Below, piece by piece: positions 1-64,000 of a DNA stretch of 64,000 bases. The translations under genes were made by a program, and so were the position numbers. How positions within the stretch are numbered: position 1 is the first letter of the stretch; each line of letters begins with the position of its first letter. Origin of the DNA: an uncultured Thermotogae bacterium (GTDB taxonomy: Bacteria; Bipolaricaulota; Bipolaricaulia; UBA7950; UBA9294); NCBI GenBank assembly GCA_964523545.1, contig CAZFZM010000005.1, positions 31,805-95,804 on the forward strand. The letters run 5' to 3'. The notes under the pieces were generated by a model. It made no database searches. It was given only the letters and a program-made list of their open reading frames with translations, and had not been told where the DNA came from.

Positions 1-234
1 CAGCCCGATCGCGCCGCGTGAGGAAACGGCCGACGCCTTGAACCGACTCTCGCACCGAACGACCGAAGCGACCAGCGCCGGATCGATCCGATTTTGGTTG
101 GCGAAGCCGACGAGATCCGCGGTGTAGGCGATCGGGTAGAGGACGCGAAGGCCGACGAGCCCAGCGTAAGCGACGAGGAGGAGGGCAAGAAGGGCCAAAC
201 CGGCGCGGACGCGCCACGGCGCGGATCGCTGCAT
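1..234 (-). CDS. lytic transglycosylase (SLT domain), N-terminal part; gene continues past the left edge
   Basis: Own minus-strand translation from ATG at 234: MQRSAPWRVRAGLALLALLLVAYAG...VVRCESRFKASAVSSRGAIGL. This is a membrane anchor followed by the SLT catalytic motif (ES...S..GA.GL). It is not in the ORF track because the window edge truncates it. Confidence 0.6.
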   Translation of the reverse strand, partial: MQRSAPWRVRAGLALLALLLVAYAGLVGLRVLYPIAYTADLVGFANQNRIDPALVASVVRCESRFKASAVSSRGAIGL

Positions 235-306
235 GATCCTCTATCATACGCCGAATCCTCTATAATCCGGTCGAGCACCCATTCGCATACGCAAGGACGA
301 GGCGTG

Positions 307-1002
307 ATGAAACGATTCCTTGTTTGGCTTCGGACGACGTTTGTCAGCGGTCTGCTGGCGATCCTTCCCGTCGGCGCCACCGTCTTCATCGTCTGGGCCC
401 TCTACAACCTGATCGACGGCCAGGTCGGAAGGAACACGGCGTTCGGCATGGTGATCGAGCGGGTCCTCGGGCGGTGGATCCCGGGGCTCGGGATCATCAT
501 CACGATCCTGCTTGTCTTCGTCATCGGGGTCATCGTGAGGAGCTTCATCGGCCGGACGCTGCACTACTACTTCGAGCGGATCTTCTTCTCGTTCCCCGGC
601 GTTCGGAAGATGTACGGGACGCTGAAGCAGTTCACCAGTGCGCTGCTCAACCGGGAATCGACCACGTCGTTCAAGAAGGTCGTCATGTTCGAATACCCGA
701 AGGACGGGATCAACGTCCTCGGCCTGGTGACGAACGAGGAGCTGGGCGTCATCCGCGACATCACCGGCGAAAAGTGCCTTCTCGTCTACGCGCCCACGGC
801 GCCGAACCCGCTCTCCGGATACATGCTGATCATCCCGGAACGGCTCGTGACCTACATCGACATGCCGGTCGAGGACGCCCTTTCGATGGTCGTATCGAGC
901 GGCTCGGTTCTCCCCGACAGCCTCAAGGAGGCCGCCGTGAAGGAAAGGGAAGCGGCGAAACGACCCAGGTTCTCGCCGTTCCGCAAGCGCACGGTGAGGT
1001 GA
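307..1002 (+). CDS. DUF502 family membrane protein
   Basis: Track ORF 94..1002. ATG at 307 (MKRFLVWLRTTFVSGLLAILPVGATVFIVW) is preceded by AAGGACGAGG. Hydrophobic helices and a DUF502-like core are present. The 71 upstream codons look non-coding. Confidence 0.8.
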   Translation: MKRFLVWLRTTFVSGLLAILPVGATVFIVWALYNLIDGQVGRNTAFGMVIERVLGRWIPGLGIIITILLVFVIGVIVRSFIGRTLHYYFERIFFSFPGVRKMYGTLKQFTSALLNRESTTSFKKVVMFEYPKDGINVLGLVTNEELGVIRDITGEKCLLVYAPTAPNPLSGYMLIIPERLVTYIDMPVEDALSMVVSSGSVLPDSLKEAAVKEREAAKRPRFSPFRKRTVR

Positions 1003-1006
1003 TGGA

Positions 1007-1849
1007 ATGCCCATCTTCAAGGAGAAGGACTACCTACGCGTCGACCTCGACCGGGAGCCGGACGAGAGCCTATGGATGAAGTGCAAGTCCTGTGGCGAGC
1101 TCGTCTTCAAGCGGCGCGTCCGAGAGAACAACAACATCTGTCCGAGCTGCGGGGAGTACTTCTTCCTCACGGCGGTCGAGCGGATCGGGCTCCTGGTCGA
1201 CGAGGGCAGCTTCGAGGACGTGACCTTGTCGATCGTCGCCGATGATCCGCTCGAGTTCGTCGACCGGAAGCCGTATCCGGAGCGGGTCGCCGAGGCGCAG
1301 GCGAAGACGGGTCTGGGCGACGCGATCGTGATCGGGCGGGCGACGATCGCGGGATTCCCCGTCGTGATCGGCGTGATGGACTTCCGATTCGTCGGCGGGA
1401 GCATGGGGGCGGTCGTCGGCGAACAGATCTGTCACGGGATCGAAACGGCGATCGAGGAGCGCCGGCCGTTGGTCCTCGTGTCGTCGTCCGGCGGAGCGCG
1501 CCTGCAAGAAGGGCTGTTCTCCTTGTTGCAGATGGCGAAAACGGTCGCCGTCCGGGCCAGGTTGGCCGAGGCGGGGCTCCCGTTCGTCTCGGTGATGACC
1601 TATCCAACGTCGGGCGGTGTGCAGGCGTCGATCGCGAGTCTCGGGGACGTCATCATCGCCGAGCGCGGCACGTTGATCGGATTCGCTGGGCGACGCGTGA
1701 TTCAGAACGCCATGGCGCAGGAGCTTCCCTCGAACTTCCAATCGGACGCGTTCGCGTTCGAGCACGGCGCGATCGACCGCGTCGTCGGCCGCGAGGGGAT
1801 GCGGGAGGAGCTCTCCTCGCTTCTCGGTTTCTTCGTGGAGGCGCAGTGA
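1007..1849 (+). CDS. accD: acetyl-CoA carboxylase carboxyltransferase subunit beta
   Basis: 280 aa. N-terminal Zn-ribbon CKSCGE..CPSCGE, then GSMGAVVGE and the carboxyltransferase core typical of AccD. Start lies 4 nt after the DUF502 stop. Confidence 0.95.
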   Translation: MPIFKEKDYLRVDLDREPDESLWMKCKSCGELVFKRRVRENNNICPSCGEYFFLTAVERIGLLVDEGSFEDVTLSIVADDPLEFVDRKPYPERVAEAQAKTGLGDAIVIGRATIAGFPVVIGVMDFRFVGGSMGAVVGEQICHGIETAIEERRPLVLVSSSGGARLQEGLFSLLQMAKTVAVRARLAEAGLPFVSVMTYPTSGGVQASIASLGDVIIAERGTLIGFAGRRVIQNAMAQELPSNFQSDAFAFEHGAIDRVVGREGMREELSSLLGFFVEAQ

Positions 1850-2805
1850 GCGACGAACGGACACTCGACCTCCTCGAGGCGAAGATCGAGGAGCTGAGAA
1901 GCCTGGACGCCACCGACGGGATCGACCTGTCGAAGGAGATCGACCTCCTCGAGGCGAAGATCGAGGAGCTCCGGGTAGAGCTGTACGCGAACCTGAGCGA
2001 TTGGGAGCGGGTGCGGCTCGCCCGCCATCCGAAGCGGCCGTACGCCCTCGACTACATCGACGCGATCTTCACCGACTTCTACGAGCTCCACGGCGATCGG
2101 ATCGACAGCGACGACAAGGCCCTGGTGGCCGGTCTCGCCCGACTCGACGGGAGAACGGTCGTCGTCCTCGGGCAGCAAAAGGGACGTTCGACCGAGGAGA
2201 ACAAGGAGCGCTTCTTCGGGATGACGCGTCCGCAGGGGTATCGGAAGGCGCGCCGGGCGATGCGACTGGCCGAACGATTCGGGTTCCCGGTGATCACGCT
2301 GATCGACACGCCGGGGGCGTACCCCGGACTCGAGTCGGAGGAGGCGAACATCGGCGGCGCGATCGCCGAGAACCTCTCGGCGATGGCCGAGCTTCGCGTT
2401 CCGATCGTCGCCGTCGTCATCGGGGAGGGTGGGTCGGGCGGGGCGCTGGCAATCGGGCTCGCCGATCGGGTCTTGATGCTCGAGAACGCCATCTATACGG
2501 TGATCAGTCCGGAGAGCGCCGCCGTGATCCTGTGGAAGGAGAGGGAGCGGATGAAGGAGGCGGCCGAGGCGCTCCATCTGACCGCGGATCATCTGCACGA
2601 ACTCGGCCTGATCGACGGGGTGATTCCCGAGCCGCTCGGCGGCGCGCACAAGGACTTCGATCGGACCGCGTCGGCCCTCAAGTCGGAGCTCGTCCGCCAG
2701 CTCGGCGAGTTGACGAAGCTGGAGCCGGCGAAGCTGGTTGGGGAGCGGTACCGACACTACCGAGAGGTCGGGCGCTACCGCGATGCGTCAGTCGAGGGCG
2801 AATGA
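1846..2805 (+). CDS. accA: acetyl-CoA carboxylase carboxyltransferase subunit alpha
   Basis: 319 aa. ARHPKRPYALDYIDAIFTDFYELHGDR and IDTPGAYPG motifs. GTG start overlaps the accD stop (GTGA). Confidence 0.95.
   Translation: MSDERTLDLLEAKIEELRSLDATDGIDLSKEIDLLEAKIEELRVELYANLSDWERVRLARHPKRPYALDYIDAIFTDFYELHGDRIDSDDKALVAGLARLDGRTVVVLGQQKGRSTEENKERFFGMTRPQGYRKARRAMRLAERFGFPVITLIDTPGAYPGLESEEANIGGAIAENLSAMAELRVPIVAVVIGEGGSGGALAIGLADRVLMLENAIYTVISPESAAVILWKERERMKEAAEALHLTADHLHELGLIDGVIPEPLGGAHKDFDRTASALKSELVRQLGELTKLEPAKLVGERYRHYREVGRYRDASVEGE
1865..1970 (+). repeat. exact 31-nt in-frame direct repeat inside accA (copies 1865..1895 and 1940..1970)
   Basis: tcgacctcctcgaggcgaagatcgaggagct occurs twice, 75 nt apart. 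It encodes DLLEAKIEEL twice in the AccA N-terminal helices. Confidence 0.9.
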
Positions 2806-3287
2806 AGCGGATGCTCCTCGGCGTCGGCAACCGATTGTCGCGCGACGACGGCGCCGGCCCGTTCCTCACCGAACGACTCGCGGGATCCGATTGGACGGCG
2901 ATCGACTGCGGAACGTCGCTTGAGAACGTCGGGGGGATCGTTGCTCGCGAGCGCCCCGACCTGCTCGTGATCGTGGACGCGGCCCGGATGGGGCTGGGGC
3001 CGGGCGAAGTCCGCCGTCTCCCGCGTCCTTCGGTCGACCGGATGCTCGCGACGACGCACGGCCTGCCGCTCACGTTCTTTCTCGATCGACTGGAGTCGGC
3101 CGTGGAAGAGATCGTGCTTCTCGGGATCGAGCCGGCCGACCTGTCGTTCGGCGAGGGGTTGTCGACCGAAGTGGGCGAGGCGGTGAACCGGTTGGCCGAA
3201 GTGCTCGCGGCCGGCCGAGAGCGCCTCGAGTCGGTCCGATTCCTCGAGGGCGGCGTGTCCCCGGAAGGCGTCGAAGCGGGCCCTTGA
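2802..3287 (+). CDS. hycI: hydrogenase maturation endopeptidase (HycI/HyaD family)
   Basis: ATG at 2802 overlaps the accA stop (ATGA); it is the internal start of track ORF 2001..3287. MKRMLLGVGNRLSRDDGAGPFL...LVIVDAARMGLGPGEV...ATTHGLPL aligns with E. coli HycI, including the Asp/Asp/His metal ligands. Confidence 0.85.
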   Translation: MKRMLLGVGNRLSRDDGAGPFLTERLAGSDWTAIDCGTSLENVGGIVARERPDLLVIVDAARMGLGPGEVRRLPRPSVDRMLATTHGLPLTFFLDRLESAVEEIVLLGIEPADLSFGEGLSTEVGEAVNRLAEVLAAGRERLESVRFLEGGVSPEGVEAGP

Positions 3288-3448
3288 GCCGACCTCGGGA
3301 AGTCGCGAAAATGGCGTCGCCGAGTTCGGAGACGGGCGTTCGACGAGCACAGGAAGGGCTCGGTCGGTCCGATCTCCGTGGACCGTAAAATCGCTCATCG
3401 GGAAACGGCGCGAGGGGACGAGCGTCCCGGGCGAAGGAGGAGGCGACC

Positions 3449-4456
3449 ATGCCATTCTGTGACGGGGTGAGATTGCAAGAGGCGTATCGGAGGGCGCAGG
3501 CTGAGCGCTTCGCGTTCATGGCGAACAACGTCGCCGAGCCGAACGTCCTGATCGGCCTGCTCGAAGCGTACGCCGAAGCGCGCTCGGACCTGCTGGTTCA
3601 AATCAGCCCCGGGGCGGCGAAATTCGCCGGGGGCGGCGACAAGCGGGCGGGCCTGAGGGGGCTGTCGGCGCTGATCCGCGAGCTCGCCGCGCCGTACCCG
3701 ATCTGCGTCTTCATCAACCTCGATCACTTCACGTCCGGCGAAATGGACTTGATCGAGGAGGCGATCGACGATCGCCTCGTCTCGTCGATCATGATCGACG
3801 CCTCGGGGGAGACGTTCGAGGAAAACATCCGGATCAGCCGGGCCGTCACGGAGATGGCCGAGGGAAGCGGCGTCCTTGTCGAGGCGGAGCTCGGGAAGAT
3901 CAAAGGGGTCGAGGACGAAATCTCTTCCGACGAGTCGCTGTACACGGATCCGGACGAGGCGGCCGAGTTCGTGAGGCGGACGGGGGCGGACCTGCTGGCG
4001 ATCTCCGTCGGTACCCAACACGGCGTGTCCAAAGGAAGGGATCTCGAGCTGCGGGTCGACCTGGCGGCGAGGATCCGCGATCGACTCGCGGAGAGCGGGC
4101 TCGACGCGCCGCTCGTGCTGCACGGGACGTCGGGTCTCCTCCCGGAGCAGGTGCGGGAGATGATCGGCTACGGCGTCTGCAAGCTGAACAAGGACACGCA
4201 CTATCAGTACGTCTACGGGCGGACGGCGGCCGAGTTCTTCGCCGCGCACGTCGACGGGATCATGCCGCCCCAGGACGTGGAGGACGACGTCGTCAACCTG
4301 TTCGCGAAGGGCGACTGGAGCCCGGACAAGAAGGTGTTCGATCCGCGCGCCGTCGGGAGGGAGATCCAGGCGAAGGTGCGCGAGATCGCGTCCGTGTTGA
4401 TCGAGCAGGCCGGAAGCGGGGGAAGGACGCTGCAGGAAGGGGAGGAGGGCCAGTGA
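3449..4456 (+). CDS. fba: class II fructose-1,6-bisphosphate aldolase
   Basis: 335 aa. NLDH, VEAELG and LVLHGTSG motifs of class II FBA/tagatose-bisphosphate aldolases. GAAGGAGGAGG lies upstream. Confidence 0.9.
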   Translation: MPFCDGVRLQEAYRRAQAERFAFMANNVAEPNVLIGLLEAYAEARSDLLVQISPGAAKFAGGGDKRAGLRGLSALIRELAAPYPICVFINLDHFTSGEMDLIEEAIDDRLVSSIMIDASGETFEENIRISRAVTEMAEGSGVLVEAELGKIKGVEDEISSDESLYTDPDEAAEFVRRTGADLLAISVGTQHGVSKGRDLELRVDLAARIRDRLAESGLDAPLVLHGTSGLLPEQVREMIGYGVCKLNKDTHYQYVYGRTAAEFFAAHVDGIMPPQDVEDDVVNLFAKGDWSPDKKVFDPRAVGREIQAKVREIASVLIEQAGSGGRTLQEGEEGQ

Positions 4457-5481
4457 TGAGAGCCGGTGTACTGACGGGCGGAGGGGATTCTCCCGGGATC
4501 AACGCCGCCCTTCGATCGATCGTCCGTTTCGGGAACAAGCACGGAGTCGACGTCCTCGGATTCGAAGAGGGCTGGAAGGGGCCGGTCGAGAACCTCGTCC
4601 GACCGCTGACCCAGGTCGACGTCTCCGGCATCCTGCACATCGGAGGGACGATCCTGAGCAGCTCTCGTACGAATCCGTTCCGGTTCGACGGCGGCCCGGA
4701 CCGGGTCGTCGAGACCCTGGCGGTGAACGCCGTCGACTTCCTGGTCGCCATCGGAGGTGACGACACGCTCGGCGTCGCCCATCGACTGGCCGAGTACGAC
4801 GTGAAGGCGATCGGCATTCCGCAGACGATCGACAACGACATCGGGATGACCGACTACACGCTCGGGTTCTCCTCCGCGTTGGAAGCGATCACCGACGCGC
4901 TCGACCGGCTGCACACGACGGCCGCGTCGCACCACCGGGTGCTGATCCTCGAGGTGATGGGCCGCGACGCCGGGTGGTTGAGTCTGATGGGAGGCGTCGC
5001 CGGCGGAGCGGACGTCATCCTGATCCCGGAGCAGAAGTTCAACGTCGATTCGATCTTCCGCAAAATCAAGCGGCGGGAGCACCTGAAGAAGCGATTCTCC
5101 ATCGTCATCATCGCTGAGGGAGCCGAGCCGGAGGGGACGGAGGGGAAGGTCGTCGCCGAGGCCGAGGTCGACGCGTTCGGCCACGCGCGGCTCGGCGGGG
5201 TCGGCCAGTACGTGGCCAACCAGCTGTCCAAGCGGATGCAGATTCCGGTCCGCGTCACCAATCTGGCCTACCTGCAGCGTGGCGGAAGCCCGTCGCCGTT
5301 CGATCGGATCCTCGCAACGCGGTTCGGCGCCGCTTCGATCGAGTTTGCGCTCGACGGGCAATTCGACGTGATGACGGCGATCCGCGGGACGAAGATCGTG
5401 CCGGTTCCGCTCGGCGAAGCGCTGGCGAACCCTCGGCCGGTCGACGAAGGCCTCCTCTACCTGGTCGACTTGTTCGAGTAG
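4456..5481 (+). CDS. pfkA: 6-phosphofructokinase (ATP- or PPi-dependent; donor not assignable)
   Basis: GVLTGGGDSPGINA, GGDDTL, PQTIDNDI and MGRDAGW motifs. ATG at 4456 sits 7 nt after GGAGG and overlaps the fba stop. GTG at 4453 is an alternative start. Confidence 0.9.
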   Translation: MRAGVLTGGGDSPGINAALRSIVRFGNKHGVDVLGFEEGWKGPVENLVRPLTQVDVSGILHIGGTILSSSRTNPFRFDGGPDRVVETLAVNAVDFLVAIGGDDTLGVAHRLAEYDVKAIGIPQTIDNDIGMTDYTLGFSSALEAITDALDRLHTTAASHHRVLILEVMGRDAGWLSLMGGVAGGADVILIPEQKFNVDSIFRKIKRREHLKKRFSIVIIAEGAEPEGTEGKVVAEAEVDAFGHARLGGVGQYVANQLSKRMQIPVRVTNLAYLQRGGSPSPFDRILATRFGAASIEFALDGQFDVMTAIRGTKIVPVPLGEALANPRPVDEGLLYLVDLFE

Positions 5482-5542
5482 CGGGATCGATCGAAGCCGC
5501 GGTCGAGCGAGCGTGGTCGGTCGTCGCATCCCCGTCCGCTTG

Positions 5543-6109
5543 TCAGTCGGTGTTCTCGATGTCCCTCGGATGGCTCGTCGTCTGATTCTCCGCACCGACG
5601 ATGCCGGCCAAACAGAGACCGACGAGGCTCTTCCCGTCGGCCAAGCGGCCGTCCGCGACCATCTCGGCGAGCCGCGCGGCTCCGAACGGTTCGCACGCCT
5701 CGATCTCTCCCGGCGCGACCCGTTCCTCCCTCGTCAGTCCGGTCGCGAGGAAGAGAGCGATCCGCTCGTTCGAGAATCCCGGGGTGGTGAAGAAGGAGGC
5801 GAGCTCGCGCCACGCTTCGGCTACGTATCCGGTCTCCTCCCTCAACTCGCGCTTCGCGCACGCAAGCGTCTCCTCGTCCGCCTCGAGCTTCCCGGCGGGA
5901 ATCTCCCACAGTTCGGATCGAACGGCGTGGCGGTACTGCCGAACGAGAAGGACGTCGCCGTTCGGAAGGACGGGGACGATCGCTACGGCACCGGGGTGTA
6001 CGACGATCTCCCGCGAACGCTTTGTCCCGTCCGACGACTCGATCCGATCGACGTAGACGTCGAGAAGGCGCCCGCGGAAGACGTTCTCGTGCGAAACGAC
6101 GCGGAACGG
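5543..6109 (-). CDS. Nudix hydrolase (ADP-ribose pyrophosphatase-like); start codon unresolved
   Basis: The track gives only 5543..5845, starting at a TTG. My translation upstream in the same frame is open and reads FRVVSHENVFRGRLLDVYVDRIES...HPGAVAIVPV...WEIPAGKLEADEETLACAKRELREETGY. The complete Nudix box GX5EX7REUXEEXGU therefore spans the TTG. There is no ATG/GTG/TTG in frame between 5845 and the upstream stop. Confidence 0.7.
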   Translation of the reverse strand, partial: PFRVVSHENVFRGRLLDVYVDRIESSDGTKRSREIVVHPGAVAIVPVLPNGDVLLVRQYRHAVRSELWEIPAGKLEADEETLACAKRELREETGYVAEAWRELASFFTTPGFSNERIALFLATGLTREERVAPGEIEACEPFGAARLAEMVADGRLADGKSLVGLCLAGIVGAENQTTSHPRDIENTD

Positions 6110-6110
6110 T

Positions 6111-6647
6111 TCAGACGGCGTCGTAGCCCTCCTTGAGCGCCCGGCTGTTGACGTCGACCAGCTTCGCCTTGCCTGACTCTTCGAGCATCCGCGACATCGC
6201 CCGTTCGGCGGTCTCCAGCGGAACGATGCCCGTTGCTTTCAGATACGCACCCAGCGCGACCATGTTGATCGTCCTCGGGTTGCCGGCGGCCGCGGCGAGG
6301 TCGTTCAACGGGACGTAGCTTGCCTTGATATCGGCGCGCTCGGCCTTCCGGTCGATCAGCGTGCTGTTGACGACGACGACCCCGTCGGCGGCGATCGTCG
6401 GCTCGAACTTGTCGAGCGACGGTCGGTTCATCGCGATCACCGCCGACGGCTCGTCGACGATCGGCGAGCCGACCGGCTCGTCGGAGAGGACGACGGTGCA
6501 GTTCGCCGTTCCGCCGCGCATCTCCGGGCCGTACGAAGGGAGCCAGGTCACCTTCAGCCCGTGGTCCATCCCCGCCTGGGCGAGGATCTTCCCGGCGAGG
6601 ATGACCCCCTGACCGCCAAATCCTGCGATGACGACTGAGTGTTCCAT
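6111..6647 (-). CDS. 2-oxoacid:ferredoxin oxidoreductase, gamma subunit
   Basis: 178 aa. [19 protein letters not shown]...SYGPEMRGG is typical of the OFOR gamma subunit. Confidence 0.9.
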
Positions 6648-6648
6648 C

Positions 6649-7407
6649 CTACCCCCTGTCGACGAGGTCTCCGAGCGGGAAGACCTCGGTCACCACGTTC
6701 GCCACGTGCTCGTTCGACTGCTGCGGCGTCATCCGCCAGTTCGTCGGACACGTCGACAGGACCTCGACGAGCGAGTACCCCTTCCCCTCGACCTGGTACT
6801 GGAACGCCTTCTTGATCGCGGCGGTCGCGTCGTGGATCCGCTTCGTGTCGTAGAGCGCCTGACGGGTGACGTACGCCGGCGCGTCGAGCAGGGCGATCAA
6901 CTCCGAGAATCGGATCGGGTAGCCGAACAGCTTGGCGTCGCGGCCGTCCGGCGTGGTCGTCGTCTTCTGACCGACGAGCGTCGTCGGGGCGAGCTCTCCG
7001 CCGGTCATCCCGTAGATCTGATTGTTGACGAAGATCACTGTGATGTTCTCGCCGCGGTTCGCGGCGTGAATCGATTCGGCGGTGCCGATGCTGGCGAAGT
7101 CACCGTCTCCCTGATACGAGAAGACGATCAGGTCGGGACGCGCACGCTTGACCCCCGTTGCGACCGCGCTCGCCCGTCCGTGCGCGACCTGGAGGGCGTC
7201 GCACTTGTACCACAGGTAGGCATAGACGGAACAGCCGACCGGGGCGAGTCCGACGGTCCGCTCGGCGACGCCGAGCTCGTCGAGCGTCTGGCCGATGATC
7301 CGCGTGATGATCCCGTGGTGGCATCCGGGGCAGTAGGTGAACCGCGCCTCGGTGAGGCTCTTCGGCCGTTCGAACACCTTCACCATGCCCGTGACGTCAT
7401 TCGGCAT
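6649..7407 (-). CDS. 2-oxoacid:ferredoxin oxidoreductase, beta (TPP-binding) subunit
   Basis: 252 aa. CPGCHHG and GDGD...NN..YGMTGGQ-like TPP motif (GDGDFASIG...FVNNQIYGMTGG). Confidence 0.9.
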   Translation of the reverse strand: MPNDVTGMVKVFERPKSLTEARFTYCPGCHHGIITRIIGQTLDELGVAERTVGLAPVGCSVYAYLWYKCDALQVAHGRASAVATGVKRARPDLIVFSYQGDGDFASIGTAESIHAANRGENITVIFVNNQIYGMTGGELAPTTLVGQKTTTTPDGRDAKLFGYPIRFSELIALLDAPAYVTRQALYDTKRIHDATAAIKKAFQYQVEGKGYSLVEVLSTCPTNWRMTPQQSNEHVANVVTEVFPLGDLVDRG

Positions 7408-8452
7408 ACTTTCTCACCTCGTTCAGAATCGCGCGGGGTGTCGGGACGACACCGCCGAGCTCCCCGTAGAACGGTGTGGCGGCACGCTCGGCGACGGCGA
7501 GCCGGACGTCTTCCCACATCTGGCCGGCGCTCATCTCGACGGTCAGCACCGCGTCGACGCGATCGGACAGCGCGCGAAGCGGTTCGTAGGGAAACGGCCA
7601 GAGGGTGATCGGGCGGAACAGGCCGAGCTTGATCCCCTCGGCGCGCGCGGCCCGGATGACGGACTTCGCGATCCGAGCGATCGTTCCGTGCGCCGCGATC
7701 ACGATGTCGGCGTCCTCGGTGTCGCTCTCCTCGTAGCGGACCTCGTTTGCTTCGATCTCTCGATACTTCGCTTGGAGGACGAGGTTCATCTCCTTCAGCT
7801 TCTCCGGATCGAGGTCGAAGGAGAGCACGATGTTCGGGTCGCGCCCCGCGGCACCGGTCGTCGCCCACTCCTTGGCTGGGAGGCCGTCGACATCGACCGG
7901 CTCGGGGAGCTCGACCGGCTCCATCATCTGACCGAGCATCCCGTCGGCGAGGATCATGACCGGGATGCGATATTTGTCGGCGAGGTCGAACGCGAGCATC
8001 GTCAGCTCTCCGGCCTCAGGCACGGTCGACGGTCCCAGGACGATCAGCCGGTAATCGCCGTGTCCGCCCCCCTTCGTCGCTTGGAAGTAGTCGCACTGGG
8101 CCGGGGCGATGTTCCCGAGGCCCGGCCCGCCGCGGACGATGTTGACGATCACCGCCGGGAGGTTCGAACCGGCGAGGTACGAGATCCCCTCTTGCTTGAG
8201 GCTGATTCCCGGTGAGGAGGACGAGGTCATCGTTCGAACGCCGGTCGCAGCGGCCCCGTAGACCATGCTGATCGCGGCGATCTCGCTCTCGGCTTGTATG
8301 AACGTGCGGCCGAGACGGGGCATGTGCCTCGCCATGTGCTCGAGGAGCTCGGCCTGCGGGGTGATCGGGTATGCGAAGTAGCACTGGCATCCGGCACGGA
8401 TCGCGGCTTCGGCGATCACCTCGTTCCCGCGCAACAGCAGCTGTTCACCCAT
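7397..8452 (-). CDS. 2-oxoacid:ferredoxin oxidoreductase, alpha subunit
   Basis: 351 aa. GNEVIAEAAIRAGC..YFAYPITPQ..., the typical OFOR alpha N-terminus. It overlaps the beta start by 11 nt. Confidence 0.9.
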   Translation of the reverse strand: MGEQLLLRGNEVIAEAAIRAGCQCYFAYPITPQAELLEHMARHMPRLGRTFIQAESEIAAISMVYGAAATGVRTMTSSSSPGISLKQEGISYLAGSNLPAVIVNIVRGGPGLGNIAPAQCDYFQATKGGGHGDYRLIVLGPSTVPEAGELTMLAFDLADKYRIPVMILADGMLGQMMEPVELPEPVDVDGLPAKEWATTGAAGRDPNIVLSFDLDPEKLKEMNLVLQAKYREIEANEVRYEESDTEDADIVIAAHGTIARIAKSVIRAARAEGIKLGLFRPITLWPFPYEPLRALSDRVDAVLTVEMSAGQMWEDVRLAVAERAATPFYGELGGVVPTPRAILNEVRKYAE

Positions 8453-8461
8453 TCCCCCTCC

Positions 8462-8686
8462 TTAGCTTGCGACCTTCTCCCGGTAGACCTCGATGGCGAT
8501 GTCGGGACAGGTCATCGCGCAGAACGCACATCCGATGCAGGCCTCGGAACGCTCCATGTGAACGACGTTGTACCCACTCTTGTTCAGCGACCCGGAAAAC
8601 GCGAGGACCTGCTGGGGACACGCGGCGATGCACAGCCCGCATCCCTTGCATCGCTCGGCGTCGACGACGGCCGCACCTCTCGCCAT
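8462..8686 (-). CDS. 2-oxoacid:ferredoxin oxidoreductase, delta subunit (2x[4Fe-4S] ferredoxin)
   Basis: CKGCGLCIAACP and CIGCAFCAMTCP cluster motifs. ATG at 8686 lies 5 nt after GGGAGG; the track start GTG 8692 is the alternative. Confidence 0.85.
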   Translation of the reverse strand: MARGAAVVDAERCKGCGLCIAACPQQVLAFSGSLNKSGYNVVHMERSEACIGCAFCAMTCPDIAIEVYREKVAS

Positions 8687-8698
8687 GGGCACCTCCCT

Positions 8699-9154
8699 CT
8701 ACGTGCCGGTGTAGAACTCTTCGTTCAGCCGCTTCGCGCGGTTCTTCCGGAGTCGGGCGAGGCTCTCCTCGACGTGACCGATCCAGCTCTGGATCTGTTC
8801 CTCGCCGAGGTGAACGCGTTCGGCGGGACGGACGGAGTTCGCCGGATGATGGTTCGCCAGCGCGTTGTGCAGTTCGACGACCTCGCGCTCGAACGGCTCC
8901 TCCGCGACGGAGACGTCCTCGCCTTCGGCGAAGGCGAGGCTCGGAGAGCCGCCAGGATCGGTCGCCACGATGCGAAATCGGGCGCGCCGCCCGACCTGGA
9001 TTTGGCCGGACTCCCTGTCCGCGGGACGCTCCATGAAGCCGATCGTTCCCGAATCGAGGCGAACACGGATCCGACTCTTCTCAATCCCGACGATCTCGCC
9101 TCCGACGAGTTTGGGTTCCTCGTTCGATGTAGGATTCACTGCGTTCTCGGGCAT
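8699..9154 (-). CDS. hypothetical protein with S1/OB-like N-terminal segment
   Basis: Internal ATG at 9154 of track ORF 8699..9250; the longer form would overlap rpmB. GEIVGIEKSRIRVRLDSGTIGFM resembles an S1-type OB strand pattern. I do not recognise the rest. Confidence 0.5.
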   Translation of the reverse strand: MPENAVNPTSNEEPKLVGGEIVGIEKSRIRVRLDSGTIGFMERPADRESGQIQVGRRARFRIVATDPGGSPSLAFAEGEDVSVAEEPFEREVVELHNALANHHPANSVRPAERVHLGEEQIQSWIGHVEESLARLRKNRAKRLNEEFYTGT

Positions 9155-9192
9155 GGTCGATTGCGCCGCTCCGATCTTCGAATCGAAATCGA

Positions 9193-9384
9193 TCAGGCTG
9201 CCTTGACGACCCGACCCGACTTGATGCACCGGGTGCAGGCGCGGATCCATTTCTTCTTCCCGTCGACGACGGCGTGGACGCGCTGGATGTTCGGAGCGCG
9301 CACCCGGCGGGTGTGGCGATTCGAATGACTGACCGCGTTTCCGGCGGCCGGTTTCTTGCCGCAGACTTCACAGACTCTCGACAT
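9193..9384 (-). CDS. rpmB: 50S ribosomal protein L28
   Basis: 63 aa. MSRVCEVCGKKP..GN.VSHSN..T.R is the canonical L28 pattern. This is the Cys-containing (Zn-ribbon) form. Confidence 0.95.
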   Translation of the reverse strand: MSRVCEVCGKKPAAGNAVSHSNRHTRRVRAPNIQRVHAVVDGKKKWIRACTRCIKSGRVVKAA

Positions 9385-9411
9385 GTTCCTCTCACCTCAG
9401 CACGCGCCTCC

Positions 9412-10056
9412 TCAGGCGAGGAGGGGCTCTACGTATAGCGGCTCGACCTCGTACAGTCGGTCGACCGGTTTCTCGTTCCAACCAAGCTTGGCGATCGCCA
9501 GCGGAGACGGTCGATTCGCCTCCTCCGGAGCGATCCGAATCATCGGATGCCCTCGGAGCGCGCCGCCGATCGCAGGGGCCCCGCTTCCGACAAGGGTCAC
9601 CTCTCGATCTTCTCTCCGCAAGGCCTCCAGAAGCTCCGATTCGCGGATCAGCCGCATCGGTCCTCGCGGGCGCGAGCCGCCGAAGAACTGCGCGTAGTAC
9701 AAGTCACGGCGACTGGCCACGATCACGCAGACCCGTTTCGCGGCGGCGATCCTCGCCCGGTACGCGTCCGCACCATCGACGCCGACCAGTGCGGCGCCGA
9801 CGGTCTGGCAGAAGCCCTTGATCGCGGCGAATCCGATCCTGAGACCGGTGAACGAACCGGGACCCCGGTTGACGCACGCCAACTCGACGCAATCTCTGCT
9901 CACGCCGTTCTCGCTCAGAATCCCCTCGATCAGCGGGAACAGCTGCTCGGCGTGTCGGAGCGGGGTGTCCATCCAGCGCTCCTCGGTGAGGTCGCGTCCG
10001 TCGTAGAGGGCGACGCCGCCGAGCGGCTCGGATGTATCGACTCCCAACGCCAACAT
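9412..10056 (-). CDS. tsaB: tRNA t6A37 threonylcarbamoyl-transfer protein TsaB (YeaZ)
   Basis: ATG at 10056 (MLALGVDTSEPLGGVALYDG...). The NRGPGSFTGLRIG motif is characteristic of TsaB. Confidence 0.85.
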   Translation of the reverse strand: MLALGVDTSEPLGGVALYDGRDLTEERWMDTPLRHAEQLFPLIEGILSENGVSRDCVELACVNRGPGSFTGLRIGFAAIKGFCQTVGAALVGVDGADAYRARIAAAKRVCVIVASRRDLYYAQFFGGSRPRGPMRLIRESELLEALRREDREVTLVGSGAPAIGGALRGHPMIRIAPEEANRPSPLAIAKLGWNEKPVDRLYEVEPLYVEPLLA

Positions 10057-10090
10057 GCCGGGAAGATGGTAGGTGAGGGTAGTTTCCTTT

Positions 10091-11029
10091 TCAACCGCCG
10101 ATCGGGGCGGAGGGATCGGGGAATCGCGCGAGGACCTCGCTTGCACGCTCGGCGTCCCGCTCGATCTGAAGACGGAGGTCATCGAGGGACGGAAAGGATC
10201 GATCCCCTCGGAGCCGCTCGATCAGATGGACCTCAATCCGCTTTCCGTGCGTGTCCCCTTCCGCCGCGGCGAGCAGATGCACTTCGCAACGGAGCGCTCC
10301 GCCCTCGGCTCCGAGCGTCGGGCGCGTGCCGACGTAGAGGAGGGCGGAACGAGGGGCCGGATCCGGCGGGGGATCCCCGACGAACGCGCTGGCGGCGTAC
10401 ACGCCGTGGGCCGGGAGGAGAACGTGCAGGTCGATCGTGAGGCTCGCCGTCGGATACCCGAGGGTGTGGCCGACTCGATCGCCGACCGCGACGTCGCCGA
10501 TGAGGACGGGCGGACGTCCGAGGAGCGCGGCAGCGCCCGTGACGTTGCCCTTGGAGAGGAGGGTACGAACCCGCGTGCTGTTGACCGGTTCTCCGCCGAC
10601 GAGGATCGGCGGGACGACGGTGACCGAGAAGTCGAGACGTTCCCCCAGGGATCGAAGGGTCTCCGGATCCCCCGCGCGCTCGGCGCCGAACCGGAACGAC
10701 GGGCCGACGACGACGGACGCTGCGCGCAACTGCTCGGTGAGGATCCCCTCGGCGAACGCCTCGGGCGTGAGAGTTCGGACGTCCGAGAACGAGGCGCGAA
10801 CGACCCGGTCCACCGACCGGAGGAGCATGCGCGTCTTGACGGCTTCGGGGAGGAGAAGGCCTCGTTCGGCGCGGCCGCTGACTTGCAGCCGCGGAGGCAG
10901 ACCAAACGCGTAGGCCACACTTCGGACGCCGCTCCGGTCGGCCTGGCGCCGGACCTCGGTCAGGATCGCTTGGTGACCCAGGTGAATCCCGTCGAACGTT
11001 CCGATGCTGACGACCGTCCTATCTATCAT
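10091..11029 (-). CDS. ribF: bifunctional riboflavin kinase / FMN adenylyltransferase
   Basis: ATG at 11029 ([23 protein letters not shown]...). C-terminal riboflavin kinase part [13 protein letters not shown]...GVYA. Confidence 0.9.
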
Positions 11030-11090
11030 GAGCGCCTCGCGGCGGATGGTACACCATCGCCGAGGATCGAGACAGGAAGCGCGCCGTGGA

Positions 11091-11120
11091 TTGGAGCGGG
11101 GCACGGGCGACTTGTACAAT
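11091..11120 (+). promoter_or_regulatory. putative promoter TTGGAG-N18-TACAAT; the -10 ends 9 nt before the ruvB ATG
   Basis: Hexamers read directly from the sequence. There is no Shine-Dalgarno between the -10 and ATG 11130. Confidence 0.4.
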
Positions 11121-11129
11121 GGCGTCGAC

Positions 11130-12137
11130 ATGAGGTCGGAACGGATCGCCGGAGCTCGACTCGAAGAGGACGACGCGACCCTCGTCAACCTGCGCCCCTC
11201 GTCGCTCGACGAGTACATCAATCAGCGCGATATCAAGGAGAAGCTGCGAGTCTACATCGCCGCGGCGAAGAAGCGCGGCGAGTCGCTCGATCACGTCCTG
11301 CTGCACGGACCGCCGGGTCTCGGAAAGACGACGCTCGCCCAGATCATCGCGGCGGAGATGGGAGTCGACATCCGGATCAGCTCCGGCCCTGCGATCGAGA
11401 AGGCCGGCGACTTGGCGGCGATCCTGACGAACCTCAGGCCGCACGACGTCTTCTTCATCGACGAGGTCCATCGGCTCCGGCGAAACGTCGAGGAGATCCT
11501 CTACCCGGCGATGGAGGATTACAAGATCGACATCATCCTCGGCGAGGGGCCGAACGCGCAGTCGCTCCGGATCGATCTCCCTCCGTTCACCCTGGTCGGG
11601 GCGACGACGAGAGCCGGACTCATTTCCGCACCGATGCGTGACCGGTTCGAGGTCAAGTTCCGGGTGGGGTTCTACTCGGTCGAGGATCTAAAAACGGTCG
11701 TCGTCCGCACCGGCCGCATCCTCGGAATCGGCGTGTCGGACGACGGGGCGGACGAGATCGCCAAGCGGGCTCGCGGCACCCCGAGAATCGCCAATCGTCT
11801 CCTGCGGCGGACTCGGGATTTCGCCGAGGTCGAAGGGAAGGGTACGATCGACGCCGAGATCGCGAGGCGGTCGCTCGAGATGCTCCGGATCGACGAGCGA
11901 GGGCTCGACGAACTCGATCGGGCCGTTCTGGTGACGTTGGTCGACAAGTTCGCCGGAGGGCCGGTCGGTCTCGACACGCTCGCCGCGGCGTTGTCGGAGG
12001 AAAAGGACACGATCACCGACATCGTCGAGCCCTTCCTCCTGCAGGAGGGGCTGATCCAACGAACACCGCAGGGGCGGATCGCCACCGAGCGCGCGTTGAG
12101 TTACCTCGGACAGGAAAGGCCCGATCGGCTGTTCTAG
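11130..12137 (+). CDS. ruvB: Holliday junction branch migration helicase RuvB
   Basis: ATG at 11130. [19 protein letters not shown], Walker [10 protein letters not shown], and FIDEVHRL. Confidence 0.95.
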
Positions 12138-12652
12138 TGCCGGGACAGGTTCTTGGCGTTGTGGATGAACTCCCTCACGACCCCGCTGAAGCGGCGCCAG
12201 TCGAAGACGAGGGCCACGACGATCCAGACGACGTACCAGATCAGTGCGTGAGGGGCTTCGAAGTACGCGACGATCAAGGGGAGCGCAACGACCGGCGTCG
12301 CGAACGACATCGTCACCATCTTCGAACGGAAGTAGGCGATGAACGCCGCGGCGACCATGATGTAGGCGATCGCGGGGACGAACGGGATGAACCCGGACAG
12401 CACGAGGTAGCAGAGGCCGGAAAAGACCATCGCCATGTCGAAGGCGAATTCCTTCTCCCCGACCCACGTCGGCGGCTTGTTGTACCTGCGCGCCAGGCGC
12501 CCGTCGAGGATGTCGGTCGTCCAACCGAGCATCGTCAGGAGGATGACCGCCTCCAGCGCACCCTCTCCGACGAAGCCGAGGGAGAAGATCGCCGCGGCGA
12601 TCAAGCCCCGTGACATCGTAAGGAAGTCAGGAATCCTTTTCACCAACCTCAC
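12134..12652 (-). CDS. CDP-alcohol phosphatidyltransferase family protein (divergent motif)
   Basis: 172 aa polytopic membrane protein. [13 protein letters not shown] and DILDGRLAR are present, but the downstream part of the DG..AR...G...D...D signature is irregular. Confidence 0.65.
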
Positions 12653-12661
12653 CGAACGTCT

Positions 12662-12690
12662 ATTCTAGTGAGGCAAGCCGGATCTGCCAA
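12662..12690 (-). promoter_or_regulatory. putative promoter TTGGCA-N17-TAGAAT; the -10 ends 9 nt before GTG 12652
   Basis: Reverse complement of tgccaa (12685..12690) and attcta (12662..12667). No SD lies before the start codon. Confidence 0.45.
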
Positions 12691-12744
12691 ACGTCGACGT
12701 GTCGCTCCGCCCCTTCGCCGTGGGCTTCGGTCCCGCCGGGGAGA

Positions 12745-12876
12745 TCAGTCTCCGGTGGCTCCCGACTTCCGCAAGCCCGGAGGAGGGCCGAGGATTTCGT
12801 GGAGGAGGATCGCCGACCGCGGGTCCTTCTTCACGAGTCTCCGGAGTCGTGCAATCGCCGAGCTTGGTTTGCCCAT
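12745..12876 (-). CDS. candidate 43-aa small protein, translationally coupled to floA
   Basis: Own translation: MGKPSSAIARLRRLVKKDPRSAILLHEILGPPPGLRKSGATGD. The ATG abuts the floA stop (TAGATG). About 31 of 42 non-start codons end in G/C. It is below the ORF-track length cutoff and I recognise no family. Confidence 0.3.
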   Translation of the reverse strand: MGKPSSAIARLRRLVKKDPRSAILLHEILGPPPGLRKSGATGD

Positions 12877-13863
12877 CTACTCTCCCTCGGTCTGGCTCTG
12901 CGTCGAGGGCTGGTCGCCGGCGGCGAACCCCTCGCGCATCTTCGTGTCGGCCTGCACGTTCTTCATCCGGTAGTAGTCCATGATCCCGAGGTTCCCCTCG
13001 CGGAACGCCTCGGCCATCGCGCGCGGAATCTCGGCCTCCGCCTCGACGACCGCGGCGCGGCGCTCTTGGACGAGGGCGCTCATCTCCTGCTCGCGCGCGA
13101 CGGCCATCGCGCGTCGTTCCTCGGCCTTGGCCCGCGCGACCTTCAGATCGGCCTCGGCCTGGTCCGTCTGCAGCTGCGCGCCGATGTTCTTCCCCACGTC
13201 GACGTCGGCGATGTCGATCGAAAGGAGCTCGAACGCCGTTCCCGCATCGAGCCCCTTCTCGAGGACGAGTTTCGAGATCTTGTCCGGATTCTCGAGGACC
13301 TCCTTGTGCGATCCGGCCGAGCCGATCGCCGAGACGATCCCCTCGCCGACGCGGGCGATCACCGTCTCCTCCGTCGCGCCGCCGACGAGCCGATCGATGT
13401 TCGCCCGAACGGTCACCTTGGCGATCGCGAACAGCTGAATCCCGTCCGCGGCGACGGCGCCGACCTTCGGTGTCTCGATGACGCGGGGGTTGACCGACAT
13501 CGCCACGGCGTCGAGGACGTCACGCCCCGCGAGGTCGATCGCCGCGGCCCGCTGGAAATCGAGCGCGATGTCCGCCTTGTCGGCGCTGATCAGGGCCCGC
13601 GCGACGCGCTCGACGTTCCCGCCGGCGAGGTAATGCGCCTCGAGATCCGATATCGCGAGCTTCAACCCCGCCTTCCACGCCGCGATCATCGGGAGGATCA
13701 CCCGATGCGGATTGACCTTCCTCAGTCGCATGCCGATCAGCGTCACCGGCCCGACCGGGACGCCGGCGGCGAGGGCGGAGATCCAGAGCCCCATCGGAAC
13801 GAAGTAGAAGAACAACCAGAGCAGCAGCACCGCTGCCACGGCGAGAACGATGTACCCGACCAT
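12877..13863 (-). CDS. floA: flotillin-like protein FloA (UPF0365/YqfA)
   Basis: ATG at 13863 lies 6 nt after AAGGAGGG. TM helix, then [15 protein letters not shown]...[11 protein letters not shown]...IDLAGRDVL and an Ala/Glu coiled C-terminus, as in B. subtilis FloA. Confidence 0.9.
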
Positions 13864-13865
13864 GT

Positions 13866-15212
13866 TCAACCCTCCTTTTCCGTGCGTCGAACGACCTTCC
13901 GATAGACGTCGTCCTGGATCACGACGATCGGCGTCCCCTTCGGGAGGAAGCCTTCTTCACAGACGACGTCGATCCGCTCGTCATCGAAGATCCCGCCGCC
14001 GACGGGGCGGAGATCGGTCGCCGCGACGCCTCGACGGCCGACCCAATCGCTCGGTGCCGGCTCCATCCCTTCCCCCTTCTCGTGCGAGCGTCCGGTGACC
14101 GCCGTCGACAGGATGATCCCCCCGAGACGGAGACGCGTTCGCGGGAGCCGGGCGAGGAGGACGATCGCCGCGGCGACGGAGACGATCAGCCCGCCGGAGA
14201 CGATGGCGATGGCGTGCACGGCCTGCTCGCGCGCCGTGAACGGGCCGACCATCGCGGTGTAGAACCCGAGACCGATCAGGATCAGGCCGAGCAGTCCGCT
14301 CACGCCGAAGTCGACCGCGGTAAACGCGAAGATCTCGAGCACAATGGCGACGATTCCGCCGAGCAGAAAAGCGATCGACTCCCAGCCGGCGAGGCCGACG
14401 AGGAAGTGGGTCCAGAAGAAGACGCCGAGGCATGCGATCCCGATGAGGCCGGGAATCCCGAAGCCCGGAACGAGCATCTCGACGATCAGCCCGAGAAGGC
14501 CGGCAGTGATCAGCAGGCCGACCGCCAGCGGGGACGTCAGCGCCTCGACGAGTCCGTCGATCCAGCGTACTTCGAACACGACCGAATCGCCGTAGCCGCG
14601 CTCGGCGAGCCACGCGTCGATCGACTCGATCTCGCCGTCGGAGTAGCCCCACTCGGCCGCTTCCATGGAGGTCAGGGTCAGGAGCTTCCCCGCCTCGATC
14701 AGGCCCGGGATCGAGACGTCGCGGTCGACCATCGCTTCGGCGACCTCGGGCGGACGTCCGCGAAGTTCGGCCGCGGCGCGGAACAGCGACCGCGTCGCGC
14801 TGATCACCTTCTCCGGCGCTTCGCGGAGGTTCTGGCCGACGACCGTGACCGGGGTGGCGGCGCCCATCACGCCGCCCGGGGAGAAGAGGATCGTCTCGCA
14901 GGCGATGGCGATGGCCGCTCCCGCGGAGAAAGCCTCACGCGCGACGTACGCGACCGTCGGGATCGTCGCGTCGAGGAGAATCCCTCTCGATTCGACCGCC
15001 GCGTCGAGGTAGCCGCCCGGCGTCGAGAGGACGAGGACGACGATGCCGGCTCCGGACTCGGTCGCCTCGGAGATCCCGCGCCGCAGGTAGGTCACGGTGC
15101 CGGAGTTGATCTCACCGTCGATCGTCAGAATCCACGCCGCTCCCTCGGCGAGCGCGAGGAACGAGCAGAGAGACAGACCTAGGAACGCGACCCAAAGACC
15201 CCGACGGTTCAT
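13866..15212 (-). CDS. nfeD: NfeD family membrane-bound ClpP-class serine protease
   Basis: 448 aa. Signal peptide, ClpP-like [11 protein letters not shown] region, multi-TM middle, C-terminal NfeD OB domain. Stop overlaps the floA region, matching the yqeZ-yqfA arrangement. Confidence 0.85.
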
Positions 15213-15218
15213 GCATCG

Positions 15219-15248
15219 ATCCTATGTTGACATGAAGGCTTGTTGCAA
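15219..15248 (-). promoter_or_regulatory. putative promoter TTGCAA-N18-TAGGAT; the -10 ends 6 nt before the nfeD ATG
   Basis: Read directly from the sequence. No SD is present. Confidence 0.4.
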
Positions 15249-15266
15249 GTTCACAGGGACCCGCAA

Positions 15267-15295
15267 TTGGCTTCGGTGCGTCGGAGAGCTAGAAT
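15267..15295 (+). promoter_or_regulatory. putative promoter TTGGCT-N17-TAGAAT for CDS 15368
   Basis: Hexamers and 17-nt spacer counted on the sequence. Confidence 0.45.
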
Positions 15296-15367
15296 GGTTC
15301 TGCGAATGACACTTCGCAGGAATCCGGAGGGCGCGAAGAGGGCGAGGGGCCGAAGGGAGGTTGTGGG

Positions 15368-15955
15368 ATGAAGAACGCGCTTCTTCTGTTGTCGATTTGG
15401 CTTGGGATCATCGTCGCCGCGTACGCGATGGTCTATTGGGATTGGGGAATCGAGCAGCCACTCCCGATCTCCGTTCTCGAGCCCGCAAGCTCGACGTACG
15501 TCGAGCCGAACGGTCGGTTCAGCCTCGCCGTCCCGTTGGCCTGGGACGTCGAGGAGACGGGGACGTCCGTGCTTCTCACCGATCCATCGGACGAGATCGA
15601 GGTGACGGTCTTCACGGTCGAGGAATCGGTTCCGGAATCGGCTCTCCTCGTTGTCCTGGGGATCGTCGGAGCAGATGGACCGTCCGAAGAGATCGCGGTC
15701 GAGGAGATCCCGCCGGCCGGCGCGTCCGAGCGTGCCGTGCGGATCGCCGGCCCGTTGGAAGACGAGGTATCGAGCTACGGTCTCGCCTACCTGTACGAAG
15801 GAGAGACGGTCGTTCTTCTCGTGCGCGGCGGCGAGGAAGCGCTCCAGGACCGCGCCGCGGATCTGGAACTGATCGAAGCCGGGATCACGGTCCCCGCAGC
15901 GGCCGTCGAGGAAACAGGGGGCGCCGAAGAGGCCGAACCGGTCGTCGAGCTGTAG
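15368..15955 (+). CDS. hypothetical membrane-anchored acidic protein
   Basis: 195 aa. GGGAGG lies 8 nt upstream. N-terminal TM (LLLLSIWLGIIVAAYAMVYW), then an acidic domain (GRFSLAVPLAWDVEE...). High GC3. I recognise no family with confidence. Confidence 0.6.
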   Translation: MKNALLLLSIWLGIIVAAYAMVYWDWGIEQPLPISVLEPASSTYVEPNGRFSLAVPLAWDVEETGTSVLLTDPSDEIEVTVFTVEESVPESALLVVLGIVGADGPSEEIAVEEIPPAGASERAVRIAGPLEDEVSSYGLAYLYEGETVVLLVRGGEEALQDRAADLELIEAGITVPAAAVEETGGAEEAEPVVEL

Positions 15956-15976
15956 TCAGGGACGGACACGACGAGC

Positions 15977-16008
15977 GCGAAGGCGGGCCCCCGTGGGCCC
16001 GCTTTCGC
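15977..16008. terminator. 14-bp GC-rich hairpin between convergent genes
   Basis: gcgaaggcgggccc-ccgt-gggcccgctttcgc (one G-U pair). No clear U-tract on either side. Confidence 0.45.
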
Positions 16009-16022
16009 GTTGACGGCCGCGT

Positions 16023-17357
16023 CTACTCGGACGTGATCGAAACCCCCTCGAGCCGGAGAAACGGAAACGTGTAGTTGAACACGCGCTCCGTCTCCTTGGA
16101 GATGCCCGACAGTGTCTTCAGCATCTCGAAGATGTTCCCGGCGATCAGCGTGCCGGAGACGGCCCGGTCGATCTTCCCGTCGACGATCAGGTACGCCGCC
16201 TTGGCGACGCCCGAGAAATCGCCGGAGATCGGATCCGTGTTTCCCGAGAAACGACTGACGAGCAGCCCGCGCTTGATCTCCGAGATCAGCTCGTCCTTCG
16301 CGATCTCCCCGGGCAGGATCATGAAGTTGGTCGGCCCGATCGTGGGGAGGGATCCGGCCGAACCGGCCGCGTTGCCTGTGTTCGTGACGCCGTACGCGTG
16401 GGCGGTGTACGCGTTGTGCATGAGCGATCGGAGCACGCCGCCCTCGATCAGCGGAAGGCGACGGCGAGGCGTCCCTTCACGATCGAACGCACCGGTCGCG
16501 ACGCCCCCCGGGAGGCGCCCGTCGTCGACGAGGCCGAATCCCGGAACGGCGACGGCCTCCCCGAGCGCGTCCTTCCACCGAGACATCCCGCGCAGCGCGT
16601 TCCTCGCGTTCAGCTGGAACTGGAGCGGGGCGAACAGGTTGAGCACGGCGTACGGGTCGAGGAGGACTTGGCCCACGAAGGACTCGCCCGGCTCGGCGCC
16701 GAGCGAGCCGAGCGCGTCCGCGCTCGATTCGCGCGCGATCGGCTCCACGTCGATCTCCTCAACGCTCCTCGTCGCTCCGAATTTGAACGCCATGTTGGAG
16801 ACCGCCTCGCCGTCGCGCGCCGTGGTCAGAACGGAGTACGTGAACAGGCTGCCGGGTTCCGTCGCCTCCGCACCGGACGAATTGACGAGGACGCGGTCAC
16901 GGATCTCCGCCGAGAACTCCGCCTCGCCGACGATGACCCGCGGATCGACCGCCTTCGCCGTCTCCAGCATCCGGATCGCCTGCTTCACCGCGTCTGCCGT
17001 GCCGAACGACTCGGCCGCCGGGTCGCTCAATCCGGCGAGCGGCTCGACCTCCGTCGGGTCCGGAAGGACGTTGTGCGGATCACCGGGCGACGCCTTGGCC
17101 AACGTCACGGCGTCGCGCGCCGCGTCCTCCACCTTGGTCAGATCGTTCGTGCTGGCGAAGCCGACCTGCGTTCCGACGAACGCGCGGAGCCCGATTCTCG
17201 TCTCCTGCTGGCTCTTCGAGATCTGCAGGTCGTCCTTCTCCACCGCGGCCGTGATCCTTCGGGTCGTCTGGCCGAAGACCTCGACCTGGTCGGCCCCCTG
17301 CTTTCGCACGAGGTCGAGCGTCCGCTGGCAGTGATCGAGTAGGTTCTTTGCGCTCAT
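16023..17357 (-). CDS. pmbA: TldE/PmbA family metalloprotease partner (pair 1)
   Basis: ATG at 17357 (MSAKNLLDHCQRTLDLVRKQGADQVEVF...) overlaps the tldD stop (ATGA). PmbA_TldD family fold pattern with no HExxxH. Confidence 0.85.
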   Translation of the reverse strand: MSAKNLLDHCQRTLDLVRKQGADQVEVFGQTTRRITAAVEKDDLQISKSQQETRIGLRAFVGTQVGFASTNDLTKVEDAARDAVTLAKASPGDPHNVLPDPTEVEPLAGLSDPAAESFGTADAVKQAIRMLETAKAVDPRVIVGEAEFSAEIRDRVLVNSSGAEATEPGSLFTYSVLTTARDGEAVSNMAFKFGATRSVEEIDVEPIARESSADALGSLGAEPGESFVGQVLLDPYAVLNLFAPLQFQLNARNALRGMSRWKDALGEAVAVPGFGLVDDGRLPGGVATGAFDREGTPRRRLPLIEGGVLRSLMHNAYTAHAYGVTNTGNAAGSAGSLPTIGPTNFMILPGEIAKDELISEIKRGLLVSRFSGNTDPISGDFSGVAKAAYLIVDGKIDRAVSGTLIAGNIFEMLKTLSGISKETERVFNYTFPFLRLEGVSITSE

Positions 17358-18748
17358 GTCTGTCGTCCTCCGATCGTCAGCGTGCATCTCAGATGCGGGC
17401 CGCCGGCGTCGACCTTCGCTGCCTGCCCCTTGCCGCAGGCGCCGGCGCCGTGCTCCCACGCGAAGTCGTCACCGATCGCGTCGACCGACTTGAGCACGTC
17501 GAACGCGTTCCCGGAGATCGTCACGCCTCGGACGAGATCGCCGACCTTCCCGTCGACGATCCGATGGGCCTCCTTGACGCCGAACATGAACTCGGCGTTC
17601 GAGTCGGCCTGTCCGCTCAAGCCGAGCCCGCGAAGGTAGTACCCGTTGACGATCCCGCCGATCAGCTCCTCGAACGGCGTCTCCCCCGGTTCGATGTACG
17701 TGTTGCGCATCCGGATGATCGGGTCGTCGCTGTACACGTACGCGCGAGCGTTCCCGGTCGGGGCGACGCCGTAGTGCGCCGCCGTCTCTCGATTGTGTAG
17801 GAACGAGCGGAGGACGCCCTTCTCGATGATGACCGTCCGCTGCGTCAGGACACCCTCGTCGTCGACGGGAAGGATCCCGACCGCGTACGGGGAGTACTCG
17901 GTCGCGCCGCTGTCGCAGAGGGTGACCAGCTCGGAGGCGACGGCTACCCCGATCTTGTCGGAGGTGATCGCGCCGCCGAGCACGATGTCCGCTTCGACGG
18001 TGTGGCCGATCGCCTCGTGGCAGAGGATCCCGACGAGGCCGGGGTCGAGGACGACGACGGAAGAGCCGCCGCTCGGGTGAGGTGCCGCCAGCTGATCGAC
18101 GGCGAGCCGAACCGACTTGTCTGCGAGCTCCTCCGGAGCGGCGATCCCGAGGAGATCGGACCATCCTCCGGTGACGCCGGAGCTCTCCATCCCCATCGTC
18201 TGATCGCCGTTGCGCCCGGCGACGGCGATCGTGCGCAGCTCAGGCTTCGAGTCGAAGACTCGGGCCGACGCGCCGTCGCTCGTGACGATCACCTTCTCGT
18301 CCTGGATCTCGCCGTACGAGGCGGTGCTCGAGACGATCTCCTTCGCGCCGTCGCGGATTCGCTCGTCGAGCCGGAGGACGAGGGCCAGCTTCTCCTCCAG
18401 CGAGTGCGCGTCGAGTGGATCGTCGGTCGCGACGGCGAACGTGCCGGCCGCCATCGGAGCTTCGGCAAGACCTGACAGCCGTTCCTTCTTGGCGCCGGCC
18501 GACGTCCTGGCGGCGCTCTGGGCCGCGTCGATCGCGGCGAGGACGCCCTGTTCGGAGACGTCCGTCGTGCTGGCGAATCCGAACACCCCGTCGACGAGCG
18601 CACGGACGCCCAGACCGGCGAGTAGCGCGCTCGACGACTCCTCAAGAGTGCCGTTGCGGACGGTGATCCGTTTCGTACTCCGCGCTTGATAGCGAAGCTC
18701 GACCCAGCCGCTCGCGCCGGCCACGATCTTCTCAAGTAGCTTCTGCAT
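17354..18748 (-). CDS. tldD: TldD family metalloprotease (pair 1)
   Basis: 464 aa. Contains HEAIGH (HExxxH) and the GxC..GKG C-terminal signature. AAGGAGG lies upstream. Confidence 0.9.
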   Translation of the reverse strand: MQKLLEKIVAGASGWVELRYQARSTKRITVRNGTLEESSSALLAGLGVRALVDGVFGFASTTDVSEQGVLAAIDAAQSAARTSAGAKKERLSGLAEAPMAAGTFAVATDDPLDAHSLEEKLALVLRLDERIRDGAKEIVSSTASYGEIQDEKVIVTSDGASARVFDSKPELRTIAVAGRNGDQTMGMESSGVTGGWSDLLGIAAPEELADKSVRLAVDQLAAPHPSGGSSVVVLDPGLVGILCHEAIGHTVEADIVLGGAITSDKIGVAVASELVTLCDSGATEYSPYAVGILPVDDEGVLTQRTVIIEKGVLRSFLHNRETAAHYGVAPTGNARAYVYSDDPIIRMRNTYIEPGETPFEELIGGIVNGYYLRGLGLSGQADSNAEFMFGVKEAHRIVDGKVGDLVRGVTISGNAFDVLKSVDAIGDDFAWEHGAGACGKGQAAKVDAGGPHLRCTLTIGGRQT

Positions 18749-18926
18749 TCCGCCTCCTTCGCGGGCCCGGAACGTGTCGGTTGATCATCCTGTAAGTATG
18801 TCGCTGGCCGGTCGAAGTTCAACGAACGCCGGTGAACGGATCGCCGCTTCGGGAGCGATGCGACTTGCTGCGGCGGGCGTTATCGTGTAGGAAGGAGCCT
18901 TAGCGCGTTCATCGAGGAGGGGGAGC

Positions 18927-20339
18927 ATGCACTGCAAGACGATCGTTGCACTTGGATTGGCCTGTCTGCTTGGGACGGTCGGATTTGCCGTCGAAGAAGA
19001 GGCGGGCGATGGGAGGATCTGGTTCGGGCTCGGCGGCTCGACCCTCGGTCTGTTCTTTCCCGATCTCACCGCGGTCGACGCGTTTCTGACCGACAACGGG
19101 TTCGGCGGATTCGGCGACGCGATGCTGTTCTCCGGCGGCCGGGGTCGAGGAGGAGCCCTCCATGGGCTTTCGCTCGGAGGGATCGGCTGGGGGGGCGAGG
19201 TGAAGAGCTCTGTGGAGAACCGGTACGCGGAGCTGGCGATCGGGTTCGGCGGCCTCGAACTCGGCCGGGTGATCGGCGGTGACGAGCGGTCGCTGTTGAC
19301 CCTCGGCGTCGTCCTCGGCGGTGGCGGATCGTCGTTGACCCTGATCGAAGACGTGAGCGCGTTCGGCGAGGACCACGATCCGTTCGGCCCTTGCGGGATC
19401 GTCCCCGAACCGGCGGTTCTGAGCAGGCACGGAGCGTTCGGCGCGGTCGAACCGTTCGTCAGCCTACAGGTTCAGCCGCTTCACAACCTGGGATTCGAGC
19501 TTCATCTTGGGTACCTCCTGCCGCTCTTCTCGTTCGAGTGGGGAGACGCGGAGCTGGAGGGCGTCTCGCGGGGGCTCGCCGGACCGGCGGTCGGCTTCTC
19601 TGTCACGTGGGGAGCGATCGGGCGCCCGGTGATCGGACCGGTCTTCGAACGCCCGGAACTCGAAGAGACGATCGACCAGTCCGTTCTGCTCGCCGGTCCG
19701 TGCGTCGAGGTCGACAACGCCATCGGCGAGATCACCGTCGAAACGGCGGAGAGCGCCGATGCGGAATCGACGGTACGGATCGTCGCCACGAAACGTGCCC
19801 GCTCGCAGGCGACCCTCGATCGTGTGTCGGTCCTGATCGAGCCGACGCGGTGCGGCCTGACCGTCCATTCGAAGGGCCCGCGAAACGGCTATTGGGAGAT
19901 CGACTACGTGATCACCGTTCCGGCCGGGATCGAGATCGAGGCGAAGCAGGCCGCTGGGGACGTCCGATTGCTCGACGTTTCGTCGACTGCTGCGGTCGAG
20001 CTCGGCCTCGGTGAAGTCGAAGTCAGCGGCTTCACGGGCTCTTCCTTGACCGTCAGCTCTGGCGCCGGCGACGTCCGCCTCAGCGACGTCGAGGCGGAGA
20101 CGATCGAGGTCGGGCTGGGGACCGGCGACATCGAGATCGTCCTGCCGAACGAGGCGTCGTACGAGGTCGTGGCCGAGGCCGGGATCGGCGAGATCCGGAT
20201 CGGCCCGTTCCCCGGTGTCGAGGCGATCGAAGCGGGCGGCTTCGCGAGCAGCGTCGGGGCGACCCTCGGTGCCGGGGGGCGCAGCCTGTCGGCCAAGGTC
20301 GGCGTCGGGGAAATCGAAATCCGACCGGCGTCGGAGTAG
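18927..20339 (+). CDS. secreted protein: Gly-rich beta-barrel-like N-terminal half plus C-terminal DUF4097 (putative adhesin) repeats
   Basis: 470 aa with signal peptide. The N-terminal half is rich in G-x-G/aromatic strand-like segments. The C-terminal half has a repeating V.L.T..GDI.I pattern typical of DUF4097. Confidence 0.75.
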   Translation: MHCKTIVALGLACLLGTVGFAVEEEAGDGRIWFGLGGSTLGLFFPDLTAVDAFLTDNGFGGFGDAMLFSGGRGRGGALHGLSLGGIGWGGEVKSSVENRYAELAIGFGGLELGRVIGGDERSLLTLGVVLGGGGSSLTLIEDVSAFGEDHDPFGPCGIVPEPAVLSRHGAFGAVEPFVSLQVQPLHNLGFELHLGYLLPLFSFEWGDAELEGVSRGLAGPAVGFSVTWGAIGRPVIGPVFERPELEETIDQSVLLAGPCVEVDNAIGEITVETAESADAESTVRIVATKRARSQATLDRVSVLIEPTRCGLTVHSKGPRNGYWEIDYVITVPAGIEIEAKQAAGDVRLLDVSSTAAVELGLGEVEVSGFTGSSLTVSSGAGDVRLSDVEAETIEVGLGTGDIEIVLPNEASYEVVAEAGIGEIRIGPFPGVEAIEAGGFASSVGATLGAGGRSLSAKVGVGEIEIRPASE

Positions 20340-20371
20340 CGGTCGCACGCCGGGACATCGGAGGGGAGGAC

Positions 20372-21151
20372 GTGGAGACGAACCCGATCATCGAGGGGAT
20401 GCTGCGGAGGAAGTCGATCCGGGAGTTCAGCGACGAGGAGCCGACGCGCGAGATCATCGAGGCGGTCGTACGCGCCGGGCAGCAGGCGCCGTTCGCCGCG
20501 CAGCTCGGCAGTCTTCTCTTGAAGCGGGATCGCGAGGCGAACCCCTTCGGCGCGCCGCTCCTGTTCACCGTCTGCGTCGACGTCCATCGGATGGAGCGGG
20601 TGATGGCGGCGCGCCGGTGGCGGCGCGTCATGTGCGATCTGGCGGCGCTCCTTCTGGGAATCCAAGACGCGGCGTACATGGCGCAGAACATGGTGCAGGC
20701 GGGAGAGTCGCTGGGGATGGGCAGCTGCTACCTCGGTGCGGCACCGTACTACGCCGCACAGATCGTCGAGGAGTACGCGCTGCCGCCCCGCGTCTTCCCC
20801 CTCGTGCAGTTGGCGATGGGGTATCCGGCAGAGGATCCGCCGGTGCGTCCCCGCTATCCGATCGAATTCTCCCTGTTCGAGGACCGGTACCCCGAGCTGG
20901 ACGAGACCGCGGTCGAGCGGTCGATGGCCGTCATGGACGACGGCTACCTCGCCCAGGACTACTACCGGTCGCGAAACGCGATGCTTCCGGTTGGGGGAGG
21001 GCGAGAGGAGACGTTCGACTACGCCGACTACTCGTGGACCGAGCACATCTCGCGGAAGCTCGGCCAGTGGAGCGAGGACCCGGCCGAGCTCCTCCGCGCG
21101 TTCGAGTCGTGCGGATTCCGTCTCGGAGAGGCGGTCTCGGACGCCGGGTGA
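20372..21151 (+). CDS. nitroreductase family protein
   Basis: 259 aa. RRKSIREFSDEEPTREIIEAVVRAGQQAP is the typical nitroreductase N-terminus. An extra C-terminal segment of about 80 aa follows. Confidence 0.8.
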   Translation: METNPIIEGMLRRKSIREFSDEEPTREIIEAVVRAGQQAPFAAQLGSLLLKRDREANPFGAPLLFTVCVDVHRMERVMAARRWRRVMCDLAALLLGIQDAAYMAQNMVQAGESLGMGSCYLGAAPYYAAQIVEEYALPPRVFPLVQLAMGYPAEDPPVRPRYPIEFSLFEDRYPELDETAVERSMAVMDDGYLAQDYYRSRNAMLPVGGGREETFDYADYSWTEHISRKLGQWSEDPAELLRAFESCGFRLGEAVSDAG

Positions 21152-21175
21152 ACGCGGGCCGGGTGCGCGGATCCC

Positions 21176-21205
21176 TTGACAGAAGTGGAGACCCCCCTCT
21201 ATTCT
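21176..21205 (+). promoter_or_regulatory. putative promoter TTGACA-N18-TATTCT upstream of tRNA-Met
   Basis: Consensus -35 read directly from the sequence. The predicted TSS is about 7 nt before the tRNA 5' end. Confidence 0.5.
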
Positions 21206-21218
21206 CGGTCGTGCGAAC

Positions 21219-21290
21219 GGGTCCATAGCTCAGGGGCAGAGCAGCCGGCTCATAACCGGTCGGTCCCAGGTTCGAATCCTGGTGGACCCA
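21219..21290 (+). tRNA. tRNA-Met (anticodon CAT; elongator-type, an Ile2/lysidine identity not excluded)
   Basis: Hand-folded cloverleaf. Acceptor GGGTCCA/TGGACCC (7 bp), D arm GCTC/GAGC, anticodon arm GCCGG-CTCATAA-CCGGT, T arm CCAGG-TTCGAAT-CCTGG, discriminator A. No encoded CCA. G1-C72 is paired and there is no GGG/CCC anticodon stem, so it is not an initiator. Confidence 0.85.
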
Positions 21291-21294
21291 CACG

Positions 21295-21816
21295 ATGAAG
21301 AAGCTGTTTGTGTACGTCGATGGAGCGGCGAAGGGAGAACCGGGAGAGGCCGGGATCGGGATCGCGGTCACCGACCAGGACGGGACCGTGATCGATGAGG
21401 TCTCGCAGTTGATCGGTCGGGCGACGACCGAGGTCGCGGAGTACCGTGCGTTGATCGAGGCGGCCAGGCACGTGGCTTCGTACGATGTGGACTCGGTGAT
21501 TTTCTTCACCGACAATCAACGCGTCGTGAACTACATCAACCGGGTGTTCGAGACCCGCGAGCCGCACATCAAGCGACTGATCGAGATCGCGCTGGGGCTT
21601 CTCAATCGGATTCCCCGGTGGCGGGTCAACTACGTCGATCGTGACGCCAACGTGCGGGCGCCCCGCCTCGTCGAGCAGGCCTTCCATCAGAGCATCCAGG
21701 CCCAGGTGACGCGCGAGCGGATGGAACTCGTCCTCCTCGCGCGGGCCGCGACGTTGAGCGACGACGCCATGCAGCGCCTGATCGATTACGCCGAACGGCT
21801 GCAGGAAGAAGGCTGA
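21295..21816 (+). CDS. rnhA: ribonuclease HI family protein
   Basis: 173 aa. FVYVDGAA..GIG, EVAEYRAL, FTDNQ and VDRDAN supply the DEDD catalytic residues. ATG lies 4 nt after the tRNA discriminator base. Confidence 0.85.
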   Translation: MKKLFVYVDGAAKGEPGEAGIGIAVTDQDGTVIDEVSQLIGRATTEVAEYRALIEAARHVASYDVDSVIFFTDNQRVVNYINRVFETREPHIKRLIEIALGLLNRIPRWRVNYVDRDANVRAPRLVEQAFHQSIQAQVTRERMELVLLARAATLSDDAMQRLIDYAERLQEEG

Positions 21817-21819
21817 TCG

Positions 21820-22278
21820 ATGCGGCTGGTCGTGCAGCGTGTCCGACGTGCCTCCGTCGATGTCGACGGCGTCCGAATCGCCGAGATCGAGCGCGGGCTT
21901 CTGCTGCTCGTCGGGATCGCTTCGGAAGACGCGAACGTGAACCTGGAGAAGGCCGCGGGCAAGATCGTCGATCTGCGCATCTTCGAGGACGACGAGGGAA
22001 GGATGAACCGGTCCCTCCGTGACACCGGAGGTCAGCTCCTCGCGGTGTCGCAGTTCACGCTGTACGGGGACACCCGAAAGGGTCGGCGACCGAGTTTCGT
22101 TGGGGCGGCGCCCCCCGAGATCGCCGAGCCGCTGTTCGACGCGTTCGTCGACGCGATCCGCGATCAGGGGGTCCACGTCGAGACGGGGCGGTTCGGGGCC
22201 AAGATGGTGGTGGATCTGGTCAACGACGGGCCGGTCACCCTCCTGATCGAGGTTGAGTCGCCGGCACCGGTCGGCTAA
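21820..22278 (+). CDS. dtd: D-aminoacyl-tRNA deacylase
   Basis: 152 aa. MRLVVQRV..A.V.V, SQFTLYGD..KGRRPSF and the GAKM motif are the canonical Dtd pattern. Confidence 0.95.
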   Translation: MRLVVQRVRRASVDVDGVRIAEIERGLLLLVGIASEDANVNLEKAAGKIVDLRIFEDDEGRMNRSLRDTGGQLLAVSQFTLYGDTRKGRRPSFVGAAPPEIAEPLFDAFVDAIRDQGVHVETGRFGAKMVVDLVNDGPVTLLIEVESPAPVG

Positions 22279-22334
22279 ACTGCGGGTCTCGGCGGCTCTT
22301 CGGACACAACGAGGGCTCGCCTGCAGGAGGAAGT

Positions 22335-22526
22335 ATGGCGGTTCCAAAGTACAGAACTTCGAGAGCGAAAGGGCGCGCCCGACGCAACCACTGGCGGAAG
22401 ATGGCATCGATTGCATCGAGCGAGTGCCCGCATTGCCACGAGACGAAGCTCCCGCATCGCGCGTGCCCGCACTGCGGGTACTACAACGGGATGGAGATTG
22501 TCTCACACGCCAAGGACGAGGGCTGA
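22335..22526 (+). CDS. rpmF: 50S ribosomal protein L32
   Basis: 63 aa. MAVPKYRTSRAKGRARR with CPHC...CPHCGYY zinc ribbon. AGGAGGA lies upstream. Confidence 0.9.
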   Translation: MAVPKYRTSRAKGRARRNHWRKMASIASSECPHCHETKLPHRACPHCGYYNGMEIVSHAKDEG

Positions 22527-22548
22527 ACCGCCTGCCTACCGGGCCACC

Positions 22549-22824
22549 CTATGATTCGTCGGTCTTCTTCGCCCGTTTGACCTCGGCCTTGGCCCGCTTC
22601 TTCTCGATCTTGGCCTGGGCGTCGAGCTGCGCCTTCTCGATCTCGACTCGCGGATCCGCGGGAGTCGGCGAGACGGTCGGAGCGGAGCCGGCCGTTTTCG
22701 CACGCCGACGCTCGATCAGCTTCAACGCGAACGACTTGCCGAATTGGCCGATGAAGCCGGCGACGAGCACCAGCAGAACCCACTTGAGAACGTCCCACAC
22801 CGCCTCGAGCGTCACGTCCGGCAT
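22549..22824 (-). CDS. hypothetical small membrane protein with Lys/Ala-rich tail
   Basis: ATG at 22824 (TTG at 22851 is an alternative). One TM (VLKWVLLVLVAGFIGQFG), then a charged coiled tail. Confidence 0.5.
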   Translation of the reverse strand: MPDVTLEAVWDVLKWVLLVLVAGFIGQFGKSFALKLIERRRAKTAGSAPTVSPTPADPRVEIEKAQLDAQAKIEKKRAKAEVKRAKKTDES

Positions 22825-22887
22825 GGTAGGGTAACCCAAGCGGCGCGGCAAGCACGCGGCGCGCGTCCTTTTCGGCCCGGATCGCTG

Positions 22888-22916
22888 TTGACATGTGCGA
22901 GATTCCCGTACAGAAT
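22888..22916 (+). promoter_or_regulatory. putative promoter TTGACA-N17-CAGAAT for ftsZ
   Basis: Read directly from the sequence. The ATG at 22893 that opens the track ORF lies inside the -35 hexamer. Confidence 0.5.
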
Positions 22917-22934
22917 GGCACAGGGAGCGATGCG

Positions 22935-24293
22935 ATGTCAGATCAGAATGCGGGGCCCACGGCGGAAGGGGCGCTTCGAGATCGATGGCGCGACGTGCTG
23001 AGCGCCATCGACGATCGGATCCTCCGCGCCTGTCTTCCCACGGACGTGGCGGCCGTCTCGCTCGATGAGGATCAGCTGTTCGTCTCCGTCGACAGCGAGT
23101 TCAAGAAGGAGTACTGCCTCCGGAAGCTGGAGAAGCTCCAGGAGGCAGTCACGAAGACGATCGGCCCGCACGAGGTCGTGATCGGCGAGCCTCCGCTCGT
23201 CGAGCAGGCACGAGAGCAGGAGCCTCAGCGCGGCGCCAACGCTCGGATCCTGGTCCTCGGCGTCGGCGACGGCGGCGTGAACGCCGTCGTGCGGATGCGC
23301 GAGGAACGACTGCAAGGCGTCCGGTTGGTGGCGGTCGATACCGATCGGCAGGTGCTCGATGCGGCTTCGATCGGGGAGACGCTGCAGCTGGGCATGGACA
23401 TCACGAGCGGCCGAGGGACCGGCGGGGATCTGGACAAGGGGCGCCACGCGGCGAGCGAGTCGCGATGGGAGATCGCGAACCTCGTCCGCGACATGGACCT
23501 CGTGTTCATCACGGCCGGGCTCGGCGGCGGCACTGGGAGCGGTGCCGCACCGGTCATCGCCGAGATTGCGAAGGAGGCCGACGCCCTGACGGTCGGCGTC
23601 GTGACGCGGCCGTTCTCGTTCGAGGGAACCGTTCGCATGAGCCACGCCGAGGCCGGCTTGGCGGAGCTACGTCGGGCGGCCGACGTGTTGATCGTCATCT
23701 CGAACGATCGGCTCCTGGAGACGAACGCGCGCGGCCTGCCGATGACGAAGGCGTTCGAGCTGGCCGACGAGATCCTCCACGAAGGGGTGCGCGGGATCTC
23801 CGATCTGATCACGATCCGCGGCTTGATCAATCTCGATTTTGCCGACATCCGAAGCGTCCTGTCCGGAGCCGGCGACGCGATGATGGGGATGGGACAGGCG
23901 ACCGGTGCTCAGCGGGCGGTCAACGCGGCGAAGTTCGCCAGCAGCAACCCTCTCCTCGAAGGGGATTCGATCCGGGGAGCCCGCAAGATGATCATGAACG
24001 TGACGGGCGGCGCGGACTTGACGCTCGGGGAGGTCACCGCGGCGGCCGACCACATCCGAAAAGCGGCGGCGACGGAGTGCGATCTGGTCTTCGGTGCCGT
24101 CGTCCAACCGGACTTCGGGGGCGGGATTCAGATCACGGTGATCGCGGCCGACTTCCAGGAAGCCGACATGATCGGTCGGGAGCTGCGACGGCCGCTACTG
24201 CGTGAGAGGATCACGGTGGACAAGAATCTCGATGTCCCCACGTTCCTTCGGAGGGAGCGCGTGACGGAACAGGACGAGGCGGAGAAGACGTAG
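22935..24293 (+). CDS. ftsZ: cell division GTPase FtsZ with a ~100-aa N-terminal extension
   Basis: ATG at 22935 lies 7 nt after AGGGAG. The core starts about nt 23241 (ARILVLGVGDGGVNAV). Tubulin signature GLGGGTGSGAAP and C-terminal peptide DVPTFLRRE are present. Confidence 0.9.
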   Translation: MSDQNAGPTAEGALRDRWRDVLSAIDDRILRACLPTDVAAVSLDEDQLFVSVDSEFKKEYCLRKLEKLQEAVTKTIGPHEVVIGEPPLVEQAREQEPQRGANARILVLGVGDGGVNAVVRMREERLQGVRLVAVDTDRQVLDAASIGETLQLGMDITSGRGTGGDLDKGRHAASESRWEIANLVRDMDLVFITAGLGGGTGSGAAPVIAEIAKEADALTVGVVTRPFSFEGTVRMSHAEAGLAELRRAADVLIVISNDRLLETNARGLPMTKAFELADEILHEGVRGISDLITIRGLINLDFADIRSVLSGAGDAMMGMGQATGAQRAVNAAKFASSNPLLEGDSIRGARKMIMNVTGGADLTLGEVTAAADHIRKAAATECDLVFGAVVQPDFGGGIQITVIAADFQEADMIGRELRRPLLRERITVDKNLDVPTFLRRERVTEQDEAEKT

Positions 24294-24308
24294 GGACCCT
24301 TTTCAGTG

Positions 24309-24326
24309 AAACCCCGCGCGGGGTTT
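24309..24326 (+). terminator. hairpin aaaccccg-cg-cggggttt after ftsZ
   Basis: 8-bp stem ending in TTT. Weak U-tract. It lies 16 nt after the ftsZ stop. Confidence 0.35.
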
Positions 24327-24352
24327 GTGGTAAGGCGTGGTGAGTGGTGAGC

Positions 24353-25024
24353 ATGGGATCTGCAAACATCTTGGTCTGCGAGGACGAGCGGCGCATCGCG
24401 GCCCTTCTCGAGGAAACCCTTCGGGAAGACGGGTATCGAGTGCGCGTCGTCGCGAGCAAGACAGACGCCGAGGAGCTTCTGGCGAAGTGGACGCCGGATT
24501 TGATCCTCCTCGACGTGATCCTCCCCGAGTCGAAGACGGCCGGTTGGGAGCTGTTGGCCGAGATTCGGAGGAGGAGCTCGGTTCCGATCATCATGGTCAC
24601 GGCGCTGAGCCGGGCCGACGACCGGGTGCGGGGGCTACGGGAGGGAGCCGACGACTTCATCTCCAAGCCGTTCCACCTCGAGGAGGTGTTGGCGCGAATC
24701 GAGGCGGTTCTCCGGAGGACGCAGCCGGGCATCGGTGCTCTCGACCTGATCATCGACGACGTCCGCAAGGAAGTGCGTCTCGAGGATCGAACGGTCTCCC
24801 TGTCTCCGAAGGAATACCGACTGCTGAAGCTGCTCGCCTCCTCGCCCGGCCGTGTCTTCACGACGCGCGAGATCCTGACCGAGCTGTGGCCGGGAAGTCC
24901 GTACGCCACGGGACAGGACGTACAGAAGTACGTCTACCTCCTCCGCCGGAAGATCGAGAGAGATCCGAAGAATCCGCGGCTCGTCCTGACGTCGCGTGGA
25001 TTCGGCTACCGCCTCGCCGTGTAG
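24353..25024 (+). CDS. OmpR/PhoB-family response regulator (no adjacent histidine kinase)
   Basis: Receiver domain (NILVCEDE...LILLDVILP...KPF) plus winged-helix output domain (LSPKEYRLLKLL...RGFGYRL). GTG at 24344 is an alternative start. Confidence 0.9.
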   Translation: MGSANILVCEDERRIAALLEETLREDGYRVRVVASKTDAEELLAKWTPDLILLDVILPESKTAGWELLAEIRRRSSVPIIMVTALSRADDRVRGLREGADDFISKPFHLEEVLARIEAVLRRTQPGIGALDLIIDDVRKEVRLEDRTVSLSPKEYRLLKLLASSPGRVFTTREILTELWPGSPYATGQDVQKYVYLLRRKIERDPKNPRLVLTSRGFGYRLAV

Positions 25025-25031
25025 TGCGCTT

Positions 25032-26075
25032 CTAGATGTCCCGGATGTCCAGGTAGAGAGGTCGTTGCGGAAGCCCGTCCGATTTGCACGGCCGGACCAT
25101 CGTGTGGTAGTGCATCACGTTCTGCGGTATGAAGCGGGGCAAGTGAGGCAGGAGGGGGTCGTCCTGATAGGCGAACAGGGTGAGGATGTCGATTCCATCG
25201 GCGAGCGCCCGCCGACGAAGCCGTTGGATGAGCGTCTTCAACAGCGCGACCCCGTTCTTCCCGGTGCAGACCGGGTCGAACAGCTGCAGGTAGGTGATCT
25301 GCTTCCCGACCTTCGGGACGCTGGGGACGGGGAAGAGCCGCGCCAGCGGGTTGAGGAACAGCCCGAGTGCGACCAGCGACAACGGCATGCGGAGGACGCG
25401 CCCGCGGTAGATCTTCGATAGATCCCAAGCGCTGATCTGGGCGGAGGAATCGCCGCTCTCGATCCGGAAGATCCCGCGGAGGTACCCGAGTTCCGCGCCT
25501 CGAAGGTAGGCGGCGCCGAAGTCGCAAGGGCGGAGCGAGCGGCTCCCGACGTGACGGTCGAGGCGCGCGATCTCCTCCTCGAGGTCGTCCAAGTGGTCGT
25601 CCAGGTCGCCCGGCTTTCCAGGGAGGCTCGGGAGCGAGAGAATGTTGAACGTCGCACCGACCTGTGCGTCCATCTTCGTCGCGATCCGCATCGAGTCGTT
25701 GTTGTCGGACTTCACGTGCCCGTAGATGAACGCGGCCCCCTCCTCTTCCATCTCGGTGAGGCAGGCCTTCCACAGGCGGAACAGGCCCCGCTTCATGCTC
25801 CGTCGGTACGAGGCCTCGCCGCGGAGATCGTAGAAGTACGCGACCGGCACCGGCTCGCCGTCGAGGAGGACCTCCTTGATCGCGAACGCCATGATCCCGA
25901 CGAGCCGACCTTCCTCCTCGGCGATCAGGACCTTGCTGCGATCGTGTAATCGCTGCCGGTAGAAGTAGTCCTCGCGATCGATCAGGATGGAAATCCCAGT
26001 ACCTTGGGGGCTTTGAGCTTCCAGCCGGAGCAACGCCTCATTGTCGGCGGGGGTCGCTTCGCGGATGCGGAACAT
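25032..26075 (-). CDS. GNAT-family N-acetyltransferase with C-terminal extension
   Basis: 347 aa. N-terminal IREATPADNEALLRLE...LIAEEEGRLVGIMAF is a GNAT pattern. I do not recognise the C-terminal half. Confidence 0.7.
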   Translation of the reverse strand: MFRIREATPADNEALLRLEAQSPQGTGISILIDREDYFYRQRLHDRSKVLIAEEEGRLVGIMAFAIKEVLLDGEPVPVAYFYDLRGEASYRRSMKRGLFRLWKACLTEMEEEGAAFIYGHVKSDNNDSMRIATKMDAQVGATFNILSLPSLPGKPGDLDDHLDDLEEEIARLDRHVGSRSLRPCDFGAAYLRGAELGYLRGIFRIESGDSSAQISAWDLSKIYRGRVLRMPLSLVALGLFLNPLARLFPVPSVPKVGKQITYLQLFDPVCTGKNGVALLKTLIQRLRRRALADGIDILTLFAYQDDPLLPHLPRFIPQNVMHYHTMVRPCKSDGLPQRPLYLDIRDI

Positions 26076-26085
26076 GCGATCCTTT

Positions 26086-28575
26086 CTATTCTCGAACGAG
26101 GATGGTCTTCTCGCTTCGGGCGAGGGCGCCCTGCTCGTCGATCACGACGAGGGTAACGATATACGTTCCGGGCGCCGAATAACAGTGGCCGGGCGACCAA
26201 CGGCCGCCCGCGCCGCAGCTGCCCGGAAGTCCCGGGCAGCTGGACCCGTCGCCGAAATCCCACGCGACGTGGAGGATCTCGCCGGTCGGGCTCGGATCGT
26301 ACGAATCGCGGGCGTCGAAGGTGACGCACAGCCCGTCGATCGTCGCGGTGAAGAACTCGGCGAGCGGCGGCGCGTTCTCGACGATCACCTCGGCGGTAAA
26401 CGGATCGGAGCGCGTACCATCGTCGTCCTCCACCGTCAGGACGATCGTGTGTCGGCCGTCGTCCGAGAAGCGGACGGTCGGGCCGGAGCCGGTCACGACG
26501 ACGTCGTCGTCGAAGTCCCAGAACCACTGGACGATCTCCCCGTCGGCGTCGTCGGCCGTCACGGAGAGAAGAACCTCGTCGACGTCGGTCGGTGCCTGGG
26601 GCGTCCACGCGATCCGGGTGACGCGAGGCGGCCGGTTCGTCACGGTGACCGGTACGGGATCCGAAACGGCTTCGTCGCCGTCGTCGTCCGTGACGCGTAC
26701 GGCGACCGCGTACGATCCGTCGTCGTCGAACGCGTGGGAGAGCGTCGGGCCGGTCGTCGTCCGGTCGCATTCGCCGTCCCCGTCGAGATCCCAGGCGTAC
26801 TCGACGATCGAACCCCGAGGACTCGGGTCGAACGAGGCCGACGCGTCGAATCGGAACGGCTCGCCGGTCGGTCGGATCGATTCCCCGGTCGACAGCCGTG
26901 CGACCGGTGGCAGGTTGGAGATCAGGATCTCCGCGATCGTCGTGTGTTGCGCTCCGTTATCGTCCGTCACCGTCAGCAAAACGGCGTAGGCTCCGTTCTC
27001 CTCGAACGCGTGTTCCGGCCCGACGATCTCGGACGTTGTCCCGTCACCGAAGTCCCACGCCCAAGACGTGATGACTCCGTCCTCGTCGTACGACAGGTCG
27101 GCGAACCGGATCGGAGCGAGCTCTTCGGCCGCGAAGGTCGAGAGCCGGAACTCGGCGATCGGAGAGCGGTTTACGTGAATCGGACCGACGAACGGGCTCG
27201 ACGCGTCCCCTTCGTCGTCAACCACGACGAGCCCCACGTCGTAGTCGCCGCCGGATGCGAACGCGTGCTCGACGATCGGTTCGGTCGCCTGACGCTCGTA
27301 CGTTCCGTCGCCGTCGAAGTCCCAGCGATAGACGACCACTTCGCCGTCCGGATCGTTCGACTCCGAAGCGTCGAACCGGACCGGTTCCTCGGCGTTCGGC
27401 CGCTCGACGGAACGCTTGAAGACGGCGACCGGGACGCGGCTCCCGATCTTCACCGACCGCGTTTGGATCGCTCGCTCCCCTTGGTCGTCGGAGACCCGGA
27501 GGGTGATCAAGTACTCGCCGGAGCGGTCGTAGGTGTGGAGAACGACGGCGTCTGCGGCCGTGGTGCCGTCACCGAGCAGCCACTCCCACGCCGCGATCTC
27601 GCCGTCGACGTCGCTCGATTCGTCCTGGAATCGGACCGGGCTTCCAGCGCGCGGAACCCGGGCCGGCGGCAGCGCAACGAGGCTGAAATCGGCGACCGGT
27701 GGCGACGTGGCTTGAACGCGGACGTTCCGGCGAAGCTCGGATTGCCCCCCCTTGTCGTCGATCAACGTGAGAACGACGAGATACTCCCCGGACAGCGCAT
27801 ACGTGTGGTCGACCGTCACGCCCGCCGCTTCCGCCCCGTCGCCGAAGTCCCAACGGTACGACGCGATCCGGTCGTTTTCGTCGAACGACCCAGAGGCGTC
27901 GAATTCGACCCGGGTACCGGGCAACGGATAGCGGGGGGCCAGTTCGAAGGAGGGGGTCGGCGGGATGTTGAAGACGGAGTTCTCGGCCCTCGGCGTGCCG
28001 CGGATCGTTCGCCCCTCCGCCGATCGCTCGTCGGACGAGCTGGCCCAATTCTCCGGGTCGTCGCCCAGACGGTAGTCGACCCGCTCCATCGACGCGTACG
28101 GCGGCGTCCCTCGCCCGTCGGTTCCGGCCGGCCAAGCCGTCGGTTCGGGAAGCGGATCGTTCGCCGTGTCGGTGAGGTTCCCACGCGGGTCGTAGAGGTA
28201 GAGGACCTCTCCGCGATCGGTCAGGGCGCCGCGGTAGATCAGGTCGGCGGCGACTCCGGGTACCGAGTCGTCGTCGGTTCGCTCGAGGAGGAAGAAGCCG
28301 GCCGTCGGATCTCCCCCGACACGGGCCGGGATCGTCCCGTGAAGGTCGATGTCCGGAGAGCCGTCCGAGGAGACGAGGCGCCAGCCTTCGAGTTCGATCG
28401 GTTCTGCCGTCACGTTCAGCAGCTCGATCCACTCGGCGGTCGGCTTCCAGCCGGCGCCGGCCCACGCGACTTCGTTGATGACGATCGGTCCGAGAAGGTC
28501 GGAAGGGGCGGCGACACCGATCGAGACGAGGGCGATCGCCGCGATCGACATCAACCCTCGGATTCGCTGTCTCAT
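26086..28575 (-). CDS. secreted lamin-tail-domain protein with seven PKD domains
   Basis: 829 aa with signal peptide. LTD pattern (IVINEVAWAG...EWIELLN...LEGWRL). Seven units carry F.A..S.D.DG.I..Y.WDFGDG...H.Y...G.Y.V.L.V.D..G. Confidence 0.85.
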   Translation of the reverse strand: MRQRIRGLMSIAAIALVSIGVAAPSDLLGPIVINEVAWAGAGWKPTAEWIELLNVTAEPIELEGWRLVSSDGSPDIDLHGTIPARVGGDPTAGFFLLERTDDDSVPGVAADLIYRGALTDRGEVLYLYDPRGNLTDTANDPLPEPTAWPAGTDGRGTPPYASMERVDYRLGDDPENWASSSDERSAEGRTIRGTPRAENSVFNIPPTPSFELAPRYPLPGTRVEFDASGSFDENDRIASYRWDFGDGAEAAGVTVDHTYALSGEYLVVLTLIDDKGGQSELRRNVRVQATSPPVADFSLVALPPARVPRAGSPVRFQDESSDVDGEIAAWEWLLGDGTTAADAVVLHTYDRSGEYLITLRVSDDQGERAIQTRSVKIGSRVPVAVFKRSVERPNAEEPVRFDASESNDPDGEVVVYRWDFDGDGTYERQATEPIVEHAFASGGDYDVGLVVVDDEGDASSPFVGPIHVNRSPIAEFRLSTFAAEELAPIRFADLSYDEDGVITSWAWDFGDGTTSEIVGPEHAFEENGAYAVLLTVTDDNGAQHTTIAEILISNLPPVARLSTGESIRPTGEPFRFDASASFDPSPRGSIVEYAWDLDGDGECDRTTTGPTLSHAFDDDGSYAVAVRVTDDDGDEAVSDPVPVTVTNRPPRVTRIAWTPQAPTDVDEVLLSVTADDADGEIVQWFWDFDDDVVVTGSGPTVRFSDDGRHTIVLTVEDDDGTRSDPFTAEVIVENAPPLAEFFTATIDGLCVTFDARDSYDPSPTGEILHVAWDFGDGSSCPGLPGSCGAGGRWSPGHCYSAPGTYIVTLVVIDEQGALARSEKTILVRE
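26089..27963 (-). repeat. array of seven PKD-domain coding repeats
   Basis: Counted from the recurring WDFGDG/WDFDGDG/WLLGDG cores in the translated protein. Confidence 0.8.
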
Positions 28576-28673
28576 CGGTCTTCCTTCCGCCGTCGCACGA
28601 CCGCACTACGCCCGTGTGCCGATCAGGGTAGCACAACGGGAAAGCGAGACCAACTGCGTGCGTCGGCCCGGGA

Positions 28674-29651
28674 CTAGGCGTCTTCGGGACGGGGGACGGC
28701 GTTCCGGCCGTTCCTCTCGTAGGCCTCGATGATCTTCGCGACCAGCGGATGGCGAACAACGTCCGACTTGTCGAGGTGGACGAACTCAATCCCGTCGATC
28801 CCACCGAGGATCCGCTGAACGGTGATCAAGCCGGAGACCCGTTCCTCGAGGTCGACCTGCGTGACGTCACCGGTGATGATCGCCTTGGAGTGGAATCCGA
28901 GGCGGGTGAGGAACATCTTCATCTGGGTCGACGTCGTGTTCTGCGCTTCGTCGAGGATGACGAAGCAGTTGTTCAGCGTCCGACCGCGCATGAACGCGAG
29001 CGGAGCCATCTCGATCCGGCCGTGCTCGATCAGCTTCTCGAACTCACTGACGGGGATCATGTCGAAGATCGCGTCGTAGAGCGGGCGGAGGTAGGGGCTT
29101 ACTTTGGCCTGGATGTCCCCGGGGAGAAAGCCGAGCTCCTCACCGGCCTCGACCGCCGGGCGGGTCAGGATGATCCGCTTGACGTGCTCGCGCTTGAGGT
29201 AGTCGATCGCCATCGCCACCGCGAGGTACGTCTTCCCGGTTCCGGCGGGCCCGATGGAGAAGGTGATGTCGTTCTCGCGGATCGCCGTGACGTAACGGTG
29301 CTGCCCGACCGTCTTGGCGCGGATCTCCTCGCCCCAATGGGTGACGCGGACGATGTCCGACAGGACGCCGTCGACGTCGACGCCCGCCTTGATCTGCGCG
29401 ATCAGATATCGGACGTCGGCGAGGGACGGCGCGTGGCGCCCTTGAGCGAGATCGAGGAGTTTCTCGAACAGGCCGCGAACCCGCTCGACCTCGACCGCCT
29501 CGCCCTCGATCCGGATCGTCTCGCCGCGGGCGAGGATCTGCGCCGCGAATTCCTTCTGGATCTCCTTCAGATTCCGGTTGTACTGGCCGAGTAACGCGGT
29601 CGCTTCCGCGTTGTCACGCAGCGTCAACTCGGCGTGCGCTTGTTCACTCAT
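28674..29651 (-). CDS. phoH: PhoH-like ATPase (YbeZ)
   Basis: ATG at 29651 ([11 protein letters not shown]...). Walker [13 protein letters not shown] and the ILDEAQN motif. It overlaps the mtaB stop by 8 nt. Confidence 0.9.
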
Positions 29652-30930
29652 CTGCAACGCCCTCCAGGCGTTCACCCACGACGGCGACGATTCGGACCGG
29701 ACGGACGGAACCGGCTGGGATCTCCTCATCCGAGGCGAAGTGGACGTAGAGGTAGTCGTTCGTGTAACCGCGCCATTCGTCTCCCCGGCGCTCTTCGACG
29801 AGGACATGTTGTGTCGAACCGATTCGCTTGTCAAGACGTCCGCGGAGTCCTCGACGCCACCGGCGGTTCAGGGTCTCGGCCCGCTGGCGCTTGATTGCTT
29901 CCGGGACCGCGTCAGGGAGGTCGGCGGCGACGGTCCCCGGGCGGGGCGAGAAGCGGAACGCGTGGAGATTGACGAATCCGACTGCATCGACGACGGAGCA
30001 GGTGTTGGCGAAGGCGTTCTCGTCCTCGCCGGGGAAGCCGACGATGACGTCCGTTCCGAACGTGGCGTGCGGGATCCGCGCGCGGACGGCGTCGATCCGG
30101 GCCCGGTAGTCGGCGACCGTGTACCCGCGCGCCATCCTCCGGAGGATTCGGTCGTCGCCGCTCTGAAGCGGGACGTGGAAGTGGGGGCAGGCGCGTTCGT
30201 TCCCGGCGATCGCCTCGATCAGCGGAGCGGAAAGCCCCGATGGGTTGATCGAGGCGATCCGCAGCCGAAGGAGCCCGTCGATCGTGAGGACGCGGCGGAC
30301 GGTGTCGGCGAGGGTCCCGTTGGAGGGCGCGTACTGAGCGAGGTCGATCCCGGTCAGGACGATCTCCGGGAAACCGGTTTCGACCAGCGTGCGGGCCTCT
30401 GCGACGACGGCCGCGATCGGCTTGCTTCGCGGCGATCCGCGGACCTGGGTCGCACGGCAGTAGGTGCAGGCACGCGAGCAGCCGTCCTGGATCTTGAGAT
30501 ACGCCCGGACCCGCTCCCGGGTTCCGGCGCTCGTTTCCTCGGCGATCGGAGGGGGAGCGACGGTCGGGAGGAGGCCGCGATCCCCGGCGCGGGCCCGTTC
30601 GACGACCTCGACAATCCGGGACTTCCATGCGTTCCCGGCGAGGAGGTCGGCACCGTCGAAGCGGGTCAACCCCTTCTCCACCGCGTCGGCGAGGCAACCG
30701 ATCACGACGATCGAGCTGGCCGGGTGCTCGCGGCGAATCCGTCGCGCCGCCTGGCGCGCCTTTCGCTCGGCCAGACCGGTCACCGTGCACGCGTTGAGGA
30801 CGTAGACGTCGGCCTCACCGGAGGCGTTCGAATCGGCCGGCTCCGAGCGCAGCGAGCGCTCCATCATCGCGCTCTCGTACTGGTTGGCGCGGCATCCGAA
30901 GGTGACGATGGAGACCCCGGGCTCCGCCAT
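29644..30930 (-). CDS. mtaB: MiaB-family radical SAM methylthiotransferase (MtaB-like)
   Basis: 428 aa. UPF0004 N-domain (TFGCRANQYES...LNACTVT), radical SAM CSRACTYC (CX3CX2C), and a C-terminal TRAM-like domain. Confidence 0.85.
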   Translation of the reverse strand: MAEPGVSIVTFGCRANQYESAMMERSLRSEPADSNASGEADVYVLNACTVTGLAERKARQAARRIRREHPASSIVVIGCLADAVEKGLTRFDGADLLAGNAWKSRIVEVVERARAGDRGLLPTVAPPPIAEETSAGTRERVRAYLKIQDGCSRACTYCRATQVRGSPRSKPIAAVVAEARTLVETGFPEIVLTGIDLAQYAPSNGTLADTVRRVLTIDGLLRLRIASINPSGLSAPLIEAIAGNERACPHFHVPLQSGDDRILRRMARGYTVADYRARIDAVRARIPHATFGTDVIVGFPGEDENAFANTCSVVDAVGFVNLHAFRFSPRPGTVAADLPDAVPEAIKRQRAETLNRRWRRGLRGRLDKRIGSTQHVLVEERRGDEWRGYTNDYLYVHFASDEEIPAGSVRPVRIVAVVGERLEGVADE

Positions 30931-30931
30931 G

Positions 30932-31462
30932 CTAGCTGTGGCGCTCGACGGTGAATCGAAGCAGCCCGTACGTTTCGTCGGCGCCGATGCCGGCTTTCCG
31001 CCTGGCGATGTCGATTTGCTGCGCGACCGATTCGACGCCGGGCAGATCCGGAAGGAGGAGCCCGCGGCGCCACCCGCTCTCCACGATGACGCCGTATCGA
31101 CTCGGATCGAGGTCGAGCTCGCTGCACGGTTTCGGTTCGGTGAGGACGTCGACCGACAGGTCGAGGTCGCCGAGCTCGTCGGGCGCGATCGGAGGGAACC
31201 TCGGGTCGGCCGTCGCTGCCTTGATCGCGTTGGCGATCACCTCCGAGGCGATCGTCGGCTCGGTCGGCGCGAAGGTTCCGATGCAGCCGCGCAGAGCTCC
31301 GTGCTTCTTGATCGAGACGAAAACCCCCGCTGTGCCTTCCATCCCCGCAGGAAGCGTGGCGGGAGGGTCGATGACGCCTCCGTCGGTCACGTAGGCGCGG
31401 ACGGCGCGTTCGGCGAGCGAGACGAACGGGTCTTGAATTCCCTCAGGATCGGTCTTCACCAT
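30932..31462 (-). CDS. AMMECR1 domain protein
   Basis: 176 aa. GVFVSIKKHGALRGCIGT is the hallmark AMMECR1 motif. Its stop lies 1 nt before the mtaB ATG. Confidence 0.85.
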   Translation of the reverse strand: MVKTDPEGIQDPFVSLAERAVRAYVTDGGVIDPPATLPAGMEGTAGVFVSIKKHGALRGCIGTFAPTEPTIASEVIANAIKAATADPRFPPIAPDELGDLDLSVDVLTEPKPCSELDLDPSRYGVIVESGWRRGLLLPDLPGVESVAQQIDIARRKAGIGADETYGLLRFTVERHS

Positions 31463-31468
31463 GCACCA

Positions 31469-31496
31469 AGAATACTCCGGCGCGGCGGGCGGTCAA
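31469..31496 (-). promoter_or_regulatory. putative promoter TTGACC-N16-TATTCT; the -10 ends 6 nt before the AMMECR1 ATG
   Basis: Read directly from the sequence. No SD. It sits back-to-back with the LCP promoter. Confidence 0.4.
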
Positions 31497-31531
31497 CCGA
31501 TCGGTAGATCGTCGGAGCGCCCGGAACCCGG

Positions 31532-31560
31532 TTGACAATTCTCGATCCGTGTGATAGCGT
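31532..31560 (+). promoter_or_regulatory. putative promoter TTGACA-N17-TAGCGT for the LCP gene
   Basis: Consensus -35. GAGGGGG SD follows, 4 nt before ATG 31579. Confidence 0.4.
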
Positions 31561-31578
31561 CGTCATCGAGGGGGCATC

Positions 31579-32754
31579 ATGAGGGGGAGTCCAGTACGCA
31601 AGCAGGTTCTTGGCATCGCCGCCGCCGCCCTCGTCGTCGCCGGGGGGGCGATCGCGTGGTACGTGTTGACACAGCGAAACGTCGGGTCGATTCTGGCGCA
31701 AGGGGAGAGAACGAACCTGCTTCTCATCGGGCACGACGGATCGAGCGTGGCCGACGCGCTGACGCTCCTCAGCCTGTCGGACGACGACCTCATCTTCTTC
31801 TCGATCCCGCTCGACGTTCGCGTGAAGGGATCGGACGGCCGTGTCGCACCGGCGTCGTCGGTCTTCTCCGAGTCCGGTCCGTCGGAGGCCGCGCGGACGA
31901 TCGCCGACCTGCTCGGAATCGACGTGCCTTTCTTCGTTTCGAACGGACACGGAACGCTGGTGGACTGGATCGACTCGTTCGGCGGGGTCACCGTGACGTT
32001 GGAAAGCGCGGCGATCTACGCGGACGCCTCCGTCGATCCGTCGTTGAGGGTCGAGATCCGACCGGGCGAACGAGCGATGGACGGGGCGGACGCGGTGGCG
32101 TTCGCCGTCTCGCCGAGTCTGCCCGGAGACATCGGACGACTCCCCCGTCAGCAGGTTCTCCTCCGCGCCCTTCTGGAACAGGGAGCGAGTGGTCAATCGC
32201 TCCACGAGCTGCGTTCGAAGGTCCGTGCGGCCTTCCCTTCGCTCGAGACGAACTGCACGCTCGAGGACCTCTTCGAGGTCGCGCGGGTCCTCCACGACGT
32301 TCCCGAGGAGAACGTACGCGCGATCGTTCTTCCGACGGAGGCGCGCGTGATCGAGGGAGAATCGGTCGTCGAGCCGCGGATCGTCGAGACGGAACGGATC
32401 GTCGCTTCGTCGCTCAAGGGTCTCGACCTCCTCACCCCGGACGAGGTCAACGTCGCCGTGTTCAACGGGAACGGGATCCGCGAGATGGCGAGCCGGACGG
32501 CCGAGTACCTCCGAGCGCGGGGATTCTCGATCACCCGGATCGGCAACGCCGACTCGTTCGAGTACTCGCCGAGCTACATCGTCGTGCTGACCGACGAGGC
32601 GAAGGCGTGGGTCCTCCGCGACGCGCTCCCGCCGAACGAGATCCGGATCGTCTTCCCGGAGACGTTCGAAGCGAGCTACGCCGCCCTTCGTGATTACGTC
32701 CCGGTCGGGACGGACCTGCTGCTGATCGCCGGACTCGGGATGGCGCTCGAATGA
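31579..32754 (+). CDS. LytR-CpsA-Psr (LCP) family protein with LytR_C-like C-terminal domain
   Basis: 391 aa. N-terminal TM, then NLLLIGHDG...ADALTLLSL...IPLDV..., typical of the LCP fold. The C-terminus (VAVFNGNG..G.A...A..L...GF) is LytR_C-like. Confidence 0.8.
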   Translation: MRGSPVRKQVLGIAAAALVVAGGAIAWYVLTQRNVGSILAQGERTNLLLIGHDGSSVADALTLLSLSDDDLIFFSIPLDVRVKGSDGRVAPASSVFSESGPSEAARTIADLLGIDVPFFVSNGHGTLVDWIDSFGGVTVTLESAAIYADASVDPSLRVEIRPGERAMDGADAVAFAVSPSLPGDIGRLPRQQVLLRALLEQGASGQSLHELRSKVRAAFPSLETNCTLEDLFEVARVLHDVPEENVRAIVLPTEARVIEGESVVEPRIVETERIVASSLKGLDLLTPDEVNVAVFNGNGIREMASRTAEYLRARGFSITRIGNADSFEYSPSYIVVLTDEAKAWVLRDALPPNEIRIVFPETFEASYAALRDYVPVGTDLLLIAGLGMALE

Positions 32755-33104
32755 CCGACGAGCGGTTCCTGGTTCGGGAGACCGTCCGCCTGATCGAGGA
32801 TCGGAAGGGCGAGGACGTCGTCGTGATCGATCTGTCGGACGTGTCGATTCCGACGAGCTATTTCGTCGTCGCCGGCGCCGACAACCCGGTGCACGCCAAG
32901 GCCCTGATCAACGCGCTGCGGCAAGGGCTTCCGGCCAAGCCGAGCCACAGCGAGGGCGTTTCCGAGCGGAAGTGGGTCGTCCTCGATTACGGGGACATCG
33001 TCGTGCACATCCTCGAGAAGGAGGCGCGGGAGTTCTACGACATCGAGTCCCTCTGGGCCGATCACGTCGTCGACCTCGAGACGGTGCTCTCGGAAGCAAG
33101 ATGA
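32751..33104 (+). CDS. rsfS: ribosomal silencing factor RsfS
   Basis: 117 aa. KGEDVVVIDL...YFVVAGA.N..H..A......W.VLDYGDIVVHI. ATGA overlap with the LCP gene. Confidence 0.9.
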   Translation: MTDERFLVRETVRLIEDRKGEDVVVIDLSDVSIPTSYFVVAGADNPVHAKALINALRQGLPAKPSHSEGVSERKWVVLDYGDIVVHILEKEAREFYDIESLWADHVVDLETVLSEAR

Positions 33105-33129
33105 GGGAGCGCCGTGCGGTCGGCACGGT

Positions 33130-36069
33130 CTAGTCGCTTCGTCGCTCCGGGCAAATCGCGGCGTACGCACAGTAGCGGCACGCCTGGTAGATCGGCCGCC
33201 CCGGGAACGACGCCGAACGGATACCCGTGGCGGCGCGCTCCATGTCGGCCACGGCGCGCTCGATCGTCTTCTCCGAAGGCACCGCCCTTCCGACGACGAT
33301 CTCCGGTGTGAGGAAGCGAAGCTCGACCGACGCCGGAAGCTCGCCGAACAGCTGCCGATAGGCGAGCGCGTAGAGGGCGAGCTGGAGGCTATCCCTCGTC
33401 CGCTTCGTCGCCTGCTCCTCCGTTCGAACGTCCGACGTCTTGTAGTCGATGATCGTCCCGCCCGAGCCGTCGTCGGAGAGGTCGATCCGATCGAAGATCC
33501 CGACGAGGCGGATCCCGTCGAGCACCAGGGAGAAGCGTCGCTCGACGTACGTTGGGGCGCGTCCCTCCCGGCGCTCGTACGCCCGGAACGCCTCGAGCGC
33601 CCTCACCCCCTCCTGGAAGCGGAGCTCCTCATGGTCCGGCGTGAGGAAGCCCTCCGATTGCCAGTGCTTCCGGAAGATCTCGCGAAGGTCTGCGAGAGGG
33701 GTTTCCCGCCCGGAGAGCCGGTTCAGGTGATAGAACCGGATCGCTTGGTGGATTGCGTTCCCGTAGATGACGGTGTGGTGCTGGCGGATCGGGACCCGGA
33801 GGACGTGGACGTAGCGGTACTTCAGCGGGCACGTCAGGTAGTCGTCGATCTTGCGATGGCTCAGCGGCAGGATCTCGTCTCCTCGGGGAAAGAGTTCCAG
33901 ATCGGCGGCCTCGCCCGTTTTCGGTCCGACGCTCTTGGCGTGTCGTGTGATCCTCGATAGCGGAGATCGGCGCTGGGGTGTGAGCTGCGACGCGTCGATG
34001 TCGAGCGCCTCGGAGACGAACAGGCTCGGCTTCCGGGGACGCTTCCCACCGTAGTCCTGGCCGCTGGTCAGGTAGACGTCCTCCTTCGCGCGCGTCATCC
34101 CAACGTAGAACAGACGCCGCTCCTCCTGTCGGTGGAAGTCCGAGCCGGAGACGAGGTCCTTGACCAGCTCGTCGGGGAGCGGGATCGGGTCGCGCCGATG
34201 GGAAGACGGAAAGCGCCCGGAGACGAGACCGACGAGGAAGACGACCGGGAACTCGAGCCCTTTCGCCTGGTGGATCGTCAGGACGTTGACCGCGTCGGCG
34301 TCCCACTGCGCGTCACCGACGGGCGGGTTGTCCCCGGCCTCGATCAGCGCGTCGAGGTAGTCGATGAACCAGGCGACGCGATCGTAGCGCGTCACGCGGG
34401 AGAAGCGCTCGACGATCGAGAACAGCTTGGCCAGGTTCTGGATCCGCTGAGCGTCGCGGGGCGAATCGGAATTGGACAGTCGCTCGATCGTCCCGGTCTG
34501 GGTCGAGAGGTAGCGGTAGAGGAGGTCCCCGGTTCGCTCCTGGGTCGACAGAGGGTACATTGCGTCGAGGTCGCCGAGGAGACCGACGATCCGCTCGCGC
34601 CCCTCCTCCGAGATATCGAGGAAGCCGGGCGTCTTGGCGGCGATGCGCAGCACCTGGAGGAGCCCTTTGTTCTGCCGCCGCGCGAGGCCGGTTGCCGCGG
34701 CGAGCGCCTCGGCCGGGACGTCGTACGGCGGCGACCCGGCGAGGTGATGGAGCGACATCGTGTCCCGCGGATCGGAGAGGACGCGGAGGAACGCAATCGC
34801 CGAGCGGATCTCCTCTTGGTCGTACAGGCCGCGGCTTCCTGAGAAGCGCCACGGAATCTGAAGGAGGCTGAGCGCTCGGAGGAACGACTCGGCCTGCGCG
34901 TTGCTCCGGACGAGGACGGCGAAATCGCTCAGGCGTCGGTCTTCGTCCTCCAGCCTCCGTGCGATCGTCTCGGCGACGAAGTCGCACTCCTCCTCGAGGG
35001 TCTCGAAGTGAAGCTGCTGTGGCGGACGTCCTTTCGGACCGACCGCGCGGAGGCGCTTGTTGATTCGGGAGCGGACCTCGAGACGGTCGGGGTTGTTGTG
35101 CTGGATCAGGCGGTAGGCCGAGTCGAGGATCGCCTGGGTCGATCGGTAGTTCCGTTCGAGGACGACCAGTTCGGCGTCGGGGTACGCGGCTTGGAAGCCG
35201 AGGATGTTGCTGATCGCGGCGCCGCGGAACTTGTAGATCGACTGGTCGTCGTCGCCGCAGACGGTCAGGTTACGGTGGCTGGCGAGGAGCTTCAACAGCT
35301 CGAACTGGGCGTAGTTGGTGTCCTGGAACTCGTCGACGAGGACGTAGGAGAATCGGTCGCGGTAGCGCTGCAGCGCCGTCGGATGCTCGCGGAACAGCCG
35401 AAGCGTCAGCGCGATCAGGTCTCCGAAGTCGACGAAGCCGTGCTCGATGAGGAGGTCCTGGTAGGCGGCGTACGCCGTTGCGAGTTCGTCCTGTGCGGCT
35501 GCCTCCTCGACCATGAGCCGCCCCTCGTCCGTTTCCGCCTCGGCCCGTTTCGCCGATTCGAGGAGGCAATCGGCGTGTTCCCGGTATTCCGCCGGCGTGA
35601 CATCCTCGTCCTTGGCGCGGGAGAAGAGCGTGAGGAGCGCGCGGAGGTGACGCATCGGGTTTCCGAGTGGGCGGTAGCGAGCGAGCGGAAGGTCGAACAG
35701 ATGGTCCTTCAGAAAGATCGCCTGCTCGGCCTCGGTCAGGATCCGGTAGTCGGGTGACAGACCGAGAAGAACGGCGTTCTCGCGCAAGACACGGTCGCAG
35801 AACGCGTGAAACGTCCCGATCTGCGCCTCAACGTAGCCGTACGGAACGAGGACGTCGACCCGTTCCTCCATTTCGGCGGCGGCCTTCTCGGTGAACGTCA
35901 GGGCGAGGATCTCGGCCGGAAGGGCCTTCTTCTCGGCGATCAGCCAAGCGATCCGGCGGGTGATGACCGTCGTCTTGCCCGTTCCCACGCCGGCGACGAT
36001 GAGGAGTGGACCCTCGCCGAAGGTGACGGCGGCGCGCTGCTGCGGGTTGAGATCGGAGAGCGGATCCAT
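33130..36069 (-). CDS. UvrD/PcrA-type SF1 helicase fused to C-terminal PD-(D/E)XK (Cas4/AddB-like, Cys-cluster) nuclease
   Basis: LNPQQRAAV, Walker A AGVGTGKTT, VDEFQDTN, and the helicase C-terminal motifs. The C-terminus has IIDYKTS (nuclease motif) and Cys residues TCP...CRYCAYAAIC. I prefer ATG 36069 over 36105; see the -10 box at 36077..36082. Confidence 0.85.
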   Translation of the reverse strand: MDPLSDLNPQQRAAVTFGEGPLLIVAGVGTGKTTVITRRIAWLIAEKKALPAEILALTFTEKAAAEMEERVDVLVPYGYVEAQIGTFHAFCDRVLRENAVLLGLSPDYRILTEAEQAIFLKDHLFDLPLARYRPLGNPMRHLRALLTLFSRAKDEDVTPAEYREHADCLLESAKRAEAETDEGRLMVEEAAAQDELATAYAAYQDLLIEHGFVDFGDLIALTLRLFREHPTALQRYRDRFSYVLVDEFQDTNYAQFELLKLLASHRNLTVCGDDDQSIYKFRGAAISNILGFQAAYPDAELVVLERNYRSTQAILDSAYRLIQHNNPDRLEVRSRINKRLRAVGPKGRPPQQLHFETLEEECDFVAETIARRLEDEDRRLSDFAVLVRSNAQAESFLRALSLLQIPWRFSGSRGLYDQEEIRSAIAFLRVLSDPRDTMSLHHLAGSPPYDVPAEALAAATGLARRQNKGLLQVLRIAAKTPGFLDISEEGRERIVGLLGDLDAMYPLSTQERTGDLLYRYLSTQTGTIERLSNSDSPRDAQRIQNLAKLFSIVERFSRVTRYDRVAWFIDYLDALIEAGDNPPVGDAQWDADAVNVLTIHQAKGLEFPVVFLVGLVSGRFPSSHRRDPIPLPDELVKDLVSGSDFHRQEERRLFYVGMTRAKEDVYLTSGQDYGGKRPRKPSLFVSEALDIDASQLTPQRRSPLSRITRHAKSVGPKTGEAADLELFPRGDEILPLSHRKIDDYLTCPLKYRYVHVLRVPIRQHHTVIYGNAIHQAIRFYHLNRLSGRETPLADLREIFRKHWQSEGFLTPDHEELRFQEGVRALEAFRAYERREGRAPTYVERRFSLVLDGIRLVGIFDRIDLSDDGSGGTIIDYKTSDVRTEEQATKRTRDSLQLALYALAYRQLFGELPASVELRFLTPEIVVGRAVPSEKTIERAVADMERAATGIRSASFPGRPIYQACRYCAYAAICPERRSD

Positions 36070-36076
36070 GGGAACG

Positions 36077-36082
36077 AGTATA
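36077..36082 (-). promoter_or_regulatory. TATACT -10-like box 7 nt upstream of the helicase ATG 36069
   Basis: Read directly from the sequence. The -35 is weak or unclear and there is no SD. Confidence 0.3.
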
Positions 36083-36152
36083 GGGAAAGGCCGTGCAGTG
36101 GGCACACAAGCGGAGGCTCCGGTTCCGATCGGCGGCCGGAGCCGAATGAAAT

Positions 36153-36175
36153 AGGGGAGGCCGTCGGCCTCCCCT
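36153..36175 (-). terminator. intrinsic terminator candidate after hup
   Basis: Perfect 10-bp stem aggggaggcc-gtc-ggcctcccct. On the minus strand it is followed by AUUUCAUU. Confidence 0.5.
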
Positions 36176-36232
36176 GCGATATCTCGAAGGCTACTCGGTC
36201 GAGTAGCTAGGGCGATTCTCTAGACCAGCCCC

Positions 36233-36511
36233 CTACTTCTTGGCGACGAGCTCCTTCAGGTTCTTCCCCGCCTTGAACGCAGGAACGGTCTTCGCCGGAG
36301 TCTTGATCCGCTGCCCGGTCTGCGGGTTCATGCGGGTCGTGGCCTTTCGCTTCCGGGTCTCGAACTTCCCGAATCCGGTGATGATGACCGGTTCGTTCTT
36401 CGCCAGCGCAGCCGTCACCACGTCGACCACGCCGTCCAACGCCGCGCGGGCGTCCTTCTTCGTCAGCCCCGTCTTCTTCGCCAGCTTCTCGACCAGCTCT
36501 GCCTTGTTCAC
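36233..36511 (-). CDS. hup: DNA-binding protein HU
   Basis: GTG at 36511 lies 5 nt after AAGGGGG. (M)NKAELVEKLAKKTGLTKKDARAALDGVVDVV...GFGKFETRKR...RNPQTG..I.IPA..VP.FKAGK is canonical HU. Confidence 0.9.
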   Translation of the reverse strand: MNKAELVEKLAKKTGLTKKDARAALDGVVDVVTAALAKNEPVIITGFGKFETRKRKATTRMNPQTGQRIKTPAKTVPAFKAGKNLKELVAKK

Positions 36512-36545
36512 GTCTACCCCCTTGGGTTTAGAGAATCTGGCGCCC

Positions 36546-36574
36546 AGTATAGCAACGAGGGTGCGGCTTGCCAA
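36546..36574 (-). promoter_or_regulatory. putative promoter TTGGCA-N17-TATACT for hup
   Basis: Reverse complement of tgccaa (36569..36574) and agtata (36546..36551). Confidence 0.55.
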
Positions 36575-36748
36575 GTCTGTACCGCAGACGGCGCGCGGCT
36601 TTGCTGCATTTGCGACAGCGAAATGCCGTTCTGTTGGGAATTTCGGCTCTTCACGGCCTTGGATTCTTTCCGCGTCGAACGACCGCAATTTCGGTCTGAA
36701 CTAGGGTAGCGGAGCGGTGGAGGCGCTGGTTCTACCTTGCGCGGTCGG

Positions 36749-38062
36749 CTAGCCGGCGTGCTTCTCGAACGCCTCGGCGAGGATGTCCATCCCCTCGTCG
36801 ATCTGCTCGTCGGTGATCACGAGCGAGACGAGGACCCGGAGGACGTTCCCGAGCAGACCCGCGGTCGGAAAGATCGCGCCGTTGCGAAGCGCCTCGTCGG
36901 CGATCCTCCCGGTCAGGTCCTTTGCCGGCTCCTTCGTCGCTCGATCCTGAACGAGCTCGATCCCGACCATCGCACCGAGACCGCGGACGTCGCCGATCGC
37001 GTCGAATCGCTGGCGGAGATCTTCGAAGCGTCCCTTCAGCCGCTCGCCGATGTGGACCGCCCGCGCGAGAAGACCCTCCTCGTCGATCCCTCGGATTACC
37101 TCGATCGCGGCCCGGCAGGCGAGCGGGTTCCCGGCGTAGGTGCCGCCGATCGCACTGGCGATCGGCGCGTCCATGATCTCCGACCGGCCGACGACGCCGG
37201 AGAGCGGGAGGCCCGAGCCGAGCGACTTGGCGACGCAGACGAGGTCCGGCTGGACGCCGAAGTGCTCGAACGCGAAGAACCTGCCCGTCCGCCCGATTCC
37301 CGACTGAACCTCGTCGCAGGCGAGGACGAACCCGTACTTGTCGGCCAGCTCGCGCATCGCCGGGAGGAACCAGGCCGGCGGGACGAGGAAGCCGCCCTCG
37401 CCGATCAGTGGCTCGACGACCATCACTGCGACCTCGGAGGGGTCGACGAGCGCGAGAAGGGCCGCTTCGATCTCGGCCGCCGTCACCGTCTTCCGGTACT
37501 CGTACGGGTACGGGAGCCGGTAGACGTCGGGGGCGAAGGGACCGAACCCGTACTTGTACGGCTTCGCCTTGTGGGTCATCGTCATCGCGAGCAGCGTCCG
37601 CCCGTGGAAAGCGTTCTCGAAGACGAGGACGGCCTTCCGCTTGGTGTAGGCTCGGGCGATCTTGACGGCGTTCTCCACCGCCTCGGCCCCGCTGTTGAAG
37701 AACGCGGCCTTCAGGTCGCCGTCGATCGCCGTGTGCTCGCACAACAGCTTCGCGAGCTCGATGAACGGCGCGTACGGAACGGCAGTGAAATCGGTGTGCA
37801 GGTAGCCGTCGATCTGCTCCCGCAGCGCCCGGACGACCCGCTCGCTGCGCTGCCCGAGCGCGAGGCATCCCCAGCCGCCGGTGAAGTCGATGAATCGATT
37901 CCCGTCGAGGTCCTCGATGATCGCCCCCTCGCTGCGCTTGATGATGAACGGGGCGTAGGTCACGAGCGGCGCGGCGACGTACTTCGCCTTGGTGGCGAAG
38001 ACGGCGGCCGACTTGGGGCCGGGAAGCTCCGTCTGGATCCGGGTGAAGCGGCGTTCGATCAT
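36749..38062 (-). CDS. class III PLP-dependent aminotransferase (4-aminobutyrate aminotransferase-like)
   Basis: 437 aa. FFNSGAEAVE, DEVQSGIGRTG and the Lys-containing VAKSLG.G.P motif. GGAGGA lies upstream. Confidence 0.9.
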   Translation of the reverse strand: MIERRFTRIQTELPGPKSAAVFATKAKYVAAPLVTYAPFIIKRSEGAIIEDLDGNRFIDFTGGWGCLALGQRSERVVRALREQIDGYLHTDFTAVPYAPFIELAKLLCEHTAIDGDLKAAFFNSGAEAVENAVKIARAYTKRKAVLVFENAFHGRTLLAMTMTHKAKPYKYGFGPFAPDVYRLPYPYEYRKTVTAAEIEAALLALVDPSEVAVMVVEPLIGEGGFLVPPAWFLPAMRELADKYGFVLACDEVQSGIGRTGRFFAFEHFGVQPDLVCVAKSLGSGLPLSGVVGRSEIMDAPIASAIGGTYAGNPLACRAAIEVIRGIDEEGLLARAVHIGERLKGRFEDLRQRFDAIGDVRGLGAMVGIELVQDRATKEPAKDLTGRIADEALRNGAIFPTAGLLGNVLRVLVSLVITDEQIDEGMDILAEAFEKHAG

Positions 38063-38138
38063 CGTTCCTCCTGAGGCCGGCGGATGAAGTCGGCGGATGG
38101 TACCGGATCGGGAAGGACGCCTTCAACGAGGTCGCCGC

Positions 38139-38987
38139 TCAGTCGACGGAGTAGATCCGGCCGGGCGGGACGAGGGTCACCTTGAAGTCGAGGCCTTCGT
38201 ATTGGCCGCTCGCCGCCTCGATCTCGCGCAGCTTCGCCTTGTACCGGCTCGAGATGTGGACGCAGAGGAGCTCCTTCTTCACCCGAGCCTCGCGGGCGCA
38301 GGCGATCGCCTCGGCCAGCGTCGCGTGCTTGTACTCCTTGCGGTCCTCCTCGTCGAGGAACGTCGTGTCGTGGCAGAGGATCTCCGTGTCGGTGACGTAG
38401 GCCGGCTTGATCGCGACCGAATCCCCGCCGTAGGAGAAGAGCTTCTGATCGTAGTACTCGGTGATCGACTCCTTCCCCTCGGCCTTGACGCGGGCGACGA
38501 TCTCCTCCTCGGGGGCGCCGGCCAGCTCGGGCTTCAGGCGATGGCGGACCTCGACGACGTTGTACCCAAGCGAGACCTCGTTGTGCACGTGGACCGTCGG
38601 AAACGCCTCGACGTAGCGAGGGAGCTGTCCGGCGAGGAGCTCGACCCGGTCCCCCGGCTCGAGCGGGACCCATTCCAGCGGGTAGCTGAGGCGGCGATTC
38701 GTCCGGGCGATGAAGCTCATCATCTCGGTGACGAGGTAGTTCCCCTTCGGGTAGTAGACGGTCAGCTCCTTCTCCCGGTCGCCCATCGCGTTGTTGCGGA
38801 TGTTGATCAGCCCGACCAAGCCGCCGATGTGGTCGGCGTGACCGTGGGAGAGAAAGACGCGTCGGACGGCGAACGCCTTGTTCCCGAGGATCGAGCTGGC
38901 GCCCTCCCCGGCGTCGAACAGGATGCGGTCGGCGCTGTAATAGATCCACGTGGAGTACAACCCCTTCGAATACATCAGCAGCCGCAT
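38139..38987 (-). CDS. MBL-fold metallo-hydrolase (RNase Z/ElaC-like)
   Basis: ATG at 38987 follows GGAGGA. HGHADH (HxHxDH) motif in FLSHGHADHIGGL. Confidence 0.8.
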   Translation of the reverse strand: MRLLMYSKGLYSTWIYYSADRILFDAGEGASSILGNKAFAVRRVFLSHGHADHIGGLVGLINIRNNAMGDREKELTVYYPKGNYLVTEMMSFIARTNRRLSYPLEWVPLEPGDRVELLAGQLPRYVEAFPTVHVHNEVSLGYNVVEVRHRLKPELAGAPEEEIVARVKAEGKESITEYYDQKLFSYGGDSVAIKPAYVTDTEILCHDTTFLDEEDRKEYKHATLAEAIACAREARVKKELLCVHISSRYKAKLREIEAASGQYEGLDFKVTLVPPGRIYSVD

Positions 38988-39120
38988 GTCGTTCCTCCGT
39001 CCCACGGTCGGCCCCGATCCGCCGTGGAGTCCGACCGCACATTCGCGTCGGCGAACGGACAGTATACCCGGGGGGCGATCACGGGACATCGGATCAGAAC
39101 GGGATTGGAGTGCCGGACTG

Positions 39121-39149
39121 TTGCCGAGACCCGGTTCGTCTCCTAGAAT
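39121..39149 (+). promoter_or_regulatory. putative promoter TTGCCG-N17-TAGAAT for serS
   Basis: Read directly from the sequence. GGAGG at 39162..39166 precedes ATG 39173. Confidence 0.45.
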
Positions 39150-39172
39150 TCCACAGGGAATGGAGGCCGACA

Positions 39173-40432
39173 ATGCTCGACATCCGTGAGATCCGGGAGG
39201 ACCGGGAAGGGATCGAGGCGCAGCTCCGCACGCGCGATCCGTCGATCGACCTCGGCGAGATCGTCTCCCTCGACGAGGAGAGACGCCGATTGATCGGCGA
39301 GGTCGAGGAGCTGAAGGCGGAGCGGAACCGCGGCTCCCAGGAGGTCGGACGCCGCAAGCGGACCGGCGAGGAGGCCGGCGACCTCCTCTCCCGTCTGTCG
39401 GAGATCGCCGATCGGATCTCGGCGCTGGACGGCGAGCTTCGCGACGCGGAAGCGCGGATCGAGGAACGGCTCGACCTCCTTCCGAACCTCCCCCACGCGT
39501 CTGTGCCGGTCGGTGGGAAGGAGGCGAATCTCGTCCTCGGGACCGTCGGGGAGAAACCGGAGCCGGCCTTCCCGATCCGGCACCACCAGGAGATCGGCGA
39601 GGAGAAGGGGATCCTCGACTTTCGTCGCGCCGCGACGATCGCCGGAGCGCGTTTCCCGATGTACGTCGGCGCCGCGGCGAGGCTCGAGATGGCGTTGATC
39701 CATTTCATGTTCTTCCACCACGTGGAACGCGGCTACGTCCCCGTCCTTCCGCCGTTCTTGGCGAACGCGACGAGCTTCTACGTGTCGTCCCAACTGCCGA
39801 AGTTCGCCGACGACGTCTACCGCATCGAACGGGACGACCTGTACCTGAACCCGACGGCGGAGAGCCTGCTCGTCAACCTGCATCGGGACGAGATCCTGGC
39901 GGGCGACGAGCTGCCGAAAAGCTACGTCGCCTACACGCCGTGCTTCCGCCGCGAGGCGGGAAGCTACGGCGAGGAGGAGCGCGGCCTGATCCGCGTGCAC
40001 CAGTTCAACAAGGTGGAGATGTTCAAGTTCACCACGCCCGAGGCGTCGTACGACGCACTGGAGACCCTGATCGCTGACGCCGAGTCGGTGCTCCAAGCGC
40101 TCGGCCTGCACTATCGGGTCGTCCTGCTGGCGACCGGAGACATGGCGCAACAGTCGAGCAAGACGATCGACCTCGAGGTCTACCTGCCTGGCCAGGGGCG
40201 GTACTACGAGGTCTCCTCCTGCTCCAACTGCGAGGCGTTCCAGGCACGGCGGGGGAACATCCGCTACCGTCCGGCGCCGAAGGAGAAGCCGGAGTTCGTC
40301 CACACCCTGAACGGCTCGGGGCTCGCCACCTCACGTCTGATGGCGGCGATTCTGGAGAACAATCAGACCGAGGACGGGCGCGTGCGCGTCCCCGAGGTGC
40401 TTCAAGAGGCGGTCGGAGCGGAGACGATATGA
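39173..40432 (+). CDS. serS: seryl-tRNA synthetase
   Basis: ATG at 39173 (MLDIREIRE...). Coiled-coil arm, class II motifs FRRE.G and GSGLA..R. Confidence 0.95.
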   Translation: MLDIREIREDREGIEAQLRTRDPSIDLGEIVSLDEERRRLIGEVEELKAERNRGSQEVGRRKRTGEEAGDLLSRLSEIADRISALDGELRDAEARIEERLDLLPNLPHASVPVGGKEANLVLGTVGEKPEPAFPIRHHQEIGEEKGILDFRRAATIAGARFPMYVGAAARLEMALIHFMFFHHVERGYVPVLPPFLANATSFYVSSQLPKFADDVYRIERDDLYLNPTAESLLVNLHRDEILAGDELPKSYVAYTPCFRREAGSYGEEERGLIRVHQFNKVEMFKFTTPEASYDALETLIADAESVLQALGLHYRVVLLATGDMAQQSSKTIDLEVYLPGQGRYYEVSSCSNCEAFQARRGNIRYRPAPKEKPEFVHTLNGSGLATSRLMAAILENNQTEDGRVRVPEVLQEAVGAETI

Positions 40433-41172
40433 GCGAGATTCTTGTCGCGGCGAAGGGGCTGACGAAGCGGTTCAACTCGCGGCGCGGGGCGATCGACGCC
40501 GCGGTCGACGTGTCGTTCGAGTGCCCCGCCGGTCAGATCTTCGGTCTTCTCGGTCCGAACGGCGCCGGGAAGACGACGACGCTGCGGATGCTGGCGACGA
40601 TCCTGACCCCGACCGAGGGCACGGCGGCGATCGCCGGGTTCGACGTTCGAACGCAGCCGGGCGAGGTTCGCGAGCGGATCGGCTTCCTCGCCACCGAAAC
40701 CGGCCTCTACGACCGGTTCACCGCTCGCGAGACGCTCCGCTTCTTCGGGCGGATCAACAACCTCACGTCCGAGGAGATCCGGAGTCGATCCGACGAGATC
40801 TTCGCCATGCTCGACATGAGCGAGCTCGCCGATCGTCGGGTCGGGACGTTCTCCACCGGGGAGAAACAGAAGCTCTCGCTCGCCCGGAGCATCCTGCACG
40901 ATCCGCCGGTGTTGATCCTCGACGAGCCGACGTTCGGTCTCGACGTCATGGCCGCGCGGACGGTCGTCGAGACGATCGGGCTGTTTCGGGAACAGGGCCG
41001 GACGATCATCCTCTCGACCCACATCATGCGGGTGGCGGAGAAGCTGTGCGATCGGATCGGGATCCTCTATCGCGGGCGGCTCCACGCCCTCGGGACGCTC
41101 GAGGAGCTGACCGATCGGTTCGGCGGAGAAGATCTGGAGGAGATCTTCTTCTCGGCCGTGGGACGGGAATAG
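40429..41172 (+). CDS. ABC transporter ATP-binding protein (NatA/NosF-like)
   Basis: 247 aa. Walker A GPNGAGKTT, signature FSTGEKQKL, Walker B LILDEP. ATGA overlap with serS. Confidence 0.9.
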   Translation: MSEILVAAKGLTKRFNSRRGAIDAAVDVSFECPAGQIFGLLGPNGAGKTTTLRMLATILTPTEGTAAIAGFDVRTQPGEVRERIGFLATETGLYDRFTARETLRFFGRINNLTSEEIRSRSDEIFAMLDMSELADRRVGTFSTGEKQKLSLARSILHDPPVLILDEPTFGLDVMAARTVVETIGLFREQGRTIILSTHIMRVAEKLCDRIGILYRGRLHALGTLEELTDRFGGEDLEEIFFSAVGRE

Positions 41173-41256
41173 CGCGGCCGAGGGTTCTCGATGCGCGGTG
41201 TACGTGCTATTCTGTGGGCCGCGAACGATGAAGACGAAAACGAGATCAAGGAGGCG

Positions 41257-42216
41257 ATGATGGGCAGGAAGGTCGCACTCACGACGGCGGCCGCGTTGGC
41301 CGTTGTGCTGTCGGTCGTCCTGATGGGGGGGGAGGTCGGAAAGGGACGGTTCTTCGAGCTGGGGAACCACGAGCCGATCTACATCTACGGCAACGACGGG
41401 TTCACGGTCGAGAACGGGGTCGTCTCGGGATGCGGGACCGTCGCGGCCCCCTACGTCATCGAAGGCTGGCAGATCGACGCGCCCAATGCGGACTACGGGA
41501 TCTACGTCGACCACACGACCGCCCACTTCGTCGTGCGGGACTGCACCGTCGAACGGGCGCGCCTCGCCGGCGTCTACTTCAACACCGTACGGAACGGACG
41601 GATCGAACGGTCGAAGATCGGACTGTCGGACACCGCCGTCTATCTGCTGAACTCAGCGGGGAACTCGTTCCGGCGGAACGTCGTCGCCGACAGCCTCTAC
41701 GGGATCGTGATGGGGGCCCGGTCGAAGGACAACGTCGTCGCGGGAAACGCCTTCCTCGGCAACGGGATGAACGGCTACGACCCGTACAACGACAACCTCT
41801 GGTCGGAGGACTGCCGGGGGAACTACTGGAGCGACTACACCGGGTCCGACCACGACGGGGACGGGATCGGTGACGTCCCGTACTACCGCGTCTACGACCC
41901 GAGACCGCTGATGACTCCGCCGGTCGACGAATGCGACGAGCCGGAGGCCGTCGTGGAAACCCCGATGGAAGAGCCTCCGGCGGTAGCGGGACCGGAGCCG
42001 ACAGAGCCCGAGCAACCGGCGACGGTGGAAGAAGTCGTGTCGGAGGCCGAATCGCCGGCGGAAGAAGAAGCGGCGGTGACGGAGCCGGTGGAGCCCGAGG
42101 AGACCTCGGCGATCGAGACGGACGCGTCGACCGAGCCCGTCCAGACCGGGTCGACGACCGTCGTGGAACCGGAGGCGGACGAGACCGCTCCGACGGACGA
42201 AGGCGCTGAGTTCTAA
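41257..42216 (+). CDS. membrane-anchored NosD-like right-handed beta-helix protein with acidic Pro/Glu/Thr-rich tail
   Basis: ATG 41257 or 41260 follows AAGGAGG. N-terminal TM. IYIYGNDGFT..NG..GCGT...PYVIEGW.I and GNYWSDYTGSDHDGDGIGDVPY match the NosD/periplasmic copper-binding beta-helix pattern. The last ~100 aa are low-complexity and acidic. Confidence 0.8.
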   Translation: MMGRKVALTTAAALAVVLSVVLMGGEVGKGRFFELGNHEPIYIYGNDGFTVENGVVSGCGTVAAPYVIEGWQIDAPNADYGIYVDHTTAHFVVRDCTVERARLAGVYFNTVRNGRIERSKIGLSDTAVYLLNSAGNSFRRNVVADSLYGIVMGARSKDNVVAGNAFLGNGMNGYDPYNDNLWSEDCRGNYWSDYTGSDHDGDGIGDVPYYRVYDPRPLMTPPVDECDEPEAVVETPMEEPPAVAGPEPTEPEQPATVEEVVSEAESPAEEEAAVTEPVEPEETSAIETDASTEPVQTGSTTVVEPEADETAPTDEGAEF

Positions 42217-42228
42217 AGCGCCGGCGCG

Positions 42229-43428
42229 ATGTGGAAGAACGTTCGACTCCTCTTCTCGAAGGAACTGACCGGGGCGATCCGGGACCGTCGGACGCTCATC
42301 CTGACCGTCTTCTTCCCGCTGATCTTCTATCCGCTCGTTCTGTCGGTGATCGGCCAATTCAACGAGGCGGAGCGGGTCCGGTACGAATCGCTGATCCCGA
42401 CGATCCTCGTGATCGACCGGTCGGAGGACGAGACGTTCCGGGCCGAGCTGGCGGAAGACGCGACGCTCCATTGGCGCGCCGTCGGCTCGATCGACGACGG
42501 GCTCGCCGGGCTGGAGGCGGACGAGGGACACGTGCTGATGGTCGTGGACAAGGAGGCCGGCGGTGAAGGGGTCGGCCTCGAGGTGGCGCTGTACTACGAC
42601 CAGGCCGATCCGTTCGCTCCGATCGCGGCCTCCCGGGTGCGGGGGTTCCTCGAGGCGTACCTCCAGCGGGTCGTCGGCGAGAAGCTCGACGCGCTCGGGT
42701 ACGACATCGACGAGCTGACGCCGCCGCTGACGGTCGAGACGCACGACGTCGCCACCGGCGAATCGCTCGGCCGGATGATCCTGAGCCGCCTTCTTCCGTA
42801 CTTCATGGTGCTGGCGATCCTGACCGGCGCGATGGGGCTCGGGGCGGAGATCACCGCCGGGGAGAAGGAGCGGAGCACCATCGCGACGCTCCTCGTCAGC
42901 CAGCTGTCGCGAACCGAGATCGTCCTGGGGAAGTTCCTCGCCGTCCTGACCGTTTCGCTGACTTCGTCGATCCTGTCGGCGGTCGGCCTGCTGATCGGCG
43001 TGCGATTCTTCGGCGGAGGGCTGACGCCGACTGCCGTCTCCGGAGCCGCCGTCTTCCGCCTCGACCTCCCGGCGCTCGGATGGATGCTCGTCGTGCTCGT
43101 ACCGCTCGCTGTGATCCTTGCTTCGCTGGTGATCATCGTGGGAACGTACGCGCGGAGCCAGAAGGAGGCGAGTACCTATCTCCTCCCGATCTACATGGTG
43201 ATCGTGCTGGTCGGGATGATGTCGATGACCGGCGGGATCACCTTTGAGGGGGCGCGGTATCTGATCCCGGTCGCGAACGCCCTCTACGCGCTACAGGGGA
43301 TCATCGTCGGCGATCTGGTCGCTTCGAACATCGTCTACACCCTCATCGCCAACGTCGCCTGCGGCGCCGTTCTGATCGCCGCCGCCGTCCGGTTGTTCAA
43401 GCGCGAGGCCGTGCTGTTTCGGAGTTAA
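42229..43428 (+). CDS. ABC-2 type transporter permease (NatB/NosY-like)
   Basis: 399 aa. TM1, a large extracytoplasmic loop (~130 aa), then five TM helices, which is the ABC-2/NatB architecture. Confidence 0.8.
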   Translation: MWKNVRLLFSKELTGAIRDRRTLILTVFFPLIFYPLVLSVIGQFNEAERVRYESLIPTILVIDRSEDETFRAELAEDATLHWRAVGSIDDGLAGLEADEGHVLMVVDKEAGGEGVGLEVALYYDQADPFAPIAASRVRGFLEAYLQRVVGEKLDALGYDIDELTPPLTVETHDVATGESLGRMILSRLLPYFMVLAILTGAMGLGAEITAGEKERSTIATLLVSQLSRTEIVLGKFLAVLTVSLTSSILSAVGLLIGVRFFGGGLTPTAVSGAAVFRLDLPALGWMLVVLVPLAVILASLVIIVGTYARSQKEASTYLLPIYMVIVLVGMMSMTGGITFEGARYLIPVANALYALQGIIVGDLVASNIVYTLIANVACGAVLIAAAVRLFKREAVLFRS

Positions 43429-43522
43429 GCGGGAAGCTCTCGACGCGGAGGCCGCAGGGAGCACGTTCCTGTCACTCTCCGCGTCCTCTGTGCCTGTTGA
43501 CTGAGAGGTTCGGACGGCGCGT

Positions 43523-43987
43523 TCAGACCTGTTGACCTTTTGAGTAGCGCTTCAAGGCCTCGTCGGCCCGGCGCTTCTCGTCGTCCTCGCGGAGCTTCCG
43601 GCGCTTGTCGTACGTCGCGCGTCCCTTGGCGAGGCCGAGCTCGACCTTCGCGTAGCCGCGTTTGAAGTAGACCCGTAGCGGGATGAGCGTGTAGCCTCGC
43701 TCCTGAAGCTGTGTCGTGAGGCGGCGGATCTCCCGGCGATGGAGCAGAAGCCGACGGTCGCGCAGCGGATCGGCGTTGTGGATCGAGCCCTGCTGATACG
43801 GCGCGATGTGGACCCCCTTGAGCGTCGCCTCGCCCCGCCGGACGACGGCGTAGCCGTCCTGGATCGAGCAACGTCCGGCGCGGAGGGACTTGACCTCCGT
43901 CCCGGTGAGGACGATCCCCGCCTCGATCTTGTCGAGGATGTCGTACTCGTGTCGTGCTCTGCGGTTCGTGGCGACAGCGTGAGGCAT
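43523..43987 (-). CDS. smpB: SsrA-binding protein SmpB
   Basis: ATG at 43987. NRRARHEYDILDKIEAGIVLTGTEVKS...LLLHRREI is canonical SmpB. Confidence 0.95.
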   Translation of the reverse strand: MPHAVATNRRARHEYDILDKIEAGIVLTGTEVKSLRAGRCSIQDGYAVVRRGEATLKGVHIAPYQQGSIHNADPLRDRRLLLHRREIRRLTTQLQERGYTLIPLRVYFKRGYAKVELGLAKGRATYDKRRKLREDDEKRRADEALKRYSKGQQV

Positions 43988-43995
43988 GGTGGCAC

Positions 43996-44024
43996 AGACT
44001 AGCTGAGCATCCGGCGTTGCGCAA
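43996..44024 (-). promoter_or_regulatory. putative promoter TTGCGC-N17-TAGTCT; the -10 ends 8 nt before the smpB ATG
   Basis: Read directly from the sequence. The -35 is one arm of the palindrome TTGCGCAA (44017..44024). Confidence 0.4.
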
Positions 44025-44045
44025 GGGCGCAACGGCCGATAGGAT
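44017..44045 (+). promoter_or_regulatory. putative promoter TTGCGC-N17-TAGGAT; the -10 ends 6 nt before ATG 44052
   Basis: Read directly from the sequence. It shares the palindromic -35 with the smpB promoter. Confidence 0.4.
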
Positions 44046-44051
44046 GGCCGG

Positions 44052-44597
44052 ATGATCGTCTACGTCGCGACGCGAAACCGGATCAAGCTGCAGGCGGTAC
44101 GCGACGCCTGGGAGGCGTGGCATCGAGACGTCGAGGTGAACGTCGGAGCGGTCGATCCGCCCCCCGGACTTCCGGAACAGCCGCTCGGCGACGAAGTCGC
44201 CCGAGGCGCGATCGCGCGGGCGAAAGCGGGGCTTCCCCCGTCCGATGCAGACTTCGGGGTCGGCATCGAGGCGGGATTGATCCGGCTTCCCGGGTGCGAC
44301 TCGTGGTTCAGCTGTCAGGTCTGCGCGGTCGCCGATCGCGATGGGCGGATCTCCCTCGGGCTCGGTCCGGGATACGAGCTTCCGGAGGCGCTTCGCGCGG
44401 CGGTCTTGGATGGGACACCGCTTCGCGAGGCGCTCCGGCAGAGCCTGTTGATCGACGACGCCGAGCATCGCGGCGCGATCCACGTCCTCTCCGACGGACG
44501 GCTCGACCGCTACCGGATCACGCTCGACGCCGTTCGGATGGCCCTCGTGTCGCGTCGAGCCGAGCTACCTGACTTGCCTCAGGAGTTGTCTGCCTGA
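44052..44597 (+). CDS. inosine/xanthosine triphosphatase (YjjX/DUF84 family)
   Basis: 181 aa. N.K..AV..A......V..V.V.SG.PEQP.G.EE...GA..RA...DF.VGIEAG pattern, as in E. coli YjjX. Confidence 0.8.
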   Translation: MIVYVATRNRIKLQAVRDAWEAWHRDVEVNVGAVDPPPGLPEQPLGDEVARGAIARAKAGLPPSDADFGVGIEAGLIRLPGCDSWFSCQVCAVADRDGRISLGLGPGYELPEALRAAVLDGTPLREALRQSLLIDDAEHRGAIHVLSDGRLDRYRITLDAVRMALVSRRAELPDLPQELSA

Positions 44598-44792
44598 GCA
44601 CGAAAGCCCTTGTGTTCGCTGAGCGCCTTCACGCAGAAAGTTCCGTTACGCGCCCATCCTTTCACCGCCATCCCACGATCACGTATCAGAGGACCCCATC
44701 AGTGAGGCTCAGGTCCCGTCAAGTAGACAGAGCTGATCGGATCTGATAGCATAGGTGAGGCAACTAACCTGCGAGGAGGACGGCCGAAGACC

Positions 44793-45905
44793 GTGGCCAA
44801 ACCAGCCCGGGGTACGCCGAGGGGGCGAGTCGGGAGGAGTTCCCTGCTTGTTGTCGGCCTCCTTGTCGTAGCTGGTTGCTACTTCGTTAACTCCGAACCC
44901 CGTGCCAGCTTCGGCTACTCGCCCAACTCCTGCTACTGCGGCGCGCCGGTGCTGTTCGATGCGTCAAGTTCGTACTCAGGCAGCGACACGATTTCGTCCT
45001 ACGCGTGGCGATTCGGCGACGGCTCAACGGGGAGAGGGCGTACTGTGGAGCACGTTTTCTCCTCGCCGGGGCGGTACTCCGTTGAATTGACGGTCGTTAC
45101 CGAAAAAGGAGAACAGGCTTTCGCATCGAAGCAGGTCACGATCCTACACGGTCTCGTCGTGCCTTCCGCGTATCCGACGATCCAGGAGGCAATCGATGCG
45201 GCAAGAGACGGCGAGACGGTCGTGGTGATGCCGGGAACGTATAGGGAGAACATCAGGATTCGCGAGAAACGGATCACGGTGCAAAGCAGCGATCCTGACA
45301 GCTCGGTCGTCGTGAGGTCAACGGTCATCCAGGGTGTAGAGGAAGGAAGACCGACAATCCGGATCGGGAGCGGCTCGGAAGCGACACTGGCGGGGTTCAC
45401 TCTCTTGGCCGGCCCCCTGGAGGGCTACGAGGGAGCCAAATGCGGCGCGTGTTTCGGGATCGTCTACATCCGCGAAGCGTCACCGACGGTCCGGAAGAAC
45501 CGGATCGTGAACTCGCCCGATACAGGGATCGCCATCTATGAGTCCGGCGCGAAGATCGAGGAGAACATCATCTCGAACAATAGCGCCGACTTACCCGGTG
45601 GTGCGATCGTCGTCGACAGCTATCGGGTTGCGCCGAGGATCACCAGGAATACGTTCGAAGGGAACAGCGCGACCTCGGGAGGTGCCATCTTCATCACCTC
45701 GACGGCCGTGTTGGACGCAACCCCGGCATGCGCGGCGATGACCATCGTGACCGGCAATACGTTCCGAGACAACACGGCAACGCAGTTTGGAGGCGGAGCG
45801 ATCTTCGTGGAATACGTTGGGAACTTGAGACTCGATTCACCGGACAGCAACACCTATGTTGGCAACGAACCGGATGACGTGTTCTATGTCGTGTCGCCGA
45901 GTTGA
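44793..45905 (+). CDS. lipoprotein with PKD domain and right-handed beta-helix (pectate-lyase/NosD-like) repeats
   Basis: GTG start follows GAGGAGGA. Lipobox LLVVAGC. PKD unit (FDASSSYSGSDTISSYAWRFGDGS...H.F..PG.Y.V.L.V). Then YPTIQEAIDAA..G..V.V.PG.Y.E and repeated N.I.-type beta-helix turns. Confidence 0.75.
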   Translation: MAKPARGTPRGRVGRSSLLVVGLLVVAGCYFVNSEPRASFGYSPNSCYCGAPVLFDASSSYSGSDTISSYAWRFGDGSTGRGRTVEHVFSSPGRYSVELTVVTEKGEQAFASKQVTILHGLVVPSAYPTIQEAIDAARDGETVVVMPGTYRENIRIREKRITVQSSDPDSSVVVRSTVIQGVEEGRPTIRIGSGSEATLAGFTLLAGPLEGYEGAKCGACFGIVYIREASPTVRKNRIVNSPDTGIAIYESGAKIEENIISNNSADLPGGAIVVDSYRVAPRITRNTFEGNSATSGGAIFITSTAVLDATPACAAMTIVTGNTFRDNTATQFGGGAIFVEYVGNLRLDSPDSNTYVGNEPDDVFYVVSPS

Positions 45906-46320
45906 AATCACGAGAGTCTGCTGTGAGCTGGCGGAGTGGAGATCTCTGGCGTTGATCCTGCCTCCGAACTCGCGGAATTCAACAAGTAAGGTTAGCTGGC
46001 TCACCGCAGCGAGCAGGTTGTCTCTCATACGAGGCAATTATCGGGGGTGTGCTCAGTTGTGATCGGCAGTGCATTCTGTTGGGAACGGAGGACGACGGAT
46101 CCATGGGGTGGGTGCTGAGAATACCAGGCAGGTATTGAATTGCTGGAATGTATCTGTACAGCTGAAGGTGCTGGTAACAGCGGCGAGGTGATCCTACCCG
46201 CTCAGCCTCTTAGACTTAGCAACTCAGGTGGTACAGCTTTTCAACCGCGCCCCAAACTTGCAATTATGAGGTAAGTATTCCAACGCCAATGATTCCAGTA
46301 ATAACTGAGGAGGCGTGCTT

Positions 46321-49300
46321 GTGAAAACGCTCGAAGGAAGCAGGACGGATATATCGGGAACCCTGCGCGCTCTGCTACTGGGATTCGTTCTGGTCGTGTT
46401 ATTCCTCGCGCTGGGCCTCAAGACCATTGGAGCAGAGTCCACAAGCGTCGCGCTCTTCCGCGCACCCGCACCGAAGGAACTTGCTCAAGGCAAGCTGTCC
46501 GCTGTTCGGTCTGGACCTGAGGTTGTGCGCACGGCATTCGTGCTTGTCAACTTCCCTCTACTGGGAGACGAGACGGGGCCGGGACCCTCGAAACGCCTGA
46601 GCCTCGATCTCTTCCCAGAAGTGATTGTCGAAGTGGAGTACCGTAGAACTGAAACGTCGATACTCGGGTTCGCATGGGTTGGCGAAACGACAAGTGAGGT
46701 GGGCGGCTTTGCTGTGTTTTCTGTCGTAGAGAACGTGCTCGCAGGAGGAGTTCTCCTGCCCAGAGCTTTCTACTCTGTTGAGCATGTAAGCGGGGCGCTC
46801 TACGCGATTCACGAAATCGATCGCAGTTCCCTGCCGCCGGAAGGAGACCCACTAGACCGGCCTGACAAGGCTGGTGCCGAAGTAAGTCGCGGATCAGGAA
46901 ACGATGATGGCTCATTGATCGATGTGATGGTTGCATACACGACAGATGCGCGAATTGGGGCAGGAGGCACTGCGGACATCCTCGCGGAGATTAACGCGGC
47001 CGTTACCTGGACAAACCAGTGCTATGAGAACAGCGACGTCGCGCAGCGGCTGCGGATGGTTCATTCGGAGGAGGTAGCATACACCGAGTCAGCTGGTGAC
47101 CTGAGTCAGGAGCTCAACGACCTAGTAGGTACGTCTGACGGTCAAATGGACAACCTACACGACCTGAGGGATGCACATGCAGCCGATGTGGTTGTGCTGA
47201 TCACGGAAACAGGAACGAACTGCGGACTTGCAGATGCTGTGATGGCGGAAGCAAGCAGCGCGTTCTGTGTCGTGAAGAGGAGCTGCGCTTCCGACAATCT
47301 GACATTCCCGCATGAGTTAGGGCACCTCATGGGTGCTCGGCATGACTGGTACGTTGACAACGCGACGAGTCCTTACTCCTATGCACACGGGTACGTGGAT
47401 CCTGGACGGTCCTGGCGGACGGTCATGGCCTACTATCATGAGTGCACGGACTGCGCCGGAAGCTTCTGTAGTCGGGAACCCTACTTCTCCAATCCTGACA
47501 TAGAGTACCTCGGCGATCCAACCGGTGTAGCAGCCGGAACGGATGTCTCATGCGCCACCGGGGATTGCAGTAACCCGAGCTGTGACGCAGATGTGGCGCG
47601 AACGTTCGACGAGACCGCGCAAACCGTTGCAAACTTCCGAGACTCCCCCGAGGGCGTTGATGCTGCCCTTGTCATCGACCGCTCTGGTAGCATGAACACC
47701 GCAGAGAAGCTGCCGAAGGCAAAGGAGGGAGCGAAGTACTTCGTCGATTCTGCGCGCTTGGGGGACCAGATCGCGGTCTCAAGTTTCGCCGGCAGCGGAA
47801 CGCTGGTGAACGCGCTGACGGAGATCACCAACGCAGATCCTGCCGGTCCGATCAAGACGGGCATCAAAGCGAACATCGATGCGATGACTGCTAGTGGTAG
47901 CACGAACTTCGGCGCCGGCTTGCAGATTGCGTATGACGAGTTGGATAGTTCGGCGACACTGCAGCCGAAGTTCGCGGTCCTGATGAGCGACGGCCACCAC
48001 AACACGGGCACCTATGCAACGCAGGTGCAAGCGTTTGACGACGCGGGTTGGTCGATTCACACGATCGCCTTCGGCAGTGATGCAGACGACACCACTCTCA
48101 GGCAGATCGCCGATGACACCGGCGGCCTCTTCTACAAGGCCGAGACCACAAACCTCACCATGATCTACGATCTCATCCGGGCCCAGATGACCAGTCAGGC
48201 GGTCCTGGCGGCACTGCAATGGCTTCTCCAACTGGGGCAGACGATTACACACTACCTCCCGCCACTCAGTCCATGGAGTACGGTGATCAACTTCCTGCTC
48301 TCATGGGCCGGAAGCGATGTCGACCTGATCCTAATCCGGCCGGACGGCACGGAGGTCACGCCGGCCGACGCCGCCCTCGATCCGGACATCACGTACTATA
48401 AGGCAGCAACGTACGCATTCTACACGGTCAACAACCCGGAGCCGGGGAGCTGGGGCGTGCGGATCTCGGGAACGGATCTCCCGGATCCCGAGATCGTCAC
48501 GCTCAGCGTCACGGCAGCAAGTCCGGTTGTGGCGGGGTTCTACGGGTTCCAGGCCGCCTATGCTCCCGGCGACGTCATTCCGATTGCGGTTCAGCTCCGC
48601 GAGCAAGACGCCTCGCCCATTCTAGGAGCAAACGTCCAGGTCGATGTCAAGGCTCCGAACGGGACGGTCCAGACCCTCGTGCTGTTGGACGATGGGGCTC
48701 ACGACGACCTGTTGGCCAACGATGGTATCTACGGCGGTGAGTACACGAGCACGCTGACAGAGGGGTTCTACGGACTCGACGTCTCCGCTACGGGCAACTA
48801 CTCGGGCGGGCCCTTCTCCATCCAGATTGTCGGACGCGTCCTGGTTGGCGAACCGCCGTCTGCTGAGGGCTTCTTCGACTTCGAGTACGCCAATCAAGCT
48901 TCCATGGACGGTGCCGGGTGGACTCGCAGCGGACTGTGGCACTTGGCCGATGAGGCAACGTGCGCGTCGCTATCGCCCGTCCCTGTGCCGTTCCCGTCGT
49001 CGACGCACGCCGCGCACTTCGGCGATCTGGCCACCGGAGCGTATGAGTCCGATGGTTCCATGGCGCCGAGGACGGCGGTTCTGGAGAGACGAGCCCAGCA
49101 GCCAGAGGCAAGTCCGCTGGCGCAGGAGGCGAGAAGCTTCGGAGAGCTGATCAGCCCGGAGATCCAGCTTACGTTGCAGGATCAAATCGACCTGCGATTC
49201 CAGCACTTCCGTTCGGTGGAGTATTACGCCGACGGCCCGTACGACAAGACCTACGTCCAAGCGCAATTCGACGGGGGCGCGTGGCAGACGGTCTGGGGCC

Positions 49301-50583
49301 TCGATTCGCGGACGCCTTCGCAGGGGGCGTGGGTTGGTGTCGGGCCGATCCCGATTCCTGTGCCAGCAGGGGCGACTGTGATGCAGCTCAAGTTCGTCTT
49401 CGACTCCGTGGACAACTACGGGAATGACGGTCTGGGGTGGCTGATCGACGATGTCTCCGTTTCGGCACCAGGACCCGTAGCACTCACGATCTCCACGCAG
49501 TACCTCCCGACTGGGAAGGTCGGGCTGGCCTACAGCGCGTCGCTATCGGCCTCCGGTGGAACCCCTCCGTACGCGTGGACTTCCACGGGCCTGCCTGAGG
49601 GATTTGCGCTCGATCCTGCGAGCGGCACGATTTCCGGCGACCCGACGACCGCCGGGACCTACGACGTCACTGTGACCGTCACGGACGCGGTCGCCGCGAC
49701 GGCCTCGCGTCAGTATCAGCTGCAGATCAACCCTGCGGAACCGCCGCCTGTCGGTATCCTCTTCGAGGAGGACTTCGCCGACACCGGTGGCTGGACGATG
49801 AGCGGGCTGTGGCACACGACCGCAGCCTTGGGATGTGCCGATCTCACCGGGTACGGGACGTCGGCCTACTACGGCATCGGTGATGCCTGCGACTACGACA
49901 CCGGGGCTCGGACAACCGGTGTGCTCACTTCTCCGGTGATCGACGTCACGGGCGCTGTGGCGGTTCGGGTTCGATTCGATCACCTGCGCGAGGTCGAACC
50001 GTTCGGAGACGGCGCATACGACCTGACGCTCGTCGAAGCCAAGCGCGGCAATGGGTCTTGGGAGGTGATATGGGCCAGGGACTCCACGTCGCCGTCAACG
50101 GCCGCGTGGGAGCAAGCGACCACGAGCTCCTTCGCGACGGACGGAGCCGATAGCCTTCAGATTCGATTCGTCTTCGACACGGTGGATCAGTGGGCGAACG
50201 ACTTCCTCGGCTGGCTCGTGGACAATGTCTTCGTGGACTCGATGCCATCCGGGACTCCACTATCGCTGATGTCGGTTCTAGAGGCTGTCCCGAGAGGCAC
50301 GGGTGGGCGGGTGGAGATCTTCAACGCGCCGAACCCTGTTCGCGAAGACGGGACGGAGTTCGTGGTGCGCGGTGTCGACGCGACTGTGCTGCAAGTTGAG
50401 GTCTATGACCTTTCCGGTACGCTCGTTTGGGAAGGACAGACCGCGGGCAACGAGCTTCCTTGGGACGGCGTAGGGACCAACGGGGAAAGACTCGCTAATG
50501 GGGTCTACCTGTACAAGGTTTCCGTCCAGATGGGGGACGCGTGGCTGGTCTCCGAGATCCGGAAGCTGGTCATCTTGCGGTAA
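46321..50583 (+). CDS. giant secreted multidomain protein: metzincin protease - vWA - beta-sandwich - 2x MAM/LamG-like - Ig-like - T9SS/FlgD-Ig-like CTD
   Basis: GTG 46321 lies 8 nt after GAGGAGG (the track start 46315 is only 2 nt after it). Signal anchor. HELGHLMGARH at 47311..47343. DRSGS MIDAS motif at 47677..47691. See findings for the remaining modules. Confidence 0.85.
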   Translation: MKTLEGSRTDISGTLRALLLGFVLVVLFLALGLKTIGAESTSVALFRAPAPKELAQGKLSAVRSGPEVVRTAFVLVNFPLLGDETGPGPSKRLSLDLFPEVIVEVEYRRTETSILGFAWVGETTSEVGGFAVFSVVENVLAGGVLLPRAFYSVEHVSGALYAIHEIDRSSLPPEGDPLDRPDKAGAEVSRGSGNDDGSLIDVMVAYTTDARIGAGGTADILAEINAAVTWTNQCYENSDVAQRLRMVHSEEVAYTESAGDLSQELNDLVGTSDGQMDNLHDLRDAHAADVVVLITETGTNCGLADAVMAEASSAFCVVKRSCASDNLTFPHELGHLMGARHDWYVDNATSPYSYAHGYVDPGRSWRTVMAYYHECTDCAGSFCSREPYFSNPDIEYLGDPTGVAAGTDVSCATGDCSNPSCDADVARTFDETAQTVANFRDSPEGVDAALVIDRSGSMNTAEKLPKAKEGAKYFVDSARLGDQIAVSSFAGSGTLVNALTEITNADPAGPIKTGIKANIDAMTASGSTNFGAGLQIAYDELDSSATLQPKFAVLMSDGHHNTGTYATQVQAFDDAGWSIHTIAFGSDADDTTLRQIADDTGGLFYKAETTNLTMIYDLIRAQMTSQAVLAALQWLLQLGQTITHYLPPLSPWSTVINFLLSWAGSDVDLILIRPDGTEVTPADAALDPDITYYKAATYAFYTVNNPEPGSWGVRISGTDLPDPEIVTLSVTAASPVVAGFYGFQAAYAPGDVIPIAVQLREQDASPILGANVQVDVKAPNGTVQTLVLLDDGAHDDLLANDGIYGGEYTSTLTEGFYGLDVSATGNYSGGPFSIQIVGRVLVGEPPSAEGFFDFEYANQASMDGAGWTRSGLWHLADEATCASLSPVPVPFPSSTHAAHFGDLATGAYESDGSMAPRTAVLERRAQQPEASPLAQEARSFGELISPEIQLTLQDQIDLRFQHFRSVEYYADGPYDKTYVQAQFDGGAWQTVWGLDSRTPSQGAWVGVGPIPIPVPAGATVMQLKFVFDSVDNYGNDGLGWLIDDVSVSAPGPVALTISTQYLPTGKVGLAYSASLSASGGTPPYAWTSTGLPEGFALDPASGTISGDPTTAGTYDVTVTVTDAVAATASRQYQLQINPAEPPPVGILFEEDFADTGGWTMSGLWHTTAALGCADLTGYGTSAYYGIGDACDYDTGARTTGVLTSPVIDVTGAVAVRVRFDHLREVEPFGDGAYDLTLVEAKRGNGSWEVIWARDSTSPSTAAWEQATTSSFATDGADSLQIRFVFDTVDQWANDFLGWLVDNVFVDSMPSGTPLSLMSVLEAVPRGTGGRVEIFNAPNPVREDGTEFVVRGVDATVLQVEVYDLSGTLVWEGQTAGNELPWDGVGTNGERLANGVYLYKVSVQMGDAWLVSEIRKLVILR

Positions 50584-50765
50584 CCTGGTCCGTCCCTCCT
50601 TCCGTAGGATGATCGCCCGGTCGATGTCGCCTGGACGGACAGCCGTCATGGGGAAGGTCGACAAACTCCTTTGCGTTTCGTGACTTCAGTCGGTGCCTGT
50701 GAGCGTTGCGTCCGTATGCTCAGTGCGGGACTGATTCCAGCTTGCGCATAAAGAAGGAGGTCCTC

Positions 50766-53714
50766 GTGAGAAGCCTTGTCTTGTGCCTGGCATTGGGGTG
50801 CCTTTCGCTTTCAGTATTCGCTGCTCCGACGTTTACCGATCAGAGCGTGGAGGCAGGGCATCTCAACCCCGGGGACACGGAGATAGCCGTTCAGACGGTC
50901 CGAGTGACGGGTGACTCTACCCACGCTACGGACTTCAATGCGATCCAGATCCGCAATGGCGGGACCGCTACGTATCAGCAGATCACTCGAATCGAAGTCC
51001 GAGACGGCGGGACCACAATCGCTGCAATGGACACACCGATCGGTCTGACCTCGCAGAGTGGAGTGACGATCGCGACGACCCATTCGCTGCCGGCGGGAGA
51101 TACCGAGGATCTCCGGATACTGGTGTGGGTAGGGGATACGAGTGCGGTTCAGGGCGGCGAGACGCTGCAGTTCGAGGTTAGGTTCCACTACTACCTGAAT
51201 GGTACGGCGGGAACGAGCCGATGGATTGCGGATGGCCAGGATGAAGACATAACGCATACCGGCTTCGAAAACATCAACGACTCCTCACCGGCCGCGAACA
51301 ACTACAACCCCGGTGACGAAGGGACAGTCCAGCGAGTGAGCTTCAGGGACGAGGACGCGAACACGTCGGACCAGACCGTGACGACCGTGCTGATTCAGAA
51401 CACGGGAACGGCCACCGCCGACGACTTGGAGAGTCTGACAGTTGCTATCACGCATGGCGGAGGCACGTGGCAAGAGACGAAAACGACCGGGCTGGCCGCC
51501 TGGAAGAACGGAGGCATCGTCTTCGATCCTCCCGACATTCTCATCGGTGATGAGGACCAGCTCACCGTGGAGGTCGATGTCGAAATCGCTGCTCCTACTC
51601 CTACCGTTCCGACTGACAACCACACGATACGCACGAGGACAACGCTGAACGTAACCGAGAATGCGCAGGCTTTCAGTCAAGAGGTCGTCGCCTCGACGAC
51701 ACAACGGATACGAAAGGCAGGGCTTGAGGAGGTCGAGGACGACAGCACGATCCCTCCTTCTGGTGTGCTCAATCCGAATGAAACGCTGACTCAGAAGATC
51801 ATCGTCCGCGATCGGGACATCAACGCAGAGCGGGTCAACGTTACGCGCCTCTGGGTGCGTAACCTCGGAACTGCGGCCGAGACCGAAATCGAGAGGATCA
51901 TCGTGCGAAGCGGCGGCGCGCCGCTCGGTACGTTCACCGGAGCTCAGATCGCTCCATTCCTGACGGGGGTGTGGCTGGATATCACGGACGTGCTCGTCGC
52001 CAATGAGGGAGACCGCACGTTCTTCATCGAGTACGAGATTGCCTCCAGCCAGACTCTTCAGCCGCAGGTGAAGCTGGAGTGCAACGAGGACGGAAACGTC
52101 TATACCACCCTTCCGGTTGACTATCCCGCTCCGGTCACATTGTACGGAGCAGGACTGGAGATCCTCGAAAACGAGAACCTGACGACAGAGACGGTCTATT
52201 CATTCCAGAGGTTCTGTGCTCAGAAAATCCGCATGGAGGACCTCGACGAGAACACCAACTCGGTCACGGTGAACCCTGTGGTGTGCAAGAACCAAGGGAC
52301 TGCCGCCGACAGCGAGATTGCCAGGATCGAAGTGCGGAACGCGGACGGGGCTCTGCTGGGAGAGACAACTGAGATCGGAGGGTTCAACGCAGGTGGCGTG
52401 ACGATTCCGACATTGAGCAACAACGCCGTCTCCGATGACTCGGAGGGGTACCTCTGGATCTGGGTTACTCTGGCGGGGACAGAAGACACAGTCGCGGGCC
52501 ATACGGTCGAACTGCAGACGACGGTTTTCCACACCGAGGGAGGAACCTCCTACAACCGAGCGGTCCAAGGAAATCCATGGACGATCGCTCTTAACAATCG
52601 TCCGGTGCCGGACTTCACCTTCGAGGAGGCGGCCGCTCCGGCGTCGGTCCGGCCGATGGCCGACTTCACCTACGAGGACACGATCCAGTTCAACGGGACG
52701 GCGACCGACCCGGACGGCGACGACATCGTCGAGTGGCACTGGGACTTCGGAGATGGGAACACCTCGGACGAGCAGAACCCGACGCACCAATATCCGAACG
52801 GAGGGACGTTCGACGTGACCCTGACGGTGACCGACGAGCACGGCGTGACCGGTTCGGTGACGAAGACGATCGAGGTCGAGGGGCCGCCGAACGAGGAGCC
52901 GACGATCGACGAGCTGACGGCCGATCCGGAGAACCCGGCGGTCGATCAGGACGTCGAGTTCGCCGTGACGGTGACGGATCCCGATCAGCCCGCCGGAACG
53001 GCGTTCGGCTACGAATGGGACTTCGGCGACGAGGCGACGAGCACCGTCGCGAATCCGACGCACAGCTACGACGAGGAAGGGACCTACACGGTGACGGTGA
53101 CCGTCACGGACGCGCAGGGGGCGACGGACACGGCGACGATCGACGTCACCGTCGGGAACGACCCGCCGACGTTGACCGGAGTCACCGCGAATCCGGCGAC
53201 CGCAGGCACCGGGGACGAGGTCGCCTTCACCGCCACCGGCTACGACGATCCGGACGACGACGCGGTCGGCCACTACGAGTGGGACTTCGACGACGGGACG
53301 ACGACGGAGACCGACGGAGCGACGGCCAACCACATCTTCGCGACGCCCGGCACGTACACCGTCTCGGTGGTCGCAGTGGACGAGCGTGGCACCGAGAGCG
53401 CGGCGGTGACCGTGCAGGTGACCGTGACCGGCCCGGCGCGGACGATCCTGTTCGCCTTCCCGAACCCGGCGGAGACCAACGCGACGTTCAACTACTTCCT
53501 GCCCGACGGGGCGACCGATCCGGTCCTTCGGATCTACGGCCTGCTCGGCGAGTTGGTCTTCGAGCAGGAGCTTCAGGAGGACGGAACGCCCTTCGTGTGG
53601 GATCTCCGCACGGCCGGGGGGGACAGGTTGCCGAACGGCCTCTACTTCTGCGTCGTCACGGTGACGGGAGCGAACCGGTCGGCGGTCTTCCGCCTGCTGA
53701 TCGACCGCCAATAG
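50766..53714 (+). CDS. secreted protein: four uncharacterised ~140-aa tandem modules, three PKD domains, T9SS/FlgD-Ig-like CTD
   Basis: GTG 50766 lies 5 nt after GGAGG. Signal peptide LVLCLALGCLSLSVFAAP. The modules share ..V.V.D.D.N...V..I.V.N.GTA....I..I.VR.G. PKD cores WDFGDG, WDFGDE and WDFDDG are present. Confidence 0.85.
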   Translation: MRSLVLCLALGCLSLSVFAAPTFTDQSVEAGHLNPGDTEIAVQTVRVTGDSTHATDFNAIQIRNGGTATYQQITRIEVRDGGTTIAAMDTPIGLTSQSGVTIATTHSLPAGDTEDLRILVWVGDTSAVQGGETLQFEVRFHYYLNGTAGTSRWIADGQDEDITHTGFENINDSSPAANNYNPGDEGTVQRVSFRDEDANTSDQTVTTVLIQNTGTATADDLESLTVAITHGGGTWQETKTTGLAAWKNGGIVFDPPDILIGDEDQLTVEVDVEIAAPTPTVPTDNHTIRTRTTLNVTENAQAFSQEVVASTTQRIRKAGLEEVEDDSTIPPSGVLNPNETLTQKIIVRDRDINAERVNVTRLWVRNLGTAAETEIERIIVRSGGAPLGTFTGAQIAPFLTGVWLDITDVLVANEGDRTFFIEYEIASSQTLQPQVKLECNEDGNVYTTLPVDYPAPVTLYGAGLEILENENLTTETVYSFQRFCAQKIRMEDLDENTNSVTVNPVVCKNQGTAADSEIARIEVRNADGALLGETTEIGGFNAGGVTIPTLSNNAVSDDSEGYLWIWVTLAGTEDTVAGHTVELQTTVFHTEGGTSYNRAVQGNPWTIALNNRPVPDFTFEEAAAPASVRPMADFTYEDTIQFNGTATDPDGDDIVEWHWDFGDGNTSDEQNPTHQYPNGGTFDVTLTVTDEHGVTGSVTKTIEVEGPPNEEPTIDELTADPENPAVDQDVEFAVTVTDPDQPAGTAFGYEWDFGDEATSTVANPTHSYDEEGTYTVTVTVTDAQGATDTATIDVTVGNDPPTLTGVTANPATAGTGDEVAFTATGYDDPDDDAVGHYEWDFDDGTTTETDGATANHIFATPGTYTVSVVAVDERGTESAAVTVQVTVTGPARTILFAFPNPAETNATFNYFLPDGATDPVLRIYGLLGELVFEQELQEDGTPFVWDLRTAGGDRLPNGLYFCVVTVTGANRSAVFRLLIDRQ
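50859..52595 (+). repeat. four tandem coding repeats of an unrecognised ~140-150-aa module
   Basis: Approximate units, in track-ORF numbering: aa 52-190, 199-340, 353-485 and 495-630. Aligned by eye on NPGD/NPNE ... N.GTA ... I.RIEVR anchors. Confidence 0.65.
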
Positions 53715-53726
53715 GAGGGAACGACT

Positions 53727-54680
53727 GTGAAACGGACCAAGATCGTTGTGATGGTGGCCCTCCTCAGCGTGGGGCTGGGCCTTGCGGGGGGCGCGCAGCA
53801 GGCGCAGACCGTCTTTGAGATCGAACCGGGCGTCGGCATGCTTGGAGCGGCCGCCGCGGGGCTCTCCATCGTCAGCGGAGCGGAGACGCTCTACTACAAT
53901 CCGGCGAGCCTCTCCGAGCTTTCGGGGATCAGCTTCAGCTCGTTCTACGCCTCGTACTTGGGACAGGCGAGCTACTCGGCGTTGGCCCTGACGTTTCGCA
54001 ACTGGGGCGTGGCGGCGCTGTTGCTGGGGTCGACGGGGATTCAGGGGTACGACGACGACGGGAATCCGACGGACACCCTCGCGTACCGAAACACGGGCTT
54101 CCTGTTCGGAGTCGGACTCGATCCGAGCGATCTCCCGTTCCTGCCGAGCTTCGCGATCGATATGTCGCTCGGCGCGCGGATCAAGATCCTGAGAGTGCGG
54201 TTGGGGGAAGCGACGGGGAGCGGCTTCTCCTTCGACCTCGGCTTTCGCACGGCCTTCCCCGACATGCATTTCGGCGGTTTCGGCGTTTCGGATGTCGCGT
54301 TGGGGGTCACGGCCGTCAACCTGTTCGGCGGGGTCGCCTACGACACGGCCGACGACAGCTTCCTGATGGACATTCAGATCGGCGTGTCGGCGTTGTTTGC
54401 TGAGATGGTCCGCGCGGCGTTCGACGTGCACCTCTCCGGGGCGGTCCATTTCGGCGTGATCTACGAGCCGATGCCGACCTTCGCATTGCGCTTCGGAGTG
54501 ATCTCCCGGGACGGTGTGTCGGTGACCGCCGGCCTCGGCATCAACGTGGAAGGATTCCTGCTCGACTACGCGTACGTCACGCACACGCTCGGCGGGACGC
54601 ACCGCGTCTCGCTCACGCTCGACTTCTCGAGCCTCGACGTCAGTGCGCTGAGTCGCTCGTTGAGGCGTCTCCTTCCGTGA
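53727..54680 (+). CDS. PorV/PorQ-like outer-membrane beta-barrel protein
   Basis: 317 aa with signal peptide. GVGMLGAAAAGLSIVSGAETLYYNPASLSEL resembles the PorV/PorQ N-terminal signature (GMGGA...A.yyNPAgL). Strand-like segments alternate throughout. Starts 13 nt after the preceding CTD-bearing gene. Confidence 0.6.
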   Translation: MKRTKIVVMVALLSVGLGLAGGAQQAQTVFEIEPGVGMLGAAAAGLSIVSGAETLYYNPASLSELSGISFSSFYASYLGQASYSALALTFRNWGVAALLLGSTGIQGYDDDGNPTDTLAYRNTGFLFGVGLDPSDLPFLPSFAIDMSLGARIKILRVRLGEATGSGFSFDLGFRTAFPDMHFGGFGVSDVALGVTAVNLFGGVAYDTADDSFLMDIQIGVSALFAEMVRAAFDVHLSGAVHFGVIYEPMPTFALRFGVISRDGVSVTAGLGINVEGFLLDYAYVTHTLGGTHRVSLTLDFSSLDVSALSRSLRRLLP

Positions 54681-54725
54681 CGGCCTAGCGGACGGTCACA
54701 GAGTACCCTCCTGAGGCGGCGCGAT

Positions 54726-54749
54726 CGGGAGAGCCGAAAGGTTCTCCCG
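54726..54749 (+). terminator. hairpin cgggaga-N10-tctcccg after the PorV-like gene
   Basis: 7-bp stem followed by attccctt. It lies between convergent genes. Confidence 0.3.
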
Positions 54750-54761
54750 ATTCCCTTCGGA

Positions 54762-55997
54762 TCAAAGGGCGACGCCCCATTCGTCCGCCAGAGCGTCGAA
54801 GCCGTCCTCGTCGATCGCGGCCCGGATTTCCGTCATTAGGCGAACGAGAAAACGGAGATTGTGCAGCGTCGCGAGGCGGTAGAAGGAGAACTCCCCCGCC
54901 CGACACAGGTGGCGGAGGTAGGCCCGCGAGTGGTGGCGACAGGTGAAGCAGTCGCAGGTCGGATCGATCGGGCGATCGTCGCGGGCGAACCGCGCGTTTC
55001 GCAGGTTGATCCGATGTCGGGCCGCCCCCTTGAGGAAGACGCTACCGTTTCGTGCGAGTCGGGTCGGGGAGGCGCAGTCGAACGTATCGACTCCGCGTCG
55101 CACCGCGGAGAACAGGTCCTCGATCTCCCCGATTCCGAGCAAGTGGCGCGGGCGCGGCTCGGGAAGCAGCGGGATCGTCCAGTCGAGCACCCGCAGCATC
55201 TCTTCCTTCGATCGGCCGAGCGATCCGCCGATCGCGTAGCCGGAGAAGTCCATCGCGCCGATGACGCGGGCGCTTTCCTCCCGTAGGTCGCGATACGCTC
55301 CACCCTGCACGATTCCGTACAAGCCTTGATGCGGATTCGGAAACGAAGGGTCCTCCTCGAGCAGCTCGAACGCCGAGATCCCACGCCGGGCCCAGCGGTG
55401 GGTCCGCTCCATCGCCCGCTTCGTGTACTCGTAGTCGTGGAGCGGGGACGTGCACTCATCGAGAACGAGGACGATGTCTGCTCCGAGCTTCCTCTGGATC
55501 GTGATCGTCGACTCCGGTGTGAAGGTATGGAGGGAGCCGTCGACGATCGAACGGAAGTCGGCCCCTCGTTCGGTCAGTCGGACGAGCGATCGACCGCTTC
55601 TGCTGCGGTGTCCGGAGGGAGACGCCGCGTTTTCCTCCCCGGGGAAGATCGAGGCGACCTTGCCGACGCCGTGCTCCTTGCCGGCACCGAGGCTGAACAC
55701 CTGGAAGCCTCCCGAATCGGTCATCGTCGGCCCGCTCCAACCGGAGAAGCCTTGGATCCCCCCGAGTGCGGCGACCGCGTCCTCGCCGGGACGCAAGTGC
55801 AGATGGTACGTGTTGGCGATGACGATCTGGATCCCGTGGTCGGCGAGCCCCTGCGGCTCGACCGCCTTGATCGTTGCCTGGGTCGCGACGCCGACGAACG
55901 CCGGTGTGCGGACGGTACCGTGGGCCGTCGCGAGTTCGCCGGAACGTGCAGGGGAGCCGGGGACGCGGTGGAGAACCGAAAACGAGACGGCGGGCAA
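54762..55997 (-). CDS. tgt: tRNA-guanine transglycosylase (queuine tRNA-ribosyltransferase)
   Basis: TTG start lies 5 nt after GGGAGG. ARSGEL.T.HG...TP.F..V.T...K, TDSGGFQV, and the zinc site CDC..C...SRAYL.HL. Confidence 0.9.
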   Translation of the reverse strand: MPAVSFSVLHRVPGSPARSGELATAHGTVRTPAFVGVATQATIKAVEPQGLADHGIQIVIANTYHLHLRPGEDAVAALGGIQGFSGWSGPTMTDSGGFQVFSLGAGKEHGVGKVASIFPGEENAASPSGHRSRSGRSLVRLTERGADFRSIVDGSLHTFTPESTITIQRKLGADIVLVLDECTSPLHDYEYTKRAMERTHRWARRGISAFELLEEDPSFPNPHQGLYGIVQGGAYRDLREESARVIGAMDFSGYAIGGSLGRSKEEMLRVLDWTIPLLPEPRPRHLLGIGEIEDLFSAVRRGVDTFDCASPTRLARNGSVFLKGAARHRINLRNARFARDDRPIDPTCDCFTCRHHSRAYLRHLCRAGEFSFYRLATLHNLRFLVRLMTEIRAAIDEDGFDALADEWGVAL

Positions 55998-56053
55998 TCG
56001 AACCTCCCAGACTCGGCGGTGCGGGAATCCTACCCGATGGCCTCGAACGGCCG

Positions 56054-57055
56054 CTAGTCGAGGGCGCGATACAGGGCGTCGTACTCGCAGGCGGGATGCC
56101 AGAACAGGTATCCATCGACCCCGGCGTCTTCGGCGGCGCGGATCTGCTCTTCGATGTACGTCTCGAGGCTCATCCCCGCTGGAAGGGCCAAGTCGAACGC
56201 CTGCAGGAACGGACGGTAGCTCGCGGAGACGCGGGCCTTCCCGGCGCGGAGCGCCTCGCTGACGACGCGGTACGGGTCGTCGCGGTACGCCTGCTCGGCG
56301 TAGTGCGACGGGTAGACCATCGGCGAAACGAAGTCGAGATGGGCGCTCATCTCTTCGAGAGATTGGCCGATCGGGTCGATCCGGCGCTCATTCCACGGCC
56401 AGAGAACCCTGCCGAACAGGTCGGCGGAGAGGGTGATCCGCCCGGCGAGGCGGCTCCTCGCCTCGGCGAGGAACCGGTCGACCGCCGCGTAGCGCTCCTC
56501 GTATCGCGCCTCCAGGCTGCCGACGTCGGCGTAGCGGATGTAGTCGAACTGCAGCTCGTCGAACCCGAGGGACGCGACCTCCTCGGCGATCGCCAGGTTG
56601 TATTCCACCGCGGACCGGTTGTCGACGTCGACCCATTCCTCCGCCGCACCGAGGTGTCGGGCGAGGAGCGGATCGTAGAACAGGACTTGGCGCGCGATGA
56701 CGTAGAACCCCCGCTCGCGCAGAACCTGAACGAGGGCGCGCAGATCGAGCCGACCTGTGGACGCGCCGAGTTCGACGGCGAGGGGGACCGCGCTGTCGTA
56801 GGTCACCTCGCCGTGCATGTTCTTGACGTTGATCACCACGGCGTCGATCTTCCCGGCCTTGCGGGCGGTGAAGATCCCCTCGACGACGTCGCGCTTCGTG
56901 AGCGCGTATGAGGTGAGATAGACCCCGACCCGGCCGTGGCCGTGAGGATTGTCGGGAGGCGGATCGCCCTGAGCTCCCGGGTTGGACGGATAAAACGCGA
57001 CGATGAGTGCGGTGAGGAGGACGGCGAAGCCGCCCAGGGTTCTGGCTCGGGTCAT
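56054..57055 (-). CDS. DUF4015 putative glycoside hydrolase (TIM-barrel)
   Basis: 333 aa with signal anchor. IDAVVINVKNMHGEVTYDS...FYVIARQVLFYD...LGFDELQFDYIRY matches the DUF4015 pattern. Confidence 0.7.
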   Translation of the reverse strand: MTRARTLGGFAVLLTALIVAFYPSNPGAQGDPPPDNPHGHGRVGVYLTSYALTKRDVVEGIFTARKAGKIDAVVINVKNMHGEVTYDSAVPLAVELGASTGRLDLRALVQVLRERGFYVIARQVLFYDPLLARHLGAAEEWVDVDNRSAVEYNLAIAEEVASLGFDELQFDYIRYADVGSLEARYEERYAAVDRFLAEARSRLAGRITLSADLFGRVLWPWNERRIDPIGQSLEEMSAHLDFVSPMVYPSHYAEQAYRDDPYRVVSEALRAGKARVSASYRPFLQAFDLALPAGMSLETYIEEQIRAAEDAGVDGYLFWHPACEYDALYRALD

Positions 57056-57274
57056 TTCCCCCTCAGGGTATTCGATTCGACCGCGTCACAACGTCGTAAG
57101 GGTTTGCAGATCGGGGGACGTCGGACACGTTTCGGCTGGACGGTGTCGCGGGGCGTCGCTTCACCGGAATGCCACACGGTGTTCATCCTCGCCTCAAGGA
57201 GGATCGGTAGACTGAACGGCAGAAGGGAACGGATTTCGTAGCGTTGGTCGGTGTGTCGGTGTGACGGGGGGCGG

Positions 57275-57280
57275 TATAAT
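57275..57280 (+). promoter_or_regulatory. perfect TATAAT box upstream of CDS 57342
   Basis: ggcggTATAATggcc. No convincing -35 at 16-18 nt. Confidence 0.3.
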
Positions 57281-57341
57281 GGCCGCAAGGGTGCGTTCGT
57301 CAGCACGTCGGGTGGTGCACCGTGCAAAGGAGACACTTCAC

Positions 57342-59264
57342 ATGAGACGGATAGGGATGGTCGCTTTGGTTCTGGCCACCGTGGCGGGCGTCGCGGTGGC
57401 GGGCTTCGGCGCGTCGAGGGGCCCGATCACGATCCTTGGAAACGGAGATTTCACGGAGGAGAACGGGGTTCTTTCGGGCAGCGGGACGGCCGCGGATCCG
57501 TACGTGATCGCGGGTTGGGAGATCGGCGTGCCGGAGGGTGCGTCCTACGGGGTGCTGATCGAGAACGTGACCGCGGCGTTCGTCCTCCGCGGATTGATCA
57601 TCAGCGGTGCGGGCGAACTCGACGGTGCGGCGATGCGCATCGCGTTCGCCGCAGGAGGCTTGATCGAGGGGTGCACGATCGGCAGCTCGGTGAACGGGAT
57701 CGAGATCGCTTCGTCGACCGACGTGACGCTTCGCAACAACGTCCTCTACGCGCGCGGCATCGGCCTGAGGGTCACCGGAGAATCGCCGGCGGAGTACCGG
57801 CACGCGATCGAGCCGTCGAATCAGCTGAACGACTTCCCGATTCACTACTACTACGGCCTCGACGGCGACCGGATCGAGGGGATCGAGACCCGGCACCTCA
57901 CGGTGGCGGCGAGCCGGAACGTGACCGTGATCGGCAATTCGGTCCTCGACGGCGACGGGATCCACCTGGCTTACGTCACCGATTCGACGGTGACCGCGAA
58001 CGTTGCCGGCCGCAACAACAACGTGTTGACGGAGCACGCGATCTACCTGTACGAGTCGGAGCGCGTCGCCGTGACGGCGAATCTGCTGAAGAACGCGCGC
58101 CGCGCCGGCGTCCAATTGACGCTGTCCACCGAGAACGAGATCCGAGGCAACTACTTCGGCGTAGACGACACCGGAGTCCGTCTGATCGGATCGAGCGGCA
58201 ACTTCATCACCGAGAACGAGCTGCTCGGTTGCTTCACCGCCGTCTGGCTCCTCGGAGGGTCCGACGACAACCGCATCGAGGGGAACATCGTCGTCGGAAA
58301 AGTGAGCGCCGACGGCGACCGAAGGCAGGGGATCGTCCTCGACTTGGCGTCCGGAAACCGGATCGAGCGGAACGCGCTCACCGAGTGCGAGATAGGGATC
58401 ACCCTCGAGGCGGTCGCGAGCCGCAACGAAATCATCGACAACACGATCGTCGCGGGCGGGTATGGGATCTTCGTCTCCGGCTCGTACAACGAGATCGGAG
58501 GGAACCTCGTGACGCAACAGGCGCGGGGGATTCTGTTCCCCGAGACGTACGGCCAGTCGATCACACGAGGAAACAGGTTCACTGCGAACGTCCTCGGAGA
58601 CAACCGGCATCACCTCTACACGAATCTCGACTGCGAGTCGAACGTGTTCACCGAAAACGTCTTCCTTGGTGACGCGCTCACCCTCGTCTCGGATCGCGGG
58701 ACCGGGAACCGTTGGGCGGACTCCGGGATCGGGAACTACTGGGGCAACGTGCACGTCGAAGACGCTGACGGCGACGGCCTCGGTGACGCCGCGATCACGA
58801 TCTATCCCGCGGGCGTCCAGGACGACGCGCCGCTGGCGTCGCTCGATCCGGCCGAGTTGAGGATCGGCGTCCTCGGGACGCTCCCGGCCGAGACGGTCCG
58901 TGTCGACCGAGGCGACGGAACGATCGTCGAGATCGACGCGCTGATCGCCGAATCGGGATCGCAGCGCTGGACCGGTTTCCGCGGCTTCCCCGCGGCGCTC
59001 CTCGACGGCTTCCCCGCGATTCTGTTCGTCTTCGAGACGGAGGCCGAGCTTCGGTTCACGATGGTGACCGTTCCGTTCGACCTCGACGTCGCGTTCTTCG
59101 ATGCCGCGGGAGGGATCGTCGGGACCACGACGATGACCGCGTTGTCAGAGGACCTGTACACGGCGACGGGGCCGTTCCAGTATGCGCTTGAGCTGCCGAG
59201 CGGCGTGCTGGAAGAGCTGTCGATCGGGGAGGACGCGACGCTGGTTCTCCCCGTCGAAGACTGA
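57342..59264 (+). CDS. NosD-like right-handed beta-helix protein fused to C-terminal DUF192
   Basis: ATG follows AAGGAG. N-terminal anchor. ITILGNGDFT..NG..GSGT..DPYVIAGWEI is paralogous to CDS 41257. Many N.I..N turns and GNYWGNVHVEDADGDGLGD. The last ~135 aa (..QRWTGFRGF...GFPAILFVFE....FTMVTVPFDLDVAFFDAAGGIV) fit DUF192/UPF0127. Confidence 0.8.
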   Translation: MRRIGMVALVLATVAGVAVAGFGASRGPITILGNGDFTEENGVLSGSGTAADPYVIAGWEIGVPEGASYGVLIENVTAAFVLRGLIISGAGELDGAAMRIAFAAGGLIEGCTIGSSVNGIEIASSTDVTLRNNVLYARGIGLRVTGESPAEYRHAIEPSNQLNDFPIHYYYGLDGDRIEGIETRHLTVAASRNVTVIGNSVLDGDGIHLAYVTDSTVTANVAGRNNNVLTEHAIYLYESERVAVTANLLKNARRAGVQLTLSTENEIRGNYFGVDDTGVRLIGSSGNFITENELLGCFTAVWLLGGSDDNRIEGNIVVGKVSADGDRRQGIVLDLASGNRIERNALTECEIGITLEAVASRNEIIDNTIVAGGYGIFVSGSYNEIGGNLVTQQARGILFPETYGQSITRGNRFTANVLGDNRHHLYTNLDCESNVFTENVFLGDALTLVSDRGTGNRWADSGIGNYWGNVHVEDADGDGLGDAAITIYPAGVQDDAPLASLDPAELRIGVLGTLPAETVRVDRGDGTIVEIDALIAESGSQRWTGFRGFPAALLDGFPAILFVFETEAELRFTMVTVPFDLDVAFFDAAGGIVGTTTMTALSEDLYTATGPFQYALELPSGVLEELSIGEDATLVLPVED

Positions 59265-59277
59265 ACGGGGAGCTTCC

Positions 59278-59934
59278 TTGCCTCGACTCGAAGCGGTCGT
59301 CTTCGATCTCGACGGGACCCTGGTTCGCTATCACGGGATCGACTTCGAATCGAGCTGGGGAGCGATCGCGGCAGCGGCGGGCGTGTCCGATCGATCGCGC
59401 GCGCTCCTCCGCGAGTACCTACCGCGCAAGGACGCCTATCCCGAGTGGGTCGCCAGGGACGCGGAGCTCCTTTCCGATCTCCCCACGTCGGCTGTAGCCG
59501 ACGCCGTTCTACCGGCTCCGTACGCAAAGGGCGTTCGCACCGCGATCGACGCGCTTCGCGGCCAGTACCGACTGGGGATCCTGTCGTCCGGAGTCGATCT
59601 CGTGGCCGACTGGGTCCGCCGGGATCTCGGGCTCGACTTCGCGCTGGCGAACCATCTCGAAACGGAGGACGGGCGGTTCACCGGTCGGTGTGAGACGCGC
59701 GTCGACCTGTGGAAGAAGGACGAGGCGATGCGCCGGATCGCCTCGGAGCAAGGGTTCCCGATCTCGCGGGTCTGCTTCGTGGGCGATCATCTGAACGACG
59801 TTCCGGTGATGCGGATCGTCGGCCTCGCGATCGCCGCGAACCCGAAGGACGAGCGCGTTCGCGACGCAGCGGATCATGCGATCGAAGACTTCAACGATCT
59901 ACCGGGGTTGATCGCCGAATACGCCGCCGGCTAG
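59278..59934 (+). CDS. HAD-IB family hydrolase (phosphoserine phosphatase-like)
   Basis: TTG 59278 lies 5 nt after GGGGAG. Motif I VVFDLDGTL. Also SSG...V and the GDHLNDVPM motif. Confidence 0.8.
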   Translation: MPRLEAVVFDLDGTLVRYHGIDFESSWGAIAAAAGVSDRSRALLREYLPRKDAYPEWVARDAELLSDLPTSAVADAVLPAPYAKGVRTAIDALRGQYRLGILSSGVDLVADWVRRDLGLDFALANHLETEDGRFTGRCETRVDLWKKDEAMRRIASEQGFPISRVCFVGDHLNDVPVMRIVGLAIAANPKDERVRDAADHAIEDFNDLPGLIAEYAAG

Positions 59935-60479
59935 CTCGGCTCCTCGTAGTAGAAGATCTGGTAGACGAGGCGGTCGAGGATCTCCTCCTTGAACGCGATC
60001 CCGAGACCGCGGCTGACGAACGCCGGGAGGCTCTGCCGAAGCGTCTCCGAGTAATCGACGGCGAGGACGGAGTCTCGCCCGAGGGTGACGAGCGCCTCCT
60101 GGAGGAGTTTCGCGCCGATCCGGCGGAGGTCCTGATGCTTCGGGTCGATGACGACGGCCGGGAGGAAGTAGATCTTCCCCGCCCTGAAACGCTCCGGATA
60201 CCGTCGCTCGAAGTACGGCGCGTTCACCCACGGGATCTTCTCCAGCACGTTGGTGAGGAGCGTAACGCCGACGAGCTCGTCTCCGACGTAGACGAGGAAC
60301 TTCTCGAAGTCCACGTCCTGGAGGATCGCCTCGAACTGGGCGACGGAGAATCCGCCGTGGTGGATCGGCGTGCGCTGATTCAGCCGTTCGAACGCGCCGC
60401 GATAGATCGCCCAGAGCCGGAGTCGCGCTTCCGGTTCCTCGAGCACGCGCGTTTCCACAATCCGGATCTCGCCGTTCAT
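59931..60479 (-). CDS. hypothetical protein (possible GNAT-fold acyltransferase)
   Basis: 182 aa with high GC3. The LVGVTLL....YFLPAVVIDP..Q..RIG..LL segment resembles the GNAT acetyl-CoA-binding core. This is a weak call. Confidence 0.5.
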   Translation of the reverse strand: MNGEIRIVETRVLEEPEARLRLWAIYRGAFERLNQRTPIHHGGFSVAQFEAILQDVDFEKFLVYVGDELVGVTLLTNVLEKIPWVNAPYFERRYPERFRAGKIYFLPAVVIDPKHQDLRRIGAKLLQEALVTLGRDSVLAVDYSETLRQSLPAFVSRGLGIAFKEEILDRLVYQIFYYEEPS

Positions 60480-60513
60480 CGTCTTCCCCCCACGTTCCGC
60501 GCTGTGGAGTGGG

Positions 60514-61137
60514 TCAGGTCCCGAAGATTCGATCGCCGGCGTCCCCCAAGCCGGGGAGGATGTACCCCTTCGCGTTCAGCTCGCGATCGAGAGCGGCGGT
60601 GTAGATCGGTACTTCGGGATGGACTTCCGAGTACGCCTTGACCCCCTCCGGCGCCGCGACGAGGCAGAGGAACTGGATCCGCTCTCCGCCTTCCCGCTTG
60701 ATGATGTCCGTCGCCGCGATCGCGCTTCCTGCTGTGGCAAGCATCGGATCGACGAGGATCACCTGCGCGTTGGGGAGCTCCGGCGGGAGCTTGCAGTAGT
60801 ACTCGACCGGCTGCAGCGTCGCCGGGTCGCGATACAAGCCGATGTGGCCGACCTTGGCCATCGGGACGAGGTTCAACACCCCGCCAAGCATCCCGGTGCC
60901 GGCTCGGAGGATCGGGGCCAGGACGATCGGCACGTCGAGAACACGGCCCGTCGTCGGCTCGAGCGGCGTGTCGATCTCGATCTCACGCAGTGGGTAGTCG
61001 CGTGTGATTTCGTAGACCATCAGCGCGGTCAGTTCCTCGAGGAGACGGCGGAACGCCTCGTTGTCGGTGTGCTCGTCGCGCATGCGAGTCAGCTTGCTCT
61101 GGATCAGGGGATGCTCGATGACGTGAAGTTTGGGCAT
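60514..61137 (-). CDS. upp: uracil phosphoribosyltransferase
   Basis: 207 aa. HPLIQSKLT.MRD, ILRAG.GM, the PRPP loop ILVDPMLATAGSA, and YILPGLGDAGDRIFGT. Confidence 0.95.
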   Translation of the reverse strand: MPKLHVIEHPLIQSKLTRMRDEHTDNEAFRRLLEELTALMVYEITRDYPLREIEIDTPLEPTTGRVLDVPIVLAPILRAGTGMLGGVLNLVPMAKVGHIGLYRDPATLQPVEYYCKLPPELPNAQVILVDPMLATAGSAIAATDIIKREGGERIQFLCLVAAPEGVKAYSEVHPEVPIYTAALDRELNAKGYILPGLGDAGDRIFGT

Positions 61138-61254
61138 GCTCCTCCGTTCCTTGCAGTGTACTGCGAAGGAAGATACTCGGTCGGTCGGGAGGGGACAAAC
61201 TCACACGGTGGAGGGACCGGCCGCACCCGGGGTTGGAACGAGGGCGGCGTCGGG

Positions 61255-62571
61255 TCACTTCCCGGCGACCTGGAGGGAGTCGACGAGGACGTACGGGGCC
61301 ATGCCGACCGAGCGAAGACCGGAGAAGGCGCGCCGCCGCTCCCGGCTGACGGCGCGAACCTTGCGAAGGTCCTCGTAGATGTTGCCGGAGATCATCGTCT
61401 TGTCGAGGCGGCCGATGACCTTGCCGCCGACGATGTGGTAGCCGACGGCCTGGACGGCGAACTGCCCCTGCGGGTAGTTCCCGGAATGGAAGCCCATCCC
61501 GTTGGTGATGAGGAGGCCCTCCTTCAATCCAGACAGGAGGTCACGCCAGCTTTCCTCGCCCGCCCCGATGACCGGATTTGCGAACCAGGGCGTGGGAGGC
61601 GTCTCGGACCCACCGCCGAACAGCGCCTCCTTGAAGCCGTGCCCGTTCGACGGCCGCTGAAGCGCCGCGCCGGACCTGAGGTCGACGATGTAGTCCTTCA
61701 GGACACCGTTCTCGACGATCGCTTGGGTGGCGCACGGGACGCCTTCGTCGTCGAACGGGCGCGCGCTCGGGTCGCCGTCGGCGAGCGGATCGTCGAGCAC
61801 GGTGAGCTTCTCGGAGAGGATCGGCTGTCCGACCTTGCCGACGAGCGGCGACGTCTTCTTCGAGACGAGGTCCCCGCTGACGCCCATCAGCAGCGGGAGA
61901 AGGAACAGGAACGCAGCTTCGGGAGCGAGGATTACCGGGAGGCGCCCGGTCGACGGGGTCGACGTGTCGTCGCCCCACCGGTACCACTCGACGAATTCGT
62001 CGACGAGGGCTTCGTCGACCTCGAACGGGGAGATCGACCGTTGCCCCTTGATGATCGCCGTCCCGACGCCTCGGAACGGTGCGCCGAATCCGATCGTGTA
62101 GTTCGTTGCTCGGAGTTCGTCGCCGGCGCCCTCCGTCGATTCGACGAGCAGGTGGGAAGTGTCCACCTGACCGCGGATGATCAGCGGGATGTCCGGGAGT
62201 TCCTTGTGGATCCGCTCCTTGACCGCTTCGCAGAGGTCGACCAGATCCTGGCTCGTCGCTCCGGCCGTCCGATCGTCGTAGGTACGGACGGAAGGGTAAT
62301 CGGCCGTCGGGGCAAACGAGAAGGTTGCCCCGTCGCCGTATCGGGCGGCGGCGCGCGCGTCGTCGAGGAGCGTTTCGGCTTCCGGGAAGACGCCGTACGT
62401 GCTTCCGAGCCGGCCGTCCTCGATCACCCGTAGGGCGACGGAGGAGAGGTCGTTCTCCTCGACCTGCTGGAGGCGGTAGTTCTGATAGAGGGCGCTGATC
62501 GTGTGTCGCCGTCTCCAGTAGAGCTCGGCCTGATCGACGGTCCCTTTCGCGGACTCAATCAGTGGATGCAT
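61255..62571 (-). CDS. TldE/PmbA family protein (pair 2, divergent)
   Basis: 438 aa. PmbA_TldD C-terminal pattern (FDDEGVP...NG.L...........G.....GN). Its start abuts the stop of the preceding tldD paralog. Confidence 0.8.
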   Translation of the reverse strand: MHPLIESAKGTVDQAELYWRRRHTISALYQNYRLQQVEENDLSSVALRVIEDGRLGSTYGVFPEAETLLDDARAAARYGDGATFSFAPTADYPSVRTYDDRTAGATSQDLVDLCEAVKERIHKELPDIPLIIRGQVDTSHLLVESTEGAGDELRATNYTIGFGAPFRGVGTAIIKGQRSISPFEVDEALVDEFVEWYRWGDDTSTPSTGRLPVILAPEAAFLFLLPLLMGVSGDLVSKKTSPLVGKVGQPILSEKLTVLDDPLADGDPSARPFDDEGVPCATQAIVENGVLKDYIVDLRSGAALQRPSNGHGFKEALFGGGSETPPTPWFANPVIGAGEESWRDLLSGLKEGLLITNGMGFHSGNYPQGQFAVQAVGYHIVGGKVIGRLDKTMISGNIYEDLRKVRAVSRERRRAFSGLRSVGMAPYVLVDSLQVAGK

Positions 62572-63945
62572 CTAGACACCTCCGATCGTCACGGCGTCGA
62601 TCTTGATGTGCGGAGCGCCGGTTCCTGACTTGCGGTTCGTCTGCATCGGGGATCCCTTTCCGCATCCGCCTCGCTCGCCGAAGGTCAGGTCGTCGCCGAC
62701 CATCGAGATCGCCTGCAGCGTGGAGAACAGCTCGCCGCTCATGTTGATGTCGCGAACCATCGGTCCGAGCTTGCCTTTCTCGATCCGAAAGCCCCATTGG
62801 GATCCGAACGTGAACTGATCGCCGGAGGTCTGTCCGCCCTTGGCGCCGACGAGGTAGTAGCCGTTGTCGATCGACGCGATCAGCTCGTCGAACGAGGACT
62901 CGCCCGGCTCGATGAAGATGTTCGACATCCGGACGAGCGGCGTGTACTGGACGTCGACCGCTCGCATGTTCCCGGAGAGGTCCTCGCCGAACTCCGCCGC
63001 GGTCTCGCGCGAGTGGAGACGGCCGGTGAGGACGCCCTCGGTGATCAGCCGCGTCTTGACGCCGCGAACCCCCTCGTCGTCGACGATGAAGTGGCCCGGT
63101 CGCCCCTCGAGGGTCGGATCGTCGCTGACCGAGAGGATCGGTCGTCCGAGCTTCGTCCCCATCTGCAGACGCGCCCGGAACGCCGGATTGTTCTGGAGAC
63201 CGTCCCCTTCCGAGAGGTGTCCGAACGCCTCGTGGATGAACACGCCGGCCTCGCTCGGATCCAGGATCACGGGGAAGACGCCGGCCTTCACCGGCTCGGC
63301 GTCGAGGAGCTCGCACGCCCTGGCGATCCGCGCCTTCAGCTCCTCCTCGCGGGCGAGAAGTCTTCCGTAGTCCTCGCAGCCGCCGAACGCGAAGCGAACC
63401 CGCTGAACGACGTCTCCCTTCTTGGCGACGATGAAGCCGACGATCCCGCAGTTGAGCAGCTCGTACTCGATCGCCGAGCCGTCGCTGTTGACGAAGACGC
63501 GCCGGGAGCCGAACTCGTCGTAGTACGTCTGTGTCGTGATGACGTTCGGCTCGCCGAGGATGATGCCGTTGTAGTGGGCCACGAGATCGAGCTTTTCTTT
63601 GAGGGAAATCCGCCGCGGATCCTGCGCCGGCGACAGAAGGAACGCGTCGGTGACGGTCGGGGCGTCGGCGACTCGGAGCTTCTTCTCTCGGAGCTTCCCC
63701 ACGAGCGACGCCGAGGTACAGGTCGACTCGGCGATCGGCCCGGCGCGCTCAGGGGCGGAGAAGGACGAGATCGCTTTCCCCCCGTCGGCGTAGGCGCGAA
63801 CGTGGCCGCCGGCCGATTCGGTCGATGCGACCTCGCTCAGCTTCTTCCCCTCGTAGAGGATCCGGACCTTCCGGTTCTCCTCGTACCGAATGTCCGCGTA
63901 ATCCACCGGGAGCTCCGCTGCCATCGCGGCCAGCTTCTCCTTCAT
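62572..63945 (-). CDS. TldD family metalloprotease (pair 2)
   Basis: 457 aa. HEAFGH (HExxxH), FIVDDEGV, GGCGKG. GAAGGAGG lies upstream. Confidence 0.85.
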   Translation of the reverse strand: MKEKLAAMAAELPVDYADIRYEENRKVRILYEGKKLSEVASTESAGGHVRAYADGGKAISSFSAPERAGPIAESTCTSASLVGKLREKKLRVADAPTVTDAFLLSPAQDPRRISLKEKLDLVAHYNGIILGEPNVITTQTYYDEFGSRRVFVNSDGSAIEYELLNCGIVGFIVAKKGDVVQRVRFAFGGCEDYGRLLAREEELKARIARACELLDAEPVKAGVFPVILDPSEAGVFIHEAFGHLSEGDGLQNNPAFRARLQMGTKLGRPILSVSDDPTLEGRPGHFIVDDEGVRGVKTRLITEGVLTGRLHSRETAAEFGEDLSGNMRAVDVQYTPLVRMSNIFIEPGESSFDELIASIDNGYYLVGAKGGQTSGDQFTFGSQWGFRIEKGKLGPMVRDINMSGELFSTLQAISMVGDDLTFGERGGCGKGSPMQTNRKSGTGAPHIKIDAVTIGGV

Positions 63946-64000
63946 CGAACCTCCTTCGATTTCGTGTCCGACGTGCCAGATACTATGAGACTCCCTCCAT

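Follow-up and report, generated by a model that had tools for sequence, protein, structure and literature searches.

The lower-GC stretch at positions 44598–52620 of the window, which is the 64,000-nucleotide piece of contig CAZFZM010000005.1 analyzed in this study, belongs to a Bipolaricaulota bacterium and is a surface-protein locus of variable content. Our results support that the exposed "heads" of its two large proteins, P0002 and P0003, differ in ancestry from the conserved stalk-and-sorting tails of these proteins. A mosaic of parts with different histories is probably the explanation for the locus as a whole. The source genome is a metagenome-assembled genome (MAG) that is 85.5% complete and consists of 37 scaffolds with N runs present. 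In the Bipolaricaulota family, the locus has a conserved chromosomal position, at which serS-ABC-NosD-permease-(smpB)-(yjjX) are followed by cargo genes and then by PorV/PorQ-like-tgt, and its cargo genes are probably assembled from exchangeable parts. The features of the locus are as follows.

44052..44597, + strand: yjjX-like NTPase (PF01931; Pfam, 125 bits), left resident flank
44793..45905, + strand: P0001, PKD domain and right-handed beta-helix protein (Pfam PKD_4 and Beta_helix), in the variable block
46315..47688, + strand: P0002 head, signal/pro-region and M12B reprolysin-like metalloprotease (HELGHLMGARHD; Reprolysin_4, 78.5 bits)
47689..50583, + strand: P0002 body and tail, VWA, MG2-like, two repeated ~180-aa domains flanking a He_PIG Ig domain, and T9SS-type-A-like CTD (Pfam, NCBIfam)
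49100..51743, + strand: stretch colinear with the close relative L064 (87.3% nucleotide identity, blastn of L064 against the window), running from the P0002 tail across the intergenic gap into the start of P0003
50706..52601, + strand: P0003 N-terminal part, signal peptide and four tandem ~150-aa Ig-like beta-sandwich modules, putatively imported allele class (start at 50766 in the database annotation)
52602..53714, + strand: P0003 C-terminal part, short duplicated PKD-start motif, three PKD domains and T9SS-type-A-like CTD, resident-type cassette
53727..54680, + strand: PorV/PorQ-like beta-barrel candidate, right resident flank, adjoining P0003 orthologs and conserved across the family

The yjjX-like gene had the host-expected GC3 of 0.80 and was syntenic in same-genus relatives, with identities of 63–85%. 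The nucleotide colinearity with relatives G002 and L064 stopped at 44546–44554. On the other side, the PorV/PorQ-like candidate aligned over its full length with NCBIfam PorV_fam at 53.9 bits, which did not reach the cut-off of 90, and a Pfam search with it gave no match. The gene was syntenic in most family loci examined, and its tree, which together with the genus codes served as the reference tree, recovered the genus clade with support of 99/98. Comparison of synteny, which had been proposed as a check, revealed a conserved position and variable cargo across the family. The locus of L039 contained P1-P3 with P2 absent, those of G002 and G006 contained P3 only and that of G012 contained P1, four further cargo genes and P3. 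In the lower-GC lineage of G008 and L068, the order was P1-P2-P3 with a uniform GC3 of 0.58–0.67. No tRNA, Rfam match or flanking direct repeat was found, and integrase and transposase were likewise absent, in agreement with the preliminary description.

The G+C content of positions 44598–52620 was 59.9%, compared with a genome mean of 0.650 (sd 0.022, 8-kb windows), and ranked at about the 4th–5th percentile of the 8-kb windows of the genome. The lower G+C assigned earlier to this stretch was therefore confirmed, and refined to two separate dips at 44.7–48.3 kb (0.58) and 50.4–52.6 kb (0.59), between which the G+C content was 0.64 (48.3–50.4 kb). The deficit was located at synonymous sites and persisted after amino-acid composition was controlled for. 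The GC3 expected from the amino-acid sequence was about 0.845 (0.84–0.85) in every segment, whereas the observed values ranged from 0.61 to 0.92. GC3 was 0.74 for P0001 (0.844 expected, z −5.6), 0.607 for the P0002 head, the lowest of all pieces (z −13.9), 0.77 for the P0002 body, 0.71 for the P0003 N-terminal part (z −9.7) and 0.922 for the P0003 C-terminal part (z +4.2). Measured against genome-wide variance, with a gene background derived with a naive ORF caller, only the P0002 head was extreme at the gene level (about 1st percentile); the P0003 N-terminal part was at about the 8th percentile, and the genome holds about 15–20 other low-GC3 clusters. The 21 PKD/CTD genes of the genome had a median GC3 of 0.843 and the other genes 0.848. 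Thus, the step in P0003 is not a gene-class effect.

The codons said to be common in this stretch were confirmed to be so. In the P0003 N-terminal part, ACA and ACT reached 19.0 and 15.8 per 1000 codons, compared with 3.0 and 2.2 genome-wide, and GTT (14–27; genome 8.6) and GGA (27–41; genome 16.6) were elevated in both the P0002 head and the P0003 N-terminal part. AGA/AGG were elevated chiefly in P0001. The counts of ACA, ACT, GTT and AGA in the PKD and CTD part of P0003 were all zero. Codon usage of the putatively imported parts fitted the G008 type about as well as the host (log-likelihood ratio per codon −0.15 to +0.05); the flanks and the P0003 C-terminal part had ratios between +0.16 and +0.22. 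The intergenic gaps of 195, 409, and 122–182 nt, which had been regarded as long, were ordinary in the rough genome-wide distribution (median 72, 75th percentile 238).

As suggested previously, a composition boundary lies inside the P0003 ORF. The GC3 change point was found at codon 632 (nt 52602), where GC3 rose from 0.712 to 0.922 (z = 7.85, permutation p < 0.0005). The AlphaFold model of the N-terminal part was all-beta with a pLDDT of 91.8, and its Foldseek matches were generic Ig-like arrays, with PrgB first. The C-terminal part contained three PKD_4 domains (176 bits) and scored 29.5 bits for TIGR04183 (cut-off 23). The identities of the N-terminal part were 95% to P0005, 77% to L039 and 65% to G008 of genus g2, but only 38, 35, and 23% to G002, G001, and G006 of the same genus, respectively. 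The identities of the C-terminal part were 79% to G002, 70% to G001, 64% to G006 and 42% to G008. The nucleotide match to G002 began at 52593. Along P0003, the sliding nucleotide identity changed from about 50 to 75–90% for G002 and from 65–70 to about 50% for G008, crossing at residues 615–640. In the tree of the N-terminal part, the clade had support of 100/100 and the AU test rejected monophyly of the genus (p = 1e-5). The C-terminal part grouped with the same-genus sequences (100/99), and the AU test rejected the N-terminal clade (p = 6e-5). The switch in ancestry thus coincides with the right boundary, and the earlier proposal of a chimeric gene formed by domain-level recombination is supported. 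The composition of the PKD and CTD cassette had been described as resident; its ancestry is indeed that of the genus, but its GC3 overshoots that of the host and lies in the top 2% of genes.

Most P0003 orthologs had the same GC3 in both parts, including those of G002 (0.81/0.82) and G006 (0.82/0.83). Thus, the domain types as such do not explain the step in P0003. The ortholog of G001, which belongs to another allele class, had a step of 0.69/0.80. The same step as in P0003 was found in relatives sharing its N-terminal allele at 77–95% identity, which indicates that the import, if it occurred, was not recent. Moreover, the junction and the step were spanned by contigs of L040 (JGI), L070 (ENA), and L039 (Logan), which are independent assemblies from other metagenomes. 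P0003 as a whole is not foreign, as P0003 and the PorV/PorQ-like gene are syntenic across the family. The separate origin proposed for the three genes or their 5′ parts is therefore supported for P0001, P0002 and the N-terminal part of P0003, to which the separate history is limited.

The segment is itself a patchwork of parts with differing nearest relatives. P0002 contains a second intragenic boundary at about 47.69 kb, and comparison with a close relative places a third breakpoint at about 49.1 kb. The GC3 change point was at codon 458 (nt 47689, p < 0.0005), a step that had been missed in the preliminary description. The M12B head had no match in 73 other family genomes, and its best matches in any organism were from Anaerolineales (43%) and Ardenticatenaceae (41%). 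The body was 63% identical to a G008 protein with a trypsin-like head. Residues 441–860 were 64–75% identical to proteins headed by S8, C39, C11 or trypsin, and residues 1146–1422 were 83–90% identical to proteins with polysaccharide-deacetylase/M64 heads. The heads at the P2 slot were M12B in this genome, Trypsin_2 in G008 and S8 in L068, and L064, L070, and L071 had a deacetylase/M64 head at the same position after yjjX. With the C39 and C11 heads found on bodies homologous to that of P0002, at least seven kinds of enzymatic heads occurred on P0002-type bodies or tails. The breakpoint at about 49.1 kb is the left edge of the L064-colinear stretch; in L064, a 276-aa gene and a polysaccharide-deacetylase head take the place of the counterpart of 44555–49100. 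The identities of P0001 were 68% to L039 and 62% to L068. Its beta-helix part was absent from all seven other same-genus genomes searched and was found in genera g3, g4, and g6 (64–67%) and g2 (48–49%).

In the mosaic explanation that we favor, the lineage of this genome would have received, by recombination, a block made up of P0001, the body of P0002 and the four Ig-like modules at the N terminus of P0003. The version of the locus to which the block belongs otherwise occurs in the lower-GC genus of G008 and L068 (62–65% identity), where its low GC3 is typical of the host. The left crossover would be just past yjjX and the right one at the conserved module-4/PKD junction of P0003 (...NHRPVPDFTF...), so that the resident cassette of three PKD domains and sorting CTD would be retained. 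In a separate event, the P0002 slot would have acquired the M12B metalloprotease head from outside the family; the tail of P0002 is shared with proteins of close relatives that carry other heads. The imported parts would have drifted only partly toward host codon usage, which would leave the GC3 steps at 47.69 and 52.60 kb. A single block event and homologous recombination at the conserved junction may account for this pattern, and the direction of transfer taken alone, from the lower-GC lineage to this lineage, is slightly favored. Some observations weigh against this explanation. A close donor was not found: identity to the nearest lower-GC relatives is only 62–66%, roughly that seen for ordinary core proteins when the two genera are compared (tgt 68%, PorV-like 48%). 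The step persists across lineages that are 5–23% apart in the N-terminal part, for which slow amelioration or a maintaining force would be needed. The GC3 of 0.92 in the P0003 C-terminal part is above the host mean and is not accounted for by import, and the GC3 of 0.71 in the N-terminal part is only at about the 8th percentile of genes.

An ancient allelic polymorphism that involved no transfer between genera is unlikely. The N-terminal class and the P1-P2-P3 layout would then have been present in the common ancestor of the two genera, kept vertically in this lineage and replaced in G002, G001, and G006, and the low GC3 would reflect a lag or a local regime (e.g., less biased gene conversion where the region is too divergent to recombine) instead of a donor signature. 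The 62–66% identity to G008 and L068 is normal inter-genus core divergence, the step is common to this genome (G000), L039, L040, and L070, G001 with its other allele class also has a step, and the conserved and presumably more recombining C-terminal part has the unusually high GC3. However, a 100/100 branch separates G008 from the genus clade in the PorV-like tree, and a vertically retained segment should have equilibrated with the genome. The divergent N-terminal alleles of G002 and G006 are fully host-like (GC3 0.81–0.82), showing that a lag is not the rule for divergent alleles.

A chimera of assembly or binning, in which DNA of two populations was joined via the conserved PKD/junction sequence, is very improbable, although the MAG is incomplete and fragmented and the contigs of five same-genus MAGs break exactly within the locus, suggesting population heterogeneity. 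Both flanks, which are syntenic in G002 and G006, are on one contig, so two misjoins would be needed; L040, L070, and L039 join the same N-terminal part to the same type of PKD/CTD, and colinearity with L064 extends from the tail of P0002 to within P0003. Still less credible is an explanation by amino-acid composition, low expression or a chance deviation inside the genome-wide variance, with no separate origin. Of the 8-kb windows, about 5% are equally GC-poor, about 8% of long genes have GC3 ≤0.71 and amino-acid content does contribute about 0.02 to the difference in total GC between the N- and C-terminal parts of P0003. The amino-acid control, the AU trees and the change points nevertheless largely refute this reading: expected GC3 is nearly constant, the intragenic change points coincide with homology breakpoints, one ORF cannot have two expression levels and the discordant trees are independent of composition.

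Similar to the type IX secretion cargo of Bacteroidota, modular proteins that end in a type A sorting domain and are handled by PorV, P0002 and P0003 have CTDs that pass the TIGR04183 cut-off (24.6 bits for P0002), an enzyme or adhesin head followed by an Ig/PKD stalk and the CTD, and a neighbor gene aligning full-length to the PorV/PorQ family. Different from this system, however, the PorV-like match is below the cut-off, neither PorU sortase nor SprA translocon was found above cut-off in the 85.5%-complete MAG and the host is outside the clades in which T9SS is established. In Rhs/CDI-type polymorphic toxin loci, the conserved core is GC-rich and the swappable tip is richer in AT, with the boundary inside the ORF at a conserved motif. 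The locus is alike in form: its composition changes sharply within a gene at a conserved junction motif, and numerous alternative functional modules are carried by one conserved scaffold. Its variable part is N-terminal, however, its heads are proteases or a deacetylase and not nucleases or toxins, and it was rejected as a member of this class as it has no RHS/YD repeats, toxin tip or immunity gene. Classical integrase-mediated islands share its atypical composition and patchy occurrence among close relatives, but not the lack of integrase, transposase, tRNA and flanking direct repeat. Moreover, its boundaries are inside genes and its position is fixed across the family, which favors homologous replacement over site-specific insertion.

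Mosaic surface and antigen genes formed by intragenic recombination include flagellin, with its conserved ends and replaceable, often lower-GC central domain, and pilin, S-layer and M-protein alleles. As in these genes, the export/assembly part is kept and the exposed part would be replaced horizontally, with breakpoints at conserved junctions, discordant phylogenies and atypical composition of the import. Different from them, the variable part here is an N-terminal Ig-like array on a PKD stalk with a T9SS-type-A-like CTD, and the exchange partners would be different genera with very different genomic GC. The selective reason may be that the tails must suit the resident export/anchoring system while the exposed heads diversify. 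To our knowledge, the phylum Bipolaricaulota has no cultured, genetically tractable member. The locus would represent a known and ordinary kind of gene mosaicism that is well resolved here in a little-studied phylum.

The MAG G000 (2.26 Mb, 37 scaffolds, 85.5% complete, 65% G+C), of which the window is G000:C5:31805-95804, is assigned to Candidatus Bipolaricaulota (synonym Acetothermia) by the names that its homologs carry. In the window, three genes encoding putative surface proteins were found between a yjjX-like and a PorV/PorQ-like gene:

44052-44597, yjjX-like NTPase, left flank of the three same-strand genes
44793-45905, P0001, same strand as P0002 and P0003, PKD domain and beta-helix
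46315-50583, P0002, same strand, M12B reprolysin head, VWA domain, MG2-like domain, two repeated domains flanking a He_PIG Ig domain, CTD
50706 or 50766 to 53714, P0003, same strand, four unassigned modules of ~150 aa, three PKD domains, CTD
53727-54680, PorV/PorQ-like gene, full-length alignment to the PorV/PorQ family with a score under the cut-off

The gap between P0002 and P0003 was only 122–182 nt, and the intergenic gaps that the preliminary description regarded as long were not unusual in length. The G+C dip it reported at 44598-52620 was confirmed: the G+C content of this segment was 0.599, while the genome averages 0.650 (sd of 8-kb windows, 0.022), which places the segment at about the 4th–5th percentile. 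The dip was bipartite, with minima at 45.6–47.7 kb and 50.4–52.5 kb, and a position-wise count located the deficit almost wholly at third codon positions. AGA/AGG, ACA/ACT, GTT and GGA codons were also used as had been described. The GC3 expected from the amino acids of each segment and the genome-wide codon usage was 0.84–0.85 for every segment. As the observed values ranged from 0.607 to 0.922, the deviation persisted after this control and an effect of amino-acid composition was ruled out.

Observed GC3 of the gene segments and its z-score
P0001: GC3 0.741, z -5.6
P0002 aa 1-440: GC3 0.607, z -13.9
P0002 aa 441-1422: GC3 0.769, z -7.2
P0003 aa 1-632: GC3 0.712, z -9.7
P0003 aa 633-1002: GC3 0.922, z +4.2

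A change-point test located the suspected step of P0003 to codon 632 (nt 52602) and detected another one within P0002, at codon 458 (nt 47689), each with a permutation p<0.0005. No change point was found in P0001 by the same scan. Among genes of the genome with at least 300 codons, 1.2% had a GC3 of 0.61 or less, 7.9% of 0.712 or less and 1.7% of 0.922 or more. Composition thus rose after 52.6 kb as had been noted, but the PKD and CTD part of P0003 overshot the resident level ascribed to it, as its GC3 of 0.92 was in the top 2% of genes. This value for 52602-53714 also exceeded those of its orthologs (0.80–0.84). Moreover, PKD2 was 86–90% identical at the nucleotide level to that of the same-genus genome G002 vs ~78% for the flanking parts, suggesting either biased gene conversion or a local exchange of later date.

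Further gene clusters with a GC3 of 0.54–0.70 were found at G000:C3:8000-31000, at C7:1-13500 and 105000-110000, and on C4 and C6; except for C3:8278-9717, they had no PKD/CTD matches, and they are likely further islands. The segment is therefore one of several low-GC3 clusters of the genome, and its distinctive feature is the two intragenic steps. That PKD/CTD surface genes have a low GC3 as a class was ruled out by the medians, which were 0.843 for the 21 such genes of the genome and 0.848 for all others. A domain-type-specific codon regime was also ruled out, because GC3 was equal in both parts of most P0003 orthologs (N-part/C-part: G002, 0.81/0.82; G006, 0.82/0.83; G013, 0.58/0.57; G016, 0.85/0.84).

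The identities between P0003 and its homologs differed between the N-part (aa 41-632), which comprises the four modules, and the C-part (aa 640-1002).

Amino-acid identity of homologs to the two parts of P0003
G008 (lower-GC genus g2): N-part 65%, C-part 42%
P0008 (homologous protein): N-part 62–63%, C-part 49%
L039 (locus of a relative): N-part 77%, C-part 64%
P0005 (homologous protein): N-part 95%, C-part 78%
G002 (same genus): N-part 38%, C-part 79%
G001 (same genus): N-part 35%, C-part 70%
G006 (same genus): N-part 23%, C-part 64%
Other genera: N-part 40–44%, C-part mostly 52–64% (G060 43%, G017 40%)

In the tree of the PorV-like gene, the genus formed a clade (99/98) and G008 was placed beyond a 100/100 branch. 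In the N-part tree, G000, P0005, L039, G008 and P0008 were grouped together at 100/100, and monophyly of the genus was rejected by the AU test (p=1.1e-5, delta lnL 576). In the C-part tree, G000 was grouped with G002, G006, G001, G043 and P0005 at 100/99, and the N-part clade was rejected (p=6.3e-5). P0003 is thus probably a mosaic gene, as its adjacent ORF segments differ significantly in phylogeny. Its breakpoint is localised: the curves of sliding nucleotide identity to these two genomes, G002 and G008, crossed at aa 615-640 (nt 52550-52630), the G002 match resumed at 52593, inside P0003, with 78% identity, and both coincided with the GC3 change point at 52602. The proposal that this gene was assembled by domain-level recombination is accordingly supported by the discordant trees, the AU tests and the coincident breakpoint, and it extends to P0002.

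The junction (...NHRPVPDFTF...) was kept across P0003 alleles. It is followed by a duplicated PKD start and linker in G000 and the same-genus type, and the lack of this duplication in G008 and P0008 indicates that the crossover lies after module 4 and before the linker. The duplication corresponds to a 29-nt direct repeat at 52599-52678 (83% identity, spacing 51), which encodes RPVPDFTFEE...RPMADFTYED, the first PKD strand and linker. It was kept in many genera and was absent from G008, P0008, G060, G006 and G016; this conservation rules it out as a recombination scar specific to G000 and indicates that it is ancestral to this type of C-part. Similarly, the unequal identities of P0005 were not a second discordance, as its nucleotide profile was ~90% throughout except for a replaced PKD3 (62–68%). 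Recent intragenomic gene conversion was rejected as well: 44598-53714 matched only itself in a blastn search of the whole genome, and the PKD/CTD paralogs were at most 45% identical. The AlphaFold model of aa 41-640 (28-sequence alignment; mean pLDDT 91.8) predicted four all-beta sandwiches. Since Foldseek matched them with low TM-scores to generic Ig-like arrays only, with the adhesin PrgB on top, no specific function can be assigned to the four modules.

Similar to P0003, P0002 was composed of parts with different relatives. Its head scored 78.5 bits against Reprolysin_4 (cut-off 22) and its translation carries the HExxHxxGxxH zinc motif HELGHLMGARHD; from profile and motif, the head is predicted to be an M12B reprolysin-like metallopeptidase. 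The first ~440–458 residues were unmatched in 73 other family genomes, and their best matches anywhere were 41–43% identical and came from Chloroflexota. From the VWA domain onward, P0002 was 63% identical to a G008 protein that has a Trypsin_2 head instead. Database relatives of its body (64–75% identity, aa 441-860) had S8 subtilisin, C39-like, C11 or trypsin heads. For its tail (aa 1146-1422), identities of 83–90% were found to proteins headed by a polysaccharide-deacetylase or M64 domain; in close relatives, these proteins occupy the chromosomal slot that P0002 has here. In the close loci L064 and L070/L071, the order was yjjX, (TA pair), a 276-aa protein, a deacetylase-headed protein, the P0003 ortholog and the PorV-like gene; the P0003 N-part was 94–96% and the PorV-like gene 87% identical to those of the window. 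L064 was colinear with the window (87% nucleotide identity) only at 44013-44554 and 49100-51743. The intervening 44555-49100 was replaced relative to L064, with a breakpoint inside P0002. P0002 thus appears, as judged from these alignments, to be a second and third mosaic.

Two features of the related loci were seen in addition. A PIN/PhdYeFM toxin-antitoxin pair, absent from the window, was located between yjjX and the cargo genes on two ENA contigs (L070 389-1089 and L071 1917-2617). On the contig of P0101, a C39-headed relative of P0002, an IS3-type transposase pair (rve, HTH_Tnp_1; L072 8544-9670) was found 2 kb downstream; no other mobility gene was seen in the vicinity of these genes in any of their versions.

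In a DNA search against 30 relatives, the left flank proved conserved to 44546, and in G002 only ~2.2 kb separated the left-flank match from the P0003 match. Annotation of the fetched loci revealed a family-wide order of serS, ABC, NosD, permease, (smpB), (yjjX), P0003 ortholog, PorV-like gene and tgt, so P0003 and the PorV-like gene are old residents. Variable content was confined between yjjX/smpB and P0003: nothing was present there in G002 and G006, and L039 had only a P0001-like gene before P0003. Besides the P0003 ortholog and the PorV-like gene, L049 (G012:C31:1-19809, genus g6) had a P0001-like gene and four further large CTD proteins, and each of these genes had a GC3 of 0.50–0.63. 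In G008 and the lower-GC-lineage locus L068, the order was P0001, P0002 and P0003. Two additional genes lay between the last two (L011 6812-8609 in G008 and L068 7788-9387) and were missing in the window, encoding a 200–228-aa protein and a second PorV-like paralog (25–27% identical). Five same-genus MAGs broke in this locus (G001:C44/C4, G003:C118, G004:C6/C19, G005:C3/C68/C83 and G007:C12/C33), and the breaks of G004, the closest relative, matched ~44.06 and 53.42 kb of the window. Such contig ends are consistent with strain-level heterogeneity defeating assembly.

Given these breaks, the step within P0003 might be attributed to a chimeric assembly. This is unlikely, because both resident flanks are on a single contig and the independent contigs L040 (JGI), L070 (ENA) and L039 (Logan) span the homologous junction of N-part and PKD-CTD and show this GC3 step as well. 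Throughout the locus in G008 and L068, GC3 was uniform and host-like at 0.58–0.67. In G000, L039, L040 and L070, the same N-part class had a GC3 of 0.67–0.72 beside C-parts and flanks of 0.80–0.92. Moreover, the codon usage of the presumably imported parts fitted G008-type usage about as well as that of the host, and the flanks differed. Together, these results favour import from a lower-GC lineage, which would have been followed by partial amelioration. The identity to that lineage was only 62–66% and the step was common to relatives, so the event would be older than the divergence of these relatives. Both observations would also be compatible with an ancient polymorphism retained in this lineage, which is the less probable explanation; it is the uniformly low GC3 of G008 and L068, the contrast in G000 and the codon fit that make import the preferred one.

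The locus shares with classical genomic islands its atypical composition (G+C at about the 4th percentile, GC3 of 0.61–0.77 vs 0.845 expected), and differs from them in mobility genes, tRNA and direct repeats. Pfam and NCBIfam scans found no integrase or transposase domains in P0001–P0003, no tRNA was found in 30–64 kb, and flanking repeats were limited to the PKD-internal similarity, in agreement with the preliminary description, which had seen no such elements. No Rfam family matched either. Likewise, the Pfam and NCBIfam scans of the three proteins identified no RHS/YD repeat core, C-terminal toxin tip or adjacent immunity gene, and the locus resembles Rhs/polymorphic toxin systems in evolutionary mode only. 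It is formally like flagellin and Rhs in its head-swapping on a conserved scaffold and its mosaic surface genes. This well-known mode of evolution, which is not categorically new, is here described for an uncultured phylum.

The scores of P0002 and P0003 against TIGR04183 were 24.6 and 29.5 bits, respectively (cut-off 23), and were confirmed on the genome; both are predicted to carry a T9SS type A sorting domain. In this 85.5%-complete MAG, matches to the PorU sortase covered CTD-like tails only (26–34 bits vs a cut-off of 420), the best match to the SprA/Sov translocon scored 22 bits (cut-off 200), and the neighboring gene scored 53.9 against the PorV family (cut-off 90). Canonical T9SS machinery was thus not recognised by these profiles, which at that completeness does not prove its absence. 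At G000:C29:7820-10433, a 767-aa ORF with a TIGR04183 CTD (29.5 bits) lies beside a 1466-aa ORF, the only and very weak (22 bits) SprA-model match of the genome, which may be a divergent translocon candidate. A literature search returned nothing relevant on type IX secretion or PKD in Bipolaricaulota/Acetothermia. We infer that the cargo is surface-exposed or secreted; its stalk and CTD would be constrained by the resident export system, whereas its heads would be free to exchange. The T9SS-type sorting domains and PorV-like gene are flagged here in a phylum in which the remaining machinery was undetected.

It is conceivable, although we consider it improbable, that the locus by the PorV/PorQ-like gene is a site dedicated to head exchange in Bipolaricaulota, where the stalk and CTD form the scaffold, junction motifs such as NHRPVPDFTF are the recombination handle, head cassettes pass between genera and export follows a T9SS-like pathway without canonical PorU and SprA. 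If so, the circulating heads would be metallo-, serine- and cysteine-proteases, a deacetylase and Ig arrays, and the site would constitute a polymorphic secreted-enzyme system with a polarity reversed relative to Rhs/CDI.

A composition step seen by eye inside an ORF can thus reveal a genuine breakpoint of recombination between domains. Annotation of such genes calls for comparing their individual domains rather than entire orthologs, and for work with MAGs, mosaicism of the locus would explain the contig breaks of the related genomes here. The locus illustrates, at good resolution, the way in which the cell surface and the secreted enzymes of uncultured Bipolaricaulota become diverse: stalk and sorting domain are kept and the functional head is swapped, apparently even between genera ~10 points apart in genomic G+C.

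Follow-up and report, generated by a model that had tools for sequence, protein, structure and literature searches.

The DNA analysed here, a stretch of 64,000 nucleotides referred to below as the window (GC 0.653), comes from Candidatus Bipolaricaulota, as judged from the named homologs of its proteins, which belong to Bipolaricaulota/Acetothermia; the host is not a relative of Bacteroidota. Bipolaricaulota are a little-known phylum related to Thermotoga, with Thermotogota as the sister phylum. The genes and features of interest all lie on the + strand:

44793..45905, +, predicted lipoprotein, 370 aa, with an LVVAGC lipobox, a PKD domain and parallel beta-helix repeats (NCBIfam)
46315..50583, +, protein A, 1422 aa, described from Pfam and NCBIfam domains
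50329..50580, +, sorting tail of A (residues 1339-1422), "A-type" subtype: PNPV..D...ANGVYLYK...RKLVILR-COOH
50766..53714, +, protein B, 982 aa, with a GTG start and an AAGGAGG ribosome-binding site; the NCBI gene has the same length
53457..53711, +, sorting tail of B, "B-type" subtype: FPNPA.T.ATF.YFLP.GATDP.LRIY...NGLYFCVVT...FRLLIDRQ-COOH
53715..53726, +, 12-nt spacer between B and the barrel gene, where the TAG stop of B overlaps the GGAGGG ribosome-binding site of the barrel gene
53727..54680, +, outer-membrane barrel protein, 317 aa, with a GTG start, assigned from an AF2 model, the PorV_fam profile and Foldseek

Two large tail-bearing proteins and their setting

Protein A runs from a signal/anchor segment through a reprolysin-like M12B metalloprotease and a VWA domain to a duplicated region (two copies of an uncharacterised domain with a He_PIG Ig domain between them) and ends in its sorting tail. 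Protein B consists of a signal peptide, four beta-sandwich domains of about 150 aa each, three PKD domains and a sorting tail, and its AF2 model (pLDDT 86.7) is an all-beta string of domains. Foldseek with the whole model returned only generic Ig-like strings (GhpA, alpha-2-macroglobulins, mastigoneme) and gave no functional lead. Full-length orthologs of B occur in relatives at 34-51% identity, and its N-terminal part was found in 16 proteins only, the named ones from Bipolaricaulota/Acetothermia.

The sequence-only reading of this region had treated A, B and the barrel as one unit. The three genes are co-directional and probably translationally coupled, but the conserved unit is B with the barrel; A belongs to an insertion. 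This lower-GC insertion, made up of the lipoprotein gene and, downstream, A, is lacking in syntenic relatives and is lineage-specific here. The lipoprotein gene is the first of the insertion, has a GC of 0.60 (vs 0.653 for the window) and is missing between the NTPase gene and the B ortholog at loci L002 and L004; GC3 of the N-terminal part of A is 0.65. A check of the insertion and its surroundings for features of a mobile element showed no tRNA nearby, and a repeat scan gave short imperfect matches only, none convincingly flanking. A scan for promoters and terminators stayed at chance level.

The peptides quoted in that reading are present in the translations of 46315..50583, 50706/50766..53714 and 53727..54680, and the FloA/NfeD and LCP genes it named as neighbours are found in the window (a few further window ORFs could be named through synteny with locus L002 only). 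Its remark that the 64 kb hold no T9SS core gene also agrees with our scan: sov/sprA, porK/L/M/N, porU, porT and porW are absent among the window ORFs scanned. Since A and B are the only ORFs longer than 1000 aa, no product encoded in the window has the size of Sov/SprA, and the matches of A and B to the PorU model are confined to the tail.

Sorting tails and barrel

The tails are the last ~90 residues of A and B, and both proteins have hydrophobic N-terminal signal segments (by inspection). The two tails had been described as alike and as unique to these proteins within the window, and both statements hold: they share 33% identity over 96 aa (pairwise E 4e-10), and an HMM built from four tails and run on the six-frame translation of the window finds only these two (the 370-aa lipoprotein has no such tail). 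Of the profile searches that had been suggested for the tails, TIGR04183, the model of the T9SS type A sorting domain (cut-off 23 bits), was passed by A with 24.6 bits and by B with 29.5 bits; the A tail alone reaches 31 bits, and all 20 of the aligned related tails match. The Pfam models FlgD_ig, CHU_C and Por_Secre_tail stayed below their gathering scores (for PF18962, A scored 14.3 against a threshold of 27 and B was not listed). A type B CTD was considered and rejected: TIGR04131 was matched by one of the 20 tails, with an E of 0.0024, and CHU_C was below threshold.

The related tails match two models most strongly, each at its C-terminal end: PorZ (best E 9.4e-12, 18/20 tails) and PorU (best E 7.8e-10, 19/20 tails). 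In the T9SS these are the two proteins known to retain the CTD, and they stay attached to PorQ and PorV, respectively. In the AF2 model of B the tail is a seven-strand beta-sandwich (residues 894-979, block pLDDT 67-89). In the alignment a basic residue near the tail C-terminus is conserved ([KR] in ..[KR]-L-[LV]-I-x-R); it may be the counterpart of the conserved lysine that touches PorV. A profile of the 20 tails run against 5.8 billion proteins recovered 21 short fragments only and was of no use for listing cargo.

The protein encoded next to B carries a signal peptide, a conserved N-terminal YYNPA segment, a 14-strand barrel of the PorV/FadL type and a conserved 17-residue C-terminal helix. 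It had been called PorV/PorQ-like, with the proviso that it might instead model as a FadL/OmpP1-type transporter, and both profile and fold now support the former. The AF2 model (pLDDT 80, pTM 0.75) shows 14 long strands, as anticipated, and its top Foldseek matches are the PorV chains 6h3i_F and 8gl6_F (E 7e-9 and 2e-8, TM 0.63-0.66); TodX and FadL structures lie behind at TM 0.51-0.54, and the next-best matches are PorV-like barrels associated with the BAM complex of Bacteroidota (9n2d_B, 9hiv_F; TM 0.42-0.44). Residues 28-300 align to positions 5-326 of the PorV/PorQ family profile NF033709 (E 2e-14), with 53.9 bits against a curated cut-off of 90. More distant relatives found with a barrel profile score 75-165 bits on PorV_fam, and one Bipolaricaulota paralog, at 91.6 bits, exceeds the cut-off. 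The barrel is an ortholog neither of PorV (NF033710, no match) nor of PorQ (NF033711, 27.2 bits vs a cut-off of 220). Pfam gave no match for the barrel, neither Pfam nor NCBIfam matched it to PorP/SprF, and a sequence-profile search of the PDB with the barrel family returned nothing even at E 10. The FadL profile Toluene_X (PF03349) matched two of 38 family members, at best with E 0.19, and the window barrel was unmatched. In all, 221 barrel homologs of about 317 aa were found.

Linkage of tail and barrel genes across the phylum

Upstream DNA is available for 28 related loci, and in every one of them the barrel gene stands directly downstream of a tail-bearing ORF. Because these 28 syntenic loci are orthologous, they represent one inherited arrangement and not 28 independent events; the conserved housekeeping neighbourhood is smpB-NTPase-[B]-[barrel]-tgt. 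In other parts of the phylum, divergent paralogs of the barrel likewise lie downstream of tail-bearing genes, often in tandem cassettes, and their partners differ in their N-terminal domains (PKD, cohesin, protease-associated). Further pairs of tail and barrel were found at L017, L021, L023 and L027, and tandem cassettes at L039 and L041, with gaps of 12-13 nt or 4-nt overlaps; related cassettes have 12-15 nt spacers or 4-nt overlaps.

Tail subtype matches barrel subtype. In a comparison of 12 loci, tail (48-73% identical) and barrel (52-76%) diverge in parallel and at similar rates, while the N-terminus of B, at only 24-43%, diverges faster. The C-terminal 500 aa of A are 39-40% identical to tail proteins upstream of PorV paralogs at L017 and L027, and in other genomes A-like proteins come with a paralogous barrel of their own. 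One-to-one pairing is not strict, because A and two tail proteins at L026 have no adjoining barrel; a PorV-family relative at L037 has no tail protein adjoining it. The barrel had been proposed as a shuttle for cargo. The arrangement, with one barrel for each tail protein, indicates dedicated anchor pairs instead of a general shuttle serving a Sov translocon.

A proposed anchoring cassette, its relatives and its alternatives

With moderate confidence, we read B and the barrel as a two-gene outer-membrane anchoring cassette of Candidatus Bipolaricaulota, in which the barrel would be a dedicated anchor to which the partner attaches by its tail. B would be a large secreted string of beta-sandwich domains ending in a T9SS type A-like CTD, and the barrel gene, probably translationally coupled to it, would yield a compact 14-strand barrel of the PorV/PorQ family. 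Both products could be exported by Sec. The barrel would then be inserted in a toga-like outer membrane in a host that lacks LPS genes; a toga-like outer membrane has been described in the cultured Bipolaricaulota strain J31 (bioRxiv 10.1101/2025.11.21.689855), and the Acetothermia genome Ran1 has no LPS genes (PMC6092417). The tail of B, left uncleaved, would dock non-covalently on its own barrel and so hold the rod-like B on the sheath; such docking has precedents in Bacteroidota in PorZ on PorQ, PorU on PorV and type B CTD proteins on PorP/SprF. A, with its metalloprotease and VWA domains, may be a later insertion of a second tail-bearing protein that either shares the barrel of B or uses one encoded elsewhere. 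B was also considered as the S-layer protein of the J31 toga. Several points count against the anchor reading. The window barrel stays below the curated PorV_fam cut-off and is no ortholog of PorV or PorQ, the 28 syntenic loci amount to a single inherited arrangement, and A and the loci L026 and L037 depart from the pairing. The reading also offers no explanation for how a folded protein of ~1000 aa would cross the outer membrane without a translocon, and the genome may carry T9SS core genes outside the window.

The closest known systems are PorZ-PorQ and PorU-PorV of Porphyromonas gingivalis and Flavobacterium johnsoniae, in which a type A CTD protein is held by a 14-strand barrel of the PorV/PorQ family in the way that is proposed for docking here. 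The porU and porV genes are adjacent, with the CTD protein first and the barrel second. B and its barrel follow the same gene order; PorZ and PorU are the models that the tails match best, at the C-terminal end in each case, and PorV is the best structural match of the barrel. In contrast, A and B are homologous to PorU and PorZ in the tail only, the barrel, at 317 aa and with short loops, is smaller than the solved PorV chains (345-367 residues), and the host lies outside the FCB group, with no Sov, PorK-N or LPS context known. The same gene logic, in which cargo is linked to its own barrel, is seen for type B CTD proteins and PorP/SprF (SprB-SprF, PG1035-PorP): type B cargo genes are linked to their own barrel genes, with several pairs per genome (PMC12618676), and the cargo is anchored by its intact CTD bound to the barrel (PMC9143113). 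Those systems, however, need the T9SS translocon, and they differ from the present one, where the tail is of type A and the barrel belongs to the PorV/PorQ-FadL fold family. PorV on the SprA translocon shares the 14-strand fold. Its extracellular loops bind the type A CTD in F. johnsoniae, where SprA supplies more than half of the buried CTD surface (PMC10994853), and one PorV recognises all type A CTDs (PMC12618676), whereas several dedicated barrels are found here and no SprA is known. FadL/TodX channels and the Treponema UPF0164 proteins belong to the same barrel superfamily and have an N-terminal NPA segment; unlike FadL/TodX, the barrel here has no significant FadL-profile match, is structurally less similar to them than to PorV and is consistently linked to CTD genes.

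A and B could be ordinary T9SS cargo, exported by a complete system (Sov/SprA, PorK-N, PorU and others) encoded elsewhere, with the barrel as its PorV shuttle. Both tails do clear the cut-off of the type A CTD model, and the barrel resembles PorV; moreover, Bacteroidota usually have their T9SS genes dispersed over the genome (bioRxiv 10.1101/031039), so that a 64-kb stretch without them says little. We nevertheless regard this as unlikely. The host belongs to the sister phylum of Thermotogota, and surveys limit T9SS to Bacteroidetes or describe it as specific to the FCB superphylum, one of them recording Thermotogae as lacking all known diderm secretion systems (bioRxiv 10.1101/031039; PMC12398890). 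Attachment to anionic LPS cannot apply, because Ran1 lacks LPS genes (PMC6092417). Several paralogous barrels that each adjoin their own tail protein are unlike a single general PorV, and the barrel has no equivalog-level match to PorV or PorQ. Literature links between T9SS and this phylum were not found either: searches for T9SS or PorV together with Bipolaricaulota, Acetothermia, Thermotogae or Thermotogota gave nothing relevant, a search for Por_Secre_tail in candidate phyla gave nothing, and the supplements of the Ran1 genome paper do not mention Por, FlgD, PKD, gliding or SprA.

Slightly less probable still is that the barrel is a FadL/TodX-type channel for hydrophobic substrates such as fatty acids or alkanes, with an upstream protein that is either a co-expressed, substrate-capturing surface protein or unrelated, and a tail that has no anchoring or sorting role towards the barrel. 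The superfamily fold, with TodX and FadL among the top structural matches, would suit such a role, as would the N-terminal NPA segment, which resembles a FadL hatch. Uptake of hexadecane via the toga is described for a cultured member of the phylum (bioRxiv 10.1101/2025.11.21.689855). Yet PorV is structurally closer (TM 0.63-0.66 vs 0.51-0.54) and far ahead by profile (2e-14 for PorV_fam vs 0.19 at best for Toluene_X, in 2/38 members), conservation of the tail parallels that of the barrel, and linkage to tail genes recurs in several divergent barrel lineages with varied partner N-termini. We hold it equally doubtful that the barrel combines anchoring with export, helping to move its partner across the outer membrane alone or with BAM in a two-partner style, or that the partner is tethered in the enlarged periplasm to the inner face of the barrel. 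The reported lack of all known diderm secretion systems in Thermotogota would leave room for such a device (bioRxiv 10.1101/031039), BAM-accompanying PorV-like barrels (9n2d_B, 9hiv_F) are the next-best structural matches, and the conserved C-terminal helix past the last strand would be periplasmic if the usual topology, with both ends inside, applies. The TM to those barrels, however, is only 0.42-0.44. The structures of FadL and PorV also speak against passage of the partner: with the N-terminal segment of the protein as a plug, a 14-strand barrel leaves too little room for Ig-like domains in the folded state.

The anchoring cassette accords well with the divergent, CTD-dependent display module proposed in the sequence-only reading, because Bipolaricaulota lie outside the group known for T9SS and the module recurs there. 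More tentatively, and short of an even chance in our estimate, the cassette could be an autonomous, T9SS-free display system native to the LPS-free toga, either an older module that was recruited as the shuttle/attachment arm of T9SS or one passed between phyla. For the origin of T9SS, this would place CTD recognition of the PorV/PorQ type outside FCB, in the form of dedicated pairs that mirror the logic of type B CTDs and PorP/SprF but with a type A tail. The conserved and repeatedly duplicated cassette is a concrete candidate mechanism for placing large proteins on or in a toga-like sheath; a survey has suggested that Thermotogae may have evolved different secretion systems (bioRxiv 10.1101/031039), and strain J31, the first cultured member of the phylum, would allow the cassette to be tested. 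The link between tail and barrel is invisible in current annotation because the NCBI names are "hypothetical protein" for the window barrel and "PKD domain-containing protein" for B; one relative of the barrel is entered there as "UPF0164 family protein [Ca. Acetothermia]".

Tail-bearing proteins and their sorting domains

Three co-directional ORFs occupy 46315-54680, encoding the two large tail-bearing proteins, A and B, and a 317-aa barrel that NCBI names "hypothetical protein":

46315..50583, + strand, protein A gene, ORF of 1422 aa
ORF from 50706, likely start GTG 50766 behind AAGGAGG, + strand, protein B gene, 982 aa
53727..54680, + strand, barrel gene, 317-aa ORF with a GTG start

The NCBI gene call for B is also 982 aa. 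The TAG stop of B overlaps the GGAGGG ribosome-binding site of the barrel gene, and the spacer between B and the barrel GTG is 12 nt; this overlap and short spacing suggest that the two genes are translationally coupled. Protein A is built from a reprolysin-like M12B metalloprotease, a VWA domain, a He_PIG Ig domain with one copy of an uncharacterised domain on either side, and its tail. B is modelled with high confidence (pLDDT 86.7) as eight beta-sandwich domains in a string: four N-terminal domains of ~150 aa, then three PKD domains, then a C-terminal sandwich of seven strands. A structure search with the complete B model brought up generic Ig-like domain chains, which offered no clue to function.

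The sequence-only reading had quoted peptide strings that are present in the translations, and its claim that the two C-terminal tails are homologous is borne out by pairwise alignment (33% identity over the last ~95 residues, E 4e-10). The tail is also confined to A and B, as it had stated: an HMM built from four tails detected no further copy when run on all six frames of the window. TIGR04183, the T9SS type A sorting domain, matched both proteins above its cut-off (A 24.6 bits, B 29.5 bits; cut-off 23 bits); Pfam FlgD_ig, CHU_C and Por_Secre_tail matched the tails of A and B below thresholds only. TIGR04183 matched all 20 tails from the window and related loci, and only one of the 20 had a (weak) type B match. 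The tails matched the PorZ and PorU models most strongly, at the C-terminal end of each; because other CTD-containing models match too, this likeness is only suggestive for mechanism. A near-universal ending, ..[KR]-x-[LV]-[IV]-x-R, lies at the extreme C-terminus (20-tail alignment, L039, L041), its terminal Arg invariant across the 20-tail alignment; a few tails carry one or two extra residues after it, as does B (..RLLIDRQ).

The barrel and its family

The downstream gene had been read as a PorV/PorQ-like barrel of ~14 strands, and both parts of that description stood. There was no Pfam match for the 317-aa protein; the NCBIfam PorV/PorQ family (NF033709) matched it over almost its whole length (E 2e-14, 53.9 bits, below the cut-off of 90), and the PorQ and PorV2 models matched more weakly. 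An AlphaFold model from a 38-homolog alignment is a 14-strand barrel (pLDDT 80, pTM 0.75), and an N-terminal segment, ..ETLYYNPA.., is conserved in the family. The best PDB matches were PorV chains from two SprA translocon structures (6h3i_F, E 7e-9, and 8gl6_F, E 2e-8; TM 0.63-0.66), followed by PorV-like barrels of the Bacteroidota BAM complex and then TodX and FadL. A barrel-family profile run against 1.84 billion representative proteins found 6291 relatives, and five of 10 sampled relatives passed the PorV/PorQ cut-off, with scores up to 165 bits. The profile match, the fold and the relatives' scores place the barrel, as a divergent member, in the PorV/PorQ branch of the FadL superfamily; it is no ortholog of either PorV or PorQ.

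After the last strand, which ends ..TLDF and resembles a typical beta-signal, the 317-aa family has a conserved 17-residue helix, SSLD..ALSRSLRR.LP (window 54627-54677, residues 301-317), which may be a periplasmic contact. Paralogous barrels end in F or W and have no C-terminal helix. Three relatives from the profile search (P0222, P0244, P0261; 621-695 aa) fuse a distant PorV/PorQ-family barrel to a TPR-rich C-terminal region of ~300 aa.

A conserved tail-barrel cassette

B and the barrel sit in a conserved order: serS, ABC transporter, NosD-like, smpB, NTPase, B ortholog, barrel, tgt, DUF4015, NosD-like. This neighbourhood is seen in relatives whose barrel is 58-75% identical and whose B ortholog is 1030-1054 aa. 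In six-frame translations searched with our own HMMs, a tail-ending ORF lay directly 5′ of the barrel at every locus with upstream DNA (28 of 28). Being orthologous, these loci represent a single inherited arrangement, which persists down to a barrel identity of about 50%. Across 12 loci, identity to the window was 48-73% for the tail, 52-76% for the barrel and 24-43% for the N-terminal domains of B.

Independent support for the pairing comes from paralogous cassettes. At four related loci (L017, L021, L023, L027) another tail protein is present with a divergent PorV-family barrel behind it (26-92 bits on NF033709). L039, an Acetothermia contig, and L041, from a metagenome, carry two cassettes in tandem, each a tail protein and then a barrel, with genes 12-13 nt apart or overlapping by 4 nt. 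A B-type tail precedes the 317-aa barrel and an A-type tail precedes the barrel paralog in L017 and L027; tail subtype goes with barrel subtype. The pairing is not absolute: no barrel of their own adjoins A in the window or two tail proteins of L026, and a PorV-family relative in another genome (L037) has no adjoining tail protein.

The cargo-cargo-shuttle unit proposed by the sequence-only reading is thus conserved in its B and barrel parts, but A is an add-on. Neither A nor the lipoprotein gene (44793-45905) occurs in syntenic relatives, and in the window the two have an overall GC of 0.60-0.61; GC3 is 0.65 in the N-terminal protease/VWA part of A versus 0.87 in the barrel gene and about 0.85 in neighbouring genes. 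Their absence from relatives and lower GC mark the two genes as a lineage-specific insertion, spanning ~6 kb (44793-50583) between the NTPase gene and B. No tRNA lies near it, and a scan for flanking repeats yielded short, imperfect matches only, none convincing. The C-terminal 500 residues of A are 39-40% identical to the A-type tail proteins of L017 and L027. In those two loci a protein of ~210-220 aa (L017 5103-5771, L027 5016-5669) lies between the A-like tail protein and the PorV-family paralog; given its signal peptide and beta-signal-like end (..SIKLTW, ..SIELSW), this may be a third cassette component, a small barrel of the outer membrane. It has no equivalent beside A in the window.

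Islands of tail-bearing proteins occur in L039 (899-11134; GCA_016179105.1, Ca. Acetothermia), with six such proteins, of which two each have a barrel directly behind them, and in L041 (2193-6457). Several of the tail-bearing proteins there, including the barrels' partners, have cohesin and PKD domains, a hint of an envelope scaffold based on cohesin.

Proposed anchoring, rival readings and host

Named barrel homologs come from Candidatus Bipolaricaulota (= Acetothermia, OP1). The 31 barrel loci in a species-representative genome collection are all from uncultured MAGs, and where a phylum label is given it reads Bipolaricaulota, Acetothermia or, more loosely, "uncultured Thermotogae", "Thermotogota" or "Atribacteria"; the looser labels are read as naming inconsistencies, since, for example, a "Thermotogota" homolog falls in one 90% cluster with a Bipolaricaulota-named protein. 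Bipolaricaulota has been described as sister to Thermotogota; its tethering system, Omp-alpha/Omp-beta, is OmpM-like (bioRxiv 10.1101/2021.05.31.446380). LPS genes are missing from its first closed genome, that of Acetothermia Ran1 (PMC6092417), and the outer membrane of its first cultured strain, J31, is toga-like and bears an S-layer (bioRxiv 10.1101/2025.11.21.689855).

The best-supported reading is that tail protein and barrel form a dedicated anchoring pair, with binding and retention of the tail presumed; the earlier interpretation was largely right in kind, with dedicated pairs in place of a general shuttle. B and the barrel would both be exported by Sec, the barrel would insert into the outer sheath, and the partner's uncleaved tail would dock on it, so that the rod of Ig-like domains stays tethered to the membrane. 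The membrane side involved, and the crossing of the outer membrane by a folded protein of ~1000 aa, are parts of the model that we infer. Type A cargo usually ends up covalently attached to anionic LPS; that would be impossible here if LPS genes are missing as they are in Ran1. All of the closest precedents come from Bacteroidota: in the attachment complex PorQ holds PorZ and PorV holds PorU (PMC9143113), and PorP/SprF barrels hold type B CTD proteins, whose genes are often linked to that of their own barrel (PMC9143113, PMC12618676). In F. johnsoniae, PorV loops inside SprA grip the CTD, with over half of the buried surface contributed by SprA (PMC10994853), so a stable tail-barrel complex without SprA would need a different or larger interface.

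A complete T9SS elsewhere in the genome is unlikely given the multi-barrel layout and the host's taxonomy: surveys found T9SS in Bacteroidetes only and Thermotogae without any known diderm secretion system (bioRxiv 10.1101/031039), a later review describes T9SS as a feature of the FCB superphylum alone (PMC12398890), and we found no literature tying T9SS parts to Bipolaricaulota or Thermotogota. It is plausible that the barrel is instead a FadL-like channel for hydrophobic substrates, a role that would suit its fold family and the alkane uptake of J31; the profile results, the closer structural match to PorV and the recurring linkage to tails argue against it. The conserved C-terminal helix of the barrel and the BAM-associated structural matches also allow a cassette that exports its partner, or tethers it on the periplasmic side. 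The parts belong to known families; what we did not find described in the searchable literature is their combination of a Thermotogota-sister host phylum whose first closed genome lacks LPS genes, a repeatedly duplicated cassette and no apparent T9SS context.

Several other genes in the window bear mention. An 829-aa PKD-rich protein (26086-28575, -) has no sorting tail and gives a weak match to the C-terminal portion of a model for myxosortase-dependent M36 peptidases; possibly it is another envelope protein, with a sorting signal of another kind. On either side of the locus lies a NosD-like parallel beta-helix protein (41191-42216, +; 57261-59264, +), one inside an ABC transporter operon and the other with a DUF192 domain in orthologs, and both are kept in synteny in relatives. 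The window's sole tRNA, tRNA-Met(CAT), and a 173-aa RNase H / RVT_3-like gene that follows it after 4 nt lie at 21219-21816 (+). The 466-aa FtsZ ORF (22893-24293, +) has its tubulin domain from residue 118 only, reflecting either a long N-terminal extension or a true start codon further downstream. PmbA/TldD metallopeptidase genes form two separate tandem pairs (16023-18748, -; 61255-63945, -).
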